NCBI GenBank assembly: GCA_003550725.1 | Contig: PUKZ01000097.1 | Span: 5,884-69,883, forward strand | DNA from: Bacteroidales bacterium | GTDB taxonomy: Bacteria; Bacteroidota; Bacteroidia; Bacteroidales; UBA7960 | Reading direction: 5' to 3' | Length of the DNA stretch: 64,000 bases | In this document: positions 1 through 64,000 of the stretch, one piece after another | How positions within the stretch are numbered: the stretch's first letter is position 1 | Layout: every line of letters starts with the position of its first letter | Made by a program: the position numbers and the translations under genes | The notes under the pieces: generated by a model | The model's database searches: none | The model's input: the letters and a program-made list of their open reading frames with translations, nothing else | Told to the model about the DNA's origin: nothing

Positions 1-37
1 AGGGAAAAACATAAAAGCCGAAGAAGCCAATTCAGCT

Positions 38-1129
38 ATGCATGTGAGCGAGGGCATAGAACAGCCTGATTCTGTGAATCCGGAAGCTGTTAAATCTTTT
101 TTAAAAAAGAAACCCGGGCTTTTACCGCTTGAACAGTATGTTGATGGTATTCTTTCGGGAGATCGCATTATATTAAGTAAAGCAATAACTCTCGTTGAGA
201 GCTCTCTTCCTCAGCATTATGAACTTGCACAGAGGATTATAGAAAAATGCATGCCTCATTCCGGTAAATCTATTCGTGTGGGTGTTACAGGCATACCAGG
301 TGCAGGTAAAAGTACTTTTATTGAAGCTTTGGGGAAATATCTTACTGACCGGGGCTATAAAATTGCTGTTCTTGCTGTCGATCCTTCCAGTGAAATTTCC
401 AGGGGCTCAATTCTTGGTGATAAAACCCGTATGGAAAAGCTTTCTACAGACGATAATGCTTTTGTGAGACCATCGCCCACTGCCGGTACTTTGGGTGGTG
501 TTGCACGTAAAACCAGGGAAATAATTATTATGTGTGAGGCAGCAGGTTTTGACAGGGTATTTGTTGAAACAGTCGGTGTTGGACAGTCAGAAATAGCTGT
601 TCATTCAATGGTTGACTTCTTTTTGTTAATAATGCTTGCCGGTGCCGGCGATGAGCTGCAAGGCATTAAAAGGGGGGTCATAGAAATGTCTGATGGTATA
701 ATTATAAATAAAGCCGATGGCGACAACATTCAAAAAGCTAAAAATGCAAAAAACCAGTATCAAAAAGCCCTTAAACTATTTCCTAAAACAGCTTCAAATT
801 GGGTACCAAAAGTTTTGACCTGCTCTGCACTTCAAAAAACAGGAATAGATAAGGTTTGGAATATGATAATGGATCATAATAAGCTAATGAAAGAAACAGG
901 CCATTTCAGGCTAAAACGAAATCAACAAAAAATTGACAGAATGTATGAAACCATTAACCAAAGCCTTTCAAACTATTTTTATACTAATCCTAAAGTTGAA
1001 GGAAGAATTTATGATGTTGAAAGATCATTGCTAAGCAATAGATTTTCAGCATTTCAGGCAGCACAAAAATTGCTTAATTGCTATTTTGAAGATCTTGAAA
1101 AAACAAATACCAATGAAAATAGAAGTTAA
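38..1129 (+). CDS. meaB: Methylmalonyl-CoA mutase-associated GTPase MeaB (ArgK family); true start may lie upstream of the window
   Basis: GVTGIPGAGKST P-loop, AVDPSS, GSILGDKTRM, ETVGVGQSE, GDELQGIKRG, NKAD motifs; the frame is open back to base 2. Confidence 0.93.
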   Translation: MHVSEGIEQPDSVNPEAVKSFLKKKPGLLPLEQYVDGILSGDRIILSKAITLVESSLPQHYELAQRIIEKCMPHSGKSIRVGVTGIPGAGKSTFIEALGKYLTDRGYKIAVLAVDPSSEISRGSILGDKTRMEKLSTDDNAFVRPSPTAGTLGGVARKTREIIIMCEAAGFDRVFVETVGVGQSEIAVHSMVDFFLLIMLAGAGDELQGIKRGVIEMSDGIIINKADGDNIQKAKNAKNQYQKALKLFPKTASNWVPKVLTCSALQKTGIDKVWNMIMDHNKLMKETGHFRLKRNQQKIDRMYETINQSLSNYFYTNPKVEGRIYDVERSLLSNRFSAFQAAQKLLNCYFEDLEKTNTNENRS

Positions 1130-1201
1130 ACAATGATCGATGGGCTTTTTATGATCTTATATGCATATAGAAAAATTTGAATAACTCAACTTTAAAAAAA
1201 A

Positions 1202-1753
1202 TCACCGGCTAAGGTTGAACTTTTCAGGATGACGTGCTTTTTTATTTTTATAAAAACTTTCTATTTTTATAAAATCTTCTTCAAAGTTGCCTGATGGATA
1301 TATAACAGGACCAATGCCACCGTTTTTTTTCTCATAATCCATATAGCCCAGAATAATCGGAACCCCGGCTTTTAGAGCAATAAAATAAAACCCTTTTTTC
1401 CATTTGTGATTTAGCCTGCGAGTACCCTCCGGTGTAATTATTAAGTGTAAATTGTTTCTTTTCCTAAATAGATCGGTTGCATACTTGACAGCATTATAAC
1501 TTTTGTTGCGATCAACCGGTATTCCACCCATAGCCTTAAGAAAATATCCTAAAGGGAAATGAAAAGCCTCTTTTTTTATCAACAAAGAAGGCTTTATTTT
1601 TAAAGCTAATAAACCAAACCAGCCAATAATAAAATCCCAATTACTCGTGTGCGGAGCCATTATAATAACAGACTTTTTTATTTCTTTAGGCATATTACCA
1701 CAAATTCTCCAGCCTGTTAATCTTAGAACCAAATTTGCTATTAAACTCATCAA
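1202..1753 (-). CDS. 1-acyl-sn-glycerol-3-phosphate acyltransferase family (PlsC-like)
   Basis: APHTSNWD (HX4D) and TPEGTR motifs. Confidence 0.88.
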   Translation of the reverse strand: MMSLIANLVLRLTGWRICGNMPKEIKKSVIIMAPHTSNWDFIIGWFGLLALKIKPSLLIKKEAFHFPLGYFLKAMGGIPVDRNKSYNAVKYATDLFRKRNNLHLIITPEGTRRLNHKWKKGFYFIALKAGVPIILGYMDYEKKNGGIGPVIYPSGNFEEDFIKIESFYKNKKARHPEKFNLSR

Positions 1754-2058
1754 TATGTTTTTTTAACAAAGTTATAAAAAGGTACAAAATCAATTTGCAA
1801 TGGGCAAAAATACAGCTATAAAAATTTTACAACAAAAAATGATAATATTTATAACAATTTCAGTAGAAAATTATATATTCGCCCTTTGGTTTTTTTCTTC
1901 AATAAAATCTTGTATAATATGATCTATTACTTATTCAGCTTAGCTAATTTGTTATATATCAATATAAAACGAAGAGACCCTTACCTTTTCTAACCTCATT
2001 TATTTAACACATCTAAACTTTTTAATCAATAAATTAATATCATTATAATATAAGTATT

Positions 2059-3435
2059 ATGGAGTTACCTTATGCAGAACCATATAAAATAAAAGTAGTT
2101 GAATCAATTAGAAAAAGTACTCGCCGAGAGCGGGAGGACTGGATTAAAAAAGCCGGGTATAATTTATTCAGGTTACCCAGCGAGCAGGTATTTATAGATC
2201 TTTTGACCGATAGTGGCACAGGAGCGATGAGCGACAATCAATGGGCTGAAATAATGAGAGGCGATGAAAGTTATGCAGGGTCAAAATCATATTTTAAATT
2301 ACATGAAGTGATTAAGGATTTACTTGGGATGCCTTACTTTTTGCCTACTCACCAGGGTCGTGCAGCAGAAAATGTTTTATTTTCGGCACTGATAAAAAAG
2401 GATGATATTGTTCCGGGTAATTCGCACTTTGACACAACCAAAGGGCATATTGAGTTTCGCAATGCCAGTGCATTTGATTGTACTATTGATGAAGCTTTTG
2501 ATACTACCGGTATTCATCCGTTTAAGGGAAATATTGATTTGCAAAAACTGGAAGAGGTATTTAAAAAGTATCCCGAAGAAAAGATACCACTTTGTATTAT
2601 TACCGTTACATGTAATACTTCCGGTGGCCAACCCGTTTCTATGAAGAATATAAAAGAGGTATCTGCTCTTTGCAAAAAATATGGCATAAAATTAATCTTT
2701 GATGCTGCAAGGTTTGCTGAGAATGCTTATTTTATCAAAACCCGGGAAAAAGGTTATGAAAACAAGTCTATAGGTGAAATAGTAAAACAGATGTTTTCGT
2801 ATGTTGATGGTGCTACAATGAGCAGCAAAAAGGATGCTATAGTGAATATTGGTGGATTTATAGCATTACGTGATGAAGAATTGTTTAATAAAGCCAGTGT
2901 TTATAACATCATGTTTGAGGGATATCTCACTTATGGTGGCATGGCGGGCAGAGATATGGCAGCTTTGGCTGAAGGACTAATAGAAGGCACTGATTTCCAA
3001 TACCTTGAGTCACGGATAGGACAGGTTGAATATTTGGGGAAAAAGCTTAAGGAGTTTAATATACCAATTCAGGAACCTATAGGTGGTCATGCCGTGTTTG
3101 TTGATGCAAAACGGTTCATGCTAAATCTCCCCAGGGAACATTTTCAAGCCCAGACACTCGCAGTTGAACTATATAAAGAAGGTGGTGTAAGAGGTGTAGA
3201 AATAGGTACACTTTTAGCTGACCGTGATCCCATAACCAGGAAAAATCGCTATCCTGACCTTGAATTATTGCGACTGGCTATACCCAGAAGAGTGTATACC
3301 AATAATCACATGGATTATGTGGCAACATGCCTGGCAAACATTTATGAGAGACGAGGTGAATTAAAAACAGGATACAAAATAGTAAAAGAAGCCCCCATTA
3401 TGCGGCATTTTACAGTTGAGCTTGAAAAAGTTTAA
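2059..3435 (+). CDS. tnaA: Tryptophanase (beta-eliminating PLP lyase)
   Basis: IDLLTDSGT, HQGRAAE, PLP-lysine motif MSSKKD, RLAIPRR; FDTT and C-terminal RHFT favour tryptophanase over tyrosine phenol-lyase (FTTT / RFFT). Confidence 0.88.
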   Translation: MELPYAEPYKIKVVESIRKSTRREREDWIKKAGYNLFRLPSEQVFIDLLTDSGTGAMSDNQWAEIMRGDESYAGSKSYFKLHEVIKDLLGMPYFLPTHQGRAAENVLFSALIKKDDIVPGNSHFDTTKGHIEFRNASAFDCTIDEAFDTTGIHPFKGNIDLQKLEEVFKKYPEEKIPLCIITVTCNTSGGQPVSMKNIKEVSALCKKYGIKLIFDAARFAENAYFIKTREKGYENKSIGEIVKQMFSYVDGATMSSKKDAIVNIGGFIALRDEELFNKASVYNIMFEGYLTYGGMAGRDMAALAEGLIEGTDFQYLESRIGQVEYLGKKLKEFNIPIQEPIGGHAVFVDAKRFMLNLPREHFQAQTLAVELYKEGGVRGVEIGTLLADRDPITRKNRYPDLELLRLAIPRRVYTNNHMDYVATCLANIYERRGELKTGYKIVKEAPIMRHFTVELEKV

Positions 3436-3482
3436 TACATACATGCAAACATGTTTCAATAGCTTGAAAACAAACTGATCAG

Positions 3483-3500
3483 AACCTCGCCGGGTTTTTT
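3483..3500 (+). terminator. Weak rho-independent terminator after tnaA
   Basis: AACCT-cgcc-GGGTT stem followed by a T run. Confidence 0.35.
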
Positions 3501-3638
3501 GTTAAAGATTTTTTGAAATGATAATCCATAAGAGTATATTTGCTATACCTACAATAATGTTTGTATGTTTTTGACTTTATTGTATAAAGCTTTTTACCTT
3601 TTTCGGATCTTTATCTAATAATCTAAATAAGACATGTT

Positions 3639-4196
3639 TTGGAATTAATAGTTATACTTATTATTTCGATTGGCTTGTCAATGGATTGCTTTGGGGTTGC
3701 AATTATTAATGGTATGGCTCCTGATACATTGCGCCCGGGGACAAAGCTTAAAGTTGCTCTTTCATTTGCTATGGCACATTATATTATGATTTTTGCCGGA
3801 TTCTATTTAGGTGCTACCGTAGACTTTATTGTAAAAGATGTTGATCATTGGCTTGCCTTTATAATTATCAGCTTCATTGGTTTGAAAATGATTGTGGCTA
3901 GTATCAAGATAAATCCGATGACTAAAGCTTTTGATATTAATAATATAAAAGTGATTTTAGCATTATCGGTTGCAACTAGTATTGATGCCCTGATTGTAGG
4001 CGTCAGTATCTCATTTTTAAATTTTAGTGTCGGGTTATCTGCATTAATTTTAGCTGTTGTTGTTTTTCTTGTATCATTTGCAGGAATTAATACAGGGAAA
4101 AAATTCGGTTTTCGTTTTGGTAAGAGAGTAGGTATCATGGGAGGAGGACTTCTGATAGGTATAGCGGTTTTTAATCTTTTATCGTATCTGTTATAA
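3639..4196 (+). CDS. mntP: Manganese efflux pump MntP family
   Basis: GLSMDCFGV and ATSIDAL repeated motifs, about 6 TM segments; TTG start; TATATTTG promoter box at 3535-3542. Confidence 0.85.
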   Translation: MELIVILIISIGLSMDCFGVAIINGMAPDTLRPGTKLKVALSFAMAHYIMIFAGFYLGATVDFIVKDVDHWLAFIIISFIGLKMIVASIKINPMTKAFDINNIKVILALSVATSIDALIVGVSISFLNFSVGLSALILAVVVFLVSFAGINTGKKFGFRFGKRVGIMGGGLLIGIAVFNLLSYLL

Positions 4197-4208
4197 TACG
4201 CTTGATTT

Positions 4209-5225
4209 TCAGGCAATCATAAGGTTGCATCCACGCATTTCGCTATTATCAATTCTTCCCAATACTTCAAAAGTTGAATTTTTATTTTGTTTGCCTATAT
4301 CATTGGTAGCTATGAAGGAGCATGAAAAAACATTAGCCAGGTCAATCACGTTAATGGCACCAGTTTTTCCGGGTAAAACATAGGTAAAGGGATCATTTAT
4401 TTCTCTGAAAAAAACTTTCATCCATGGGGGTGTTTTAAATTTTCCGCTTTTTAGGGCATAAGCCTGTGACAATAATTCGGTCATACCGTATTCTGAAGTA
4501 ATTTCAGAAATGCCAAAGGCTTTTTTAAGTTTACCATGCAGTTCTTTGCGTATTATCTCTTTTCTTTGCCCTTTCATTCCACCTGTTTCAACAATTATCA
4601 CATTATTCAGTTTCAATGGATAACTTTCAGCAAAATCAAGTAATGCATGACTTACGCCTATTAACAGCACTTTGTTTCCTGCAGCCATTAACTCTTCAAG
4701 TATTTTTTTTAGTTTGTTATGCTCGTAAAGAAAGAATCCGTTTTTTTTATGACCACTCCATTCCATTAATTTTTTAACCATATATATTAAAGAGGCATTA
4801 CTTCTTTCAAGATATCCCGGCAATAATGCCAGAATGCAATATTCTGAAGGGTCTTTAAAAAACATTTTAAAACACCTTATTATGCTTTCTTTATAAAGCC
4901 TTGCATAAGCAACTATATGCTTTGAAGGTACCGACTCGCTCGTTGCACTGCTATAAAAACGTAATTCTGCCTTTCCGGGAATGCATGTTACAGAATGATG
5001 ACGAAAAAAATCAACCGGCATAAAAGGAATTTCTTCGGGTTTATTAACATTTTCGGGAGTTCGCTGCAAAATATCACAAAACCTTTTATAAATATAGCAG
5101 TTATGATATTGATAATTATAAACAGCAAGCGACATTTTTTTAAAACTATTGTTATCATCAATACTGAATATGCTATCAATAAGTGTTGTTCTATCCATTC
5201 CTTGTATTTGCAGAGTCATGATCAA
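4209..5225 (-). CDS. LuxE-like acyl-protein synthetase / acyltransferase (Bacteroidota type); start may be at 5198
   Basis: SSATS loop, ETGGMKG, SEYGMTELLSQAY, DLAN..SCSFIAT.D.G, GRID..E.RGCN. Confidence 0.8.
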   Translation of the reverse strand: MIMTLQIQGMDRTTLIDSIFSIDDNNSFKKMSLAVYNYQYHNCYIYKRFCDILQRTPENVNKPEEIPFMPVDFFRHHSVTCIPGKAELRFYSSATSESVPSKHIVAYARLYKESIIRCFKMFFKDPSEYCILALLPGYLERSNASLIYMVKKLMEWSGHKKNGFFLYEHNKLKKILEELMAAGNKVLLIGVSHALLDFAESYPLKLNNVIIVETGGMKGQRKEIIRKELHGKLKKAFGISEITSEYGMTELLSQAYALKSGKFKTPPWMKVFFREINDPFTYVLPGKTGAINVIDLANVFSCSFIATNDIGKQNKNSTFEVLGRIDNSEMRGCNLMIA

Positions 5226-5401
5226 ATATTATTGGTTTTGACAATTACCAAGCTTTTTGTTTTATGTTAAATAAATATTTTTTATACAACTGATTTGTTA
5301 ACTTTTTTTAAAATATTTATTATATATTTATGGTTCTTTTATTTTGGCTCAATACTTTTTATTTATTATTTCTTAATTTTTAACATAAACAGCTTATTAT
5401 C

Positions 5402-5704
5402 ATGATTAAAATTATTCACAAAGTTATTAAATCCATTTTAATCTGTTTGTTTGTATTGCCAACATGTTTTTATAGTGTTGCAAACACAGATTACCGGTTC
5501 AAAACCGTTGCAGGTGATCCGATCGAGACTCATATTTATGAGCTTGAAAACGGTTTAAAAGTTTATTTAACTGTAAATGACCTGGAGCCTCGTATCCAAA
5601 CAGCAATTGCTGTTCGCATGGGTAGTAAACATGACCCGAAGGATGACACAGGCTCAGAAAATACTTACAGGCAGTTCAAGCGTTTATACAAAAAAGGATT
5701 ATAG
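5402..5704 (+). pseudogene. Truncated M16 (insulinase-family) zinc peptidase N-terminal fragment
   Basis: Signal peptide, LENGLKVYL, PRIQTAIAVRMGSKHDP..TG, then divergence and a stop just where the LAHxxEH zinc motif should follow. Confidence 0.75.
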
Positions 5705-5847
5705 TAAACATTTCTTATATGAAGTCCTTATACTTTAAAGCATAACTCCCAGATAATTAACAACTTAATCTGAAAATATTCGTAAAAAATCATTTAAATA
5801 GTTTGTAAGGTTTTATTAACTTAGCAAAATAATAGAATCCTTATGCT

Positions 5848-6873
5848 ATGAATAAAAACCTTGATCCGAAAGCACAAAACCTGACTTTTGAAGAAAAAGA
5901 GTTTGAGAAATCTTTACGACCTGATACATTTTCAAGTTTTACAGGCCAGAAACAGGTTGTTGATAATCTTCGTGTATTTGTAAAGGCTGCTTGTCAGCGT
6001 AGTGAGGCTCTTGATCATGTTTTGTTGCATGGTCCTCCCGGTTTGGGTAAAACCACACTTGCACATATTATTGCAAAAGAAATGGGTGTTGGTATAAAAC
6101 TTACATCAGGGCCGGTTCTTGATAAACCCGGTGATCTTGCAGGTTTGCTTACAAACCTGGAAAATAACGATGTGATTTTCATAGATGAAATACACCGGCT
6201 GAGTCCGGTTATTGAAGAATATCTTTACTCTGCAATGGAAGACTATCGCATAGATATAATGATTGAAAGCGGGCCAAATGCAAAAAGTGTTCAGATAAAA
6301 TTAAACCCATTTACATTGATTGGTGCCACAACAAGATCAGGTTTGTTAACATCTCCTCTCAGGGCGAGGTTCGGTATAACATCAAGATTAAATTATTACA
6401 ACTCTACACTATTAAAAAAAATAATTCTCAGGTCAGCATCCATATTAAAAGTTAAAATAAGTCATGAAGCTGCTGAAGAAATATCAAAGCGAAGTCGCGG
6501 CACACCAAGAATAGCTAATGCTCTTCTTAGAAGGGTTCGTGATTTTGCCCAGGTAGAAAGTGATGGCAACATTGACCTTGAAATATCATTATATGCATTA
6601 AATGCCCTAAATGTTGATAAGCATGGCCTTGACGAAATGGATAATAAGATACTAAAAACCATTATAGAGAAATTTAAAGGAGGGCCCGTTGGTTTAAATA
6701 CTATAGCTACAGCTGTTAGCGAAGATCCGGGGACAATAGAAGAGGTTTATGAACCATTTCTTATACAGGAGGGATACATGCAAAGAACGCCGAGAGGCAG
6801 GGAAGCAACCGAAAGTGGTTATAATCACCTTGGAAAAATAAAACATAGTTCACAAAGCTCTTTATTCGACTGA
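5848..6873 (+). CDS. ruvB: Holliday junction branch migration helicase RuvB
   Basis: [48 protein letters not shown]. Confidence 0.98.
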
Positions 6874-6893
6874 TCTTTGAGGATATAACCTAT

Positions 6894-7862
6894 ATGCAAA
6901 CTCAAACTTCAAATCAAAAGATTATTAATTCGAAAAAAATCAAAAAGGCTGCAATTGCATCCGGATTTGATTTTTGTGGAATAGCCCGGGCCAAAAAGCT
7001 GGAAAACGAAAAACTTTACTATGAAAAATGGCTGTCAATGGGGTGTCAGGGTAAAATGAACTATCTTGAAAAAAATTTGACGCTTCGCTTTGATCCTTCT
7101 TTATTTTTTGAAAATGCAAAATCGGTAATCTCATTAGCTATCAACTATTTGCCGGCAAAAAATCAAAATCCTGATTGCCGGTATAAAATATCCAAATATG
7201 CTTATGGAAAAGATTATCACCCGATATTGAAAAACAAGTTAGCTGATCTGCTACAAAGTATTAGAAATGAAATTGGCAAAATAAATGGGCGTGGTTTTGT
7301 TGACTCAGCTCCTGTAATGGAAAAAACCTGGGCACAAAAAGCAGGATTGGGATGGACAGGAAAAAATGGTTGTTTTATTATACCACGCTTTGGAAGTTAC
7401 TTTTTTTTATGCGAATTAATAGTTGATATTGAGCTTAAGTATGATGAAGTCTTCGAAAAGAATTATTGCGGCAATTGCACCAAATGTATTGACGTTTGTC
7501 CAACCGGAGCTATTAATAAAGAAGGATTTGTAGATGCAAAAAAATGTATATCATACCTTACCATTGAAATGAAAGATCATATCGACAAAAAATCAAATTT
7601 GCCAAAATACGAAAATTGGATTTTTGGTTGTGATATGTGTCAGGATATTTGCCCCTGGAATCGGTTTGCAAAGGCTGAAAATAATAATGTTTTTATGTTA
7701 AATGAAACTGTTCTGGGTTTTGACGATCAAGATTGGGAAAATCTTGACAAAGAAAATTACTTGATTTATATAAAAAAATCAGGCTCACCAATATCAAGAA
7801 TTAAATATGATAAGTTGAAAAGTAATATAGAGTTCGTTAGGCAGTTAAAATCAAAAAAATGA
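6894..7862 (+). CDS. queG: Epoxyqueuosine reductase QueG
   Basis: YAYGKDYH, VDSAPVMEK, GLGWTGKN, CGNCTKCIDVCP, CISYLTIE, GCDMCQDICPWN. Confidence 0.95.
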   Translation: MQTQTSNQKIINSKKIKKAAIASGFDFCGIARAKKLENEKLYYEKWLSMGCQGKMNYLEKNLTLRFDPSLFFENAKSVISLAINYLPAKNQNPDCRYKISKYAYGKDYHPILKNKLADLLQSIRNEIGKINGRGFVDSAPVMEKTWAQKAGLGWTGKNGCFIIPRFGSYFFLCELIVDIELKYDEVFEKNYCGNCTKCIDVCPTGAINKEGFVDAKKCISYLTIEMKDHIDKKSNLPKYENWIFGCDMCQDICPWNRFAKAENNNVFMLNETVLGFDDQDWENLDKENYLIYIKKSGSPISRIKYDKLKSNIEFVRQLKSKK

Positions 7863-7992
7863 TTAAAAAATCAAGATTGTAATTTGCGATTTAAACAGGA
7901 TTAAACAAATAAACCTATATAGATGGTTATTTCAAAGATCATCATATTAAACAAACCAAATTTTAAATTTTTAATTCTTTAGTTAAATTTTA

Positions 7993-8670
7993 ATGGCCCG
8001 TTTTGTAATCAGTGATATACATGGTGCATACAAGGCACTTTTGCAATGTTTTGAACGATCAGGTTTTGATCCTGATAAAGATTTGTTGATATGTTTGGGT
8101 GATGTTTGTGATGGTTATGAGGAAGTTAAAAGTTGTTTTGATGAGTTGTTGAGTGTAAAAAACCTGATTTATATCATTGGTAACCATGACTTATGGTGCT
8201 ATAAATGGGCAAAATACGGTGAAAAACCATTTATATGGCTTGAGCAGGGAGGATATGCAACTCTTAAAAGTTATCACGGAGCTTTTGACAAAAATCACCT
8301 CGAATTGCTTGAAAACTCAAAATATTACCACATCATTGACAATATGATGTTTGTTCATGGTGGTTTTGATATTAACACAACACTTGATAAACATAGTAAT
8401 GATATATTTATATGGGATCGCCGCCTTGTTTTTGAGGCTTATTCAGAACATAAAAATAAAGAAAAAATTTCAGCCTATGATAAGGTTTTTGTTGGTCACA
8501 CACCTACTATTAAATTTAATCACTTTTGTCCTGTTAAATTTTGTGAAGTTACACTTACAGACACAGGTGCCGGATGGGGACAAAAACTAAGCATTATAAA
8601 TATTGATAGCGGTCAATTTTTTCAAAGTGACCCGACAGCAAAAATATACCAAAACATGCCGGGAAGATAA
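7993..8670 (+). CDS. Calcineurin-like metallophosphoesterase (Ser/Thr phosphatase family)
   Basis: SDIHG, LGDVCD, GNHD, FVHGG, VGHT, DTG motifs. Confidence 0.88.
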   Translation: MARFVISDIHGAYKALLQCFERSGFDPDKDLLICLGDVCDGYEEVKSCFDELLSVKNLIYIIGNHDLWCYKWAKYGEKPFIWLEQGGYATLKSYHGAFDKNHLELLENSKYYHIIDNMMFVHGGFDINTTLDKHSNDIFIWDRRLVFEAYSEHKNKEKISAYDKVFVGHTPTIKFNHFCPVKFCEVTLTDTGAGWGQKLSIINIDSGQFFQSDPTAKIYQNMPGR

Positions 8671-8739
8671 AAAAATATGAATGTCTGTAATTAATATAAT
8701 GAAGCAATTTTATCGGGTTTAAGTGCTTTTGTGAGTCGC

Positions 8740-9348
8740 TTATTTTAATTTCAATTCATTAATAAGTAAACGTGGAATACGTTTTTTTCGCTCGCGAATA
8801 AAAGTTTTGAAATCATTCTCAGATAAAGAAGCTTTGTCTTTTATAAGCAGTTTGATGGCAAAGGGAAAAGTTATCAGCGATAACATATCTACAAAAAAAT
8901 GAGTGGTATTTGTTTTACGGATATTTCCCTTCTTCGCTTCATCAATGAGTTGCTGAGTAAATTTTTCAGTACTGTATAAATAGCTTATGGCTTCTAATTT
9001 AATGATCTTGTCAGAACTTCGATGAAGTATAACCAATACAAAAGAAACAAGCAAAGGGTTTTTGAGCAATATATCAATATATGCAGCAACGTATTTCTCA
9101 ATCTTTTCTTCAAGACTAATATCAGAATCAAGTATCGCTATAAGTTTTTTTGAGTTTTTTTTCATTAGCCTTGAAAAAATTGTGATAAATAAATTTTCCT
9201 TACTCCGAAAATAATAATTCAGTAGAGCCAGATTTATATTAGCTTTGTTTGCAATATCCCTTACACTTGTGCGATCAACACCCTTCTTAAGAAAAAGCTC
9301 GGTAGCGGCATTAAGTATCTTTTGTTCAGTATTTTTGCCTTTTGTCAT
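8740..9348 (-). CDS. TetR/AcrR family transcriptional regulator
   Basis: N-terminal HTH: ILNAATELFLKKG..TSVRDIA..ANIN.ALLNYYFRSKENLF. Confidence 0.92.
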   Translation of the reverse strand: MTKGKNTEQKILNAATELFLKKGVDRTSVRDIANKANINLALLNYYFRSKENLFITIFSRLMKKNSKKLIAILDSDISLEEKIEKYVAAYIDILLKNPLLVSFVLVILHRSSDKIIKLEAISYLYSTEKFTQQLIDEAKKGNIRKTNTTHFFVDMLSLITFPFAIKLLIKDKASLSENDFKTFIRERKKRIPRLLINELKLK

Positions 9349-9607
9349 CAGGATTTGTTTTATTATTTAAACAAAATCAAATTACTATCAAAAATACAAA
9401 AACATTTTTGTTTAAAACACAGTTTTATACATTGTTATAAATAATTTAATTAAAGTTTATAATCATTCATTTTTTTCTTTTTCTGTAATAACTGATATTA
9501 AAAGAAAAAACTATTGTTAAACTTTTAACCCAACCGTACACTAATGTGTCTTTATATTAATATATTGAATCAAAAAACTATTAAGCCGGTTTTTTGATTA
9601 AAATCCG

Positions 9608-9615
9608 TATTTTTG
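9608..9615 (+). promoter_or_regulatory. Bacteroidota sigma-70 -7 box upstream of lnt
   Basis: TATTTTTG matches TAnnTTTG, 21 nt before the ATG. Confidence 0.5.
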
Positions 9616-9636
9616 TGTCACAATAAATAACTTATT

Positions 9637-11283
9637 ATGTTTACGACTAATTTATTAAACAACTTTTCCAATCGCCGTTTTTTGATATTATCAATTCTTG
9701 CCGGAGTTTTGCTGACATTAAGCTGGCCCGAACGAGGATTTCCGTTTATTATATTTTTCGCATTTGTACCATTATTGATAATGGAAGAAACCGTTCTAAA
9801 CAATAAGAAAAATGTTTCACCTTTTAAGCTTTTACTTTTCTTATGGGTTGCTTTTATTATCTGGAATGGTTTAACGACATACTGGATAGTTTTTGCGACA
9901 GTTACAGGTGCCTTACTGGCAGTTTTTATTAACTCTTTTTTTATGTCTTTACCATTGTTTTTAAGTCACCTGATAAGGCGAAAATTACGCGGCCAAAATA
10001 GTTTAGTTTCATTTATTGTTTTGTGGCTGACATTTGAATTTCTTCATATGAATTGGGAGTTGAGTTGGAGCTGGTTGAATTTGGGCAATGCATTTGCCCG
10101 ATACCCTCAGTGGATTCAGTGGTATGATATTACGGGTGCATTGGGAGGTACATTGTGGATTTTAATAATAAATTTATTAATATACTCAGTTATTAAATCT
10201 CATAGAGTATATGAATTTAAGCCTCGTTTTAGAAAAATTTTAATTTCAGCAGCCATACTGTTCTTTGTTATACCTTCTGTTGTTTCATTTATAAAATATT
10301 ACACTTACAATGAAAAGCATGATCCGGTTGAAGTTACTATAGTTCAGCCAAATTTTGATCCTTATGAAAGGCCGCAAACTTATGATCAGATTACTGGAAG
10401 GATGGATTTGATGCTTAACTTAGCAAAAAAACATACTACTTCAGAAACACGATTTGTTGTTTTTCCTGAAGGGGTTTTGCCCGAAGGAATCAATATTGAT
10501 CAACTGGAAAATCATGTTTCTATACGTAAAATAAACAATTTTTTAACGGAATATGATTCTCTTTACCTCATAACCGGTTTTATGGCTCATGAGTTTTACG
10601 GACGAGACAGGGATGCTTCGCCCACTGCCCGGCCATACAGGGGCACATCAGAGTATTATGATGTTTTTAATGCTGCACTTATGACTTCAGGAGATGGTGT
10701 ATACCAGTTTTATTCAAAGTCAAAACTTGTGCCCGGCGTTGAGCGAATGCCTTATTTTTGGATATTTAAACCGCTAGAAGGCCTTATAACTAAACTGGGA
10801 GGTATACCGGGAAGTATGGGAACATGGGAAAATCAAACTCCTTTTCATACAGCCGACTCAACAAATGTTGCAGTTCCTATTTGCTACGAATCAATTTATG
10901 GCGAGTATATAAATAAGAGCATTTTACAAAACTCTGAATTTATTATTATTATTACCAATGATGGCTGGTGGCGTGATACTCCCGGGTATCGCCAGCACAA
11001 TCAGTATGCGCGTATCAGGGCTGTCGAAACACGCAGATCAATTGCCCGGGCTGCAAGTACAGGTATATCATCTTTTATTAATCAAAGAGGTAATTTGATT
11101 GAAGTATCATCATGGGATGAAACTGCTGTATTGCGAAACAGCCTGAATAAGAATGATAAATTAACCTTTTATACCAGATATGGAGATTATTTGGGAAGAT
11201 TTGCCACTTTTATTTCAGCACTCATGATATTATATATGTTGGTGCAACATACTCTTTCCAAAAAGAAGAACTATTTGGCATAA
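9637..11283 (+). CDS. lnt: Apolipoprotein N-acyltransferase
   Basis: Multiple TM helices, nitrilase triad motifs FPE, K.KLVPGVE, ICYES, TNDGWW, RAVETRR. Confidence 0.93.
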   Translation: MFTTNLLNNFSNRRFLILSILAGVLLTLSWPERGFPFIIFFAFVPLLIMEETVLNNKKNVSPFKLLLFLWVAFIIWNGLTTYWIVFATVTGALLAVFINSFFMSLPLFLSHLIRRKLRGQNSLVSFIVLWLTFEFLHMNWELSWSWLNLGNAFARYPQWIQWYDITGALGGTLWILIINLLIYSVIKSHRVYEFKPRFRKILISAAILFFVIPSVVSFIKYYTYNEKHDPVEVTIVQPNFDPYERPQTYDQITGRMDLMLNLAKKHTTSETRFVVFPEGVLPEGINIDQLENHVSIRKINNFLTEYDSLYLITGFMAHEFYGRDRDASPTARPYRGTSEYYDVFNAALMTSGDGVYQFYSKSKLVPGVERMPYFWIFKPLEGLITKLGGIPGSMGTWENQTPFHTADSTNVAVPICYESIYGEYINKSILQNSEFIIIITNDGWWRDTPGYRQHNQYARIRAVETRRSIARAASTGISSFINQRGNLIEVSSWDETAVLRNSLNKNDKLTFYTRYGDYLGRFATFISALMILYMLVQHTLSKKKNYLA

Positions 11284-12287
11284 TATTTTTTCAGAAAACT
11301 ACAGGTGTTATGTATAGCCTTATCAATTGTTCTAAACTCATAGTTTAATGCTTCCTTAATTTTTTTATTTGAATAGAATGACTGTTTATTTGCAGAGCGG
11401 GCTGTTTCTTTAGTTATTAAAGGCTTCGATTTTACAATAATACTTCTCAGCCATTCGGCTCTCCAGGCTATTTCGCTCAAAAATTTTCCTGCATTATATT
11501 TTGGTGGGGCGATACCATAGTTTTTTGCAATTTTGGTAAAAACGTCCTTATATGAAAGATTTTCACTGTTTACAATAAAACGCTCGTTATTAATATCACT
11601 TTCCATTAATTTTAACATAATATCAGCAACATCTCTAACATCTACGAATCCTGTAATACCGTTGCTGTGAAACTTCAATCCGTCTATTACAGATTTAAAT
11701 ATCTGACCACTCGAGTTTGCCGGATTTCCCGGACCTATAATAATAGATGGGTTTATTACCACTACATTCAGACCTTCTACCGATCCTCTCCATATTTCGC
11801 GTTCAGAATTGAACTTGCTGATAGCATAATAAGAATTGCTGGCCGAAGTTTTCCAAAAAAAACTCTCATCTACTACTTCTCCGGCTTTACTTGCTCCCAG
11901 GGATGAAATACTACTGCAATGACAAATCTTTTCAACATTTTTCTGCAAAGCAGCATTTACAAGGTTTGCAGTCCCATCTACATTTATCCTTAACATTTGA
12001 CCCCTTTCAGAAGGAGAATAAGAAACCAAAGCAGCACAATGATATATCTTCTTAACGCCATAAACACATTCATCTAAACAGAAAATGTCATTTATATCAC
12101 CGTCAAACCATTCTATCTTATCAAACAAAATGTGATTATCATCAGGCCTGTACCATTCAAAAATCTTTTTTACCCAATAAGTAGAGCTACTTTTTCGCTT
12201 TAAAGCCCGAACCTTATCATTTTTTAAAACAAGGTTTAATAACAGATGCGATCCTGTAAATCCGGTACCTCCGGTTACTAATATCAT
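11271..12287 (-). CDS. NAD-dependent epimerase/dehydratase (extended SDR)
   Basis: TGGTGFTG, HCAA, NVDGT.N, YAISK (YxxxK), NPS.I.G, FVDVRDVA. Confidence 0.88.
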   Translation of the reverse strand: MILVTGGTGFTGSHLLLNLVLKNDKVRALKRKSSSTYWVKKIFEWYRPDDNHILFDKIEWFDGDINDIFCLDECVYGVKKIYHCAALVSYSPSERGQMLRINVDGTANLVNAALQKNVEKICHCSSISSLGASKAGEVVDESFFWKTSASNSYYAISKFNSEREIWRGSVEGLNVVVINPSIIIGPGNPANSSGQIFKSVIDGLKFHSNGITGFVDVRDVADIMLKLMESDINNERFIVNSENLSYKDVFTKIAKNYGIAPPKYNAGKFLSEIAWRAEWLRSIIVKSKPLITKETARSANKQSFYSNKKIKEALNYEFRTIDKAIHNTCSFLKKYYAK

Positions 12288-12681
12288 ATGACATTTTATA
12301 AATTAATTAAAACAGCCATAAAAATACAATTTTTCGTATACTATTTACTTTAGTGAGTTAGTAAATTTATTTTATTATTTGACACTTTTTTTTATATCCC
12401 AATAATTTGAAATTTAAATCCGTAGAGTTTTTATATAATTATAATATTTGATAATGTTTTTTGTAAACAAAATCTTTATTTATACGTTATTATTACTGTC
12501 AGATAGAAATCACAAGATTGCTTGTTTTGCATTGGATGACAGGCATTTTGTTGTGCAGCAAGAACTTGCTGCCCCCGGTTGAGTTTTGATTATTTTTTTA
12601 TTTTAACATTACTTTTAAGTACTAAATAAATATTTATATTTGATATAATTAATTAATTTTTTCATTAAACTATACTTTATT

Positions 12682-13185
12682 ATGGATAAAAACATTGCCG
12701 ATATTTTAAAGCAAGCCATAATCATGGAGCATCGGGGCAAATCTTTATATGAGAAGGTTGCCGAGCAAACTGACAATAAAGAAGTCAAAAAAATCTTTGA
12801 TATTATGGCAGAAGAAGAGCAAACACATATAGACTTTTTGTCAAAACAACTTGCTAATTATAATAAGACTCAAAAATTTGACAAAAATGAATTTCAGTCA
12901 AAACAGCATGCAAAAGATGTTGTAAATAATATTTTGACTCAAGAGATCACTGAAAAAATTTCTGGTGCCGGTTTTGAGTCAGCTGCTATTTCAGCTGCCA
13001 TTGACATGGAAAACAAGTCGATAGAAGTTTATTCTGATCAAGCAAAGAAAGCTACAGATCCAAATGCAAAAGAACTTTTTGAGTGGCTTGCAAACTGGGA
13101 GAAAGGACATCATAAGCTTCTTATTGAGCTTGACAAACAACTTACCGAAAAGGTTTGGTATGATAACAATTTCTGGCCGTTTTAG
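12682..13185 (+). CDS. Rubrerythrin/ferritin-like diiron protein
   Basis: Two E...ExxH diiron motifs (IMEH..LY / EEQTH; DMEN..VY / WEKGH); TATATTTG box at 12635-12642. Confidence 0.85.
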   Translation: MDKNIADILKQAIIMEHRGKSLYEKVAEQTDNKEVKKIFDIMAEEEQTHIDFLSKQLANYNKTQKFDKNEFQSKQHAKDVVNNILTQEITEKISGAGFESAAISAAIDMENKSIEVYSDQAKKATDPNAKELFEWLANWEKGHHKLLIELDKQLTEKVWYDNNFWPF

Positions 13186-13203
13186 AGGAAATTGTAATTC
13201 ACT

Positions 13204-16200
13204 TTAAAATTGCCCGGTTAAAACTTTATCAATAAATTTTTCAGCTTTATAAGCATCTATATCCATTGTTGACAGTAAGGCTTTCAGCTGTGTCGTAATT
13301 TCTTCCATTGGAAGAGGCTTGTTATCATCTATGTATCCGTAGTCTACAAGATAGTGTTCAAGTTCAGCAATCTTTGCCTGTCTGAATCCCGGCACCTCTG
13401 AGTTTTTAAGTGCCTGCAATAATTCAACAGGATTTCCATTATACTGGTAAAGTTTGTCAGCAACCTCATCAATAAAGCTCTCAGACACTGCTCCTGACTG
13501 CTCTAACACCTCGCGGTCAATAGGCTTCGGACGTCCAATACGGTATAACTCAACAAAGCGTTCAAGAAGCCTAACTTTTTCATTGATGAGATTAAACTCA
13601 TTATCATCTATACCCTCTATATGCCCGTCATTATCAAAAAATGATTTTAACTGACCCCAGTAAACGATGTTCTTTTTAAGACAATTATACAATACTGTGC
13701 TATCCTCAAGCAAATGCCACAAATGTATCTGTTCAGGCTCATGCTGAAGAGGATCAAAAGTGTCTGCACCGATAAATTTCCCATAATCATGGTAACTTTT
13801 TCCATCCGGAGCCAGTATCTCCAAAGCAAACTTAACAGAATCAATGCTATATCCGGTTTTATTAAAATCATAAGCAGGGTGGTCGTATTTTTGGCTTGTT
13901 AGTGTATATATTTTATAATTAACATCCGGAATTATATCAAGGTATGTTTTCCATTTAACGACTTCGTCTTCCTGTGCTGTGAAATAAAATATCTGCCTTC
14001 CGTTTTTGCTTATTTCAATCAATGCTTCAATGATAGCTTTAGCCCTTATATCGTCACTGTTTGCCAAAAGTTCATCAGCCAGTAACGGCAGCTTCATTAA
14101 AGGTTCAATAGTTTCAATAAATGCAAGCCGTACAGCCAATAGAAGTTGGATCCGTGTTCCGGTTGATAATTCATCAAGAGGTTGTTCTTTATGCAACACA
14201 TTGTCAAAAGCACTAAAAGCTGCATCATCACTGTCATCCAGTATTAAGTCATATCTGCCGTTTGTGATGCGGTTAAGCAGTTTTTTTGCATGGTCAAACA
14301 CTTTTGGGCGATTCTTATCGCGGGTAAAGCTTTTTAGTTTGTCAACAATAATGTTTCCTGTTATTGACGAGAGATTATTTTCATAAAGCTGATGAAGTTT
14401 ATTTAAAGCTTCATCTTTTTCTTTTAAGGCATTTTCAAGATCAGCGCCTTCTTTTGCTAAATTAATATGGGCTTCAATAGCCGTTATATTTTCCTTAAGT
14501 TCATCCAATCTGTTTGCAATTTCAGTATTTTCTTTGATAAGTTTTTCGGTTTCATCATGTGTTAATGTTTCAACTTCCATGGCACGATAATCGTATAAGG
14601 AATGTGCCTTAACTGCTTTTTCCTTTTCAGCCAGACTTTTCACTGCAAAATCAAACTCCTGCTTTGATTTTTTGTAGTTGTCAAGCTGCTCTAATAAATT
14701 ATTAACCTCTTCTTTTTGCCCGAAATTTATATCCAGCTTATTATAAATGTTTTCAAGCTTTTGAGTGTTTTCGCCTTTTTGAATTTCATTTTCCTTAACT
14801 TTCTGCTTCTGGCTTGTTATTTCTTTTACTGCATCCCTGCGTTTAAATTCATCTTCTTTAAGTTTTTTGAATACTGCTGAGGCTTGTGTTGCATCTTCAA
14901 CAGCTTCCAGCTTATAGCCGGAAAATATAGTATTTATTCTTTGTACATTCTTCTTCCATAATTCATAATAATCATTCCTGCTTGCTTTTAAAGCTTCCGC
15001 TTCGTTATGGTTTTGTTGCCAATCGTATATATTCTTTAAAAACCAATACAACTCGCTGTAATTTTTTAGATTATCGGTGGGGAGTTCGGGCATCAGTTTT
15101 AATTTTTCCTGCCAACTGGTATATTGATTTTTGATATTATCCAGCCTGGGTTGCAATTCTTTAAGTTCATTTTCAATTATATGAATTCTGCGATTGATAT
15201 CTTCCTGCGTTTTTGCTAAAATAAGTTCCTCGTTTAATTCATCCAGTCTGTTGGCAACATCTTCGGTAGTCCATTTTGCCGGTGGCCTTAAGCCGGTTTT
15301 TTCAAAATCAGTTTTTCTAAGGTCTCTTTCTTTTTTAGGTTTTGCTGCTAAAAGATAAATTGCAGGTATAGCAAATAAAGATGCTACAACCAAACCTGCA
15401 ATCCATGAAAAATATGTTGCAATAGCCGTAATAATAACAGCAGCCGGTAGGGCTATCAGCCATTTTTTTGAAATATCTTTTTGCGATTTTTGTTCCTGCA
15501 GCCAATAGCTTAAGGTAGTTATTGCTTTATAAATATTGTCGCTCTCTACCTGTTTTTCAATTAACTGATCTTTTAGCTTTTCATACTCCGTATTGAGATA
15601 TTTCTTTTCGCTTAAAGCCTCATGTGCATCGTAAATGAATTTGTCAAGGCCCGTAACATCATTGAGTTGAAGCCCTTTAAATTCGGATGAATCAGTTGTT
15701 TTGTCAATGCTTTTAAGAGCTTCAAGTTTTTTTGCCTCTGAATGTGAAATCTTGTTTTCGGTTTCATGCACTTCACGCTCCAGATCAGATGCTTTTTTAA
15801 TCCTTTCTTCCAGTTCGGTCAATATTTCATCCTCAACACTGGTTTCCGGTATTTTAAGCGAAGAAATAGTTTCATTATTTCTTTCAATTTCCTGCTCAGC
15901 TGTTCTGATATTGTTTTTACAGCTTTCGATACTTTTTTCAAGTTCTTCAATATTATTATATTCTTCACCGGTTACTTTTTCAAGAACCGCCGGAAACTTT
16001 TCAAACTCTTCTTTTTTTAATTCGCAATCCTGGCGGGCTTTGATATATTCAGCAGTTAGTTTATAGAATTCTTTTAAACTTTGAGCCTTTTCAGCTTTTT
16101 GTTTTTCTTGCTTCAGCTTATCAAGTTGTTGTTCATCATTTTTAAGGTTACGCTGCTTTTGTTCTTTTTCATTATAATTCTTTTCGGCTTTTTCAAATTC

Positions 16201-16677
16201 TTTGAATTCACTAATTCCTTTGCGTTTAATATCACCGGAATATTCGAGGTTTTCGCGGGCTTTGTCGAGGTCAACTCCGCCAATCGATTCTTTAACTATT
16301 TTTTTGGCAAGTCCGCCTTCATCTTCTGCAAACAGCTCGTGCAATGCCAGCATGTACCGGTTTGAGTCTTCGGCAGCCGGCAGCCCGGTTAATTCATCCT
16401 TAATACCATCACGCAGTAAAGTAATATTTTTGGAGTCAATCTTAACTTCCCATCGTTCTTTATTAATATTCAACAAACTATCAGCCCGGATGCCTTGTGT
16501 TTTATTGTGCCAAATTATTTGCTGAATAAGCCTTGCTGTGGAGCTTTTGCCTGATGCATTTGGACCTGCGATTATATTTATATTAGTCGCCAGATCTTTA
16601 TATGGTTTCAATCCTTGTGGTAAACCCGGCATCTTTCGGATAGATAGTTCTTGTAGTATGAGTGGGGTTTTTTGCAT
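13204..16677 (-). CDS. YhaN-like SMC/Rad50-family ATPase (AAA_27) with long coiled coil and internal TM hairpin
   Basis: Walker A GPNASGKS, signature LSTGT, Walker B LLADE, extensive heptad coiled coil, hydrophobic segment near aa 408-445. Confidence 0.82.
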   Translation of the reverse strand: MQKTPLILQELSIRKMPGLPQGLKPYKDLATNINIIAGPNASGKSSTARLIQQIIWHNKTQGIRADSLLNINKERWEVKIDSKNITLLRDGIKDELTGLPAAEDSNRYMLALHELFAEDEGGLAKKIVKESIGGVDLDKARENLEYSGDIKRKGISEFKEFEKAEKNYNEKEQKQRNLKNDEQQLDKLKQEKQKAEKAQSLKEFYKLTAEYIKARQDCELKKEEFEKFPAVLEKVTGEEYNNIEELEKSIESCKNNIRTAEQEIERNNETISSLKIPETSVEDEILTELEERIKKASDLEREVHETENKISHSEAKKLEALKSIDKTTDSSEFKGLQLNDVTGLDKFIYDAHEALSEKKYLNTEYEKLKDQLIEKQVESDNIYKAITTLSYWLQEQKSQKDISKKWLIALPAAVIITAIATYFSWIAGLVVASLFAIPAIYLLAAKPKKERDLRKTDFEKTGLRPPAKWTTEDVANRLDELNEELILAKTQEDINRRIHIIENELKELQPRLDNIKNQYTSWQEKLKLMPELPTDNLKNYSELYWFLKNIYDWQQNHNEAEALKASRNDYYELWKKNVQRINTIFSGYKLEAVEDATQASAVFKKLKEDEFKRRDAVKEITSQKQKVKENEIQKGENTQKLENIYNKLDINFGQKEEVNNLLEQLDNYKKSKQEFDFAVKSLAEKEKAVKAHSLYDYRAMEVETLTHDETEKLIKENTEIANRLDELKENITAIEAHINLAKEGADLENALKEKDEALNKLHQLYENNLSSITGNIIVDKLKSFTRDKNRPKVFDHAKKLLNRITNGRYDLILDDSDDAAFSAFDNVLHKEQPLDELSTGTRIQLLLAVRLAFIETIEPLMKLPLLADELLANSDDIRAKAIIEALIEISKNGRQIFYFTAQEDEVVKWKTYLDIIPDVNYKIYTLTSQKYDHPAYDFNKTGYSIDSVKFALEILAPDGKSYHDYGKFIGADTFDPLQHEPEQIHLWHLLEDSTVLYNCLKKNIVYWGQLKSFFDNDGHIEGIDDNEFNLINEKVRLLERFVELYRIGRPKPIDREVLEQSGAVSESFIDEVADKLYQYNGNPVELLQALKNSEVPGFRQAKIAELEHYLVDYGYIDDNKPLPMEEITTQLKALLSTMDIDAYKAEKFIDKVLTGQF

Positions 16678-16777
16678 TTTGAAATAAATTGTTTTAGATA
16701 TTTAGATTAATAACCCTATTCTATTGTTTTGTTTAGTTGGTCTTTTGCTTATTTTTTTCATCAATAAAAAAGCTCCA

Positions 16778-16817
16778 CGCAAAAACCGCAAAATATTTAA
16801 ACGCAAATTACGCAAAG
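16778..16817. repeat. Left arm of ~40-bp inverted repeat flanking the GxxExxY gene (four CGCAAA units)
   Basis: cgcaaaaaccgcaaaatatttaaacgcaaattacgcaaag; near reverse complement of 17200-17240. Confidence 0.85.
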
Positions 16818-16818
16818 C

Positions 16819-17196
16819 TTATAGATTATTAACTACTCTATGAACATTGTTTCTTAAAGTTTTTGAGTTAAAGTTTATTAATAAGCCTAATTTTATACCT
16901 GATAATTTTAAATATGTTAATAACTGGGCATAATGCACCGGGGCTATTATTTCAACAGCTTTTATTTCTATGATTAGCTTGTTATTAATAAGTAAGTCGA
17001 TTCTGTATCCCACTTCTTGCTTTACTTTCTTGTAAATAAAAGGCATTGGAAATTGTTGTTTAACATCAAATCCCAATTCTTTCAGGTCATAAGCTAAAGC
17101 ATTTTCATATGCTGACTCTAATAATCCAGGGCCAATAGTTTTATGGATATCTATTGCTGCACCAATTACTTTATAAGATATTTCATTTTCTGTCAC
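16819..17196 (-). CDS. GxxExxY protein (PD-(D/E)XK nuclease-like)
   Basis: GPGLLESAYE, YRIDLL...IEIKA, QLLTYLK, GLLINF; GTG start. Confidence 0.95.
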   Translation of the reverse strand: MTENEISYKVIGAAIDIHKTIGPGLLESAYENALAYDLKELGFDVKQQFPMPFIYKKVKQEVGYRIDLLINNKLIIEIKAVEIIAPVHYAQLLTYLKLSGIKLGLLINFNSKTLRNNVHRVVNNL

Positions 17197-17199
17197 TGT

Positions 17200-17240
17200 C
17201 TTTGCGTATTTTGCGTTAATTTAATTTTGCGGTTTTTGCG
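17200..17240. repeat. Right arm of inverted repeat flanking the GxxExxY gene
   Basis: ctttgcgtattttgcgttaatttaattttgcggtttttgcg. Confidence 0.85.
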
Positions 17241-17255
17241 AGGAATTAAAACTAT

Positions 17256-18557
17256 CTAGCTTTCTTGTTGTTGCATCCTCAATTCTGCCAGCAACCTGTT
17301 ACATTCCTTTATTATATACTCTTTTGCGTCTTTATCGGGTATTTTATTGAAGTTTTTAACATTGTGAAAATTGTGCAAAGGTTGGTAAGTTCCTGAACCG
17401 GATACTTTTTTAAAATTATCTTCCCATTCTTTTTTAATTTCATTCAGAAATTCCGTATCAGTGCCATTTTGTAATGCCAATATAGTTTCTGCCAGCAAAC
17501 CTTCGGGCGAGGGTTGCTTCGCAAGTTCTTCGAGATTTTCAATTGCAGGTTTTACAAAGTTTTCAACTTCCCTGACTAAAAATTTAGTTCCGATATCCAA
17601 TTTCCCGTCATAATCGGTAAGTGATGCCGTCCATTTATCCAACTCTTTAATTTTGGAATGAACACCTTCCAGATATACGTCATAAACCAAAAACTCAACA
17701 TTTTCCAGCTCATCAATAATTTCATTGGCATTACCAGATAAAGCCATGGTTATTTTATCCCTTAATGTGATTTCATCATCTGCATTTATGACATTAACAA
17801 CAATACTCTCATATCTAACCGGCGATAAAGGGATTGTTTTAGTATTTATTCTGCCATTATCATCAATCTCCATCAATACAGCCCCATGAATTCCCGGTTC
17901 TTTTGCGCTAAAAGCATGAGGGGAGCCGGGGTAAAAAATGTACGGGTTATCTTTTTTCAATATATCAGGCTTGTGGATATGACCGAGAATCCATGCATTT
18001 AAGTTTTTGTTGGCAAGATTATTTAAATTAACCGGGGCATAAGAGCTTTTTTGGTCATAAACATCACAGTGCAAAATTCCAATAGCCGGGTAATTTGGAT
18101 CAATACTGATATTGTTAAAACTAAAAAGCGGGTCTTCTTTGATATAGCTTTTAGGAAATGACCAGCCTGCCAGTTGTATATGGTTGTTGCCTTTGGAAAG
18201 CTTCTTCAATTCCCATTTTCCTCCGGCTCCGAGAAGGTTAACGTTATCATATTTTTCATTGCCGGCAATCTGTGCAAGCACATCAAAGTCGTGATTCCCT
18301 GCCACCATATATACAAATATGTCAGCCTTTTTTAATTCCTCAAAACCTGCTTGTAAAGGCCCAATAGCCTCAAAATAGCGGTTATCACGATCCACAATAT
18401 CTCCGGCAAGAATAAGCGCATCAACATTTTCATCGACGCAAAGTTTAACAAGGTTGCTCCATGTATGTTTTGATGAGCTTTGCTCAACATTTTCAGGTAT
18501 ACCGCGTGACTTTCTTCCAAGGTGAAGGTCTGATGTTGTAATTAGTTTTAAAGTCAT
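17256..18557 (-). CDS. YhaO-like Mre11/SbcD-family DNA repair exonuclease
   Basis: SDLHLG, AGDIVD, AGNHD, LH, LGHIH, YPGSP motifs; partner of the downstream SMC ATPase. Confidence 0.88.
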   Translation of the reverse strand: MTLKLITTSDLHLGRKSRGIPENVEQSSSKHTWSNLVKLCVDENVDALILAGDIVDRDNRYFEAIGPLQAGFEELKKADIFVYMVAGNHDFDVLAQIAGNEKYDNVNLLGAGGKWELKKLSKGNNHIQLAGWSFPKSYIKEDPLFSFNNISIDPNYPAIGILHCDVYDQKSSYAPVNLNNLANKNLNAWILGHIHKPDILKKDNPYIFYPGSPHAFSAKEPGIHGAVLMEIDDNGRINTKTIPLSPVRYESIVVNVINADDEITLRDKITMALSGNANEIIDELENVEFLVYDVYLEGVHSKIKELDKWTASLTDYDGKLDIGTKFLVREVENFVKPAIENLEELAKQPSPEGLLAETILALQNGTDTEFLNEIKKEWEDNFKKVSGSGTYQPLHNFHNVKNFNKIPDKDAKEYIIKECNRLLAELRMQQQES

Positions 18558-18706
18558 GATTATGTCAAAAGTTTGGTATTAGCTTTTAAAATTAGCATTT
18601 TATCTTTTACAAATATAAATTATAACTACGTCAAACTATGTCATTATAGCGTTTTTTGTATAAAAAATCATCATTCATTAATCGATATTTATTAATCAAA
18701 TCGCAA

Positions 18707-18992
18707 CACTAGTGTCCGATTAAAATTAGTTTTACTGTTTGTTTCTATTTAATACCAGTCATTACAAAAGAATTTAAAATTATTTGATTATAAACTTAAA
18801 TTAATTTTAGCCATTAAGACTTTAACCCTTTTGGATACATTTTTTCATTACCCCTCTGGTTTGTAAACAATTTATCCAACAGGGCAGGGACTCGAAGATT
18901 CGCAAAGAATATAGTGTCAATAAGTTACGCTTTGTGTTTCTTTGTGTTTTCGTGTCTTGGTGGCAAGATTAATTCTTAACCGGACACTAGTG
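18707..18992. mobile_element. Non-coding MITE-like element with terminal inverted repeats
   Basis: CACTAGTGTCCG (18707-18718) is the perfect reverse complement of CGGACACTAGTG (18981-18992), extending imperfectly to ~22 bp; no ORF inside. Confidence 0.6.
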
Positions 18993-19054
18993 GAATAACA
19001 TTTTATTATAAAAAACATATAATTTTTCAAGCATTGTTTTAAAAGGGTATAAAT

Positions 19055-20017
19055 TTATTTGTTGTACCATAAACTTTTGTTTTTCAGATAATGATTGTGT
19101 TTACATTCTTCACACCTGTTATAAGCTTCTTCCCGTAATTGAGCTTCCTGTTTTCTATTATAAAAAAACGGGCATATTTTACATGGTATGATGCTTGTTT
19201 TCAGATGAACTTCGGGCGCTTCTAATAACCAGCTCATGGAAGTGATAATGTTCAGTGGGGAGCTGGTACCAATTCTGAAGAGGTTGGGTTTTTGCAATTT
19301 TTCATCTTTTGCACCGGCATAAAATAATCTCATTGCTGTCATAGCGTCTGATATTCCACCGGCGGCTTTAATACCATGGTTGTTGCCAATCACCTCACGC
19401 ATTATACTTATGTGTTCGGGTAAAGCACCATATGTATCCTTGCCTGTAGAACTTTTTATAAAAGTTGCTTTTGACATAGCAAATATTTCGCATATTTTGT
19501 AAAGTTCTTGCACTGTTAACTCAGATGATCGTATAATAACTTTTACCTCTTCATTATCAGCAGCATCACAAACCGCATTTATTTCATGAATAGTATACTG
19601 GGGGTCTTCTTTGAAACGACCGATATTTATAACCATATCGAGTTCAATGTTTCCTTTATCTTCACCTCTGAGGCTGCGGCTTTTTTTTATTATACGCTCT
19701 GCTTCAATAGCTTTTTTTTCAATATCAGACTCTCCAAAAGGAAAATCTATTACATAACATTCTTTTATACCTGAGCTTTTTAATGCTTGTGGTAAAATGT
19801 TGATGCCGGCAATCGGGTTAACACATACAGATGCACATTTTAATGATTTAGCCAAATCAACCATTTTTAAAATCTCTGATTTTTGTTTATTTTCTTGCAG
19901 ATAGGTAGCATCGAGAAATGAAGCTAACCTGTCAGGAGTAAAAGACTCTATTAGTTTTTGCATTTCATCTATGGGAAATGTAACTAAAGGTGTTTCAGTA
20001 CCGGCAGATTTTTTCAT
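19055..20017 (-). CDS. deoC: Deoxyribose-phosphate aldolase (DeoC)-like protein with Cys-rich C-terminal extension
   Basis: SVCVNP, VIDFPFG, ELDMVIN, KVII, FIKSSTG (Schiff-base Lys), GIKAAGGI, RIGTSS. Confidence 0.72.
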   Translation of the reverse strand: MKKSAGTETPLVTFPIDEMQKLIESFTPDRLASFLDATYLQENKQKSEILKMVDLAKSLKCASVCVNPIAGINILPQALKSSGIKECYVIDFPFGESDIEKKAIEAERIIKKSRSLRGEDKGNIELDMVINIGRFKEDPQYTIHEINAVCDAADNEEVKVIIRSSELTVQELYKICEIFAMSKATFIKSSTGKDTYGALPEHISIMREVIGNNHGIKAAGGISDAMTAMRLFYAGAKDEKLQKPNLFRIGTSSPLNIITSMSWLLEAPEVHLKTSIIPCKICPFFYNRKQEAQLREEAYNRCEECKHNHYLKNKSLWYNK

Positions 20018-20768
20018 GCTTATACTTATTATGATATTTTAATTTTTTCAGGTGAATATTTTTGTAAATCTAATAAAAAATATGTTTTGATTAGATAGTT
20101 TACATATTTTTGAAAATATAAATAATTCCTTGACAATTTCAGGTAATACGCCTCATGTTTTTTTAAATATCCTTTATGAATATCCAGGTGGTATAAAATT
20201 TAATTTTGTTATTGGCTAGTATTTCCTTAACTTTGTTTTTTACTCTTAAAAACAATAAATAAATAGAATATCAAATATGGTACAATGCAAATTATTTATT
20301 CAAATGTTTAATTTTTGTAGTTTAAGGAACATATTTTTATTTGCCTTTAAAAACAATATGCTACGCTGAATTTGCATTTTAACCGGATATTTTATTTAGT
20401 TTGTTTTATAATTAATGCTATTTTTCTGCTGGAGGATTCAGGACACTATAGTTTTAAAATTTCCAAAATCGTAATTATGGCTGATTAGTTTAAGTAATGA
20501 AACCCTCATTAACCAGTAATAGTAGTGTTTGTCGAGTAAAAAGTTACGAGTAGTGATTTATTTGATTTGTAGGTGTTGAATGATAAAGTACATTATAGAA
20601 GTTGATTTGATGATTTTGATGGTTCAGTTAAGTAAAACCTGTTATCGGTTACTCGTTGAGCGGCAGCGAAATTTCGATTTTCCGGGGTTGCCTGCCAATA
20701 AAAATTTAGATATCTAAACAATATATATAAATCATTGTAAAACAGTTTAATAACCATAATTTATTCAG

Positions 20769-23700
20769 ATGAAGTTGCAGGAAACAGCAAATAAGAACAT
20801 ATTAATTCTGGATGGCGGCATGGGAACTATGCTTCAGATGGAAAATTTAGAAGAAGATAAATTTAGAGGAGCTAAGTTTGTTGATCATCCGGTTTCTTTA
20901 AAGGGTCTTAATGATTTATTGGTAATTACACAACCCGGAATTGTAAAAGATATACATAAGAAATATCTTGATGCCGGGGCTGACATAATAACAGCCAACA
21001 CCTTTAATGCCAACTATTATGGTTTAAAGGATTATGGCATGGAATCTTATGTATATGAAATAAATTTCCAGGCTATTAAAATTGCTAAAGATTTAACTGC
21101 ACAATACAACAAAAAAAATCCGAATAAGCCTCGTTTTGTTGCAGCTACTTTAGGGCCTACCGGAAAAACGGCTTCCATATCACCTGATATTAATAATCCT
21201 TCATTCAGAGACGTTACTTTTGATGATTTGGTTGAAGCTTACAGGAATCAGGTGCAGGGTATGGTAGATGCCGGGGCAGACATTCTTATGGTAGAAACTG
21301 TTTTTGATACATTGAATGCAAAAGCTGCCTTGTATGCTATTAATAAAGTACGTTCAGGCTTATCGGTAGAAATACCGGTAATGATATCGGGAACCATTGA
21401 TGAAAGTGGCCGGAATTTATCGGGTCAAACTGTTGAAGCGTTTTATAATTCGGTTTTTCCTTTTTCTTTGTTTTCTGTCGGTTTGAATTGTTCTTTCGGT
21501 GCTGATAAAATGACTCCCTATCTTGAAAGGTTAAGTGTAAAATCAGAGGTTTTGGTTAGTGCTCATCCTAATGCAGGTTTTCCCAACGAGTTGGGCGAAT
21601 ATGACCAATCACCAGAGGAGATGGCCGGCCTTATTGAAACTTTTTGCGAAAACGGATTTGTTAATATTGTTGGTGGATGTTGTGGAAGCATGCCTGAGCA
21701 TGTTAAAGCCATTTCAAAAATGGCTTCAAAGTACAGCCCGCGTCAAATTTTTAAACACCCAATAACAACAAGAATCAGTGGTTTACAGTCTTTTGGTGTA
21801 AAAGATAGTACCGGGCTGGTTAAAATAGGAGAGAGGACCAACGTAAATGGCTCAAAAAAATTTGCCAAGCTTATTAGAAACGAAAAATATGAAGAAGCTT
21901 TTGAAATAGCCAGAAATCAAATCAGGGATGGAGCAGAAATATTAAACATCAATTTAGATGATAGCATGATAGATTCAAAAAAAGTGATGAAAACTTTTTT
22001 GAATCAGCTTACTGTTGAACCTGATATTGTAAATATGCCCATAATGCTAGATTCTTCCGATTTTGATGTTATTGAAAATGGTTTGAAATGTATACAGGGG
22101 CGAAGTTTAGTGAACTCTATCAGTATTAAAGATGGAGAGGAAGATTTTAAGCAAAAAGCCTCCGTTATAAAAGAGTTAGGTGCTGTTGTAGTTGTAATGG
22201 CTTTTGATGAGAAAGGGCAAGCCGAAACTTTTGACAGAAAAATTGAAATTTGTCAGCGTGCATATAAGATATTAATAGAAGAAGTAGGTTTTCAACCCGA
22301 AGATATAATATTTGATCCTAATGTGTTAACTATAGGTACCGGAATAGAAGCTCATAATGATTATGCGGTCGACTTTATTAAATCCGTAAAATGGATAAAG
22401 AAGAATTTGCCGCATGCAAAAGTTAATGCCGGAGTCAGTAATGTTTCTTTTGCTTTTAGGGGGAATGATTATCTGAGAGATGTAATTAACTCTGTATTTC
22501 TTCATCATTGTGAAAAAGCAGGGTTGGATTTTGCTATTGTTAATCCGGCAAAAATTATCGATTATGATAATATTGATAATGAAGTTCGTGAACCGGTTGA
22601 AGATTTGGTGCTTAACAAACGGGCTGATGCCACAGACAGGCTTTTGGATCTAGCTTCCAAAATCATTAATAAGTCAACGCAACAGAAGCATAAGGATAAA
22701 TGGAGAGAACAATCACCCGAAGAAAGGATTGTTTATTCATTGTGTAATGGTATAAATAGTTATATTAATGAGGATATTCAGGAGCTAAGGGACAATCAAT
22801 ACAGCTCACTGAATATCATACAAGGCCCATTAATGGATGGTATGAACAAAGTAGGTGAGCTTTTTGCTGAGGGCGAGATGTTTTTGCCACAGGTAATAAA
22901 AAGTGCCCGAATAATGAATAAAGCTGTAGAATTTCTTTCAGGTGATATTGAAAAGGAAGCCAAGGCTACAGCAAAATCTTTAGAACAAAAAAAGAAAGTT
23001 CTTTTGGCCACTGTAGAGGGTGATGTACATGATATTGGTAAAAATATTGTTGCATTGGTGTTAAAATGCAATAATTATGAAGTTATTGATATGGGGGTGA
23101 TGGTTCCCAATAAAGAAATTATAAAAGCAATAGATAATAAAAAACCCGATATACTTGGTTTGAGTGGTTTGATATCTCCTTCACTAGATAAGATGATAGG
23201 TATAGTTAAAAGGTTGGAAGATAAAGGTTGTAAAATACCTGTTTTATTGGGTGGTGCTGCTACTTCAGCCTTACATACCGCTGTAAAAGTTGCTCCCCTT
23301 TACAGTGGAGTTGTGGCTCACGTGCCTAACGCTATGCAAAGTGTTAGCGTGGTGGGTAAAATATTTAGTGATGATGGCAGAGCCGGTATAGAGGAAATTC
23401 GCGAGGAGCAAAATAAATTAAGAAAAGACTTTCGTAAGAAGAAAACCGCCACAAAATTCTTATCCCTTGAAGATGCGCGTAAAAGAAAATATGTGTTAGA
23501 AAGGGAACGCCCTGTAAAGCCCAGAATGCTTGGAGTTAAGGAGTTTTATGATTTTGACCTGGGAGAATTGAGAAAATATATAGATTGGACTCCATACTTT
23601 AATGGGTGGGGATTGAAAGGTGTTTATCCTTCCATTTTTGAAAAAGAACGAGAGGGAAGGGAAGCCGAAAGATTATTTAAAGAAGCACTGGCAATGCTTG

Positions 23701-24434
23701 ATGATATTCAGCAAAATACCCTTATTCAGCCTAAAGGTATCATAGGATTATTCCCTGCCAATTCTAAAGGTGATGATGTATTAATATTTAAAGATGAAAG
23801 CCGGAGAAAGATTGTTATGAGAATACCTATGCTGAGGCAACAGCAATTAAAAGATAATCAAGGGTATGCTTTATCTTTAGCTGATTTTGTAGCGCCGGTT
23901 GATTCGGGTATAAAAGATTATTTTGGTGGTTTCGCGGTCACAACAGGCCATGGTATCGATAAATACCTGAAAAGGTTTAACGAAAATGGTGATAGCTATA
24001 AGAGCATTATGTTTAGGTTGATTGCTGACAGGCTTGTAGAAGCTGCTGCTGAAGTTATGCATATGTGGGTGAGAAAAAAATACTGGGGATATGTGCCTAA
24101 TGAAAACTTAAGCCTGCAAGAGTTAATAAAAGGAAAATATCAGGGTATAAGGCCTGCCGTAGGATATCCTTCATGCCCGGATCACCGGCTTAAAGGATAT
24201 TTGTTTGATCTTTTAAATGTAGAGGAAAGAATAGGAATCTCTCTTACAAGTATTTATGCCATGAAACCCGCAAGCTCAGTAGCTGGTTTTTATATGGCTC
24301 ATGATGCCTCAAGGTATTTCGGTATAGGAAAAATAGGCAAAGACCAGCTTAGTGATTATGCAAAAAGAACAAACAAGGATATAGAAAAAACCAAAGAATG
24401 GCTATATTTTGCAATTGATAAAAAAAGCGATTAA
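20769..24434 (+). CDS. metH: Cobalamin-dependent methionine synthase (full four-module MetH)
   Basis: ILDGGMGT, GLNC, GGCCG Zn ligands, IGERTN pterin domain, DVHDIGKN and SGL cobalamin motifs, GIRPAVGYPSCPDH activation domain. Confidence 0.96.
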   Translation: MKLQETANKNILILDGGMGTMLQMENLEEDKFRGAKFVDHPVSLKGLNDLLVITQPGIVKDIHKKYLDAGADIITANTFNANYYGLKDYGMESYVYEINFQAIKIAKDLTAQYNKKNPNKPRFVAATLGPTGKTASISPDINNPSFRDVTFDDLVEAYRNQVQGMVDAGADILMVETVFDTLNAKAALYAINKVRSGLSVEIPVMISGTIDESGRNLSGQTVEAFYNSVFPFSLFSVGLNCSFGADKMTPYLERLSVKSEVLVSAHPNAGFPNELGEYDQSPEEMAGLIETFCENGFVNIVGGCCGSMPEHVKAISKMASKYSPRQIFKHPITTRISGLQSFGVKDSTGLVKIGERTNVNGSKKFAKLIRNEKYEEAFEIARNQIRDGAEILNINLDDSMIDSKKVMKTFLNQLTVEPDIVNMPIMLDSSDFDVIENGLKCIQGRSLVNSISIKDGEEDFKQKASVIKELGAVVVVMAFDEKGQAETFDRKIEICQRAYKILIEEVGFQPEDIIFDPNVLTIGTGIEAHNDYAVDFIKSVKWIKKNLPHAKVNAGVSNVSFAFRGNDYLRDVINSVFLHHCEKAGLDFAIVNPAKIIDYDNIDNEVREPVEDLVLNKRADATDRLLDLASKIINKSTQQKHKDKWREQSPEERIVYSLCNGINSYINEDIQELRDNQYSSLNIIQGPLMDGMNKVGELFAEGEMFLPQVIKSARIMNKAVEFLSGDIEKEAKATAKSLEQKKKVLLATVEGDVHDIGKNIVALVLKCNNYEVIDMGVMVPNKEIIKAIDNKKPDILGLSGLISPSLDKMIGIVKRLEDKGCKIPVLLGGAATSALHTAVKVAPLYSGVVAHVPNAMQSVSVVGKIFSDDGRAGIEEIREEQNKLRKDFRKKKTATKFLSLEDARKRKYVLERERPVKPRMLGVKEFYDFDLGELRKYIDWTPYFNGWGLKGVYPSIFEKEREGREAERLFKEALAMLDDIQQNTLIQPKGIIGLFPANSKGDDVLIFKDESRRKIVMRIPMLRQQQLKDNQGYALSLADFVAPVDSGIKDYFGGFAVTTGHGIDKYLKRFNENGDSYKSIMFRLIADRLVEAAAEVMHMWVRKKYWGYVPNENLSLQELIKGKYQGIRPAVGYPSCPDHRLKGYLFDLLNVEERIGISLTSIYAMKPASSVAGFYMAHDASRYFGIGKIGKDQLSDYAKRTNKDIEKTKEWLYFAIDKKSD

Positions 24435-24542
24435 TAAGTAGTTGATGGCTTATAAAGCCGGTATCTATAATATTATTAAAAAAACAAATATTGCAAGTCT
24501 GAATTTAAAGGACATTAAATATTTAAAAGAGAAGTAAATATT

Positions 24543-25469
24543 ATGAAGATTACAGATATTTTTAAAAAACAAAAACGAACATTTTCATTTGAATTTTTTC
24601 CGCCAAGTGATTATTTGACTGCTGTCAAGTTTGGCATTAATGCGGGTCAGTTAATGAAGCTTTCGCCCTCTTTTGTTTCAATAACTTATGGTGCAGGTGG
24701 GTGTACTCAAACCAACACTTTCGACCTTGTTGATTTATTTCATAATGATTTGGGTTTTACTTGTATGGCTCATTATACGTGCGTTAATGCTACCAAAGAA
24801 AAAATTGCCTACGATATGAGAGTATTGCAGGATATGGGAGTGGAAAATGTTATGTTGCTTAGAGGCGATAAACCCAAAAATGAACCCCTTAAGTTTCCTA
24901 ATCCTGATGGATTTAATTATGCCAGCGACCTGGTAAAATTTGTAAATGAGAATTATAACTTCTGTATAGGAGGAGGAGCATATCCCGAAAAACATACAGA
25001 AGCACCATCTTATGAAAAAGATATTGAAAATTTAAAAGTTAAAGTTGATGCAGGAGTTGAATTTTTAATAACACAAATGTTTTTTTGTAACAATTATTAT
25101 TGGAATTTTGTTAATAAAGTTGAGCAAAAAGGGATTAAATGCAGGATTATACCCGGTATTATTCCGATTACAAATTTTAAGCAAATCAAAAAATTTGCTG
25201 ATTTAACCGGAGCCCAATTTCCTGAAAAATTGTTGAAAAAAATTGAACCTTACCAGGATAGACCTAAAGAAGTTTACAAGATCGGACTCGATTGGGCAGT
25301 TAAACAAGTAAGTGACTTGCTGGAAAATGATGCCCCGGGTATACATTTTTATACACTAAATAAATCAATGGCAGCAATTAAATTATATGAATCGCTGTCT
25401 GAAGATTTTAAAGACGTTAAAACACTTTATGAAAAAAGCTTTAAACCCCATATTCCTAGGCCTCTTTAA
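24543..25469 (+). CDS. metF: Methylenetetrahydrofolate reductase (E. coli-type MetF)
   Basis: SFEFFPP, SITYGAGG, AHYTC, LRGD, AYPEKH, ITQMFF, HFYTLN. Confidence 0.95.
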   Translation: MKITDIFKKQKRTFSFEFFPPSDYLTAVKFGINAGQLMKLSPSFVSITYGAGGCTQTNTFDLVDLFHNDLGFTCMAHYTCVNATKEKIAYDMRVLQDMGVENVMLLRGDKPKNEPLKFPNPDGFNYASDLVKFVNENYNFCIGGGAYPEKHTEAPSYEKDIENLKVKVDAGVEFLITQMFFCNNYYWNFVNKVEQKGIKCRIIPGIIPITNFKQIKKFADLTGAQFPEKLLKKIEPYQDRPKEVYKIGLDWAVKQVSDLLENDAPGIHFYTLNKSMAAIKLYESLSEDFKDVKTLYEKSFKPHIPRPL

Positions 25470-25535
25470 TGGGTTATATACTTATTTTTTTGTTTTATTT
25501 TTAAAATAAAAACTTGTGTTTATAAAAGTCTTATA

Positions 25536-25543
25536 TATCTTTG
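25536..25543 (+). promoter_or_regulatory. Bacteroidota -7 promoter box ahead of the corrinoid/MttB gene block
   Basis: TATCTTTG with an upstream TTG; would give a ~530-nt leader. Confidence 0.45.
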
Positions 25544-26080
25544 TAAAATCAAAGAAAAATTGATTTGTCATTAAACGGCATATTTTTCATAAATAATACA
25601 AAGCTGATATGTAAAAAAATATAATTTATATTTTAAAAAGCAGCATTTGATATTTAATATGAATGGCAGCCGGGGTGTTCAATTAGGGCTTTGTTTTAAA
25701 TCTTGTAGTTTTTTTCTCAAATCTGCAAAGTGTCCACTCCCATGCATCCCACTTGTTCCTCTGAAATCATGAGGGGCAAAGCAATGTGATAAAAAGCATT
25801 AATAAAGCATAAAGCTCAAAATGCTTTGAAACATTGCTCCAAAAAAGGTATACAGCCTTCTAAACATGTCAAAAGCAATACCTGTAATTGTTAAAATTAC
25901 GTGTGGCTTATTGTTATTACAGCAGGAAATGTTTGCTGCTTATTTGTTATGTGTTTTATTAATGAAAAATTACATTGCTTTATTAAATAAAATATAGTTA
26001 GCTGTTAATGTTTATCAATAATGGTAAGATTATTTGGTAATTTATAAAAATATTTTTTTAACAAAATAAAATTTACATTT

Positions 26081-26719
26081 ATGGATTTAAGCAAAATTTC
26101 AGAAACTTTAATATCAGGAAAGTCTGATGAATTAAAGAAATTAGTTGAAGAAGCTGTTAACAGTGATGCCAATCCGAGTGATATACTTAATAAGGGGTTA
26201 TTACCCGGGATGGATGCTGTAGGCCAGAAATGGAAAGCCGGCGACATGTTTATGCCGGAAGTACTACGTAGTGCAAAAGCTATGAGTAATGCTATGGATT
26301 ATCTCAGGCCAAAGTTAAAGGATGATGATTTAGGCAATGCCGGAACAATGGTTATAGGAACTGTAGCAGGTGATTTGCATGATATTGGCAAAGACCTTGC
26401 AGCTATGATGTTTGAGGGAGCAGGTTATAAGGTGATTAATATTGGCATTGACCAGTCTAATGAAAACTTTGTTAATGCGGTAAAAGAACATAAACCCAAT
26501 TTACTTGGGATGTCAGCATTGCTTACTACAACAATGCCCCGTATGGGTGAAGTAATTAACTCTTTGAAAGAGGCAGGTATTCGAGACCAGGTTGCTGTAA
26601 TTATTGGCGGAGCACCTGTTACCGAAGAATTTGCAACAGAAATCGGAGCAGATCTTTATGCTCCGAATGCAGGAACAGCTGTTGAAATTACTAAAGAATA
26701 TCTACAGAAAAAATCATAG
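26081..26719 (+). CDS. Stand-alone corrinoid methyl-carrier protein (MtgC/MttC-like)
   Basis: Cap domain (FMPEVL), DLHDIGK (DxHxxG), SALLTTT, GGAP. Confidence 0.93.
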   Translation: MDLSKISETLISGKSDELKKLVEEAVNSDANPSDILNKGLLPGMDAVGQKWKAGDMFMPEVLRSAKAMSNAMDYLRPKLKDDDLGNAGTMVIGTVAGDLHDIGKDLAAMMFEGAGYKVINIGIDQSNENFVNAVKEHKPNLLGMSALLTTTMPRMGEVINSLKEAGIRDQVAVIIGGAPVTEEFATEIGADLYAPNAGTAVEITKEYLQKKS

Positions 26720-26743
26720 TTAAGAAGTGTAATTTTTAACAGC

Positions 26744-26978
26744 TTAATTACCCTCTAATCATATCATTGATCAAAAAGATGATGCAGAAGTTAAAATTAC
26801 TTTTTTCTGCAAATCTGAATAACAATTGATCAAAGAGGTGAGGTGATTAAAAAAATAAAATAAACACTATAATTAAATATTGCTATGAAAACCTCATCTG
26901 CCAAAGCTTTTAAAAGACAATTGGCTTTGTAAATAGAGGTCTCACGGCCAAAGTGGGTAATAAGCATGAGGGTTTCAT
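26744..26978 (+). other. Two long imperfect RNA stem-loop domains between the corrinoid and first MttB genes
   Basis: Nested pairs ttaattacc/ggtgattaa, ctct/agag, ttgatcaa/ttgatcaa, tgcagaa/ttctgca (26744-26850); atgaaaacctcat/atgagggtttcat (26885-26897 / 26966-26978). Confidence 0.5.
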
Positions 26979-27048
26979 TGGTCAATATCTAAAAACTTCT
27001 AAGTTAACAAATATAATTTATTATAAGTAAGAACTTTAAATACATTTT

Positions 27049-28503
27049 ATGCAAATGAAAATGAATCAGACTGTTAATAATTCTCCACGATTTCGGGTAC
27101 TTTCGGAAGATCAAATCGAGCAGATATATTATTCTGCTTTAGAAGTACTTGAAAGAACAGGGGGGTGTTTTTACCATGATGAAGCCATCGAACTTTTTAA
27201 AAACAGCCATGCAGTTGTAAGGGGCAATAATGTTCGTGTGCCTGCTTATATGGTTGAAGAAGCTTTGAATTTTTATCCCAGGAAGATAACCCTTAAAGGA
27301 AGAAACGATACACGTTCTCTTCATATACAAAAAGATACTGTTGCATTTGGTACAGGTTCAGATTTACCGTTCACGTATGACCGGCAAACAGGAGAAAGGC
27401 GCAGAACTGTTTATAAGGATATAAATAATGCTGCAAAGCTTGTAGATGCTTTATCTAATTATGATTTTTTTATGTCACATGGAATTGTAAGTGATGCTCC
27501 TAATCCCCAGACGTATGACAGGCATCAATTTATGGCTATGCTTGAACAGTGTACAAAGCCGATGGTTTTGACAAGTGTTGATGGAGAAGGGCTTGAGGAT
27601 CTTTGGAAAATGGGTTGTTTGATTCAGGGAGGTGAAGAAGAATTTAAACTTAACCCTTTATTTGTAGCATATATAGAGCCTATTTCACCGCTTAAAAATG
27701 ACCGAACTGCTGTAGAAAAACTTTTGTTTGCTGCCGAGAAAAAATTACCTGCAATGTATACTCCATGTCCCAGCTCAGGAGCTACTGCTCCGGCAACAAT
27801 TGCCGGTATGTTGGTTCAATCACTGGCCGAAACACTATTGGCGACAGTATTATGCCACCTTAAAAATCCCGGCACACCTTTGATTATGGGAGGAGTAACT
27901 ACATTGCTTGATATGAAAAAATCAACCTACTCTTACGGTGCACCCGAACTCTCACTCGCATCAGCTGCTAATACCGATATATCCAAATGGATTAATCTTC
28001 CGATGTTTTCTACCGGGGGATGTACTGATTCTAAAATTATTGATGAGCAGGCAGCAGCTGAACAAATGATGAATTTGTTTTATGCCTACCTCTCAGGTGC
28101 AAATTTGGTGCACGATGTTGGTTATATTGACCATGGAACCAATGCTTCACTTGAAAGTTTGGTGTTAAACGAAGAAATGATGGGAATGGTTAAACAATTC
28201 GGCAAAGGTATTAACACTGACGATGATCATATGGCTCTTGACTTGATTGAAAAAGTCGGGCCGGGTGGAGAATACGTAACCTCCGACCATACCTTTGATC
28301 ATTGGAGAGAATGGTTTTTACCACAACTGCAAGATAGAAGTGATTACGAGACCTGGAAAAATAGTGGCTCTAAAACAATGCTTGACCGAGTAAAAGAAAG
28401 AACTGACTATTTACTTGAAAACCACAAACCTGAGCCTATGGATGAAAAACTTGAAAAAGAATTGAAGGAAATTATCAGCAGCGCTGATAAAAGACATTCG
28501 TAA
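27049..28503 (+). CDS. MttB-superfamily (trimethylamine methyltransferase family) corrinoid methyltransferase, non-pyrrolysine, paralog 1
   Basis: LSEDQIEQI..SALEVLE..G, PISPL, GATAPATIAG, DMK....YGAPE, GGCTDSK..DEQAA.E, GANL.HD.G, VGPGGEY; no in-frame TAG. Confidence 0.92.
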   Translation: MQMKMNQTVNNSPRFRVLSEDQIEQIYYSALEVLERTGGCFYHDEAIELFKNSHAVVRGNNVRVPAYMVEEALNFYPRKITLKGRNDTRSLHIQKDTVAFGTGSDLPFTYDRQTGERRRTVYKDINNAAKLVDALSNYDFFMSHGIVSDAPNPQTYDRHQFMAMLEQCTKPMVLTSVDGEGLEDLWKMGCLIQGGEEEFKLNPLFVAYIEPISPLKNDRTAVEKLLFAAEKKLPAMYTPCPSSGATAPATIAGMLVQSLAETLLATVLCHLKNPGTPLIMGGVTTLLDMKKSTYSYGAPELSLASAANTDISKWINLPMFSTGGCTDSKIIDEQAAAEQMMNLFYAYLSGANLVHDVGYIDHGTNASLESLVLNEEMMGMVKQFGKGINTDDDHMALDLIEKVGPGGEYVTSDHTFDHWREWFLPQLQDRSDYETWKNSGSKTMLDRVKERTDYLLENHKPEPMDEKLEKELKEIISSADKRHS

Positions 28504-28571
28504 ACTGGCTGTAAGGGTTTTTTATAAATTGTTATTTAATAAAAAAAATTTTTGAATCTAATAACTCAAAC

Positions 28572-30050
28572 ATGATTAGCAGAACAAATTACACAATACA
28601 ACAAAGTCCTCATTTTGAATTATTATCTGAAAACCAGAAGGAAAAGATATTCAACGGTATGATGCGTACCCTGCAATATACCGGAGCACATGTTCATCAT
28701 GAAGGTGCAAGGGAGCTTTTTAAAAAAGCAGGATGCAAGGTTGACGGTATAACAGTTTATTTTCCGCCGGAAGTTATATTGAATGCATTATCTACTGTAC
28801 CTCCGGTCACCGAAATATTTCCATGGGATGGCGATGAATCGAAAAAAATTATTATTGAAAAGAAAAGAAGTTATTTTGGTCCGGGGCCTACCCCTCCAAA
28901 TTTCATTGATACTGATACACTTGAGCGAAGGAAGTATTTGCGAAAGGATGCATCTTTGGTAGCAAGGGTTTGTGATGCTTTACCCAATATTGGTTATGTG
29001 CAGTCGCTGGGTTCTATTAGTGATGTTACCAATGGGTTGGCAGATATTTATGAGTTTGCTGATATGATTCGCAACACTACGACCCCGATCATGAGCTGGT
29101 CTTTTACACGTGATGGTTGTCATGATATTCACCGTGTAGGTATAGCTATGGCCGGTGGAGAAGAAGAATTTAAGCAAAGGCCAAATTACGTCTTTTATGG
29201 CGAGCCTATATCACCACTGGTTAGCGATTTTCATGCAATTGACAAATGTATGTACTGTGCCGAACATAGAATTCCGCAAGTATACAGCCCGTGTGCTATT
29301 GGAGGAGGAACAGTGCCGGCATCTCATGCAGGGCAGATTGTTGTTGCCCTTTCTGAATCAATGGTTGGGGTTATCGCTGCTCAGCTTATTAACCCCGGAA
29401 CATGTGTAATTATCGGTGGCGTACAGTCAATACTCGACATGAAATGTTCTATATATTCATACGGTGCTCCGGAACTTAGCTTGTTAAGTGCTGCTTTAAC
29501 TGAAATGGTGCATTATTGCAATTTGCCCATGTATTCGACTGCCGGTTGTACCGACACAAAAAAAATGGATATCCAATCTGCTTTGGAAGCAAGTCTCTCA
29601 ATAAATGCTGCAATGATGAGTGGTGCTAACTTTGTGCATGACTGTGGCTACACTGAATCGGGTTTAACCGGTGATATCTTCCAGACAGTTATGGATGATG
29701 AAATTATTGGAATGGCTCGTATAATAGAGAAAGGTGTTGAAGTTAATGAGGAAACCCTTGCTGTCGATCAAATTGCTAATGTTGGCCCCGGTGGGCATTA
29801 TCTTTATGAAGATCACACAATGAAGCATTTTAGAAATCACTGGATGCCCACATTAATGGATAGAAACAGCTATGAAGACTGGAATCAGCAAGGAAGTAAG
29901 ACCATGAAAGAAAGAATATTGGAAAAAACAAGAGATTTGATTGAAAACTATGAAGGGCCCCGGGAAAAAGTTCCACAGAAGGCTGATAAGGAAATAGAAA
30001 AAATTCTCGAAGAGGCTGAAAAAAGAGAAGCAAGTAAAAATGATAAATAA
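28572..30050 (+). CDS. MttB-superfamily corrinoid methyltransferase, non-pyrrolysine, paralog 2
   Basis: PISPL, GGTVPAS.AG, DMK....YGAPE, AGCTDTK..DIQSA.E, GANF.HD.G, VGPGGHYL...HT; no in-frame TAG. Confidence 0.92.
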   Translation: MISRTNYTIQQSPHFELLSENQKEKIFNGMMRTLQYTGAHVHHEGARELFKKAGCKVDGITVYFPPEVILNALSTVPPVTEIFPWDGDESKKIIIEKKRSYFGPGPTPPNFIDTDTLERRKYLRKDASLVARVCDALPNIGYVQSLGSISDVTNGLADIYEFADMIRNTTTPIMSWSFTRDGCHDIHRVGIAMAGGEEEFKQRPNYVFYGEPISPLVSDFHAIDKCMYCAEHRIPQVYSPCAIGGGTVPASHAGQIVVALSESMVGVIAAQLINPGTCVIIGGVQSILDMKCSIYSYGAPELSLLSAALTEMVHYCNLPMYSTAGCTDTKKMDIQSALEASLSINAAMMSGANFVHDCGYTESGLTGDIFQTVMDDEIIGMARIIEKGVEVNEETLAVDQIANVGPGGHYLYEDHTMKHFRNHWMPTLMDRNSYEDWNQQGSKTMKERILEKTRDLIENYEGPREKVPQKADKEIEKILEEAEKREASKNDK

Positions 30051-30140
30051 AACTAAAAGTTAAGAAAGTTAAAAGATAATAAGTTTTAAGTAAATTAATT
30101 AATCTTTCAATCTTTTTAAGGAGTTATTGAAAACCTAGTT

Positions 30141-32147
30141 ATGAACCGATACATCATAGGCATAAATACTGGTGGCACCTATACTGATGGGGTATTACTG
30201 GATTATGTTTCCAGGAAGGTTGTTTCTGCTGCTAAATCGGTTACAACGAGGCAGGATCTGAAAATTGGTGTTATAAAGGTTCTTAAAAAGCTGAATATTA
30301 AAAATAATTTCAATATAAAACTTGTGGGAATTTCCAGTACATTGGCAACAAATACTGTAGCCGAGGGCAAGGCCCGGAAAGTAGGGCTTTTGCTTATTGG
30401 TTATGATAAAGAATTGATTGAAAAATATGATTTATCAAGTAAAATCCCTGCCGAAATCACAGGATATTTTAAGGGAGGTCATAATGCTCAGGGTGCAAAG
30501 CTTGCAGCCCTGGATAAGAAGGGTGTAAAAAAGTGGGTAATTGAAAATCAGGACAATATAGATGCTATTGCTGTATCGGGTTATTTTAGCCCATTAAATC
30601 CTGAGCATGAAGAGGCTGCTTTTAAAATTATTAAAGAAAACTCTTCTTTACCTGTAGTGATGGCGCATCAGTTGTCAACAAAGCTTGATTCGATTAAAAG
30701 GGCTTCAACAGCCTCCATTAATGCATCTTTGGTAGCAGTAATGCAGGATTTCATTCAAGCCGTGAGCTTCTCATTGTCAGAGTTGAATGTTAAAGCGCCC
30801 CTGATGATTGTGCGTGGTGATGGAACATTAATGCCCTCTTCAGAGGCTGAAAGTAAACCTGTTGAAACAGTATTATCAGGCCCTGCTGCAAGTGCTATTG
30901 GCGGAAGATTTCTTTCCGGTAACGGAAATGTTCTTGTTGTAGATATAGGAAGTACTACTACCGATATGGCATTGGTAAATAATTCAAGGGTAGTGGTCAC
31001 AGAAGATGGTGCCAGGGTGGGAAAGTGTGAAACTGCTGTTGAAGCTGCAAAAATTAGAACTATTAGCCTGGGATGTGACAGCAGGATTCATTATAACGAA
31101 AAAAATGAACTGAAGCTTGGACCTGACAGGGTAAGGCCATTATCACATATTGCATTACATCACGACAATGTGTTGAACGATTTTCATAAGATGCAAAAAT
31201 CAACCACCCTGGGGCGAGATCCTAACGATATTGAGTATTGGTATATGCATGACCCCCTCGATGAAAATACTTATGAGTCTTTAACCGATAAGCAGAAAAA
31301 AGTTATTGATCTTATTCAAAAACCTAAAAGGCTTTCCGGGCTGTTAAAGAGAGTAGGGGTGTATCATGTCGGGCATCTAAATTTAGATGATCTGATAAGC
31401 CAGGGAAAAATTGAATGTGCTGCTCTTACCCCGACAGATTTATTACATGTCGAACGAAGCTTAAACCTTTGGGACAGGGAAGTAGCAAAAATTGCCCTCG
31501 ATTATTATTGCAGAATATATGGCAAAACACCAAGAAATTTTATTGATGAGGTATTTAGTAAAATTATTAATATTTTGGTAGAAGAGATAATTATTTTTCT
31601 TGCATGTCAAAATATTGATCCCAAGGAAATGCCTGTTTCGGTTGATGGTGAATGGGGTAAGTGGATGTTGCAGCAAATATTGCATAGCGATAATCACTTT
31701 TTATCAATTGATGCAGATAGCCGTTACCCTGTTGTTGGAGCCGGATCACCGGCTAAACATTTTCTTAAAAGAGCAGCAAGGATTGTGAATGCAAAATTTA
31801 TTTTACCCGAATTTTTTGACGTGGCTAACGCCGTGGGAGCTGTATCAGGCTCAATTTCAGAAATCAGAGAGGCTATCGTATTTGTCCGCGACAGTAAAGG
31901 GCAATATTCATATATAGCCAAGCATGAAGGCCGAATCAAAGCTTTTAAAGAGTATGAGGATTGTTGTGAATATGCTGAACAAACAGCTAGAAAACTTGCA
32001 AGAGAGGCTGCAATTAAATCGGGAGCTACTGATTGTTTTGTTGAAGTTGAAAGAAGGGTGGAAGGATCACTTTTAAGATTTATTGCTCGAGCTATTGGTA
32101 ATCCAAAATTATCAGAAAGAGATAAAAATGATAAAGTTAAGATTTAA
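30141..32147 (+). CDS. Hydantoinase A/oxoprolinase-family ASKHA ATPase-like protein
   Basis: GINTGGTYTD, STLATN..AEG, NPEHE, LSGPAAS, VDIGSTTTD, LTPTD, VANAVGA. Confidence 0.85.
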   Translation: MNRYIIGINTGGTYTDGVLLDYVSRKVVSAAKSVTTRQDLKIGVIKVLKKLNIKNNFNIKLVGISSTLATNTVAEGKARKVGLLLIGYDKELIEKYDLSSKIPAEITGYFKGGHNAQGAKLAALDKKGVKKWVIENQDNIDAIAVSGYFSPLNPEHEEAAFKIIKENSSLPVVMAHQLSTKLDSIKRASTASINASLVAVMQDFIQAVSFSLSELNVKAPLMIVRGDGTLMPSSEAESKPVETVLSGPAASAIGGRFLSGNGNVLVVDIGSTTTDMALVNNSRVVVTEDGARVGKCETAVEAAKIRTISLGCDSRIHYNEKNELKLGPDRVRPLSHIALHHDNVLNDFHKMQKSTTLGRDPNDIEYWYMHDPLDENTYESLTDKQKKVIDLIQKPKRLSGLLKRVGVYHVGHLNLDDLISQGKIECAALTPTDLLHVERSLNLWDREVAKIALDYYCRIYGKTPRNFIDEVFSKIINILVEEIIIFLACQNIDPKEMPVSVDGEWGKWMLQQILHSDNHFLSIDADSRYPVVGAGSPAKHFLKRAARIVNAKFILPEFFDVANAVGAVSGSISEIREAIVFVRDSKGQYSYIAKHEGRIKAFKEYEDCCEYAEQTARKLAREAAIKSGATDCFVEVERRVEGSLLRFIARAIGNPKLSERDKNDKVKI

Positions 32148-32222
32148 AAAATAAAACCGAATTAATATTTTTTTACAGACTCTTTTGTAAAAGAGCCTAA
32201 TATATATTTGCGTTAATAAATA

Positions 32223-32885
32223 ATGAATACAATAATTGCTTGTGAAAGTATAAAGCCTGAACTTGAACATGTTAAAGGTAATACAAAGGATGTGAAAATA
32301 AAATATCTTTCACAAAATTATCATCGTAACCCCGGAAAGCTAAAAAAAGCTCTCCAGGCTGCTATTGATAAAATAAAACCCGGTGATGGCAAACTGATCC
32401 TTGGGTTCGGTTTATGTTCTAATGCTGTTGTTGATATAAAGGCTCCTACACAGGGATTATATGTTCCATGTGTTCATGATTGTATTACCTTATACCTGGG
32501 AAGTCGTGATAAATACAAGCAATTATTTATGAAGTATCCGGGTACTTATTATTTAACAAAGAGCTGGATAGGTAATAAAAAAGATCCACTCGGAACCATG
32601 AGAAATGAATACACAAAAAGGGTTGGCAGGAAGATGGCTGAAGAAACTATGCAGCGGGAGATCAAAAATTATAAATATATAAGCTTTATCAATACTGCGG
32701 GAAAAGATGAAAAGAAATGTTTGCAAAGAGCTAAAGAAAATGCTCTCTATTTCAATAAAGAATTTATAGAATATAAAGCTAATGATGATTATTTTAGGAA
32801 AATAGTGTTTGGACCTCATAAAGAGCCGGATTTTATTTATATTAAACCCAACGAAAAAATTACACAAAAAGAATTTTTTAAATAG
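32223..32885 (+). CDS. DUF1638 domain protein
   Basis: IIACE, H..P..L...LQ, LGFGLCS, HDCI...LGS, GTYYLT..W pattern; typical neighbour of corrinoid methyltransferase genes. Confidence 0.8.
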   Translation: MNTIIACESIKPELEHVKGNTKDVKIKYLSQNYHRNPGKLKKALQAAIDKIKPGDGKLILGFGLCSNAVVDIKAPTQGLYVPCVHDCITLYLGSRDKYKQLFMKYPGTYYLTKSWIGNKKDPLGTMRNEYTKRVGRKMAEETMQREIKNYKYISFINTAGKDEKKCLQRAKENALYFNKEFIEYKANDDYFRKIVFGPHKEPDFIYIKPNEKITQKEFFK

Positions 32886-32897
32886 GAGGAATAAATT

Positions 32898-33698
32898 ATG
32901 CAAATTGTTGGTGAATTGATTAACGCCAGTAGAAAAAAAGTTAGGGAAGACATTAAGGAAAAGAACAAAGAAAAGATTGCTGACCTTGCAAAAGAGCAAC
33001 ACGAAGCCGGAGCCGATTTTATAGATGTTAATGCCGGAACCTTTGTTGGCAAAGAAGAAGAATATGTAAAATGGTTGGTGCAAACAGTGCAGGAAAAAGT
33101 TGATACACCCTGCTGTATTGACTCACCCGATCCTAAAGTTGTTGAAGAAGCGGTGAAAGTACACAAAGGTGTACCTATGGTAAACTCCATATCACTCGAA
33201 TCAGATCGTTATAACAACCTGATACCTGTTATCAGAGGCACTGACATGAAAATTATCGCTCTTTGCATGAGCGATGAAGGTATGCCATATACTAAAGATG
33301 ATAGAATGAAAATTGCCGATAAGCTTGTTAATGGATTGTTAAGCAATAATATAGATATTAAAAATATATATGTCGATCCATTAGTACAACCTATAGGTTC
33401 GGGAGATAACCTTGGTATGGAATTTTTGAATTCAATTGAAGCCATACATAAAGAATTTGAAGGTATAAATACTATATGTGGTCTTTCCAATATATCTTTC
33501 GGAATACCGAAAAGAAAATTTGCCAATCAAACTTTCATGATAATGGCAATTACTAAAGGTTTAAATTCTGCAATATTAAACCCACTCGATAAAAAGATGA
33601 TGGCTAATATTGTTGCAGCAGAAATGCTTGCCGGAAAAGACCAGTTTTGCGGTAAATATATGGATGCATATAGAAATGGGTTGTTTGAAGTAGAATAA
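32898..33698 (+). CDS. Methyltetrahydrofolate:corrinoid methyltransferase (MtgA/AcsE-like pterin-binding barrel)
   Basis: IVGELIN, IDVNAG, IDS, VNSIS, YVDP, GLSNISFG. Confidence 0.92.
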   Translation: MQIVGELINASRKKVREDIKEKNKEKIADLAKEQHEAGADFIDVNAGTFVGKEEEYVKWLVQTVQEKVDTPCCIDSPDPKVVEEAVKVHKGVPMVNSISLESDRYNNLIPVIRGTDMKIIALCMSDEGMPYTKDDRMKIADKLVNGLLSNNIDIKNIYVDPLVQPIGSGDNLGMEFLNSIEAIHKEFEGINTICGLSNISFGIPKRKFANQTFMIMAITKGLNSAILNPLDKKMMANIVAAEMLAGKDQFCGKYMDAYRNGLFEVE

Positions 33699-33829
33699 AA
33701 CAGAGAAAATTATTTTGCGAAATAAAGTTAAATAAATTAGTCAACCAATATTTTTTAAGCCTATTAATGTATTGGCTTATAGTGATAAGTTGAGTTTTTT
33801 ATTAATGTAAATATTTAAGAGGAGGTTTT

Positions 33830-34663
33830 ATGAGCAAAAAATATTCAAATGATATAGAAGTTGCAAGGAATTATTATAACAGTTCTGATGCCCACACTTT
33901 TTATTATATGATATGGGGAGGGGAAGACCTTCATCTGGGCATTTATAATTCGGAAGATGAAGACATATACCGGGCTAGCCGCAGAGCTGTTGATCGTATA
34001 GCTTCTTATTTTGAAAAAATTGATCAAAACACAAAAATTATCGATTTTGGTGGTGGATTTGCTGGTTCAGCCAGGCATCTTGCAAAAAAATATGGTTGTC
34101 ATGTTACTGTAATTAACCTAAGCGAAACCGAAAACAAACGTGGCCGGAAAATGAATGAAGAACAAGGCCTTAGCCATTTAATTGATATTATTGATGGTAG
34201 TTATGATGATGTGCCTTTTGAAGATGAAACTTTTGATATTGTATTCTCCGAAGATGCTATACTACACAGTAATAATAAAGAAAAAGTTATTAGTGAAGCC
34301 TATCGGCTACTTAAACCTAATGGAGATTTTGTTTTTTCCGACCCAATGCAAACCGATAATTGCGACGAAAAGGTTTTAAAACCCATTTATGAAAGAATAA
34401 ACCTTTCATCATTGGGATCACCTGCATTTTATAAGGAAAAATGCAAACAGGCCGGGTTTAAAGAAATCAATTTTGAAGAGTTGGATAAACATTTGGCAAT
34501 TCATTATTCACGAATTCTTGCGGAAACAGAGAAAAAGCAGAAAGAACTTGAAAAATATGTTTCAAAAGAATATATAGAGAATATGAAAAAAGGATTGAGA
34601 CACTGGATAAAAGGAGGTGAAGAAAATAATTTGACCTGGGGGATTTTTCATTTTAAAAAATAG
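33830..34663 (+). CDS. Sarcosine/dimethylglycine N-methyltransferase (SDMT, SAM-dependent; glycine betaine synthesis)
   Basis: ARNYYNS.DA..FY..IWGGEDLHLGIY N-terminus, SAM motif IDFGGGFAG, SEDAILHS, FSDPMQ, MKKGL.HW..GG....LTWGIF C-terminus characteristic of halophile SDMTs. Confidence 0.88.
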   Translation: MSKKYSNDIEVARNYYNSSDAHTFYYMIWGGEDLHLGIYNSEDEDIYRASRRAVDRIASYFEKIDQNTKIIDFGGGFAGSARHLAKKYGCHVTVINLSETENKRGRKMNEEQGLSHLIDIIDGSYDDVPFEDETFDIVFSEDAILHSNNKEKVISEAYRLLKPNGDFVFSDPMQTDNCDEKVLKPIYERINLSSLGSPAFYKEKCKQAGFKEINFEELDKHLAIHYSRILAETEKKQKELEKYVSKEYIENMKKGLRHWIKGGEENNLTWGIFHFKK

Positions 34664-34842
34664 CAGTTAATTTTTTATATGGATGTTTTTCAAAATGGTT
34701 TATTTGGAAGTTTTGAAAATTTGTTTTTAATTGTCTGTTTTTGATATTAAGTTTTTTTTATCAGTATATAATATATCGAGATTAACTTTAAAAATTATAA
34801 ATAACTATTTATTAAAATAATAACATAAAATTATATAATATC

Positions 34843-36267
34843 ATGAATAATTTAGAAAAGATTGATGAGAATATTAATTATCGGGTAAAAGATATTAATC
34901 TTGCCGAGTTAGGCCGAAATGACATACGTTTGGCCGAACATGAGATGCCCGGATTGGTTGAATTAAGAAAGAGGTATGGTAAGGAGCAGCCGTTAAAGGG
35001 AGCTCGAATAATGGGGTCATTGCATATGACTACCCAAACTGCTGTGCTTATTGAAACATTGACGGCTCTTGGTGCTGATGTTCGTTGGGCAAGTTGTAAT
35101 ATTTTTTCAACACAAGATGAAGCAGCAGCAGCAATTGCCAAAACCGGTGTTCCTGTTTTTGCATGGAAGGGGGAAACTCTTGATGAATACTGGTGGTGTA
35201 CTGCACAGGCTTTAACTTTTCCCGGTGGTAAAGGACCCGATTTGATTGTTGATGATGGTGGAGATGCTACTTTGATGGTCCTACTTGGTCATCAGGCTGA
35301 AAAAGATCCTTCAATTCTTGAAAAAAACGCCGAAGCATGGGATGAAATAGCATTGCTAAAAAGACTAAAGTCTCTGCAACAACAGGATAAAGATAAGTGG
35401 CACAGGATGGTAGAAGACATTCAGGGTGTATCGGAAGAAACAACTACCGGTGTGCACAGGCTTTATCAAAGAGAAAAGGAAGGAACTCTTCCATTTCCCG
35501 CTATTAATGTTAATGACTCTGTTACGAAATCAAAGTTTGATAATAACTATGGAAACAGGGAGTCGTTGATTGACGGTATAAAAAGAGCTACTGATGTGAT
35601 GATAGCAGGAAAAACAGCTGTAGTATGTGGTTATGGCGGTGTTGGCAAAGGATGTGCACAAGGTTTAGCCGGTTTTGGAGCTAAAGTTATCATTACAGAA
35701 GTAGATCCTATATGTGCTCTGCAAGCCGCTATGGAAGGATATGAAGTGAGAACCGTAGAAGAAATTCTCGATAGAGGCGATATTTACGTTACAGCTACAG
35801 GTAATAAAGATGTTATTACTGTGGATCATATGAGTAAAATGAAAGATAAAGCCATAGTGTGCAATATCGTGCATTTTGATAATGAGATACAACTTGAAAA
35901 ACTTGAAGAAAGAAAAGACGTCAAAAAAATAAATATTAAACCACAGGTTGACGAATATGTATTTCCGGATGGACATTCAATAATAATGCTTGCAGAAGGA
36001 AGATTAGTGAACCTGGGTTGTGCTACAGGACATTCTTCATTTGTGATGAGTAATTCATTTGCAAACCAGGTGCTTGCACAAATAGATCTTTGGAAAACCG
36101 ACCGTAAACCCGGTGTTTACATGTTGCCAAAAAAACTTGATGAAGAAGTTGCCCTGGCTCACTTGAAACATCTTAATATTAGTCTTTCCAAAATGACTAA
36201 AGAACAAGCCGATTACCTGGGTGTGCCTGTAGATGGACCGTATAAAACTGAACATTACAGGTATTAA
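34843..36267 (+). CDS. ahcY: Adenosylhomocysteinase
   Basis: [64 protein letters not shown]-terminus. Confidence 0.97.
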
Positions 36268-36463
36268 AAATAATATTTTTTAATGCATGTTTGCTTATAA
36301 TATTTAAGTATTTGTTTTTAGATTTCAAATATTTGAAAGCTAAAATTGTTTTAGACCTTTTAAATATTGTCAAACCTTTCTTAAAACATTTATATTATTG
36401 GCAGACATTATAAAATAATAAACATAAGAAAATCATAAATTATAAATTATAAAATAATAAATT

Positions 36464-37735
36464 ATGCCTTATTTATTTACTTCAGAATCAGTATCGGAAG
36501 GACATCCCGATAAAATTGCTGATCAAATATCAGATGCTGTATTGGATGAATTGTTAAAGGATGATCCTGACGCTAAATGTGCAGCCGAAACTTTTGTAAC
36601 TACCGGACTTTGCCTGGTAGGAGGAGAAATTAGAACCACTACTTATGTGGAAGTGCAGGATCTTGCACGTGAAGTTATAAGAAGAATTGGTTATACCAAG
36701 CCTGATTATCGTTTTGATGCCGATTCCTGCGGTGTTCTTACAGCTATCCACGAACAATCTCCTGATATATTCAAAGGTGTGGATAGAGAAATACAGGAGG
36801 AGCAAGGAGCCGGCGACCAGGGAATGATGTTCGGCTTCGCTACAAACCAAACAGAAAACTATATGCCCTTGCCCCTGGATATCTCTCACCGCATATTAAA
36901 AGAACTGGCTTCAATACGAAAAGTTGGAGGTGATATGCCATATCTCAGACCCGACTCTAAAGCACAGGTTACTTTTAAATATGATGATGACGACACGCCA
37001 ATAGGTATTGATACAATAGTTGTTTCAACACAACATGATGATTTCATTAAGCCCACTGGAGTGGGAGAAAAAGCCCAGGATAAGGCCGACAGGGATATGC
37101 TTGGTAAAATTGAAACTGATGTTGAAAACATACTCATCCCCAGGGTAAAAGCAACTTATCCGGCTGAAATTCAAAAGTTTTTTGATGTAAAGTATAAGTT
37201 GTTTGTTAACCCTACAGGTAAATTCGTTGTTGGAGGTCCTCATGGTGATACCGGATTAACCGGAAGAAAAATTATCGTCGATACTTATGGTGGATTTGGC
37301 CGTCATGGTGGTGGTGCTTTTTCCGGAAAAGATGCATCAAAAGTTGACCGCTCAGCAGCCTATGCAGCAAGACATATTGCTAAAAATATGGTTGCAGCCG
37401 GCATAGCCGATGAAGTTGAAATACAGCTAGCCTACGCCATTGGAGTTGCTGACCCTGTAGGCTTATTCGTTTCTACTAAAAGACCAAAAGTAAAACTAAC
37501 AAACGAAGAAATAGCCGAAAAGATAAATAAATTGTTTGATCTTCGTCCAAGTGCTATTATAAAAAGATTTGGCTTAAAAAATCCAATTTTTCAGGAAACA
37601 GCTGCTTACGGACATATGGGCAGGAAACCGGGTAAAAAAGTTGTATATGTTAATGGTAATAAAAAAGAAGTAGAAACATTTACCTGGGAAAAGCTGGATT
37701 ATGTTGATAAAATAAAGCAAGAGTTTAATTTGTAA
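36464..37735 (+). CDS. metK: S-adenosylmethionine synthetase (Bacteroidota type)
   Basis: [55 protein letters not shown]. Confidence 0.98.
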
Positions 37736-37740
37736 ATTAA

Positions 37741-37787
37741 TAACGGGTGAATTACTAACGGGTAACGAGTTTACACGTTACCCGTTA
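37741..37787 (+). repeat. Perfect 12-bp stem-loop with a duplicated arm between metK and adenosine kinase
   Basis: taacgggtaacg (37756-37767) / cgttacccgtta (37776-37787); extra taacgggt copy at 37741. Confidence 0.7.
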
Positions 37788-37808
37788 TCCCAAAATAATT
37801 ATTAATAT

Positions 37809-38777
37809 ATGGATAAAGTATTAGGTATAGGTAATGCACTTATTGATACTATGGTGCGTCTTGATAATGATGATTTTCTCAAAGAGGTAAATCTGCCAAA
37901 GGGAAGTATGCAATTGGTTGATAGCGACGAGAGTAAAAAAATTGCAAAAAAGTGTGAAGGTTTTAAAAAATCAAAATCAAGCGGAGGTTCTGCCGCTAAT
38001 ACGATTCATGGGCTTGCCAGGCTTGGTGTTAGTGTAGGGTATATTGGTAAAGTTGGAAAAGATGAACTGGGTGATTTTTTCATTAATGATCTTAAAAAAA
38101 GCCGGATAAGGCCTAATATATTATATGGAAATAGTAATAGCGGCCATGCTTTGGCTCTTATATCACCTGACTCCGAAAGGACTTTTGCTACTCATTTAGG
38201 TGCAGCCCTTGAACTAAGCGCTGATGATCTTAAAAATGAATTTTTTGAAGATTACGATTTTTTGCATATAGAAGGGTATCTTCTTCAAAATCATAGCCTT
38301 ATGCAAAAAGCCCTTGAAATGGCCAAAAATAATGGCCTGAAAATATCACTTGACCTTGCCAGCTTTAACGTTGTTGAAGATAATCTTGATGTATTAACTG
38401 AATGGGTTGAAAATTATGTTGATATATTATTTGCTAATGAAGAAGAAGCAAAGGCTTTTACAGGTAAAGAACCTGAAGAAGCACTTCATGAATTAGCTGA
38501 AAAATCTGAAATAGCTGTTGTAAAAATAGGTAAGCATGGTTCATTGATAAAAAAAGGTGAAGATGTATTTAAAATAGAACCTATAAAAGTGAATGCTACA
38601 GACACAACCGGTGCAGGCGATGCATATGCAGCCGGCTTCCTGTTTGGGCTGGTAAAAGGCTATAACCTTGAAAAATGTGGTGAAATTGCTTCCATATTGG
38701 CAGGAAAGGTTATTGAAGGTACGGGAGCCAAGATGAATGAAGAAAAGTGGAAAGAGGTTTATGAGATTATTGGTTGA
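37809..38777 (+). CDS. Adenosine kinase (PfkB family)
   Basis: GIGNALID, PKGSMQL, GGSAANT, ERTF.T.LGA, FANEEEA, DTTGAGD; follows ahcY-metK. Confidence 0.82.
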   Translation: MDKVLGIGNALIDTMVRLDNDDFLKEVNLPKGSMQLVDSDESKKIAKKCEGFKKSKSSGGSAANTIHGLARLGVSVGYIGKVGKDELGDFFINDLKKSRIRPNILYGNSNSGHALALISPDSERTFATHLGAALELSADDLKNEFFEDYDFLHIEGYLLQNHSLMQKALEMAKNNGLKISLDLASFNVVEDNLDVLTEWVENYVDILFANEEEAKAFTGKEPEEALHELAEKSEIAVVKIGKHGSLIKKGEDVFKIEPIKVNATDTTGAGDAYAAGFLFGLVKGYNLEKCGEIASILAGKVIEGTGAKMNEEKWKEVYEIIG

Positions 38778-38868
38778 GTCTAAATTGAATTAGTCAAGTT
38801 CAAACATATAAGGCGGAGAATATTTAATTAATTTTAGTGATTGGAAAAATTGTAATTAGTTAAAGTAA

Positions 38869-39681
38869 ATGAACTTTCGTATATACTTAGCTTTTTTCTT
38901 ATTATTTATTACAACTTCCGGTTATACCACCAAAAATATCAATGTTGTATCCCTGTCTCCATCACTTACCAAAATGATATATTTGCTTGAAAGCCAGGAT
39001 AATCTTGTGGGTTGTACTGAGTTTTGCGATATACCCGAAGAGGATGAAAAAAATATCGTGGCTTCACAAATGAATGTTAACGTAGAAAAAATCCTTTCCA
39101 TTTCACCCGATTTAGTTATTACAACTAAATTAACCTCTGCCCGGTATATTGAGACCTTAAAGAAAACCGGTGTAAATACCAGAGTTTTAGGTACTCCCGA
39201 ATCTTTTGTAGAACTGTGTGACCAATTTATTAAAATAGGCAAGCTTATCGGGAAAGAAGATTTAGCCGTTTCTATAATAGAACAGCAAAAATCCAGACTG
39301 GCAAGGCTGCAACAAAAAATTCCGGATAACGATAATCCTGAGATATTTATGCAGCTTGGTGTTAAGCCTTTGTTTACTGTTATTCCGGGTACTTTTATGA
39401 ATGATTATATAAATCTTTCTGGTGGAGTTAATATTGCCTCCGACTTGACAAAGGGTACAATAACCCGTGAAACGGTTTTAACCAGAGACCCTGATGTTAT
39501 AATTATAGTCTTGATGGGCATGGTTGGTGAAGAAGAAAAACAAAACTGGAAAAGTTATTCCGGCCTTAGAGCTGCTGAAAAAGATAAAATATTCATGATC
39601 GATGAGGATAAAGCCTGTAGCCCAACACCTGTGACTTTCGTTGATACTGTGGAGGAGATAATTGACCTTATGTATAATTAG
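38869..39681 (+). CDS. ABC transporter substrate-binding protein, BtuF/cobalamin-siderophore class
   Basis: Signal peptide, VVSLSPS.T, LVGCTEFCD, NVEKIL...PDLV, PDVII. Confidence 0.8.
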   Translation: MNFRIYLAFFLLFITTSGYTTKNINVVSLSPSLTKMIYLLESQDNLVGCTEFCDIPEEDEKNIVASQMNVNVEKILSISPDLVITTKLTSARYIETLKKTGVNTRVLGTPESFVELCDQFIKIGKLIGKEDLAVSIIEQQKSRLARLQQKIPDNDNPEIFMQLGVKPLFTVIPGTFMNDYINLSGGVNIASDLTKGTITRETVLTRDPDVIIIVLMGMVGEEEKQNWKSYSGLRAAEKDKIFMIDEDKACSPTPVTFVDTVEEIIDLMYN

Positions 39682-39776
39682 TGAAAAGTTATGAGATTAT
39701 TCTATAATTTCGTAAATAATTTTATACCACAGAATTTCAAAGAGATTTTATAAAACAATAAAACCGGCCAAAAGGG

Positions 39777-40790
39777 ATGCACAAAAAATTTATAAGGTGG
39801 ATTACTTTTATTTCAACTCTAATATTGCTTTTAATTATTACCTTTTTGGTTGGTTTATCAACCGGTGAAATTGATATTTCCATTTTTGAAATCCCGAAAA
39901 TACTTATTGGTAAAGAAGGTATAGAATACACAATAATAAGCCAGATAAGGTTGCCGAGATTATTGTTGGGAATTGCAGTAGGCGGTGGGTTAAGTTTGTC
40001 AGGCGCAATTTTGCAGGGCATATACCGAAATCCTTTGGTAGAGCCTTATACACTCGGAATTTCAGGTGGTGCTGCTTTTGGTGTTGCAATAGCTATTGTT
40101 TTTGCCCTTCCTCTGGCGTTTGGTTCATTTATCTTACCTGTTGCAGGATTTTTAGGGGCTTTTATAACTATTTTTTTAGTATATTTTTTGGGATTAAGGC
40201 AGGGGGAGATTAATGTAAATAATATGTTGCTTATCGGTGTTATGATAAGCTTTGTATCATCGGCGGCAATGATGCTGTTAATGGCAGTTACAACTTCCGA
40301 AAACCTCCATAGCATAATTTTTTGGATGATGGGGTCTCTGGATGAACCTAAAATGTCTTTAATAGCATTAACATTAACAATATCTGTAATAACGTTTATT
40401 TTATCCTTGTTTTTTTCAAGACCATTAAATGCTTTGCGAATAGGAGAAACAAATGCAAAACATTTGGGTATTAATACTGTCGCTTCTATACGCATTCTGT
40501 TTATCATAGCCTCGCTTTTAGCAGGTGCATGTGTTGCTGCTGCCGGTGTTATAGGGTTTGTAGGATTGGTAATCCCGCACCTTATAAGAATAATTGCGGG
40601 GTCTGACTACAGAATACTTCTGCCCGGATCATTTTTGGGAGGTGGAATATTTTTGATAATATGCGATACAATTGCCCGAACGATTATTTCGCCCAATGAA
40701 CTGCCTATTGGTGTGATTACCGGAATTGCCGGGGGAATAATGTTTATTGTCATACTCAGCAGGTCAAAATCAAATTTTAAAATGAGCTAA
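39777..40790 (+). CDS. ABC transporter permease, BtuC/FecCD family
   Basis: RLPR, GAILQ...RNPLVEPY.LGISGGA, W.MGSL, IGFVGL..PH, ELPIG. Confidence 0.9.
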   Translation: MHKKFIRWITFISTLILLLIITFLVGLSTGEIDISIFEIPKILIGKEGIEYTIISQIRLPRLLLGIAVGGGLSLSGAILQGIYRNPLVEPYTLGISGGAAFGVAIAIVFALPLAFGSFILPVAGFLGAFITIFLVYFLGLRQGEINVNNMLLIGVMISFVSSAAMMLLMAVTTSENLHSIIFWMMGSLDEPKMSLIALTLTISVITFILSLFFSRPLNALRIGETNAKHLGINTVASIRILFIIASLLAGACVAAAGVIGFVGLVIPHLIRIIAGSDYRILLPGSFLGGGIFLIICDTIARTIISPNELPIGVITGIAGGIMFIVILSRSKSNFKMS

Positions 40791-40793
40791 ACT

Positions 40794-41600
40794 ATGCCGG
40801 CTTTCTTAAAAATAGACGATTTTTCATGTGGCTACGAAAAGTTTGTTCTGAAACACATTAACTTTAAAATGGAACGTGGCGAGCTTACAGGTATAGTTGG
40901 ACCTAATGGCTCAGGTAAAACCACACTTTTCAGAGGGATAACCGGAGAGCTGGAAGCTAAAGAAGGATCGGTTTCTCTTAATGAAAAGACCTTGCAATCA
41001 ATGAGTTTCAAAGAAAAAGCAAAACACCTTGCCGTGGTTTCGCAGCATATAACCGCCACAGATATTAAGGTAGAGGACTATGTGTTGATGGGCCGTTTGC
41101 CACACAGAAAGAAATTTCAGTTTTTCGAAACTCCTCACGATTACCGCATTGCATATGAATATATGAAGCTTACCAATGTATATCATTTGAAAGACAAATT
41201 CATGTCAAAAATAAGCGGAGGTGAGCAGCAACTTGCCAATATTGCCAGAGCACTAACTCAGCAACCCGAACTGCTTCTCCTTGATGAGCCCACATCACAT
41301 CTTGATATTACCCACCAGGTGCAAATCTTGAATCTTATTCAAAAACTCAACCAGGAAATGCAACTTTCGGTATTGATGATTATTCATGACCTCAATCTTG
41401 CAGGCGAATATTGTGATTATTTGATCATGCTTAATGACGGTAAAATACACAGAAAAGGGCTGCCGGAAGAAGTTCTGAATTACAAAGACATAGAAGATGT
41501 TTATAAAACAGTAGTGGTAGTCAAAGAAAATCCGGTCTCAAAAAAACCCGCCGTTTTTCTTGTGTCAGAAAAAATCTTGAGTAACGAAAAAAGTTCATAG
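40794..41600 (+). CDS. ABC transporter ATP-binding protein, BtuD/FepC family
   Basis: GPNGSGKTT, ISGGE.Q, LLLDEPTSHLD, HDLN. Confidence 0.92.
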   Translation: MPAFLKIDDFSCGYEKFVLKHINFKMERGELTGIVGPNGSGKTTLFRGITGELEAKEGSVSLNEKTLQSMSFKEKAKHLAVVSQHITATDIKVEDYVLMGRLPHRKKFQFFETPHDYRIAYEYMKLTNVYHLKDKFMSKISGGEQQLANIARALTQQPELLLLDEPTSHLDITHQVQILNLIQKLNQEMQLSVLMIIHDLNLAGEYCDYLIMLNDGKIHRKGLPEEVLNYKDIEDVYKTVVVVKENPVSKKPAVFLVSEKILSNEKSS

Positions 41601-41908
41601 AATCTAAAGGACAATAATACAAAAATTTATTTGTGCTAAAAGACAAATGATACTGATAAAAAGGATAATATATGCTTAAATTATTCAAATAGTTTTATTT
41701 TTGAAAATATTTTGCTTGGGTTTAAATCGCTAATATAATAAAGAAGTAGTTTGTATTGATTTTTAAACTAACCTGTTTTATTATTGAGTTTTAAAACTAC
41801 CGCAAGATATAATTTGGATAATAGAATAATTATCAGAATACAATTATTTTTTCGTATAACGAATTATTTTGCTAAACAAATTTGATCACTAAAATAAACT
41901 AATAAAAC

Positions 41909-43621
41909 ATGAAAACTATATTAATAAGATATTTTTCTTTTTTAGCAGCTATTCTTTGCGTAAGTGTATTTCAGCTGTATTCTTATACTTATGATGGTGA
42001 CAAAAAGACGGCTTTGAAAGAAGAACAAATAGACAGTCTTTTTTCTGAATGGGATACAATTAAAAAACCGGGTGCTGCTGTGGCAGTGGTAAAAGATGGC
42101 AAAATGATTTATTCTGCCGGATATGGTTCTGCCAACCTCGAGTATGACATTCTTAATACCCCATCTACCGTATATCATATAGCTTCAGTTTCAAAGCAGT
42201 TTACGGTATTTGCAATCATGCTTTTGGAAAAAGATGGTAAATTATCGCTGGATGATGATATCAGGAAGTATATACCTGAGGTTCCTGATTTTGGTGAAAC
42301 CATTACAATCCGGCACCTTGCGAACCATACCAGTGGCCTGAGAGACCAGTGGAGCTTGCTTACAATGGCGGGCTGGCGCATGGATGATGTTATTACAACA
42401 GATCATGTTCTTAATCTTGTCAAAAAACAGAAGGAGTTAAATTTTAAACCCGGCGAAGAATATTTGTATTCGAATACGGGATTTACCTTACTTTCGGAGG
42501 TAGTATCGAGAGTTTCAGGGAAGTCGTTTGCCGAATTTACTGAAGAGAATATTTTTGAGCCATTAGGTATGTCAAATACATTATTCTATGATGATCACGA
42601 AAAAATTGTAAAAAACAGGGCATATTCATACTACTCTGATGATAATGTTTACAAAAAACGGGTGTTGAACTATGCAACTGCTGGGGCAACAAGCCTTTTT
42701 ACGACTGTTGAGGATTTGAGTAAGTGGGCTTTAAACTTTGAAAATTTTAAGGTAGGCAGTGAGGATATATTTGATTTGATGAGCACTAAAGACACACTGA
42801 ATAACGGTGAAACTTTTGGAGGTGCATTAGGCCAGTTTGTTGGTAAACACAGAGGATTAAAACAAATTCATCATGGAGGAGCGGACGCAGGCTACAGAAC
42901 GTATTTTGGCAGATTCCCTGAACAAAGATTTGCAGTAATAGTGTTTAGTAATTATGCTGCATTTAATCCCCGCCAAAAAGCTCTAAAAATAACCGACCTG
43001 TACCTGGAAGAATATTATACCGAAGATAAGCCGGTACCATTAAATGAAAAATACAAAAAAATAAGCCTTGATGCCGTACAACTTGAAAAATTCAGTGGCT
43101 ATTACTGGAATGATGAAAGAATACGTTCAATAAGAGTTAATATGAAAGATGATACTCTAAGATATTTTTTTAACGAAAACAGGTCAAGACCGTTAATGCC
43201 TGTCGGTGATAGCACCTTCCTTTTATCATACAGGGATGATTATCATAAGGTTGAATTTACCAATACTGCAGATGTAAAAACTATGGTAGTTACCGATAAA
43301 AGCGGTGATTCGGTAGTTTTTGGCTATTATGAGCCTGCAAAATATTCTGAAGCAGAATTAAAAGATTTTGCCGGGCTTTACTACAGCAAAGAACTGGAGA
43401 CATACTATGATTTTGAACCGGATGATGGTAACCTGACAGCAAACCATTTTAAAACGGGCGATGTAGTATTAAGACCCGTTAAAGACTCAATATTCAAAGG
43501 AGATAAGCATTACCTGAGGAAAATAGAGTTTGTTAATGAAAATGATAAAATCATTGGTTTTAAAGCTTCTACCGGAAGAGTAAGAAACTTGTTTTTTAAA
43601 AAGCTTTCTTCTTCAGACTAA
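41909..43621 (+). CDS. Secreted serine hydrolase, beta-lactamase/D-aminopeptidase family
   Basis: Signal peptide, ASVSK (SxxK), HTSG, YSN, HGGA; C-terminal beta domains. Confidence 0.88.
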   Translation: MKTILIRYFSFLAAILCVSVFQLYSYTYDGDKKTALKEEQIDSLFSEWDTIKKPGAAVAVVKDGKMIYSAGYGSANLEYDILNTPSTVYHIASVSKQFTVFAIMLLEKDGKLSLDDDIRKYIPEVPDFGETITIRHLANHTSGLRDQWSLLTMAGWRMDDVITTDHVLNLVKKQKELNFKPGEEYLYSNTGFTLLSEVVSRVSGKSFAEFTEENIFEPLGMSNTLFYDDHEKIVKNRAYSYYSDDNVYKKRVLNYATAGATSLFTTVEDLSKWALNFENFKVGSEDIFDLMSTKDTLNNGETFGGALGQFVGKHRGLKQIHHGGADAGYRTYFGRFPEQRFAVIVFSNYAAFNPRQKALKITDLYLEEYYTEDKPVPLNEKYKKISLDAVQLEKFSGYYWNDERIRSIRVNMKDDTLRYFFNENRSRPLMPVGDSTFLLSYRDDYHKVEFTNTADVKTMVVTDKSGDSVVFGYYEPAKYSEAELKDFAGLYYSKELETYYDFEPDDGNLTANHFKTGDVVLRPVKDSIFKGDKHYLRKIEFVNENDKIIGFKASTGRVRNLFFKKLSSSD

Positions 43622-43900
43622 TAATTCTGGCGATTATGAACCATGGAAACAAAAGTTGATTTAAAAATTTATGGTTAATATGGATGCTCAGAATGCTACG
43701 GATGAAAACGTAAAACTAATTTTGGAAAAGATTGCAAACAATGGCGACACAATTGTCAAATCCTTAATGATAATTTCGATACAGATGAAATAATAGAGGA
43801 TAGAGCAATAAACAAACTTTTGTTTATCAGGAAAAAAAATGTTGTAGAAAAATTTGTTATTTCTCTTCGCTTTTGAGTGTTTTAATAGTAAAAAATATTT

Positions 43901-44704
43901 ATGCACGAAGATGTCAGAAAATATTATAACAATCATGTAAAAGAAGAAGATAATCGTTTAAGTGATCATCCTTTTGAGGTTCCTGTTCTTCTTCATTTTA
44001 TTGAAAGGTATTTGGTGCCGGGCCGGTATTTGTTTGATGTTGCTTGTGGTACCGGCCGCATTGCCCAATTGTTGTTAAATCAGGGATATTACTTAGGATT
44101 AAACGACCTTTCGGATAAAAATATTGATCTTGTCAATCAGCGTCTTGAAAATCATCGTGGCCTTCTTTTTACTGAACGGGCAGATGCACTGAAGAGTAAA
44201 GGATGGAGTAAAAAAATGTGGGATGGTATTCTCATACTGGGTCCTTTATATCATATGTTAAGCAAAAGAAATCGTCTCAGATTACTTTCTTTGGCTTATG
44301 AACACCTGAAGCCCGGTGGATATGTGTTTTCTTCTTTTATGACGCGGGCTGGCGCATTGGTATACGGTATAAAAAATAACCCACGTGGAATATTATATCC
44401 CGATGGAGTTGAAAAACTTTGGAATACAGGTTCAGACAAAAGCTTTGTCGAAGCTACCAAATGGTTTACCCATGCTTATTTTGCTCATCCCGAAGAGGTT
44501 ACTCCACTGGTTAAGCAAGCCGGTCTAAAACCGTTGCATCTGGCCGGTGCAGAAGGAGTTTTTGGAGAAAGATTTGAATTGTATCATCAATTAGATGAAG
44601 AGCTAAAAGAGCCCTGGATGGACTTTATTATTCGTAACTGTGAAGATCCCCACATGGTTCAGCAATCAAAGCACCTTCTCAGTGTTGCACAAAAACCTTT
44701 ATAA
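43901..44704 (+). CDS. Class I SAM-dependent methyltransferase
   Basis: FDVACGTGR, DLS, LGPLYH, LKPGG. Confidence 0.85.
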   Translation: MHEDVRKYYNNHVKEEDNRLSDHPFEVPVLLHFIERYLVPGRYLFDVACGTGRIAQLLLNQGYYLGLNDLSDKNIDLVNQRLENHRGLLFTERADALKSKGWSKKMWDGILILGPLYHMLSKRNRLRLLSLAYEHLKPGGYVFSSFMTRAGALVYGIKNNPRGILYPDGVEKLWNTGSDKSFVEATKWFTHAYFAHPEEVTPLVKQAGLKPLHLAGAEGVFGERFELYHQLDEELKEPWMDFIIRNCEDPHMVQQSKHLLSVAQKPL

Positions 44705-44829
44705 AAGTGCTGCAAATAATGGTTTTGTATTTTGCTTTTTGGGTTTGAAATCAAAAAATTGGGGCAGCTCAGCTTATAATTGAATACAGCTGGAATTAAC
44801 CCGGGGTTCACAGGTGTTTTTTGTAAGTT

Positions 44830-45561
44830 TTAAAAGTTTAAAATAAGCCCGATATTAGCAACATTTATCAGCGTAAAATTATATACCTCTTCAACATCAG
44901 CCCCGCCTTCTAAAAACCTGTATGCACCTTTTACGGTCAAATAATCAGTCAGGGGCACTTTGCATCCTGCAGAAAAATCAAAAGCCCTGCCAGGACCACC
45001 TGCCAATCCATCTCCTTCAAAGTAGGCAGTTAAACCGTTTATATTATATGCTGCAAAAATGTTTAATAAAGGAACAAAACCAAGGTCGTCTTTTTTATCA
45101 CTTAAATCATCAGTGCTTAGCTTAATCCTGGCATCCCTTATTTTTGCAGTAAAACCAACACCTAAAGTCCATCTTTCAGTAAGCAGCAAATCCCTCCTGT
45201 ATGTCAAACGGTAACTGTTGAATTTGTATAACCCTTCAATATAACTGCCCTCGGAAAAAACAGTGTTCTGAAAATTAATATCGTATGGTGCCGGCCCTTC
45301 ATAATTAATGGTTAAAGGAGCATATAATAAAAATAAATGGTTCTTTTCTGCAAAGTTGTAACCGGCCCTTAAACTAACAGGAATTACCGGACCCTCTATT
45401 TCAAAATCTTTATTGAAGTCAAACTTTGTGCCCGTTTCGCTTGGTATCCTTACGTCATTATAGCCCTGAAAAGCAAACCCGGCAGTTAAATCCAAACTCC
45501 ATTGAGAATAAACCTGCGTGAAAGGAATAAAAAAAATTAATAATAAAATGTGTTTTAACAT
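44830..45561 (-). CDS. Outer-membrane beta-barrel protein (unknown function)
   Basis: Signal peptide ending YS-Q, amphipathic beta strands, C-terminal Phe. Confidence 0.7.
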   Translation of the reverse strand: MLKHILLLIFFIPFTQVYSQWSLDLTAGFAFQGYNDVRIPSETGTKFDFNKDFEIEGPVIPVSLRAGYNFAEKNHLFLLYAPLTINYEGPAPYDINFQNTVFSEGSYIEGLYKFNSYRLTYRRDLLLTERWTLGVGFTAKIRDARIKLSTDDLSDKKDDLGFVPLLNIFAAYNINGLTAYFEGDGLAGGPGRAFDFSAGCKVPLTDYLTVKGAYRFLEGGADVEEVYNFTLINVANIGLILNF

Positions 45562-46107
45562 AGTCCTGACTTTTTAAATAAAAATGGAAAATTACTGCTA
45601 ACTTTTTGTTGAGTTATTTAATTACTGATTATTTCAAGCCATTCATTATACATATATTGCTAATACATCAGCCAAATTTAATAAAAAATTAAGATAGTAA
45701 AAGACTTATTTTAAAATAAGATATATTATCTAAAAATATTAAATTCTTTATCAATTTTTGTCAAATAAGACATGAAGTTTAATTTTTAATCTGAAAGTAG
45801 TGATATAATTTGGTTATAAAAATTTTTATGCGGGAATAAAATCATAATAACTTGACTTCAGGGTTTGGTTTGTTTAAATTTGATGTTAATTTAATCAAAA
45901 TTCAAATTATCAGCTTTAAAATTTATCCTAACTTTTTTGGCTTGTCGGGCAATTTCGGGCAATTAAAAAAAATATTTCTGCAATTTCCGGGATTTCTTGA
46001 TTGTTTCAATTGTCAGAAAAGTATATAAGTATATGTGTCTTAAACCACAAAAAATATTTTGTAATCAGAAAAGCCTTATGAGTGGGGTAATTAAATAGAA
46101 AAAGTTT

Positions 46108-47310
46108 ATGGAACAGAAAAAGCCAACCAGGTATTTGGTCACATACAGAAAGCAAAAAGTTGATTTGACTAAGGCAAGCAGTATTTTGGGCGTAGCAAGG
46201 AGCAGATGCAAGCATGGTGTTTCTTTTATGGGAAAAGAAGCCACTCCAAAGAAAGATGATGTTATTCATTTCGAAAATCTTGTTATCACTTCGATAGAAT
46301 TAAATGAAGAGGAACGTTTGTTACTGGCCGGGAAAAAAGAAGTTTTGGCAATAGAAGAAGATATTGATGTTAATGTTCTTTTGCCGACTGCTCCTCATCA
46401 TAATAAGAATAAACCTGTTCAATCAACTACTTCGCCGCCAAATAAAAATTATCCATGGAATATGAATATGGTTAAGGTACCTGAAGCCTGGGAAAGGGGT
46501 TTTAAAGGCAAAAATGTTAAAGTGGCGGTATTGGATACAGGAATAGCCAATCACCATGGTCTTGTTGTATCAGGTGGTGCATCTTTTGTTGATGGGGTAA
46601 GCAGTTATGATGACGGGCATAGTCATGGCACTCATGTTGCGGGAATTATTGGTGCTCGTGGCGACAATATTGATGCTGTTGGTGTAGCTCCTATGTCTGA
46701 TTTATATGCCGTAAAGGTTCTACGTGATACAGGAAGCGGGTTAATGTCGTGGGTTATTGCAGGTTTAGAGTGGTGTATTAATAATAAGATACATATTGCA
46801 AACCTTAGTCTTGGCTCTCCTGTGAGGCCCAGAATAGCTTATGCTTCTGCCATCGAAAAATGTCAGGATAATGGTATCACCATAATTGCCGCTGCAGGTA
46901 ATTCAGGAAACTCAGCATTCCCTTACGTTGGATCACCTGCAAACTCATATTTGCGTTCATCATCCAAAGCCAGCCCTATTGCAGTAGGTTCGGTTGACCA
47001 AAACAGCTATATTGACTCATCTTCTTCAAGAGGGTCTGAACATAATGAGTGGAATGTTGTAACTGTTGTTGCACCGGGAGTTAGGATACGATCAACAGTT
47101 TTAAATAATGAATATGCACTAAATTCAGGAACAAGCATGGCATGCCCACATGTATCAGGCCTGGCGGCTTTGATTTATGAAAAATACCCGGGAATAAGCC
47201 CGATAAATGTTGCACGTATGATTACTATTACGGCAACCTACATGGGAAATGGGGCATACCAGTCAGCATTCGGATCCGGCTTAATAAATTGTGATAAGGC
47301 TACACTGTAA
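46108..47310 (+). CDS. Subtilisin-family (S8) serine protease with propeptide, no evident signal peptide
   Basis: VAVLDTG, HGTHVAG, AAAGN, SGTSMACPHVSG catalytic motifs. Confidence 0.93.
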   Translation: MEQKKPTRYLVTYRKQKVDLTKASSILGVARSRCKHGVSFMGKEATPKKDDVIHFENLVITSIELNEEERLLLAGKKEVLAIEEDIDVNVLLPTAPHHNKNKPVQSTTSPPNKNYPWNMNMVKVPEAWERGFKGKNVKVAVLDTGIANHHGLVVSGGASFVDGVSSYDDGHSHGTHVAGIIGARGDNIDAVGVAPMSDLYAVKVLRDTGSGLMSWVIAGLEWCINNKIHIANLSLGSPVRPRIAYASAIEKCQDNGITIIAAAGNSGNSAFPYVGSPANSYLRSSSKASPIAVGSVDQNSYIDSSSSRGSEHNEWNVVTVVAPGVRIRSTVLNNEYALNSGTSMACPHVSGLAALIYEKYPGISPINVARMITITATYMGNGAYQSAFGSGLINCDKATL

Positions 47311-47347
47311 ATATAGAAACAGCAAAAATAAAAAACAAATTAAACAT

Positions 47348-47587
47348 ATGAAGGAGAAAATATCAAAAGATCTGCTTGAATCTGCCAGAAAAAAGCCCAA
47401 AGCAACATTCAAAATAATTGTGTTTGTAAATAAAGACGAGGATGTTAGTAAACTGCCCCTGAAAGATTTTAAAACATATATGGGCAACCTTTTGTCGGCA
47501 AATGCCAGCGGTGAAGAGATTACAAAACTTGCCTGTATTGATTCTGTTAAATCTATTGAAATAGACGAGGAAGTTAGTACACTTTAG
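47348..47587 (+). CDS. Small stand-alone subtilisin-propeptide (I9)-like protein
   Basis: 79 aa from the ATG at 47348; IIVFV strand and C-terminal VKSIEIDEEVSTL resemble the neighbouring protease's propeptide end VLAIEEDIDVNVL. Confidence 0.55.
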   Translation: MKEKISKDLLESARKKPKATFKIIVFVNKDEDVSKLPLKDFKTYMGNLLSANASGEEITKLACIDSVKSIEIDEEVSTL

Positions 47588-47640
47588 TTGAACAAAATGA
47601 GTTTTTAATACCCTTGAAAAAAGTCAAACAAATATTGCAT

Positions 47641-48906
47641 TTATCCAAATAAAAAGTGTTCAGCATTATTATTGGCTAATTTTTTATAATACAGGTCCTT
47701 TTGTGTATTACAGGAAAAGTCAGTATATACATTATTGATTCCTTTTTGTATATGGTTTATGATTGTTTTTTTCCAGTTTTTATTGCCTGAGCCAAAATGA
47801 GCAAAATTTATTTTTAAACCGGGGTATTTAGCCAAAACTTCTGACCATTGTTTAGCAGGATTTGAAAACTCTTTGTAGCTGTTTTCAACCAGGAACCCCC
47901 CTGTGCTGCAATGCACAATTATTGGGATGTTTTTATTAACAGATATTTCATAAAGCAATTCCACTTTTTTGCGTTCATCATATTCTGTTGGCCAAGGTTC
48001 AAAACCTAAGGGCGGATAAAGTTTGATGCCGGCAAATATGTTTTTACATTCATTATAATCATCAAGATCATAATTAAATTCACCCATTTTATTGTAGAGC
48101 ATGGTTTTTCTCTTTATTGCCAAATCTTCTTTATCAAAATCGCCAAAATACTTTAATAGAAGCGTTTCTACTTCTTTAAGCGTGTAATTCTTAGTGTTTA
48201 TACCCATAAAAGGATATATTTCAAATAATTTTGCTTCTTTGCCTTCACTATTTTCGGTTATTTTAAATTTGTTTATACCATGCTCATTTTTGATTGAAAT
48301 AGTTTTGCTGAAATATGTTCTTATAGCAATTAACAAATCAATGGTTTGAAGTTTAATGGGTTTTTCCGGAGGAATGTTATAGAAAATATTGCCGCTTTTC
48401 AAGTTTTTATAACCAAAATCCATTATTAGTGGGCAAAGTACAATTTTATTAAATTTGGTGTTTCCGATTGTAAATGTATTATCACTTGCTACTATTTTGG
48501 GGTTTCTGTTTTTTAGAAAATATTCGGTTATCAAAAAGTCATACTTTGTTGAACTTTCCATAAAAGAAAGCAGGTTTCTGATTTTGTTTGTACTGTCAAT
48601 AAACCTGCCCGGAATAATTTTATTTTTTATAAAATCATATAATGACTTTGTCAAACGGGAATTAGGAAAACTGACCGAAATAATTAATATAACAGTAGTT
48701 ACTAAAATAATGAGGGGTAGTAAAATAAGTAACAATACAGGTAATAAAAATAAAGTTATTATTTTTTTAAAAATTGTTAGCCCGGCCAGTTTATTTTTAA
48801 TAATATTTGCTAATCCTTCTTTTATAAACCTGTTAATAAATGCTGTGATGTTTGCATGGCTTAGATCCATGGCATGGAAGTGGATATCATAAAGTTTTTT
48901 TGACAT
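47641..48906 (-). pseudogene. Amidohydrolase_2-family protein with TM insertion, apparently C-terminally truncated
   Basis: YDIHFH, GIKLYPPLG, IIVHCS, INFAHFG, VYTDFS present; stop immediately after LFG where the family's GSD/GTD Asp is expected. Confidence 0.6.
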
Positions 48907-49020
48907 CACCGGTGTATTTACAGTTTAATTTATTAGTTTTCTTTTGTTCGGCCACCCCCGCCATAGTGTCATTATGTTATTTTTTTAAATGGCGAGGGTT
49001 TATATAGTTTCCGGGTCGAA

Positions 49021-49959
49021 CTATTTTTCTGCTTTTTCAATAATCTTATTATCCGCCTCTACCTTTAGAGGATCTATATCACTACCCCAATAAATAGTAG
49101 TATGAGGGAATGGTATTTCTATATTGTTTTTATCAAAAGCTATCTTTAATCTTTTTCTGTATTCCCTGCCGGTACTCCATTGATATATTGGCTTTGTTTT
49201 AATACGAGCTTTTATTACTAAAGCACTGTTTGCAAATTCATTTAATCCAAAAATCTCTATAGGCTCAATTATTTCATTTTTAAACTCAGGATCATTTTGG
49301 AGTTCATCACCTACATGTTTCATTATATCCATTACCTTTTGAGTATCTTCTTTGTAAGCTACTCCAATATCCAATACAATTGCAGACCAGTCTTTTGTCA
49401 TATTTGAAACGCTGTTTATTTTACCATTCTGGAAAATATGCACTGTACCAGCAAGGTCGCGAAGTGTAATGGTTCTGAGTTCAATCTTTTCTACTAATCC
49501 GGCTGTACCGTTAATTACGGCAATATCTCCGGCACGTATCTGGTCTTCAAGAAGGATGAAAAGCCCTGAAATATAGTCTCTGACCAGCTCCTGGGCACCA
49601 AATCCAATAGCTAAACCAATAACACCGGCACTGGCCAATACTGGAGCTATGCTGATGCCAAACCTTGGCATTATCATAATTATAAATACAGTCCATAATA
49701 CAACCTTTAATAATCCATGAGCAATACTCGTTAAAGTTACAATCCTTTTGATTGACTCATCCGGATCTTCATTTTTAAATAATTTATTAACACGCTTTAT
49801 CAGTTTATTTTTAAGCTTACGAATTAAAAATTTTAATACAATTAATGCTATAATAAATAGCACTATAGTAACTATTAATCCCGGCAGTTCGTAAATAACC
49901 CAGTTTCTTATAACATTAAAAATGTCGTTGTAAAATTTGTGGTTTATAATGTTTTCCAT
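49021..49959 (-). CDS. Small-conductance mechanosensitive channel (MscS/YbiO family)
   Basis: AGVIGLAIGFGAQELVRD.ISG, GD......G.VE.I.LR, IEIPFP. Confidence 0.92.
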   Translation of the reverse strand: MENIINHKFYNDIFNVIRNWVIYELPGLIVTIVLFIIALIVLKFLIRKLKNKLIKRVNKLFKNEDPDESIKRIVTLTSIAHGLLKVVLWTVFIIMIMPRFGISIAPVLASAGVIGLAIGFGAQELVRDYISGLFILLEDQIRAGDIAVINGTAGLVEKIELRTITLRDLAGTVHIFQNGKINSVSNMTKDWSAIVLDIGVAYKEDTQKVMDIMKHVGDELQNDPEFKNEIIEPIEIFGLNEFANSALVIKARIKTKPIYQWSTGREYRKRLKIAFDKNNIEIPFPHTTIYWGSDIDPLKVEADNKIIEKAEK

Positions 49960-50313
49960 AACAAGTAGTTTTTAATATTTGTTTTCAGACATTTTTTTAA
50001 TTTCAAAATCAATAATTAAACTTTATTTCTACCCGGTTGTTATTCCTGGCATAAATGTAATATTTTATTAAATATTTATATGCATAATATTTAATAATTT
50101 GAATTTTTTTTTGCTGACTTTCTGGTTATTCTAAACATTTTTGTCTGTTAAAGAGCCGACTTAAATTTTATAGATCAGTTGATTATGTTGGCTTATTATT
50201 TTTTTGGGTTTTGTTTATTGTTTGATGTATTTTTCAATGTATTGATAATATGATAGCTATAGGTTTAATTTGCTTTATTTTCAATAGTTTTTGAATATTA
50301 TAAGTAATTCCTT

Positions 50314-50338
50314 TACCTTTGTAGTTTAAATAAATTTG
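50314..50338 (+). promoter_or_regulatory. Bacteroidota -7 promoter boxes upstream of hdrC
   Basis: TACCTTTG (50314-50321) and TAAATTTG (50331-50338). Confidence 0.5.
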
Positions 50339-50351
50339 CATAAAATTATTT

Positions 50352-50873
50352 ATGGAATTCAACGAACTAGAGAAGAAAAAGATTTTATACAAGGAGACTA
50401 CTCTTTGCTATCAATGTGGTAAGTGTTCAAGTGGATGCCCGTTAGTTGAAGAAATGGATATGTTTCCTCATATAGTTATTCATTTAGCATCTCTTGGTTT
50501 GGAGGAAAAAGTATTGAATACCGATACTATATGGATTTGTGCCAGCTGTTATGCATGCGCTGTTAAATGTCCCAATGATATTGAAATTCCCGGTATAATG
50601 AACCAGCTTAAGCAGATGGCTGTCGAAAAAGGTCTTAAACCTAAAAGGAATGAGATATACAAATTTCATAAGACTTTTACGGGTGATATTTTAAGAAGGG
50701 GAAAAGTGCATGAATTTAGAATCATGTTGGAATATAATTTACGTTTAGGTAAGCCTTTCAAAAATGCTATGTTAGGTCCAAAGATGCTTTTCAAGAACAA
50801 ACTGCATTTTACTCCCCCGAAAGAGGTCAAGGGTTTTCGCAAGTGGCTGGAAAAAGCTAATCGTAAGGGTTGA
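50352..50873 (+). CDS. hdrC: Heterodisulfide reductase subunit C-like 2x[4Fe-4S] protein
   Basis: CYQCGKCSSGCP and WICASCYACAVKCP. Confidence 0.92.
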   Translation: MEFNELEKKKILYKETTLCYQCGKCSSGCPLVEEMDMFPHIVIHLASLGLEEKVLNTDTIWICASCYACAVKCPNDIEIPGIMNQLKQMAVEKGLKPKRNEIYKFHKTFTGDILRRGKVHEFRIMLEYNLRLGKPFKNAMLGPKMLFKNKLHFTPPKEVKGFRKWLEKANRKG

Positions 50874-50934
50874 CCGGGTGGAGATAGTTTTATCTTTGTG
50901 AAAAAAGCTTTTTTTTCGGAATAAATGATTTGCT

Positions 50935-51816
50935 ATGGATAAAGATAGTATTGTTTTGTATCCTGGTTGTAGTTTGGAAACCAGTTCGTCTCATTACCTT
51001 CAAAGTTTAAAAACGGTATTTGGTGTGTTGGATATACCGTTTAGGATTTTGGACAACTGGAATTGTTGTGGAGCTACATCCGTTAAATCAATAGATGAAC
51101 ATTTAAATTTATTGCTAAGTTTTAAAAACCTGGCTTTAGCTGAAAATCAAGGTTTTAGGGAACTTGTCGTGCCATGTGCATCTTGTTATTTCAGATTGTT
51201 AGGAGCTGAATATGAGCTTAATAAAGATAATAAGCTGTGCGAGGATTTAAACAAAAAAAGTGATCTTCCTTATAAAGGTAAAGTTAAAGTCAGAAATATA
51301 CTTGACTTTTTTGTAAATGTAGCCGGCCTTGATCTTATTTCTGAACATGTTAAAATGCCGCTTAAAGGGCTTACTATAGCTTGTTATTACGGGTGTCTTA
51401 ACACTCGCGTACCGGTGGAAAAAGCTTTTGATGTACGTGAATACCCCAAAACCATGGATAATATTGTGAGGACACTGGGGGCAAATGTGGTTGACTGGTC
51501 TTATAAAACCGATTGCTGTGGAGCAAGTTTGTTTATTACTGTAAATTCAATTGCAGAAAAGCTGGTGGGGAAAGTGTTGAAGGATGCCAGCTTAAGGAAG
51601 GTTGATTGTGTTACTGTTTCCTGCCCTATGTGTCAAACCAATTTGGATACCAAACAAAGTATAATACGGAAAAAATATTCTATAGAACATCCAATACCTG
51701 TGCCTTTTATCACCCAGTTGATGGGTTTGGCCTTCGGATGTACCCCTAAAGAATTGGGACTGAAGAAAAATTTTGTTCCAATTGAATCAATTCTAGAAAA
51801 AAGTTCGGTAAACTAA
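50935..51816 (+). CDS. hdrB: Heterodisulfide reductase subunit B-like (two CCG domains)
   Basis: YPGC, WNCCG, PCASC, YYGC, DCCG, SCPMC. Confidence 0.92.
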   Translation: MDKDSIVLYPGCSLETSSSHYLQSLKTVFGVLDIPFRILDNWNCCGATSVKSIDEHLNLLLSFKNLALAENQGFRELVVPCASCYFRLLGAEYELNKDNKLCEDLNKKSDLPYKGKVKVRNILDFFVNVAGLDLISEHVKMPLKGLTIACYYGCLNTRVPVEKAFDVREYPKTMDNIVRTLGANVVDWSYKTDCCGASLFITVNSIAEKLVGKVLKDASLRKVDCVTVSCPMCQTNLDTKQSIIRKKYSIEHPIPVPFITQLMGLAFGCTPKELGLKKNFVPIESILEKSSVN

Positions 51817-51859
51817 TTTAAGACCAAAATTTTTAAAAATAAAAAGGAGCTTTATTATA

Positions 51860-54800
51860 ATGCATAATAAGCAAATAGGTTCAGTATTAGTTATAGGAGG
51901 AGGTATTGCGGGAATGCAGGCTGCAATTGACAGTGCCGAAATGGGCTATAAGGTTTACCTGCTCGAAAACAAGCCTTCTATTGGTGGTAACATGGCTAAA
52001 CTCGACAAGACATTTCCTACCAATGATTGCGCTATGTGTATGATATCTCCCAAGCTTGTTGAGGTAGGACGTCACTTAAATATTGAAATTATATCTTACT
52101 CAGAGCTTAAAAAGCTGGAAGGAGAAGCAGGAAATTTCACAGCTATAATTAATAAAAAAGCCCGTTATGTTGATGAAAATGAGTGTAATGGTTGCGGTGA
52201 ATGTGAGTTGGAGTGTCCTGTAGTTAGAAAAGATGAATTTAACGGAGAGTTATCAGACCGGAAAGCAATTTACCGTTTGTATCCCCAGGCAATACCTAAT
52301 GTATATACCATCGACAAGTCAACACCTCTGCCACCATGCAAAACAACCTGCCCTGCCGGGGTTAATGTGCAGGGATATACCGCACTTATTGCCAAGGGTA
52401 AATTTTTGGAGGCAGCTGATCTTATCAGGGAGAAAATGCCTTTTGTTGGTATTTGTGGCAGGATATGCCATCATCCATGTGAGTATAATTGCAACAGGAA
52501 AGAAATTGACGAATCTTTATCTGTACGTAATTTAAAGCGCTTCGTTGCTGATTATGAAAGAAAGCGCCTGGAAGCAGGGGATTTGCCAGACAGGCATAAT
52601 CAAGCTAAAAAAGATGATATTAATGGTTGTAATGAAAAAGTTGCTGTTGTAGGTGGGGGGCCTTCAGGTTTAACCTGTGCTTATGACCTGTTGAAAAAAG
52701 GATATAAAGTTACCGTATTTGAAGGCAGCGATAAGCTGGGAGGAATGATGCGTACAGGTATCCCTGATTACAGGCTGCCCAAAGACTATCTCGACTATGA
52801 GATCGGGTTAATGCTTGATGAGGGTATAGAAGTTCAATATGGGCAAGTACTGGGAAAAGATTTCACCATTCAACAGCTTAAAAAGCAAGGATACAGGTCA
52901 GTGTATATTTCGCTGGGAGCTCAAAACGCAAAACAAATACCGCTTGATACAACCGGTGGTAAAGGAGTGATTTATGGTATTCCCTTTCTTAAGCAAATCA
53001 GTGAAGGTAAAAAGCCTTCAGTGGGTTCGAAAGTTGCTGTTATCGGGGGAGGTAATGTTGCTGTTGATGTAGCTCGTTCGGTTGTTCGTATGGGCTCTGA
53101 AGTTACTATCGTTTATAGGCGCAGCAAAGAAGAGATGCCTGCACATTCGTGGGAAATAGATGAAGCCATTGAGGAAGGCGTTCAAATAGAAAACTCATGG
53201 TCGCCTAAAAAAGTCATATTTGAAGATGGAAAGGTTATTGGACTGGAGGTTGAAAAATGTGTTACTATATATAAAAGCAACGGAAAACGTTCGTTGAAGA
53301 CCGACCCAGATCAAACGAAAATTATTGCCGCAAATACTGTTATACCTGCTACAGGTCAGGAATGTGATCTTTCAGGACTTGATTCTTCGATAAATACAGA
53401 TAAAGGTTGGATATGTGTTGACCCCTTAACCCTTGAATGTTCTGAAGAAGGGGTGTTTGCAGGGGGAGATATGGTTACCGGGCCTTCATCTCTGGTGGAG
53501 TCAGTAGCCCAGGGACACCGCGCTGCAGAATCTATCCATCGTTACGTTAATAACAGGGATTTAAGATCGGGCAGAAAAGAGCCGGCCGGCGATAATGATG
53601 TTGCAGGTATTCCTGACAGGGCAGATAGAAATATTGCACAACGAGTAAGGCCATTATCTGTAAAAGCTGAAGTCAGAAATAAGAATTTTGAGGAGATAGA
53701 AAGTACTTTTACAGAGGAAGAAGCTGTAAAAGAAGCCCAAAGATGTTTACAGTGTGCAAGTTGTGCTGAGTGCATGGAGTGTGTGCGCATATGCAAAGCT
53801 GAATGTGTTATACATGATCAAAAAGATGAAATAACTCAAATTAATGTTGGCACGGTTATAGCTACCGGTGGGTTTGTACCGTTTGATGCAAAACAAAAAC
53901 CCGAATATGGATTTGGTATATATCCCAATGTGGTTACCAGTATACAGTTTGAACGTATATTAAGTGCTTCCGGGCCCTATGAAGGTCATATAACAAGACC
54001 CTCTGACGGCAAAGCACCAAAAAAAATAGCCTGGATACAATGTGTCGGTTCAAGAGATGTGACTCCTACAGGTAATGATTATTGTTCTTCTGTATGTTGC
54101 ATGTATGCTCTTAAAGAGGCTATGGTTGCCAAAGAGCATGATCCCGAAATTCAACCCTATATTTTTTATATTGATATAAGGGCTTTTGGTAAAGGTTTTG
54201 AAAGTTTCTACAAGCAAGCCCGATATGAGTCAGGAGTTAAGTTTGTGCGTAGTCAAATATCTTCTGTTAAAGAGAACCCGCTCAATAAAAGCCTTCGGCT
54301 TACTTATATTGAAGACAGAATATTTAAAGAAGAAGAGTTTGATATGGTAGTGCTTTCGGTTGGTTTATTATCCAATCCTGACAACATAAGTATTAGTGAT
54401 ATACTAAACATCGAACAAAACCAATTTGGATTTTTTAAAGAGGAATCATTGAAACCACTTATTTCTACGCGCAAAGGGATTTATCTGTGCGGAGCAGGCA
54501 ATGGCCCAAGCGATATCCCGGAATCGGTTACACAGGGAAGCTCCGCTGCTTCATTAGGTAGCGAACTTCTCAGGGATGTTAGAAATACAGAAATATCTGC
54601 AAAAAAATATCCTATCGAGAAGAATGTGGAAAAAGAGAAAGCGAGAATAGGAGTATTTATCTGCCATTGTGGTATAAATATCGCTTCAGTGGTTGATGTT
54701 GAAGCCGTTGCCAAATATGCCAGAAACTTACCGGGAGTTGTTTACGCCGAACATACAATTTATAATTGTTCGCAGGATACACAAAAGCGAATGAAAGAAA

Positions 54801-56305
54801 TTATTGCCGAACAAAACCTCAACAGGGTTGTTGTAGCATCCTGTACCCCGCGTACTCACGAAGGTTTGTTTCAGGAAACCCTTAGAGAAGCCGGACTGAA
54901 TAAATATCTTTTTGAAATGACCGATATACGCGAACAATGTTCGTGGGTACATCAAAAAGAGCCCAAATTAGCAACAGAAAAAGCTAAAGCATTAGTTAGG
55001 GGAAGTGTTGGAAAAGCAAGATATCTTGAACCCCTGCAACTGAAAACAATATCCGTAAATAAAAACGCTATGGTTGTGGGAGGTGGTATAACTGGTATGA
55101 CTGCTGCACTATCTTTGGCAAGACAAGGTTTTAGAGTTTATCTTATTGAAAAGGAGAATGAATTGGGCGGTAACCTGGTCTTTTTGAATAAAGAGCTGTA
55201 TGGAGAAGACTGGCAGATGTTTTTGAAAAATAAAATCAGGGAAGTGAATGAAAATGAATTAATAGAAATACATCTGAACAGTAATATAAAATCTGTCAAC
55301 GGATCAATAGGAAATTTTACGACTACCTTGGATGATGGTAAAACTGAGATCCATCACGGCATAATTATCATTGCTACAGGTGCAAAAGAATATGAAACCA
55401 AAAACTTCCTGTATGGAAAAAATAAAAATGTTATTACACAAAGAAATTTTGAGTTTGAACTGGATAAAAAAGAAAAATTCGGAACGGTTGTAATGATACA
55501 ATGCGTTGGTAGCAGGGATGACGAAAATAATTATTGTTCAAGGGTATGTTGTAGTGAAGCTATTAAAAATGCTATCAATATAAGGGAGAAAGACCCCGGA
55601 TCTAATGTATATATTCTTTACAGAGATATCAGAACATATACGATTCGTGAAATTTTTTACCGCAAAGCAAGAGAATTAGGGGTAAAATTCATCCATTTTC
55701 CTGATAAACAATATCCGGAAGTTAAAGAAAAAGGAGATAAACTACTTATCACCCTAAAAGACACGGTGTTAAATGAGGAGGTATCAATAAATTGTGATCT
55801 GCTTTTGTTAAGTGCAGGTATTCAGGCAACAAAAGAGTCAAATAGTCAACTGGCTGAATTGATGAAGCTTCCTATGGATGAACATGGCAATTTTATGGAA
55901 GCACATGCTAAACTTCGCCCTGTTGATTGTGCCAATGAGGGGATGTTTATATGCGGATTGGCTCATTCTCCCAAAAATACGGAAGAGAACATTATGCAGG
56001 GGGTTGCTGCAGCAGGCAGGGCAGCAACTATATTATCAAAAGATACCCTTGAAGTAGGAGGGGTGGTATCGGTGATTGAAGAAGAAAAATGTGCATCATG
56101 TCTTACATGCATCAGGGAGTGTATATTTAATTCACCATTTATTAATGAAAACGGGAAAGCTGAAATTGACCCGGCTAAATGCCAGGGATGTGGTAATTGT
56201 GCCGCTGCCTGTCCAGCTAATGCCATACAATTGCTGACTTTTACCGATGAACAGGAAAACGCCCTGTTTAAAAATATTTTGTCAAAAGATGAAACCTTTA
56301 TCTAA
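51860..56305 (+). CDS. hdrA: Large HdrA-like flavoprotein: two HdrA modules with an inserted GltD-like NAD(P)H oxidoreductase domain
   Basis: LDKTFPTNDC, two IQCVGSRD/YCS.VCC motifs, CHCG.NI, IREQCSWVH, GltD-like PCKTTCP/CGRICHHPCE/GGGNVA/YRR, several ferredoxin motifs; 1481 aa. Confidence 0.92.
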   Translation: MHNKQIGSVLVIGGGIAGMQAAIDSAEMGYKVYLLENKPSIGGNMAKLDKTFPTNDCAMCMISPKLVEVGRHLNIEIISYSELKKLEGEAGNFTAIINKKARYVDENECNGCGECELECPVVRKDEFNGELSDRKAIYRLYPQAIPNVYTIDKSTPLPPCKTTCPAGVNVQGYTALIAKGKFLEAADLIREKMPFVGICGRICHHPCEYNCNRKEIDESLSVRNLKRFVADYERKRLEAGDLPDRHNQAKKDDINGCNEKVAVVGGGPSGLTCAYDLLKKGYKVTVFEGSDKLGGMMRTGIPDYRLPKDYLDYEIGLMLDEGIEVQYGQVLGKDFTIQQLKKQGYRSVYISLGAQNAKQIPLDTTGGKGVIYGIPFLKQISEGKKPSVGSKVAVIGGGNVAVDVARSVVRMGSEVTIVYRRSKEEMPAHSWEIDEAIEEGVQIENSWSPKKVIFEDGKVIGLEVEKCVTIYKSNGKRSLKTDPDQTKIIAANTVIPATGQECDLSGLDSSINTDKGWICVDPLTLECSEEGVFAGGDMVTGPSSLVESVAQGHRAAESIHRYVNNRDLRSGRKEPAGDNDVAGIPDRADRNIAQRVRPLSVKAEVRNKNFEEIESTFTEEEAVKEAQRCLQCASCAECMECVRICKAECVIHDQKDEITQINVGTVIATGGFVPFDAKQKPEYGFGIYPNVVTSIQFERILSASGPYEGHITRPSDGKAPKKIAWIQCVGSRDVTPTGNDYCSSVCCMYALKEAMVAKEHDPEIQPYIFYIDIRAFGKGFESFYKQARYESGVKFVRSQISSVKENPLNKSLRLTYIEDRIFKEEEFDMVVLSVGLLSNPDNISISDILNIEQNQFGFFKEESLKPLISTRKGIYLCGAGNGPSDIPESVTQGSSAASLGSELLRDVRNTEISAKKYPIEKNVEKEKARIGVFICHCGINIASVVDVEAVAKYARNLPGVVYAEHTIYNCSQDTQKRMKEIIAEQNLNRVVVASCTPRTHEGLFQETLREAGLNKYLFEMTDIREQCSWVHQKEPKLATEKAKALVRGSVGKARYLEPLQLKTISVNKNAMVVGGGITGMTAALSLARQGFRVYLIEKENELGGNLVFLNKELYGEDWQMFLKNKIREVNENELIEIHLNSNIKSVNGSIGNFTTTLDDGKTEIHHGIIIIATGAKEYETKNFLYGKNKNVITQRNFEFELDKKEKFGTVVMIQCVGSRDDENNYCSRVCCSEAIKNAINIREKDPGSNVYILYRDIRTYTIREIFYRKARELGVKFIHFPDKQYPEVKEKGDKLLITLKDTVLNEEVSINCDLLLLSAGIQATKESNSQLAELMKLPMDEHGNFMEAHAKLRPVDCANEGMFICGLAHSPKNTEENIMQGVAAAGRAATILSKDTLEVGGVVSVIEEEKCASCLTCIRECIFNSPFINENGKAEIDPAKCQGCGNCAAACPANAIQLLTFTDEQENALFKNILSKDETFI

Positions 56306-56411
56306 CATAGGTGAACCAAAGAGAATAAAACTTAACATAAGCGATTTAACAACCGGAGTGAGTAAATAATAGAGGGTATTAAATAACATATTGAAGCAAA
56401 AATATAAGTAG

Positions 56412-56843
56412 ATGGAAGGAAAAGAACCAAAAATAATAGCTTTTTGTTGTCATTATTGTGCATTTACGGCAGCCGACCTGGCCGGAACCATGCGTCAGCA
56501 ATATCCTACCAACATTCATATTGTGCGTTTGCCATGCACGGGAAAAGTGCATGTGAATATGTTGTTGCAGGCATTTGTCGATCAAGCTGATGGTGTTATA
56601 GTAGCAGGCTGCGAAATTGGTAGCTGCCATTTTCTTGAAGGAAATACCAGGGCAAGAAAAAGAGTAGCCCTTGCGAAACAGAAACTTGAAGAAGCAGGCG
56701 TTGACCCGGAAAAACTTGATATGTACTACATCCCTGCATCTGAAGGACAGCTTTTTGCTAAAACGGCACATGAGTTTACAGAAAGGATTAAACGCCTAAA
56801 TGAAAACAAAAAAGAACAACCCGGAATAACAAATAGCAAATGA
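56412..56843 (+). CDS. mvhD: MvhD/FlpD-like [2Fe-2S] subunit
   Basis: FCCHYC...AAD, RLPCTGKV, ADGV...GC..G.CHF..GN. Confidence 0.93.
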   Translation: MEGKEPKIIAFCCHYCAFTAADLAGTMRQQYPTNIHIVRLPCTGKVHVNMLLQAFVDQADGVIVAGCEIGSCHFLEGNTRARKRVALAKQKLEEAGVDPEKLDMYYIPASEGQLFAKTAHEFTERIKRLNENKKEQPGITNSK

Positions 56844-57042
56844 AACCTTCATTAACCTGTGATAGGTTAATTAAGTAAAAGCCATTAATAGTTATCCGTA
56901 ATTAAGTTTTTAAATATCAAAGTTTTAATACATTTTATTCAAAATATAAAAATAAATAAACCCGGTTGGAGATTTAAGATGTTTGGTTATTCACATAAAC
57001 ATTAGTAATAGATAATTTGACTAATATGAAGGAGGAAAAAAT

Positions 57043-57726
57043 ATGATTGTTGCCGAACAAAAGCCTTTTGAGCAAATATTTAATTCAGTAAAAAATTATG
57101 AGAACATCATGGTTTTGGGTTGTGGCACTTGTGTGACAGTTTGTATGGCCGGTGGCGAACATGAGGTTGGTGTTCTTACAAAACAATTAATACTTGCTGC
57201 CAAACAAAATAATGTCAATCTGAATGTTGAAGAGTTGACAATTACCCGCCAATGCGACAAGGAATTTTTTGATGAAAATACGACTAATAAGATAAAAGAG
57301 GCTGATGCCGTACTTTCATTGGGATGCGGTGTTGGTGTTCAATATATTGTTGAATTATTTCCGGATATGATCGTTAAGCCGGGTGTAAACACTAAGTTTT
57401 TAGGAGCTAATATTTCCCAGGGGTTATGGTCAGAACGCTGCGGGGGTTGTGGTGAATGTGTGTTGGATGAATATGAAGGCATTTGTCCTGTTGCCAGGTG
57501 TGCCAAAAGTTTGATGAACGGCCCTTGCGGAGGTTCTTCAAATGGTATGTGTGAAGTTGACCCGGAAAATATTGAATGTGCCGGACAGCTCATATACGAC
57601 CGGTTTAAGCGGCTTAATAAACTTGAAACATTACTGGAATTTAAACCGGCCAAGAATTGGTCTTTAAGTCGTGACGGAGGCCCGCGAAGAGTGGCAAGAG
57701 AAGAGATGATGTTTGATGATGAATAA
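57043..57726 (+). CDS. metV: Methylenetetrahydrofolate reductase Fe-S/Zn subunit MetV
   Basis: GCGTC..VC..GG, RQCD.EF, CGVGVQ, CGGCGEC.L....GICP..RC.KSL.NGPCGG...G.CEV. Confidence 0.92.
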   Translation: MIVAEQKPFEQIFNSVKNYENIMVLGCGTCVTVCMAGGEHEVGVLTKQLILAAKQNNVNLNVEELTITRQCDKEFFDENTTNKIKEADAVLSLGCGVGVQYIVELFPDMIVKPGVNTKFLGANISQGLWSERCGGCGECVLDEYEGICPVARCAKSLMNGPCGGSSNGMCEVDPENIECAGQLIYDRFKRLNKLETLLEFKPAKNWSLSRDGGPRRVAREEMMFDDE

Positions 57727-57834
57727 ATTATTTTTAAGCCTTTAAAATATTAAAGGTTTTTGCAGATCATTATCTGTTACTCTTTAACCACTGGCCGTCA
57801 ATCATAAATTAGTAAATATAAAAACATAATATTC

Positions 57835-58803
57835 ATGGACAAAAACAAAACAAGCTCAGATAGTCATTTAGAACAGGTTTTGTACTCAGGTGAGTTTACT
57901 TTAACCGGCGAATTGGGCCCGCCAAAAAGCGCCGACAAGAATGATATTATTGAAAAGGCAAAGTCTTTGAAAGGATATGTTGATGCATCTAATATCACTG
58001 ATAACCAAACTGCTATTGCGCGCATGTCTTCAATAGCATCGGGGGTTATTTCTCTTGAACAAGGACTGGAGCCTGTTATACAAATTACCACACGAGACAG
58101 AAACAGGCTGGCTATCCAGAGTGATGTGCTGGGTGCGGCTGCACTGGGTATTAAAAACATATTATGCTTGTCAGGTGATCATCAGTCTTTTGGAAATCAT
58201 CCGACGGCAAAAAATGTATTTGATATTGATTCCATTCAACTCATTAATATGCTTTATAAAATGAGGGAGGAGCAACAATTTGAATGTGGCGATATGATCA
58301 GAAACGGCAAAAAAGGTCCTGTTGTAGAACCAAAAATATTTATTGGTGCAGCAGCAAATCCTTTTGCTGAGCCTCTTGATTTCAGGGTAATGCGATTGGA
58401 AAAGAAGATCAGGGCAGGAGCTGACTTTATTCAAACCCAGGTGATCTATGATATGGATAGATTTAAACAGTGGATGGAAGAAGTAAAACAGAAAGATCTG
58501 CATAAAAAAGTCTATATCCTTGCCGGCATTACACCTTTAAAATCAGCACGAATGGCTAAATACATGAAGGATAATGTGTCAGGTATTTCCTTTACCGGCG
58601 ACATTATTGAAAGGATGGAAAAGGCTGAAGATCAAAAAGCTGAAGGCATACAAATTGCCCTTGAACAAATTGAAGAAATTAAAAGTATGGAAGGGGTACA
58701 CGGAGTGCATCTTATGGCTATAGGTGGCGAAAAGAGCGTTCCGGATATTGTTGAAAAAGCCGGGCTGATGCCACGCCCTTCTGTTAAAGAAATGAAAACC
58801 TGA
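57835..58803 (+). CDS. metF: Methylenetetrahydrofolate reductase flavoprotein, MetV-associated type
   Basis: TGELGPPK, NITDNQ.A..RMSS, RDRNRLAIQSD.LGA, LSGDH, GADFIQTQ, GVHLM. Confidence 0.93.
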   Translation: MDKNKTSSDSHLEQVLYSGEFTLTGELGPPKSADKNDIIEKAKSLKGYVDASNITDNQTAIARMSSIASGVISLEQGLEPVIQITTRDRNRLAIQSDVLGAAALGIKNILCLSGDHQSFGNHPTAKNVFDIDSIQLINMLYKMREEQQFECGDMIRNGKKGPVVEPKIFIGAAANPFAEPLDFRVMRLEKKIRAGADFIQTQVIYDMDRFKQWMEEVKQKDLHKKVYILAGITPLKSARMAKYMKDNVSGISFTGDIIERMEKAEDQKAEGIQIALEQIEEIKSMEGVHGVHLMAIGGEKSVPDIVEKAGLMPRPSVKEMKT

Positions 58804-58973
58804 TAATATTTAGCTGTTATCGCTATTATAACTAGGTTATAAATTTATCTATACCGACTTCTTCTCAGAAAATCTGTTATTTGTTTTGCAAGTTTTTATA
58901 TCTTTGTAAATACAGAAGATGATGTTTGACAACCAGCTGATAATGTGTCGGTTATTTGCAAAACTTCGTGTTT

Positions 58974-59522
58974 ATGAGATTTAAAAACATAAATAATAAT
59001 GTTTTTTTATTTTTTTTGATTTTGACATTACTGTGTATTTCCGAAAATGTCTTTACTATAAAAAATAATGAAATTTCCCCTAATAATGACCACCCAAATA
59101 ATTTGTTTTGGATTAAAGCCGGTTTAGGCGTGGGAGGCAGCAAGCAACATGATGGGATAGCGTTTGGTGCTAATTTGTCTTACCAAAAAGACTATCATTT
59201 ATTTTCTGTTCGTTCTGTTGCATACATTTGGCAGATTGGAATGTTTAGCTTGCCTGGTGGTGGCTTTATAGATGCCGGGGTTTTATACGGCAGAGTAGCA
59301 AAAAAGAAATATGGTTTTGCTTCATTGTCCGGAGGTTTAGCTGTTGCGAAAGGAAATCCAAACAGTGAAAACATTACAACCCTGGGGTTACCTTTAGAGA
59401 CACAGCTTTTTTTTACACCATTCTCTTTTTTGGGACTCGGCATTACCGGATTTGCAAATATAAACCCGGAGGAGTCATTTTACGGAGGGCTTATTTGTAT
59501 CCAAATCGGTGAATTAAGATAG
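58974..59522 (+). CDS. Hypothetical exported / outer-membrane beta-rich protein
   Basis: Signal-like N-terminus, Gly/aromatic alternating strands; TATCTTTG box at 58899-58906. Confidence 0.6.
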   Translation: MRFKNINNNVFLFFLILTLLCISENVFTIKNNEISPNNDHPNNLFWIKAGLGVGGSKQHDGIAFGANLSYQKDYHLFSVRSVAYIWQIGMFSLPGGGFIDAGVLYGRVAKKKYGFASLSGGLAVAKGNPNSENITTLGLPLETQLFFTPFSFLGLGITGFANINPEESFYGGLICIQIGELR

Positions 59523-59588
59523 CTTTTATAAGATATTATTATCTCTATTAATTTACCATTTTGTTGAAAATATGAAGGTTGACCGTTT

Positions 59589-60416
59589 TTAATCCCGTTT
59601 TTTTATGGCAAGAGGGTGTTTTAAACCTTTATGGCCTGTTAGCTCCATCTTGGCATAACCAACAATAACTCTTGATTCAAATAGAACAGGAACACTATTT
59701 TCATCATCAGATATCCACAATGTCATTGGCCAGGGTTGTTTAAATCCTGAGTCCTGAAGTATTTCAGGCTTAAATCGCATGGTTTTTATTTCGCCAATAT
59801 CTGTTTTAATTGTTTCCCTGCCTTCCATTATAATTTTTGTAGTGTAAATAGAGTCTTTAAACAGAAGGCTTACATCAAATTCATCGCCGGGCTGAACACT
59901 GGAAAAATCAAAAGTGCGCGCAAAATAAAAGGCCGAAATTACATCTTGTATATAGTCTGTTGTGTTTATTTTTTTATCTTCAAAATAAGCTTTGTTTCCG
60001 TTATGATCAAAAATTGTTTCCTCTTTCCTTTCATAACCACCCTCATATATATCCCTCATGAAGTACCAGGGCACAATGGCTTCTTCATCTATATATGTTT
60101 CATAGCGGTTATCGACTCTGAAGAACCAACTGAAAAAACGCCTTGATTTAACAGTACCGGCAATATGCATGGTGTTTCTTCCAAACATTTCAACATTATT
60201 CTCTCTGATCTCTATAGTTCCGTCACCTACCGTTACATAACCGGGTAAAAAACTGTCATAATAGAATTTATAATCAAGTTGTTCTCCCTTTTCAAAAGCA
60301 TTATTATCAACTTTGCGCATATTTTGAGCTGTCAGCGAAACAGGTGTCAGGCATGGCATTATAAACGCCATAATTGCTACTAAAAAAAGAGAATAATTTT
60401 TATTTTGCTTAATCAC
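59589..60416 (-). CDS. DUF3108-like exported protein
   Basis: AFEKGE.L.Y, FFRV..RYETYID, QDVISAFY..R, LWISDD....PV; GTG at 60416 gives a clean signal peptide. Confidence 0.75.
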   Translation of the reverse strand: MIKQNKNYSLFLVAIMAFIMPCLTPVSLTAQNMRKVDNNAFEKGEQLDYKFYYDSFLPGYVTVGDGTIEIRENNVEMFGRNTMHIAGTVKSRRFFSWFFRVDNRYETYIDEEAIVPWYFMRDIYEGGYERKEETIFDHNGNKAYFEDKKINTTDYIQDVISAFYFARTFDFSSVQPGDEFDVSLLFKDSIYTTKIIMEGRETIKTDIGEIKTMRFKPEILQDSGFKQPWPMTLWISDDENSVPVLFESRVIVGYAKMELTGHKGLKHPLAIKKRD

Positions 60417-60602
60417 AAGTATTGAATTTTGTTTTACAAAAAATATAATCAAAAACCGGTACAAAACATTAGTAAAACAATAACCATTCCAGTCGGATAC
60501 ATTTTATTAAAAAATTAAAAATTATTTTATTTACGGCATACTTTGTTAAGATATTATTAACCCGGTAATTATGATTTGACAGGGGAATAAGGAAAACAGA
60601 AT

Positions 60603-61238
60603 TTAATTTTGTGCCTTAAAAAAATCGAGCAGATCAGTAAACGAATCAAATTTGATTGCCTCTTCAGAGGAGTAACCAAAGCCATGGGAAATATGTATGA
60701 AGTCCATTCCTGCCAGGTTTGCCGCGGTTTCGTCGGCTTCAGTGTCGCCAACGTATACCGGGTTATTTAAAGAATAGCTACTTTTTAGTTTGGTAAGCAT
60801 CTCATGCTTTGGCTGACCCGACATGCCATGACAGTCAAAGCCGGTGAGTAACGGCCCTAAGCCGGAAAATTCAAGAAAAAGTTTCATATACCAGTCCTGA
60901 CAGTTACTTATCAGGAAAATTTTGTGTGAACCGGCGAGTATTTTTATACCCTCAATAACACCATCATAAAATATACCACCCTCAGATTTGACGGCTTTCA
61001 TTTCATATTTATTAAGCTTTTCCGGCAAATCCGGATATTGCTCCTGAAGCCCCGGTAAAAGTATTTCAACACATTTTTCATATGTATTACCGGCAACGCT
61101 TTCTATTTGCCCGGAAGTTACTTTTTTATCAATACCGAGCTTTGCCAAACCAATATTCCAGCCTTTAGCGCTTGCCGAAGAAGCATTCCATAACGTTCCG
61201 TCTATATCAAAAATGATAGCGTCATTGTTCATAATCAA
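60603..61238 (-). CDS. HAD-superfamily hydrolase (phosphoglycolate phosphatase-like)
   Basis: FDIDGTL, ISN, K, YVGDT..D motifs. Confidence 0.9.
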   Translation of the reverse strand: MIMNNDAIIFDIDGTLWNASSASAKGWNIGLAKLGIDKKVTSGQIESVAGNTYEKCVEILLPGLQEQYPDLPEKLNKYEMKAVKSEGGIFYDGVIEGIKILAGSHKIFLISNCQDWYMKLFLEFSGLGPLLTGFDCHGMSGQPKHEMLTKLKSSYSLNNPVYVGDTEADETAANLAGMDFIHISHGFGYSSEEAIKFDSFTDLLDFFKAQN

Positions 61239-61483
61239 AAGCAGTTAATTTTTTATTCGACGGCAAAAATACATAATCTTCCAGAAAACTTTTTATAAAA
61301 CCCTTATTAACAAAATGTTCACAAAAGAAAATATATATATAATCAACCCAAGGGATGTATAAGCTGAAAGCTTTTAGTTTTTAGCTTTTAACTTTTAGTT
61401 TTAATTGCATTATTTTGTTAAAACAATTTAATATTTTCGTAATTTAGCTTATAAAATTGATTTTTAAACCAAATAATTAAAAA

Positions 61484-62374
61484 ATGAATAGATTAAATTT
61501 TTTTAAAGTATTTGTTTTTGCAGCACTTTTTTGTGTATGCATTACATTGGCAAGCCAGGAAGAACGCCTTGTAGCACCGGAGCCTCCTGAAGCTATTGAA
61601 GTTAGTGATTTTCCACCACGAAGTATTACAGGTGGCGGTAGTGAAATGTTTACACGGGTGTTTTTCACACCACTACCGGTTGAAGATGTTACAGCTTTTT
61701 ACCGTAATAATGTAGGTGATATGCAGCCAGTTATTCAAGGGAAAGAGTACAGGGCTGATTTGATTGATTTAGAATTTAAAGAGGTGGCAGTATTAAAAGT
61801 CTATTCTTTACCGCGTAAACCGGGAGTTACTGTTAAATGTGTCAGAACCCTTAAAAGAGATTATTGTTCATCTGATTATTTCAATAAGTTCCGCGATATG
61901 GCAAGCAACCTTGATCAATATAGCCGGAAGGATTACACTGATCTTTGTGAACAGTACGGTTATCTTGAGATTGGATATTATGGATACTGTGATGAACGCG
62001 AGAATATGACAAAAGACGAGTCTCTGTACAGGGAATATTTTAAAGAGCTGGAGCCGGAAATGGGTAAAGCAATGACCGCTGAAGAAATGTCAAAACAAGC
62101 TCAGCAACTTATACAAGAAGGGCGAATGGATGAAGCAAGGGAATTGTTGGAAAAAGCTGCAAAGTTGCAACAAGATGCCTATATGCATGCCATGGGAGAT
62201 GACCCGACACAAATGATGCATCAGGGACAGAAGGATATTAAAGATAATTGGGAGGAATGGCTGGAGTTTTTAAAAGAGCTGGATGGTATGATCATGCCTA
62301 CGGTGGTATTCATTGATACCCACCCATCCGAATGGACTCAAGATGAGTGGATACATAAAAGTATAGAATGGTAA
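61484..62374 (+). CDS. Hypothetical secreted protein
   Basis: 296-aa ORF with signal peptide (..ITLAS-Q); acidic and helical C-terminal half; family not recognised. Confidence 0.7.
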   Translation: MNRLNFFKVFVFAALFCVCITLASQEERLVAPEPPEAIEVSDFPPRSITGGGSEMFTRVFFTPLPVEDVTAFYRNNVGDMQPVIQGKEYRADLIDLEFKEVAVLKVYSLPRKPGVTVKCVRTLKRDYCSSDYFNKFRDMASNLDQYSRKDYTDLCEQYGYLEIGYYGYCDERENMTKDESLYREYFKELEPEMGKAMTAEEMSKQAQQLIQEGRMDEARELLEKAAKLQQDAYMHAMGDDPTQMMHQGQKDIKDNWEEWLEFLKELDGMIMPTVVFIDTHPSEWTQDEWIHKSIEW

Positions 62375-62435
62375 TATCTGTTATTTTATTCTCAAAAATC
62401 CGGGATCAAATAAAAATAAATTTATAGTTTGTTGT

Positions 62436-62646
62436 ATTAGTGTCCACTAAAAAATTAAACTATGAATAACGGCCAAAATCAATTTTTGTAAATATCAGCA
62501 TTTAAGTCTGATATATTATTAAGTAAACTTTACTTATATGGGTTTAGCTGTTTTCAATTTCAAATAGTTATCAATCAATAACCCCTCTAAAACAAGCTAT
62601 ACCATTCTTTATTTGTGTTTAAATGACAATTTTAGTGGACACTAAT
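62436..62646. mobile_element. Second MITE-like element with 17-bp perfect terminal inverted repeats
   Basis: ATTAGTGTCCACTAAAA (62436-62452) / TTTTAGTGGACACTAAT (62630-62646); shares the TAGTGTCC end with 18707-18992. Confidence 0.6.
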
Positions 62647-62696
62647 GAGTTTGTTTTTTATCTTCACTTTTTTAGTATAACCTGGCAAGCTCAATA

Positions 62697-63176
62697 CTAT
62701 TCCTTTAGGGATGTATTGCTTACAAGATACTCGTCATCAGGAAAGTGATTAGTAAATGAATATACTAAAAACTTCTCTTCTTCCTCATCAAAATTGATTT
62801 CATAAAGTTTTTCCTGATAAATACCGTTGATTTTTGAAATAGTAAATTTGTTCTTAGTTGCCGACAAAGCATAAAGTTCATCTTCGTACTCAACTATCTG
62901 ATATTCATACTCTCCTTCCATCATAGCTAATGGATTGGAGCCGGTCCAGCATTCAATCACGTTTAAAATGAAAAAATCCAAAGTACCTGCTACTGAATAA
63001 ACCGGGATTATGTTCATTCCGTAAAAAAGTAATGATTGAGCAAGACAGTTGTCGGTAACTGTTTGATTGAATTCGTATACTTTACGGGTCAGGCTGAAGT
63101 TACCAAAACAACCACTAAGTGAAGCGGCTAATAAACCAACAACAAAAAAAATTGTTATTTTTCTTAAGATTTTCAT
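62697..63176 (-). CDS. DUF3332-family lipoprotein
   Basis: Lipobox LSGC, CFG.FSLTRKVY.FN, PVY.....D..I.N.IE.WTGSNPL; start placed at MKILRK. Confidence 0.8.
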   Translation of the reverse strand: MKILRKITIFFVVGLLAASLSGCFGNFSLTRKVYEFNQTVTDNCLAQSLLFYGMNIIPVYSVAGTLDFFILNVIECWTGSNPLAMMEGEYEYQIVEYEDELYALSATKNKFTISKINGIYQEKLYEINFDEEEEKFLVYSFTNHFPDDEYLVSNTSLKE

Positions 63177-63432
63177 GATAATAATTTTTAGGGGGTTAAA
63201 CACTTCAAATATAAAGTATATATAAATAAAAAACAATATTATTTATAAAATTGCAGGAAAACTGAAGGATCGTCTGCGGTCGGCTCATAGCCGGCTTTGT
63301 TTTTAACCAAACGATTTTCAATTGCCTTTGCCGTATTTCCGGCCATTTTTTAATTCACTCCCTCGCTGCCCGCCGTTTGGGCAGGCTGGCGCGTAGGTGC
63401 CAATCTCCTCCTCCGTCAATCCATAAACCACT

Positions 63433-64000
63433 TTAACTATGAATCTTTTCACTAAGCCGTTCAGCCAAATTTTCAATATCATCATATCTTGCTATTTGTT
63501 TTAACCAATTTTTTGGGATGCTGTCAAAGCCGTAAAGAAGTCCTGCAAGGCCACCTGTTACCGCTCCCGTTGTGTCTGTATCTTCGCCTAAATTTACTGC
63601 CCGTAAAACTGCTTCTTCGTAACAGTTTGTTGTAAGTAAGCACCAAATGCTCGATTCAAGTGTATGCAAAACATAACCACTACTATAAATCTCGTCTTCG
63701 GGAATTTTGCGAATGTCGCTTTTCAGAAGTCTTTCAAACAACTCAATTTCTTTGGGACTTATGGATAGGCTTGTTAAGTAGTTGGCAATTTCTGATTGCA
63801 GGTTTCTGTATATTTCAAACTTGTCTTTACCTTCTAAAATTTGTTTTGCAAATTCAAGGTAGTAGAAACAAGCAATTACTGAACGAATGTGCCCGTGAGT
63901 GATTGATGAAACTTGTTTTGTAATGTTGAATCGCTCGTTTATTGGTTTGTCAAGCAAATAGAAAAGTAATGGCAAAATTCTCATAAGAGAACCATTACCG
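63433..64000 (-). CDS. ADP-ribosylglycohydrolase family protein (C-terminal part; gene starts beyond the window end)
   Basis: GNGSLMRI, ITH, SSGYV..TLE, AVNLGEDTDTTGAVTGGLAG. Confidence 0.9.
   Translation of the reverse strand, partial: GNGSLMRILPLLFYLLDKPINERFNITKQVSSITHGHIRSVIACFYYLEFAKQILEGKDKFEIYRNLQSEIANYLTSLSISPKEIELFERLLKSDIRKIPEDEIYSSGYVLHTLESSIWCLLTTNCYEEAVLRAVNLGEDTDTTGAVTGGLAGLLYGFDSIPKNWLKQIARYDDIENLAERLSEKIHS

What the first reader, a model, noticed from the sequence alone, without database searches (positions are those of the whole stretch)
26081..38777. Candidate hybrid cobalamin/SAM pathway for glycine betaine biosynthesis (MttB enzymes replacing GSMT)
Seen: one co-directional block holds a corrinoid protein, two divergent MttB-family methyltransferases, a methyl-THF:corrinoid methyltransferase, an SDMT, then ahcY, metK and adenosine kinase. 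It is flanked by metH-metF and a BtuFCD-like importer. No glycine/sarcosine methyltransferase (GSMT) and no betaine importer (BCCT/Opu) is present in the window. Known: halophiles make betaine with GSMT+SDMT, often clustered with SAM-cycle genes, whereas characterised MttB/corrinoid/MtgA trios demethylate amines. A betaine demethylase co-transcribed with SDMT would be a futile cycle. Inference: the corrinoid system runs in the methylating direction (methyl-THF -> corrinoid -> glycine -> sarcosine -> dimethylglycine, one MttB per step). SAM would then be used only for the uphill quaternisation by SDMT, saving two of three ATP-costly SAM cycles per osmolyte in an anaerobe.
Basis: partly seen in the sequence, partly recalled or inferred. 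Interest (0 to 1): 0.92.

Follow-up and report, generated by a model that had tools for sequence, protein, structure and literature searches.

The report
Possible B12-dependent route to glycine betaine
Salt-loving anaerobic bacteria from several phyla share a gene cluster that joins two unusual vitamin-B12-linked methyltransferases to the last enzyme of glycine betaine synthesis, which suggests an untested, cheaper way to make this salt-protecting compound.

Summary
The gene block is real.

MttB1 orthologues lie in 69 MAG loci from Bacteroidota, Balneolales, Verrucomicrobiota, Desulfobacterota, Hydrogenedentota, Spirochaetaceae and Syntrophomonadaceae. The same block of corrinoid protein, MttB1, MttB2, ATPase, DUF1638 and MtgA recurs wherever the contig reaches. 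SDMT is beside it in 46 loci, in three different gene orders. Serine-synthesis, SAM-cycle, metF and B12-uptake genes are often beside it too.

Neither MttB keeps the betaine-binding residues of MtgB (1 of 4 kept). Both carry a conserved Cys at the pyrrolysine position and a His-Asp pair.

No GSMT was found in the window's genome. Among 57 genomes with the cluster, 20 have a GSMT. All 11 SDMT genomes without the MttB pair have one.

The best reading (about 50%) is that methyl-THF, through the corrinoid protein and the MttBs, methylates glycine and/or sarcosine to feed SDMT. Direction and substrates are untested. GSMT co-occurs in about a third of carriers. A distant relative lies in a catabolic-looking cluster in a genome without SDMT. 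Four literature searches found no description of such a route.

The parts
20769..24434 (+). metH, full-length cobalamin-dependent methionine synthase (1221 aa)
   Evidence: NF007024, 1741.9 bits against a cut-off of 1497. metH and metF lie directly upstream of the corrinoid gene in 7 related loci, and metH alone in L016.
24543..25469 (+). metF, methylene-THF reductase, which makes methyl-THF
   Evidence: TIGR00676, 304.6 bits against a cut-off of 293.7. It is also linked to the cluster, at a different position, in the Verrucomicrobiota loci L046 and L047.
26081..26719 (+). Corrinoid (B12-binding) carrier protein, MtgC/MttC-like
   Evidence: PF02310 and PF02607. Best NCBIfam match is MtgC_2, 232.9 bits, below its 370 cut-off. 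The D-x-H-x-x-G stretch is present. It is the only free-standing corrinoid protein found in the genome.
27049..28503 (+). MttB1, a non-pyrrolysine MttB-superfamily methyltransferase. Signature residues: S104, D105, F320, C325, H355, D356
   Evidence: PF06253, 334.7 bits. Best PDB match is MtgB (9yce/2qne), E about 5e-78. The signature is kept in 62 of 63 orthologues. The Cys codon TGT is at 28021-28023.
28572..30050 (+). MttB2, a paralogue 40% identical to MttB1. Signature residues: P, T, Y/F, C, H, D
   Evidence: PF06253, 284.2 bits. PDB alignments. Cys is kept in 53 of 55 orthologues and His-Asp in 55 of 55.
30141..32147 (+). Hydantoinase-A-like ASKHA ATPase (668 aa), a conserved accessory. 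Its presumed role is ATP-dependent upkeep of the corrinoid protein (inferred).
   Evidence: PF01968 and PF05378. Best PDB matches are 5-oxoprolinase and N-methylhydantoinase over the N-terminal 330 aa. Present in 53 loci. No Fe-S motif.
32223..32885 (+). DUF1638 protein, linked in the literature to B12 reactivation
   Evidence: PF07796, 129.3 bits. Present in 40 loci. Literature passages read.
32898..33698 (+). MtgA/AcsE-like methyl-THF:corrinoid methyltransferase
   Evidence: NF005719, 337.4 bits against a cut-off of 259; PF00809. It is the only such gene in the genome apart from the MetH domains.
33830..34663 (+). SDMT, SAM-dependent sarcosine/dimethylglycine N-methyltransferase. It is the only one in the genome.
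   Evidence: NF041675, 381 bits. The SDMT halves of real fused GSMT-SDMT proteins score 406-441, also under the 550 cut-off. PDB 2o57, E 2.6e-61. Single copy in the genome.
34843..36267 (+). ahcY, S-adenosylhomocysteine hydrolase
   Evidence: TIGR00936, 617 bits against a cut-off of 498.
36464..37735 (+). metK, SAM synthetase
   Evidence: TIGR01034, 498 bits against a cut-off of 309.
37809..38777 (+). pfkB-family kinase, probably an adenosine kinase
   Evidence: PF00294. Best PDB match is adenosine kinase 3ubo, E 1.9e-46. No NCBIfam model scores above its cut-off. Linked to the cluster in 16 loci.
38869..41600 (+). btuF-, btuC- and btuD-like ABC importer, presumed to take up corrinoid
   Evidence: BtuF, BtuC and corrinoid-ATPase models are among the best matches, all below their cut-offs. 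Relatives carry B12-type transporters behind cobalamin riboswitches beside the cluster.

Best explanation
The block is the glycine betaine biosynthesis locus of an anaerobic, salt-adapted Bacteroidales-type bacterium. A three-component corrinoid methyltransferase system is built into it.

Proposed mechanism:
1. MetF makes methyl-THF.
2. The MtgA-like enzyme moves the methyl group onto Co(I) of the corrinoid protein.
3. MttB1 and MttB2 pass it from methyl-Co(III) to the amino group of glycine and/or sarcosine. This makes sarcosine and/or dimethylglycine without SAM.
4. The single SAM-dependent SDMT completes the pathway to betaine.
5. AhcY, adenosine kinase, MetH and MetK recycle S-adenosylhomocysteine back to SAM.
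6. The hydantoinase-like ATPase and DUF1638 keep the corrinoid protein active, and BtuFCD brings in B12.

Shown here: gene identities; conservation of the cluster; its ties to serine, SAM, folate and B12 genes; the non-MtgB active sites; and the inverse relation with GSMT.

Inferred: the substrates (glycine, sarcosine), the direction of methyl flow, and the split of steps between MttB1, MttB2 and SDMT. Where GSMT co-occurs, the two routes would be alternatives, much like MetH and MetE.
For: 1. Conserved linkage. MttB1 orthologues (56-89% identical) lie in 69 loci. By record title these are 37 Bacteroidota, 20 Desulfobacterota, 5 Hydrogenedentota, 2 Verrucomicrobiota/Victivallales, 2 Syntrophomonadaceae, and 1 each of Balneolales, Spirochaetaceae and unclassified. 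SDMT lies in 46 of the 69. Of the 23 loci without it, 22 end before the place where SDMT lies in their relatives. The other, L072, holds a distant SDMT-like gene.

2. The gene order differs between phyla: SDMT follows mtgA in Bacteroidota, precedes the corrinoid gene in Desulfobacterota, and is divergent in Hydrogenedentota.

3. The neighbours are biosynthetic, not catabolic. In Desulfobacterota, serA and a DUF1015 protein sit inside the block. DUF1015 (SerBK) is an alternative phosphoserine phosphatase (preprint passages). metF, metK, ahcY and pfkB recur. No betaine-type importer is in the cluster. The only transporters are B12-type ones behind cobalamin riboswitches.

4. Inverse relation with GSMT. 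The window's genome has none. Of the 8 genomes searched that have metH directly upstream of the cluster (with metF in all but G009/L016), 7 have none. Among 57 carriers, 20 have a GSMT over the cut-off. In two random samples of 400 genomes each, all 11 SDMT-positive genomes without an MttB1 orthologue have a GSMT, adjacent to SDMT in 10. The one SDMT-positive genome without GSMT (G691) has MttB1 and MttB2 next to its SDMT. Fisher p = 5.5e-5.

5. The cluster's SDMT is usually the only one: 5 of 5 genomes and 41 of 50 have exactly one.

6. Active sites. Of the betaine-binding residues of MtgB (Y97, R312, H348, F356; PMC13080624, abstract and passages), only the His is kept. Both aromatic residues that hold the quaternary nitrogen are lost.

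7. The window's genome shows no acetyl-CoA synthase, so there is no acetogenic sink for methyl-THF.

8. Desulfonatronospira thiodismutans ASO3-1 carries a protein in the same 90%-identity cluster as P0165, which is 69% identical to MttB1. That genus is reported to synthesise glycine betaine as its main compatible solute (PMC3084936, passage).

9. Established knowledge, recalled and not checked here: free-energy tables put methyl transfer from a methanol- or methyl-THF-level donor to a primary or secondary amine at roughly -20 kJ/mol. Only the quaternising step is not favoured. Corrinoid MT-I enzymes can run in both directions (passage in PMC13618148).
Against: - GSMT co-occurs in 20 of 57 carriers (22 counting partial genes). 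It lies beside the cluster in three Hydrogenedentota loci (L058, L078, L079), directly upstream in L037, and about 8 kb upstream in L020. The MttB pair is therefore not simply a replacement for GSMT.
- No MttB-superfamily enzyme is known to work physiologically in the methylating direction. The characterised ones demethylate (papers read).
- 'Candidatus Formimonas warabiya' DCMF demethylates betaine to dimethylglycine and then sarcosine (PMC9768040, passages). So demethylation of these amines happens in vivo.
- A more distant pair (51% and 65% identical, same Cys/His signature) lies with two more MttB paralogues, an ABC importer and a C-N hydrolase in genome G957. No SDMT match was found there.
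- Most carriers are MAGs of unknown completeness, and the window's genome is 89% complete. Related genomes are not independent, so the Fisher p overstates the case.
- Whether this SDMT can methylate glycine itself is untested.
- No expression data were obtained.
Confidence: 0.5

Rival explanations
1. Methyl harvest. MttB1 and MttB2 take methyl groups from unidentified methylated amines, from outside or inside the cell, onto the corrinoid protein. MtgA passes them to THF. The resulting methyl-THF feeds MetH, MetK and SAM, which drives SAM-dependent betaine synthesis.
For: All characterised MttB relatives are demethylases that load a corrinoid protein (papers read). In Ruegeria, a corrinoid system links betaine demethylation to methionine synthesis (PMC12478193, abstract and passages). 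The reading fits carriers that also have GSMT, including loci where GSMT is adjacent. A distant relative (G957) sits beside an importer.
Against: It leaves the 37 of 57 GSMT-less carriers with no route from glycine to sarcosine, and it does not explain the inverse relation with GSMT. The halophile clusters hold no substrate importer. They do hold metF, serA and SerBK, which already supply C1 units and glycine. From recalled free-energy tables, demethylating a primary, secondary or tertiary amine to methyl-THF is uphill.
Confidence: 0.15
2. Osmolyte turnover valve. The MttB pair demethylates dimethylglycine and sarcosine (or betaine), returning methyl groups to THF when betaine must be lowered or reused. 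It sits with SDMT because the two are regulated together as opposing arms of betaine homeostasis.
For: Stepwise corrinoid-linked demethylation of betaine to dimethylglycine to sarcosine is reported for strain DCMF, where several MT-I paralogues in one cluster were proposed to be substrate-specific. That cluster also lists an 'unknown' 668-aa protein beside MtgA, the same length as the ATPase here (homology not tested). Two paralogues would fit two successive demethylations.
Against: Co-expression with SDMT would be a futile cycle. The residues that hold betaine's quaternary nitrogen in MtgB are absent. The window's genome shows no acetyl-CoA synthase. It also gave no glycine/sarcosine reductase match, but that search's control rang nowhere, so it is inconclusive. 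This reading does not explain why GSMT is dispensable only in carriers. The neighbours are biosynthetic.
Confidence: 0.12
3. No direct coupling. SDMT makes betaine alone, either because it is promiscuous enough to start from glycine or because it starts from imported sarcosine or dimethylglycine. The corrinoid system does something else, and sits nearby only because of a shared one-carbon, B12 and SAM neighbourhood that moves as a block by gene transfer.
For: In a quick tree, the cluster SDMTs of Bacteroidota, Balneolales and Desulfobacterales form one clade (SH-aLRT 98), which fits transfer of the block as a unit. The genome has a BCCT transporter and an OpuAC protein. Some BCCT carriers take up dimethylglycine (titles and abstracts listed; those papers were not read).
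Against: The gene order was reshuffled in at least three ways while the linkage was kept. That argues for selection on the linkage, not hitch-hiking. Characterised SDMTs are reported not to use glycine (recalled, not checked). The inverse relation with GSMT stays unexplained.
Confidence: 0.08

Closest known systems
MtgB/MtgC/MtgA glycine betaine:THF methyltransferase system (Desulfitobacterium hafniense, Acetobacterium woodii)
   Same: The same three components: an MttB-superfamily MT-I, a corrinoid protein, and a pterin-binding MT-II. MtgB is the best PDB match of both MttBs.
   Different: Only 1 of the 4 betaine-binding residues is kept. The position aligned with pyrrolysine holds Cys here and Leu in MtgB. 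There are two paralogues in tandem. The setting is biosynthetic, with SDMT, the SAM cycle and serA, and there is no betaine importer. The proposed direction is the opposite one.
Canonical SAM-dependent GSMT + SDMT betaine pathway (halophilic bacteria, Methanohalophilus; fused forms in actinomycetes)
   Same: SDMT and clustering with SAM-cycle genes. The window's SDMT is 59% identical to the SDMT half of a fused GSMT-SDMT protein.
   Different: No GSMT was found in the window's genome, and none in 37 of 57 carriers. A corrinoid system sits where GSMT would be expected.
MtgBCD(E) of Ruegeria pomeroyi, which links betaine demethylation and methionine synthesis
   Same: A corrinoid protein shared with one-carbon and methionine metabolism, DUF1638 as an accessory, and methyl transfer that runs both ways at the THF step.
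   Different: That system is aerobic and catabolic, and it uses a true betaine-specific MtgB. Here a complete MetH is also present, and the MttBs lack the betaine site.
Pyrrolysine-dependent trimethylamine methyltransferase MttB with MttC (Methanosarcina barkeri)
   Same: The fold and the Gly-Thr turn (G110-T111) are kept in MttB1. The position of R312 (MtgB numbering) holds an aromatic residue, as it does in MttB.
   Different: There is no in-frame UAG. Cys (TGT) stands at the pyrrolysine position and His at the Tyr364 position. Scores are below the TIGR02369 cut-off.
MetH/MetE-type pairs of B12-dependent and B12-independent enzymes (an analogy, not homology)
   Same: It would explain why some carriers keep GSMT alongside the corrinoid route, and why B12 importers are linked.
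   Different: This is only an analogy. No regulation by B12 was shown for the MttB genes, and no riboswitch was found in front of them.

Membership tests
MttB superfamily (PF06253) | Full-length match to the MTTB profile | tested here: met
   334.7 and 284.2 bits against a cut-off of 25, covering about 470 of 500 profile positions.
Pyrrolysine-dependent trimethylamine methyltransferase (TIGR02369) | Score above the equivalog cut-off, and an in-frame UAG (pyrrolysine) at the active site | tested here: not met
   406.8 and 360.1 bits against a cut-off of 525. The ORFs are uninterrupted. Cys stands at the aligned position, encoded by TGT at 28021-28023.
MtgB glycine betaine:corrinoid methyltransferase | The betaine-binding residues Y97, R312, H348 and F356 (PMC13080624) | tested here: not met
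   MttB1 has S, F, H, G and MttB2 has P, Y/F, H, G at these positions. This holds across 63 and 55 orthologues.
Cognate corrinoid protein (TIGR02370 / MtgC models) | B12-binding cap and Rossmann domains with the His-on motif | tested here: met
   PF02607 and PF02310 are over their cut-offs and the motif is present. The specific MtgC, MtbC and TIGR02370 models all score below their cut-offs, so the subfamily is not assigned.
Methyl-THF:corrinoid methyltransferase (MtgA/AcsE type, NF005719) | Score above the cut-off, pterin-binding fold | tested here: met
   337.4 bits against a cut-off of 259; PF00809, 80 bits. The direction of transfer cannot be read from sequence.
SDMT (NF041675) | Score above the equivalog cut-off of 550 | tested here: inconclusive
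   381 bits is under the cut-off. But the SDMT halves of fused GSMT-SDMT proteins score only 406-441, and canonical GSMT-adjacent SDMTs score 353-473. The best PDB match is an SDMT. Substrate range was not tested.
Canonical GSMT + SDMT pathway | A GSMT (NF051855 at 350 bits or more) in the genome | tested here: not met
   The best match in the window's genome scores 45.5 bits. The genome is 89% complete.
SAM cycle (AhcY, MetK, MetH, MetF) | Equivalog scores above the cut-offs | tested here: met
   617 against 498, 498 against 309, 1742 against 1497, and 305 against 294 bits.
Adenosine kinase | Specific similarity to characterised adenosine kinases | tested here: inconclusive
   The best PDB match is adenosine kinase 3ubo, E 1.9e-46. 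No NCBIfam model scores over its cut-off.
RACo/RamA reductive activase | The RACo C-terminal ASKHA domain (PF14574) with an Fe-S domain | tested here: not met
   No match in the window's genome. RACo is present in the Desulfobacterota and Verrucomicrobiota versions of the cluster. The hydantoinase-like protein has no Fe-S motif.

The most novel reading that the evidence does not exclude
MttB-superfamily enzymes work here as biosynthetic, cobalamin-dependent glycine and sarcosine N-methyltransferases driven by methyl-THF. This gives halophilic anaerobes from at least six phyla a SAM-sparing route to glycine betaine. It would be the first anabolic role for this family, and the first betaine pathway that needs B12. 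SAM would be spent only on the final quaternising step.
Probability: 0.5. Interest if true: 0.92.

Novelty: new variant of a known kind. Interest (0 to 1): 0.8.

Why it matters
Making molar amounts of betaine through SAM costs several ATP equivalents per methyl group. This cost is a standard argument for why low-energy anaerobes struggle at high salt.

A route that takes one or two of the three methyl groups directly from methyl-THF through B12 would:
- change that energy budget;
- tie salt tolerance to B12 supply in hypersaline sediments;
- give the large, mostly uncharacterised non-pyrrolysine MttB family its first biosynthetic function;
- offer a SAM-independent N-methylation module for biocatalysis.

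Even if the direction proves wrong, the conserved Cys/His-Asp MttB clade and its tight tie to betaine synthesis are new and testable. Desulfonatronospira thiodismutans ASO3-1 is a cultured organism that carries an orthologue.

Tried and rejected
- Riboswitches. Rfam found nothing in the window at gathering thresholds. At E up to 1 over 20000-39000 it gave only a sub-threshold PYLIS_3 match inside mttB1. I read that match as coding-sequence homology to mttB, not as a pyrrolysine signal.
- Promoter and terminator scan. Promoter-like sites were no more frequent than in shuffled sequence. It showed no convincing terminator on the + strand between genes inside the block. The scan does not model Bacteroidota promoters, so the operon structure stays open.
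- Expression. No RNA holder was listed for 26081-34663.
- Desulfonatronospira genome context. A 400-genome sample of that phylum with min_completeness 97 did not contain it. A GSMT protein search listed no Desulfonatronospira entry among the best 120 of 3231 hits, which says nothing either way.
- Glycine/sarcosine reductase in the window's genome. No hit, but the control rang nowhere, so the result is inconclusive.
- SDMT tree. The careful search did not finish in 300 s, so only the quick tree is reported. The Verrucomicrobiota SDMT rows were lost to my ORF calling.
- Genomes not searched. Only 55 of the 69 loci's genomes were searched for GSMT, because of the limit of 50 loci per call. I dropped 14 mostly short or duplicate loci: L032, L038, L040, L042, L057, L062, L069, L071, L073, L074, L075, L077, L078, L080.
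- Not done. Structure prediction, fold search and complex prediction were not run. Homology to solved MtgB and MttB structures was already clear, and a paralogue dimer would pass by likeness alone.
- Rejected idea: the hydantoinase-like gene as part of a creatinine-to-sarcosine route. Only the A-type ATPase part is present.
- Supplementary files of the papers were not seen. The alignments in PMC13080624 (Figs S2, S3) and the protein tables of PMC9768040 could bear on the residue and accessory-protein claims.

Full report
**What is in the window**

Positions 20769-41600 carry fifteen co-directional genes on the + strand:
- metH (1221 aa) and metF.
- A 212-aa corrinoid protein with cap and B12-binding domains. 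The translation shows the His-on stretch.
- Two MTTB-family genes, MttB1 (27049-28503) and MttB2 (28572-30050). They are 40% identical to each other.
- A 668-aa hydantoinase-A-like ATPase and a DUF1638 protein.
- An MtgA/AcsE-type methyl-THF:corrinoid methyltransferase (NF005719, above its cut-off).
- An SDMT-like methyltransferase.
- ahcY and metK, both above their cut-offs.
- A pfkB kinase whose best solved relative is an adenosine kinase.
- A btuFCD-like importer.

The window lies on contig C13 of a 3.02-Mb, 195-contig, 89%-complete genome.

That genome holds one further MttB homologue of a different active-site type (C17), one short MetH, no second free corrinoid protein and no second MtgA. 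It has a BCCT transporter and an OpuAC protein elsewhere. It shows no RACo activase and no acetyl-CoA synthase.

**Is the SDMT real?**

It scores 381 bits on NF041675, under the 550 cut-off. That cut-off is very strict:
- The SDMT halves of fused GSMT-SDMT proteins found with it score 406-441. Their N-terminal halves hit the GSMT model NF051855 at 466-485 bits against a cut-off of 350.
- Canonical SDMTs beside a GSMT score 353-473.

I therefore treat it as an SDMT whose substrate range is untested.

**What kind of MttB are these?**

The best solved relative of both is MtgB, the glycine betaine methyltransferase of D. hafniense. The 2026 JBC paper on MtgB (PMC13080624; abstract and passages read) defines the betaine site. 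Y97 and F356 hold the quaternary nitrogen. R312 and H348 hold the carboxylate.

From the printed alignments, chain numbering in 9yce is the paper's numbering minus 2.

| MtgB residue | MttB1 | MttB2 |
|---|---|---|
| Y97 | S | P |
| R312 | F | Y/F |
| H348 | H | H |
| F356 | G | G |

At the position aligned with pyrrolysine-334 of M. barkeri MttB, both proteins have Cys, where MtgB has Leu. At the position of MttB Tyr364 (MtgB His348), both have His followed by Asp.

Across the orthologues collected here:
- MttB1 group: the Cys and the His-Asp pair are each kept in 62 of 63.
- MttB2 group: Cys is kept in 53 of 55 and His-Asp in 55 of 55.

So these are neither pyrrolysine MttBs nor MtgBs. They form a distinct Cys/His-Asp clade. 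The loss of both aromatic residues argues against a quaternary amine substrate. What the triad does (general acid/base or a metal site) is speculation.

**Conservation of the cluster**

A scan of one genome per species (genome contigs) found 69 loci that encode MttB1 orthologues at 56-89% identity. All are MAGs. By record title they are 37 Bacteroidota, 20 Desulfobacterota, 5 Hydrogenedentota, 2 Verrucomicrobiota/Victivallales, 2 Syntrophomonadaceae, and 1 each of Balneolales, Spirochaetaceae and unclassified.

Several isolate labels (CSSed, T3Sed, B1Sed, T1Sed) are dataset names for moderately hypersaline to salt-saturated Siberian soda-lake sediments (PMC6146748, passages).

The block of corrinoid protein, MttB1, MttB2, ATPase, DUF1638 and MtgA recurs wherever the contig is long enough. 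SDMT lies in 46 of the 69 loci. Of the 23 loci without it, 22 stop before the place where SDMT lies in their relatives. The other, L072, holds a more distant SDMT-like gene (189 bits).

The gene order differs by lineage:
- **Bacteroidota:** SDMT, ahcY, metK and pfkB follow mtgA.
- **Desulfobacterota:** DUF1015, SDMT and serA precede the corrinoid gene. A GcvR-like ACT protein and RACo are inserted. pfkB or serA closes the block.
- **Verrucomicrobiota:** two corrinoid genes lead, and SDMT, metF and RACo follow.
- **Hydrogenedentota:** a GSMT-SDMT pair is divergent from the corrinoid gene.
- **Syntrophomonadaceae:** the SDMT-like gene, pfkB, ahcY and serA lie beside MttB2, the corrinoid gene and MttB1, followed by a cobalamin riboswitch and an ECF transporter.

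Other points on the neighbours:
- DUF1015 is SerBK, an alternative to phosphoserine phosphatase (bioRxiv 10.1101/2024.10.14.618325, passages).
- DUF1638 is tied to B12 reactivation.
- Cobalamin riboswitches precede B12-type transporters beside the cluster in L020, L044 and L072.

The recurring company is therefore serine and glycine supply, methyl-THF supply, SAM recycling and B12 supply. No betaine-type importer is in the cluster. This is a biosynthetic neighbourhood.

**The GSMT test**

The window's genome has no GSMT (best 45.5 bits; tblastn). For the other carriers:
- 1 of 5 genomes has one, unlinked to the cluster.
- 19 of 50 are over the cut-off, and 2 more hold partial genes.
- G691: none.
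- Total: 20 of 57 carriers, or 22 counting partial genes.

GSMT lies inside five of the 69 loci: three Hydrogenedentota loci and two Bacteroidales loci. Eight searched genomes have metH directly upstream of the cluster, as the window does (with metF in all but G009/L016). Seven of them have no match, and G023 has a partial gene at a contig edge.

SDMT was found in 52 of 56 carriers, almost always as a single copy.

Controls came from two random samples:
- **400 Bacteroidota genomes.** 7 have SDMT. All 7 have GSMT, adjacent to SDMT in 6. None has any MTTB gene.
- **400 genomes of the Desulfobacterota carrier's phylum.** 5 have SDMT. Four have an adjacent GSMT and no MttB1 orthologue. The fifth, G691, has no GSMT but has MttB1 (74% identical) and MttB2 right beside its SDMT.

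So GSMT is present in 11 of 11 SDMT genomes without the pair, against 20 of 57 with it. Fisher p = 5.5e-5. That figure is overstated, because related genomes are not independent and the completeness of the MAGs is unknown. GSMT looks dispensable only where the MttB pair is present.

**Interpretation**

An SDMT without a GSMT needs a source of sarcosine or dimethylglycine. The only conserved candidates beside it are the two MttBs, together with a corrinoid protein and a methyl-THF:corrinoid methyltransferase.

The simplest pathway is methyl-THF to Co to glycine and/or sarcosine, with SDMT finishing.

The quaternising step is not, which fits keeping SAM for the last step.

Corrinoid MT-I enzymes are known to be reversible in vitro (passage in PMC13618148).

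In carriers that keep GSMT, the two routes could be alternatives, B12-dependent and B12-independent.

A cultured candidate exists. Desulfonatronospira thiodismutans ASO3-1 has a protein in the 90%-identity cluster of P0165, which is 69% identical to MttB1. That genus is reported to synthesise betaine as its main solute (PMC3084936, passage). I could not inspect its genome.

**What speaks against this reading**

- GSMT co-occurs in a third of carriers and is sometimes adjacent to the cluster.
- No MttB member is known to methylate in vivo.
- Strain DCMF demethylates betaine down to sarcosine (PMC9768040, passages).
- Genome G957, drawn with min_completeness 97, has a more distant MttB1/2-like pair (51% and 65% identical, Cys/His signature). 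It lies with two further MttB paralogues, the ATPase, MtgA, a corrinoid protein, a C-N hydrolase and an ABC importer. No SDMT match was found in that genome. The wider clade is therefore probably catabolic in origin.
- Methyl harvest and osmolyte turnover remain live rivals. Neither explains the GSMT pattern.

**Novelty**

Four full-text searches found no description of a corrinoid- or methyl-THF-dependent route to betaine, or of this cluster. Databases name these proteins only 'trimethylamine methyltransferase family protein'. A 2018 study of a haloalkaliphilic Syntrophomonadaceae could not find a complete betaine pathway (PMC6295475, passage).

**Verdict**

The mechanism is plausible at about even odds and needs biochemical testing.

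Noticed in passing
G000:C17:103018-104406 (- strand; L098:6980-8431) and L098:6035-6712: There is a third MttB-family gene in the same genome, with a different active-site pattern (Ala at the pyrrolysine position, Lys-Val in place of His-Asp). A CpaM-like class I methyltransferase lies beside it, and no corrinoid protein is nearby.
   Followed up: partly
L014:1792-2826 and L037:2074-3090: A free-standing MetH activation (SAM-binding reactivation) domain (PF02965, 375 and 387 bits) is encoded directly upstream of the corrinoid gene in a Balneolales locus and a Bacteroidales locus. This hints at MetH-style reductive remethylation of the carrier protein.
   Followed up: partly
window 28021-28120; L020 and L044 10967-11066: The Rfam PYLIS_3 model (pyrrolysine insertion sequence of mttB) matches inside mttB1, starting exactly at the Cys325 codon (35.9 bits in the window; 42.4 and 39 bits in the relatives). 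This is probably coding-sequence homology and not a recoding signal.
   Followed up: partly
L137 (G957:C358:20000-35869): This cluster holds four MttB paralogues, two of them MttB1/2-like with the Cys/His signature. With them are the hydantoinase-like ATPase, MtgA, a corrinoid protein, a carbon-nitrogen hydrolase and a family-5 solute-binding ABC importer. No SDMT match was found in this genome. It is likely a catabolic relative with an unknown substrate.
   Followed up: partly
G000:C17:71426-73987: There is a second, shorter MetH-like gene (about 866 aa matched, 44% identical to the window's MetH). It appears to lack the activation domain.
   Followed up: no
L052:15136-15621; L065:15424-15993: The Desulfobacterota versions of the cluster carry a YbaK/EbsC-like deacylase homologue and a two-ACT-domain protein that weakly resembles the glycine cleavage repressor GcvR. 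Both lie between the ATPase and RACo.
   Followed up: no
window 51860-56305: A 1481-aa ORF and other genes outside the finding were listed but not examined.
   Followed up: no

What the first reader, a model, noticed from the sequence alone, without database searches (positions are those of the whole stretch)
50352..58803. Acetogen-type HdrCBA-MvhD-MetVF methylene-THF reductase operon in a Bacteroidota genome
Seen: hdrC, hdrB, a 1481-aa hdrA, mvhD, metV, metF in that order, behind Bacteroidota-type promoter boxes. Known: this hexameric arrangement is the Moorella thermoacetica / Sporomusa-type methylene-THF reductase, proposed to be electron-bifurcating, and is not a typical Bacteroidota trait. 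No acs/CODH genes occur in the window. Inference: it supplies bulk methyl-THF to the methylation cluster 9-30 kb away. Osmolyte methylation would then double as an electron sink for a fermenter. Alternatively it oxidises methyl groups if the MttB system is catabolic.
Basis: partly seen in the sequence, partly recalled or inferred. Interest (0 to 1): 0.72.

Follow-up and report, generated by a model that had tools for sequence, protein, structure and literature searches.

The report
NADPH-type Hdr folate reductase in Bacteroidales
Salt-lake Bacteroidales bacteria in which no acetyl-CoA synthase gene was found carry a six-gene folate-reducing complex known from acetogens, whose input site is predicted to use NADPH rather than NADH and which likely supplies methyl groups for making the salt-protecting compound glycine betaine.

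Summary
The operon is real, intact and Moorella-type (type IV MTHFR). Soda-lake contigs from three studies cover it evenly and cross both edges. Nine other Bacteroidota genomes carry it, and their MetVF form one clade. No AcsB was found in these 10 genomes. It is rare: no close HdrB in 400 sampled Bacteroidales. It is nested in the MttB-SDMT methyl cluster: 8 of the 9 others carry the cluster (background 12 of 400), and it follows metH-metF in 5 of 7 copies. But 14 cluster-bearing genomes lack it, so it is an accessory. New here: the NAD(P)H module of HdrA has the NADP-type YRR motif in the 27 closest homologues, while the sister group mostly has the acidic NAD-type motif; E. coli GltD and PreT calibrate both. 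No menB was found in the 10 hosts. Best reading (0.55): likely NADPH-driven reductive methyl supply to a SAM cycle for betaine, third carrier unknown. Oxidation of methyl groups is the main rival (0.22). The electron-sink idea is weak (about 1-8% of flux). The scan noted this operon before in another genome (e1-3205733).

The parts
50290..50321 (+). Bacteroidota-type promoter match (-33 and -7 boxes), 31 bases before hdrC
   Evidence: a -7 box also precedes 3 of 4 other stand-alone copies examined; function not tested
50352..50873 (+). hdrC, two [4Fe-4S] motifs
50935..51816 (+). hdrB, two complete CCG (non-cubane cluster) motifs
   Evidence: both motifs kept in 11 of 11 other copies
51860..56305 (+). 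hdrA, Moorella/HdrL type, 1481 aa: HdrA module with a GltD-like insert plus a second HdrA module
   Evidence: architecture as in PMC9430772 section 5
52322..53734 (+). GltD/NfnB/StnC-like FAD and NAD(P)H insert (about residues 155-625)
   Evidence: best PDB matches 9BOV_A, 9N5U_A, 8OH5_C, 4YLF_B, 5JCA_L
53114..53122 (+). Y419-R420-R421, predicted NADP(H) 2'-phosphate site
   Evidence: two conserved Arg of NfnB bind the phosphate (PMC6405883)
53951..54115 (+). E698 and K752, bifurcation signature of the first TrxR-like module
   Evidence: aligned to E356/K409 of 5ODC_A; E in 119 and K in 120 of 120 homologues
55451..55567 (+). E1198 and K1236, signature of the second TrxR-like module
   Evidence: kept in the 27 closest homologues
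56412..56843 (+). mvhD, [2Fe-2S] adapter
57043..57726 (+). metV, with the NGPCGG motif
   Evidence: motif named in PMC8515935
57835..58803 (+). metF of the MetVF type (called MetF2 here); E26 and D115 align to E28 and D120 of E. coli MetF
20769..25469 (+). metH and classical MetF (MetF1), head of the linked methyl cluster; no riboswitch found upstream
26081..33698 (+). corrinoid protein, two MttB-family genes, hydantoinase-A-like gene, DUF1638, AcsE-like methyl-THF:corrinoid methyltransferase
   Evidence: same order in relatives
33830..38777 (+). SDMT-like methyltransferase (below its curated cut-off), ahcY, metK, PfkB-family kinase: SAM cycle of the cluster
38869..41600 (+). BtuFCD-like ABC transporter, probably for cobalamin
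   Evidence: below curated cut-offs

Best explanation
The six genes encode a Moorella-type HdrCBA-MvhD-MetVF methylene-THF reductase that is predicted to take electrons from NADPH and likely runs in the reducing direction, adding methyl-THF to a neighbouring B12/SAM methyl cycle that likely makes glycine betaine. Shown: the genes, the cofactor motifs, the link to the cluster, no ACS found, one Bacteroidota clade. Inferred from homology: NADPH is oxidised at the GltD-like insert of HdrA; electrons pass through the signature-bearing HdrA flavins and MvhD to MetV and MetF. Inferred: methyl-THF goes to MetH or to the AcsE-like/corrinoid pair, then to methionine, SAM and the SDMT-like enzyme; an Stn-like transhydrogenase supplies NADPH. 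Inferred and open: the reaction is coupled to a third carrier, more likely ferredoxin or a dithiol at HdrB than self-made menaquinone. It is an accessory to the classical MetF, moved sideways between salt-dwelling Bacteroidales.
For: Operon in 9 of 80 loci titled Bacteroidota, 62-86% identity. Their MetVF, with the window and 4 metagenome copies, form one 14-row clade, SH-aLRT 100. AcsB 0 of 26 Bacteroidales, 6 of 8 nearest outside hosts. MttB1 orthologue (82-89%) in 8 of 9 other hosts, 0 of 8 outside hosts, background 12 of 400; hosts fall in 3 RpoB lineages plus the window's family. metH-metF1 stands 76-102 bases before hdrC in 5 of 7 genome copies and in 8 of 11 metagenome contigs with visible upstream DNA; in G063 only cobalamin-handling genes part it from mtgC-mttB. 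YRR in the 27 closest HdrA, one clade on a tree built without the insert; acidic motif in the sister P0028 and in 40 of 44 at 55-61%. E. coli GltD has YRR, NAD-annotated PreT has Glu at R421. With literature potentials NADPH shifts both proposed couplings towards reduction by 10-19 kJ. SDMT with sahh and sams marks betaine synthesis in M. portucalensis; GSMT in 4 of 10 hosts.
Against: 14 cluster-bearing genomes lack the operon, and MetF1 already covers reduction. If NADPH must first be made by Stn from NADH and ferredoxin, bifurcation gives no net gain (inference). Co-occurrence may partly reflect shared saline habitat, and kin are not independent. The characterised non-pyrrolysine MttB enzymes are demethylases (recalled; MtgB), and in R. 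pomeroyi a second metF is proposed to oxidise methyl-THF. No GSMT in G000 or in 5 other hosts. In G000 the operon has its own promoter, 8.8 kb from the cluster. YRR predicts but does not prove NADPH use; it also arises in 4 other HdrA of the 120. I could not see which motif Moorella HdrA has.
Confidence: 0.55

Rival explanations
1. Oxidative role: the MttB enzymes strip methyl groups from betaine or other methylamines, and the type IV enzyme oxidises methyl-THF, which the classical MetF cannot do with NAD+. FolD, Fhs (ATP) and formate dehydrogenase finish the oxidation, with H2 or formate passed to partners.
For: A second MTHFR beside MetF1 is best explained by a second direction. G000 has two Fhs, a formate dehydrogenase above the TIGR01591 cut-off next to one of them, a group A6 [FeFe] hydrogenase, Rnf and a BCCT transporter. 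Full-length Fdh in 7 of 10 hosts against 4 of 14 cluster-only genomes (descriptive p 0.095). Type IV enzymes are proposed to oxidise methyl-THF in methylotrophic Moorella and Sporomusa. MetF2 precedent in R. pomeroyi.
Against: An NADP site makes the proposed methyl-THF to MQ plus NAD(P)+ coupling uphill (+8.5 against -1.2 kJ). No menB in 10 of 10 hosts. Close spacing behind metH-metF1 suggests co-expression with a reductive enzyme. No RamA/RACo activator found in G000-G004. The cluster works in 14 genomes without this enzyme.
Confidence: 0.22
2. Catabolic C1 dismutation: methylene-THF from glycine cleavage is partly oxidised (NADP-FolD, Fhs, ATP) and partly reduced by this enzyme with the NADPH so formed; the methyl group is unloaded on glycine or sarcosine by MttB running backwards, a terminal sink that replaces ACS.
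For: G000 has GcvP, GcvT, a GcvH-like gene, SHMT, FolD and two Fhs; an NADP-type HdrA would match an NADP-type FolD (motif reading recalled). No GSMT in 6 of 10 hosts, no ACS.
Against: No reverse MttB reaction is shown here. GSMT coexists with the MttB pair in 10 of 24 operon- or cluster-bearing genomes. No LpdA motif found in G000 (crude motif, 89% complete assembly). No exporter is linked to the operon.
Confidence: 0.1
3. The operon is a plain back-up NAD(P)H:methylene-THF reductase for methionine supply, or has a role unrelated to the cluster, and the co-occurrence reflects a shared habitat.
For: Stand-alone in G000, G062 and G064; absent from 4 of 4 congeners; patchy on the cluster tree.
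Against: All bifurcation and CCG motifs are kept, costly for a back-up. In G000 the SAM riboswitch controls another metH (contig C17), not the cluster metH, and none was found before metH-metF1-hdr in 4 contigs. 8 of 9 co-occurrence.
Confidence: 0.1
4. Assembly or binning artefact: the operon comes from an acetogen and was joined to a Bacteroidales contig.
For: Absent from 36 of 36 family members searched; tetranucleotide distance in the outer 9% of 264 genome windows; no single contig spans the laid stretch.
Against: Nine other Bacteroidota genomes hold it beside Bacteroidota genes. Contigs of independent runs bridge mscS-hdrC and metF-downstream at even depth. RuvB on the same contig is 87-89% identical to congeners.
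Confidence: 0.03

Closest known systems
Type IV MTHFR HdrCBA-MvhD-MetVF of Moorella thermoacetica (Mock et al. 2014, not held; seen as described in PMC8760232, PMC9430772, PMC8515935)
   Same: Gene set and order; HdrA of nearly the same length (1481 against 1487 aa) with a GltD insert in the first module and E/K signatures in both modules (E698/K752, E1198/K1236 against E696/K750, E1204/K1246).
   Different: Moorella HdrA oxidises NADH; here the site is predicted NADP-type. Host has no ACS/CODH found, keeps a classical MetF, has no menB found, and links the operon to an MttB-SDMT cluster.
Type IV MTHFR of Sporomusa ovata (PMC9430772)
   Same: Same six genes; host also has Rnf and an Stn-like transhydrogenase.
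   Different: S. ovata HdrA is 101 kDa, lacks the GltD insert and has one E/K signature; it serves acetogenesis.
HdrL of Desulfobacterium autotrophicum (PMC2702500)
   Same: Heterodisulfide reductase/glutamate synthase fusion followed by mvhD.
   Different: Described with an NADH site and with Fdh or Dsr neighbours, not metVF and a methyl cluster.
StnC (8OH5) and NfnB (4YLF, 5JCA)
   Same: GltD-like FAD/NADP(H) domain with the YRR motif, the best structural relatives of the insert.
   Different: They are transhydrogenase subunits; here the domain is an input module inside HdrA.
MtgBCD(E) with MetF2 of Ruegeria pomeroyi (PMC12478193)
   Same: Corrinoid hub shared by methionine synthesis and an MttB-family enzyme, DUF1638, and a second MTHFR.
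   Different: Aerobic and catabolic; single-gene MetF2; RamA present. Here SDMT, ahcY and metK are in the cluster and no RamA was found.

Membership tests
Type IV (Hdr-type) MTHFR | hdrC, hdrB, hdrA, mvhD, metV, metF in one cluster | tested here: met
Type IV (Hdr-type) MTHFR | MetF of the MetVF type with catalytic Glu and Asp; MetV with NGPCGG and Fe-S cysteines | tested here: met
   E26, D115; differs from E. coli MetF at T59, H88, R118, F223, Y275 like other MetVF proteins
Type IV (Hdr-type) MTHFR | HdrA with the E356/K409-type bifurcation signature | tested here: met
   both modules
Type IV (Hdr-type) MTHFR | Six subunits form one complex from one transcript | not testable with these tools
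   gaps of 43-199 bases, one full promoter match; no RNA holder listed; no complex prediction run
Type IV (Hdr-type) MTHFR | Bifurcation or confurcation with a third carrier | not testable with these tools
   unproven even in Moorella
Moorella subtype | GltD insert in the first module, no inserted ferredoxin domain in the second | tested here: met
Moorella subtype | NADH as the nicotinamide carrier | tested here: inconclusive
   motif predicts NADPH instead; Moorella sequence not obtained, no assay
Sporomusa subtype | HdrA of about 101 kDa without GltD insert | tested here: not met
   1481 aa with insert
Wood-Ljungdahl acetogen | ACS and CODH | tested here: not met
   no PF03598 in G000 or 9 other hosts; the only prismane protein of G000 is Hcp; assemblies incomplete
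Wood-Ljungdahl acetogen | Methyl branch: Fdh, Fhs, FolD, MTHFR, methyl-THF:corrinoid methyltransferase | tested here: met
SAM-dependent betaine synthesis (GSMT plus SDMT) | GSMT present | tested here: not met
   not found in G000; found in 4 of 10 operon hosts

The most novel reading that the evidence does not exclude
A lineage of type IV MTHFR left the Wood-Ljungdahl pathway, switched its input from NADH to NADPH and now bifurcates to ferredoxin in hosts without their own menaquinone pathway, driving methyl groups onto glycine through reversed MttB enzymes: an ACS-free end point for the methyl branch that makes betaine and may serve as a fermentative sink in salt-lake Bacteroidales.
Probability: 0.15. 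Interest if true: 0.8.

Novelty: new variant of a known kind. Interest (0 to 1): 0.52.

Why it matters
The third electron carrier of type IV MTHFR has been unknown since 2014; ferredoxin failed in Moorella and menaquinone is the current proposal (PMC13040438, PMC13391211, passages). These homologues offer a natural test: mesophile-habitat hosts with no ACS and no menB found, and a matched pair of clades that differ at the nicotinamide site. If NADPH is the donor, ferredoxin reduction becomes feasible where NADH falls short. It would also show an acetogen enzyme reused for osmolyte synthesis in abundant fermenters of saline sediments.

Tried and rejected
DsrC/DsrK-like module as the dedicated HdrB partner: present in G000 but in only 2 of 10 hosts and in 3 genomes without the operon; rejected as obligate. 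Menaquinone as self-made third carrier: menB 0 of 10 hosts, no convincing MqnA/D in 4 hosts tested; not excluded, because G000 has weak MenA-like and MenG-like genes that could use salvaged precursor. Glycine/betaine reductase: none found in G000, but no control rang, so uninformative. RNA evidence: no RNA holder listed. Riboswitch control: none at gathering score in the window, in L011, L012 or before metH in L279, L280, L281, L283; PYLIS hits inside mttB reflect coding similarity. Sigma-70 promoter and terminator scan: no excess over shuffles. Moorella HdrA sequence: not among the retrieved homologues, not in the supplement text; Mock et al. 2014 not held. No solved structure of MetV. Whole-domain swap of the insert: not needed, insert identity falls smoothly across the motif boundary; the insert tree gave no usable group table. 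G000 has no assembled rpoB, so congeners stand in for it. No structure or complex prediction was run, since it could not test the cofactor or the direction.
Full report
OBSERVATION. [quoted passage not shown] HdrB has two complete CCG motifs, MvhD its cysteine pattern and MetV NGPCGG, each also in 11 of 11 other copies checked. MetF keeps E26 and D115, aligned to E. coli E28 and D120, and differs from E. coli and from the window's own classical MetF1 at T59, H88, R118, F223 and Y275, as do the 8 other MetVF-type proteins aligned. One full Bacteroidota promoter match lies 31 bases before hdrC (consensus recalled).

NOT AN ARTEFACT. The genome (G000) is 3.02 Mb, 89% complete, 2.65% contaminated. 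Ten runs hold the stretch or part of it; the two best are marked as possible sources. Contigs of X3, X4 and X5 (soda lake metagenomes, three studies) cover 30, 29 and 27 of 30 bins of 40400-60300 at similar depth; one bridges 49598-50437 and one 57252-59707, though none spans the whole. Of 80 loci returned for MetF, 9 are titled Bacteroidota or Bacteroidales; 7 show all six genes in order and 2 begin inside hdrA. RuvB on the same contig is 87-89% identical to 2 congeners and 68-71% to G061, G062 and G064, while the operon's nearest named relatives are those three genomes. GC3 is 0.31-0.35 against 0.26-0.31 in 4 neighbours, and 8.7% of 264 genome windows are as far in tetranucleotide space. Inference: lateral transfer between Bacteroidales families of one habitat.

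HDRA ANATOMY. Residues 9-154 and 635-858 align to one HdrA module of 5ODC_A, 926-1077 and 1294-1461 to a second; 155-625 match GltD-like domains. This is the layout given for Moorella HdrA, not the Sporomusa one (PMC9430772 section 5). E698/K752 and E1198/K1236 match the bifurcation signature in both modules.

THE COFACTOR SITE. The insert reads YRR at 419-421 and aligns there with StnC, NfnA and NfnB. In NfnB two conserved arginines bind the extra phosphate of NADP+ (PMC6405883, passages); StnC's GltD domain binds NADPH (PMC10482914, passages). Among the best 120 HdrA homologues (of 7993 scored), the 27 closest (67-100%; the 5 with an organism name say Bacteroidales) all have YRR. The next (P0028, 66%, unnamed) and 40 of 44 at 55-61% have an acidic CLE-type motif, 3 other, 1 YRR; at 52% or less 39 of 47 are acidic, 3 YRR, 5 other; one fragment lacks the site. 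On a FastTree of 81 of these, built without the insert, the 27 form one clade (100) sister to P0028, and the motif changes at least 5 times. E. coli GltD has YRR; PreT, annotated NAD+-dependent, has Glu where the acidic group has it. Moorella HdrA is reported to oxidise NADH (PMC8760232 part 1 and passages; PMC8515935 passages). I could not read its motif. Inference: an NAD-to-NADP switch at the base of the Bacteroidota clade.

HOST METABOLISM. G000 has no AcsB and its one prismane protein is Hcp. It has Fhs twice, a formate dehydrogenase above cut-off in an fhs-nuoE-nuoF-fdhA-mobA row, a group A6 [FeFe] hydrogenase, RnfC, PFOR and an Stn-like three-gene unit (the Stn label is my reading of the domain order), and by motif FolD, GcvP, GcvT, SHMT, Nqr, a [NiFe] hydrogenase and two ATPases. 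AcsB was found in 0 of 26 Bacteroidales and 6 of 8 nearest outside hosts, among which the Bacteroidota MetVF clade is nested (84 rows, quick tree, unrooted, one long branch). menB: 0 of 10 operon hosts, 3 of 14 cluster-only genomes. All these are incomplete assemblies: not found is not absent.

LINK TO THE METHYL CLUSTER. In 400 genomes drawn across the order, 57 have an HdrB at 33-46% and none closer; 12 have the MttB1 orthologue at 82-88%, none of them among the HdrB hits. Of the 9 other operon hosts 8 have it; the miss is a 1.6-Mb assembly. Congeners G001 and G003 have the cluster but no MetV or MetVF-type MetF. So the operon is nested in the cluster's range and is not required: 14 cluster-only genomes. 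G081 has a bare, distant metV-metF. Hosts fall in several lineages on the RpoB tree (26 rows, 3 changes, G000 and G067 missing) and on the cluster tree (19 rows). The Fisher value overstates, since kin and habitat are shared. metH-metF1 stands directly before hdrC in 5 of 7 genome copies and 8 of 11 metagenome contigs with visible upstream DNA (4 of 15 show none; some contigs are near-copies). In G063 the operon is 6.2 kb from mtgC, with cobalamin-handling genes and a cobalamin riboswitch between. In G000 the SAM riboswitch precedes a different metH, so the cluster metH is probably not the housekeeping one.

DIRECTION. For reduction: the NADP site; close spacing behind a reductive MetF1; SDMT with ahcY and metK, as in the M. 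portucalensis betaine cluster (PMC3176816, passages); GSMT in 4 of 10 hosts and 6 of 14 cluster-only genomes. With -370 mV (NADPH in vivo), -320 (NADH), -200 and -74 mV from PMC13391211 and ferredoxin at -450 to -500 mV, two NADPH to methylene-THF plus ferredoxin gives -17 to -8 kJ against +2 to +12 for NADH; NADPH plus menaquinol gives -8.5 against +1.2 (this mixes an in vivo with a standard value). For oxidation: redundancy with MetF1, Fdh in 7 of 10 against 4 of 14, a BCCT transporter (also in non-host G003), and precedents. The electron-sink idea is small: with 0.5-1 M betaine and stated assumptions, 1.3-7.9% of catabolic electrons and 4.5-9% of ATP.

LITERATURE. A 2018 survey of complete genomes found 25 such complexes, mainly Firmicutes and Proteobacteria (PMC6085437, passages). 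Searches listed no paper whose title or abstract start describes this operon in Bacteroidota or an NADPH-type form; one search listed two versions of a gut CODH paper that I did not read, and subscription papers (Mock 2014, Appel 2021) were not seen. Also read as passages: PMC13040438, PMC6295475, PMC2702500, PMC5764234, PMC12478193 (part 1 and passages). The scan itself noted the operon in another soda-lake Bacteroidales (e1-3205733) and judged the giant HdrA ordinary (e1-3205734).

VERDICT. A real, laterally moved type IV MTHFR of the Moorella layout. The family is known; the ACS-free context nested in a betaine-type methyl cluster, the predicted NADPH input and the lack of menB make it a new variant. 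Best mechanism 0.55, interest 0.52.

Noticed in passing
window 30141-32885: A hydantoinase-A-like gene (no B subunit beside it) and DUF1638 sit in every cluster copy examined, while no RamA/RACo was found in G000-G004. DUF1638 tracks RamA in alphaproteobacteria. The pair may be an undescribed corrinoid activator (inference).
   Followed up: partly
L397:725-10625 (G809), L399 (G546), L398 (G620): A second, distant hdrC-hdrB-hdrA-mvhD-metV unit (27-52% identity) without metF behind it, downstream of glutamate-synthase-like genes in G809 and G546; its HdrA has an acidic motif.
   Followed up: partly
L002-L005, L377-L396: MetV-domain frames of 420-545 aa, apparently MetV-MetF fusions, in 24 of 400 Bacteroidales; in L003 beside an AcsE-like and a corrinoid gene.
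   Followed up: no
L191:4763-5779, L201:2074-3087, L202:10069-11118: In G109, G087 and G412 the cluster metH is cut to 338-350 aa, so it forms a split methionine synthase with the corrinoid and AcsE-like proteins.
   Followed up: no
L151:289-3516 (G000:C134): 1076-aa 2Fe-2S, Pyr_redox_2 and DAO fusion; a 65% homologue lies 1.4 kb from the methyl cluster in G434. Possible sarcosine or proline dehydrogenase.
   Followed up: no
L146:1252-4706 (G000:C4): Two-cysteine DsrC, membrane protein, DsrK/TmcB-like protein and a cysteine-desulfurase-like gene; already noted as e1-5144101.
   Followed up: partly
L149:6034-8430 (G000:C17): A third MttB-family gene (30% to the cluster pair) converging with a small SAM methyltransferase; also in G003, G004 and G064.
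   Followed up: no
L141:156-2129 (G000:C72): [FeFe]-hydrogenase-like domain fused to a histidine kinase, downstream of the A6 hydrogenase genes.
   Followed up: no
P0034 and P0065: Near-identical HdrA cores (branches 0.04) with opposite nicotinamide motifs, suggesting recent exchange of the insert.
   Followed up: no
G000:C137: A 43-kb contig at 50% GC with one 13416-codon frame, in a 35% GC genome; giant surface protein or contamination.
   Followed up: no
window 13204-18557: 1157-aa AAA-type protein and metallophosphoesterase pair on the minus strand, SbcCD/Mre11-like (family name recalled).
   Followed up: no
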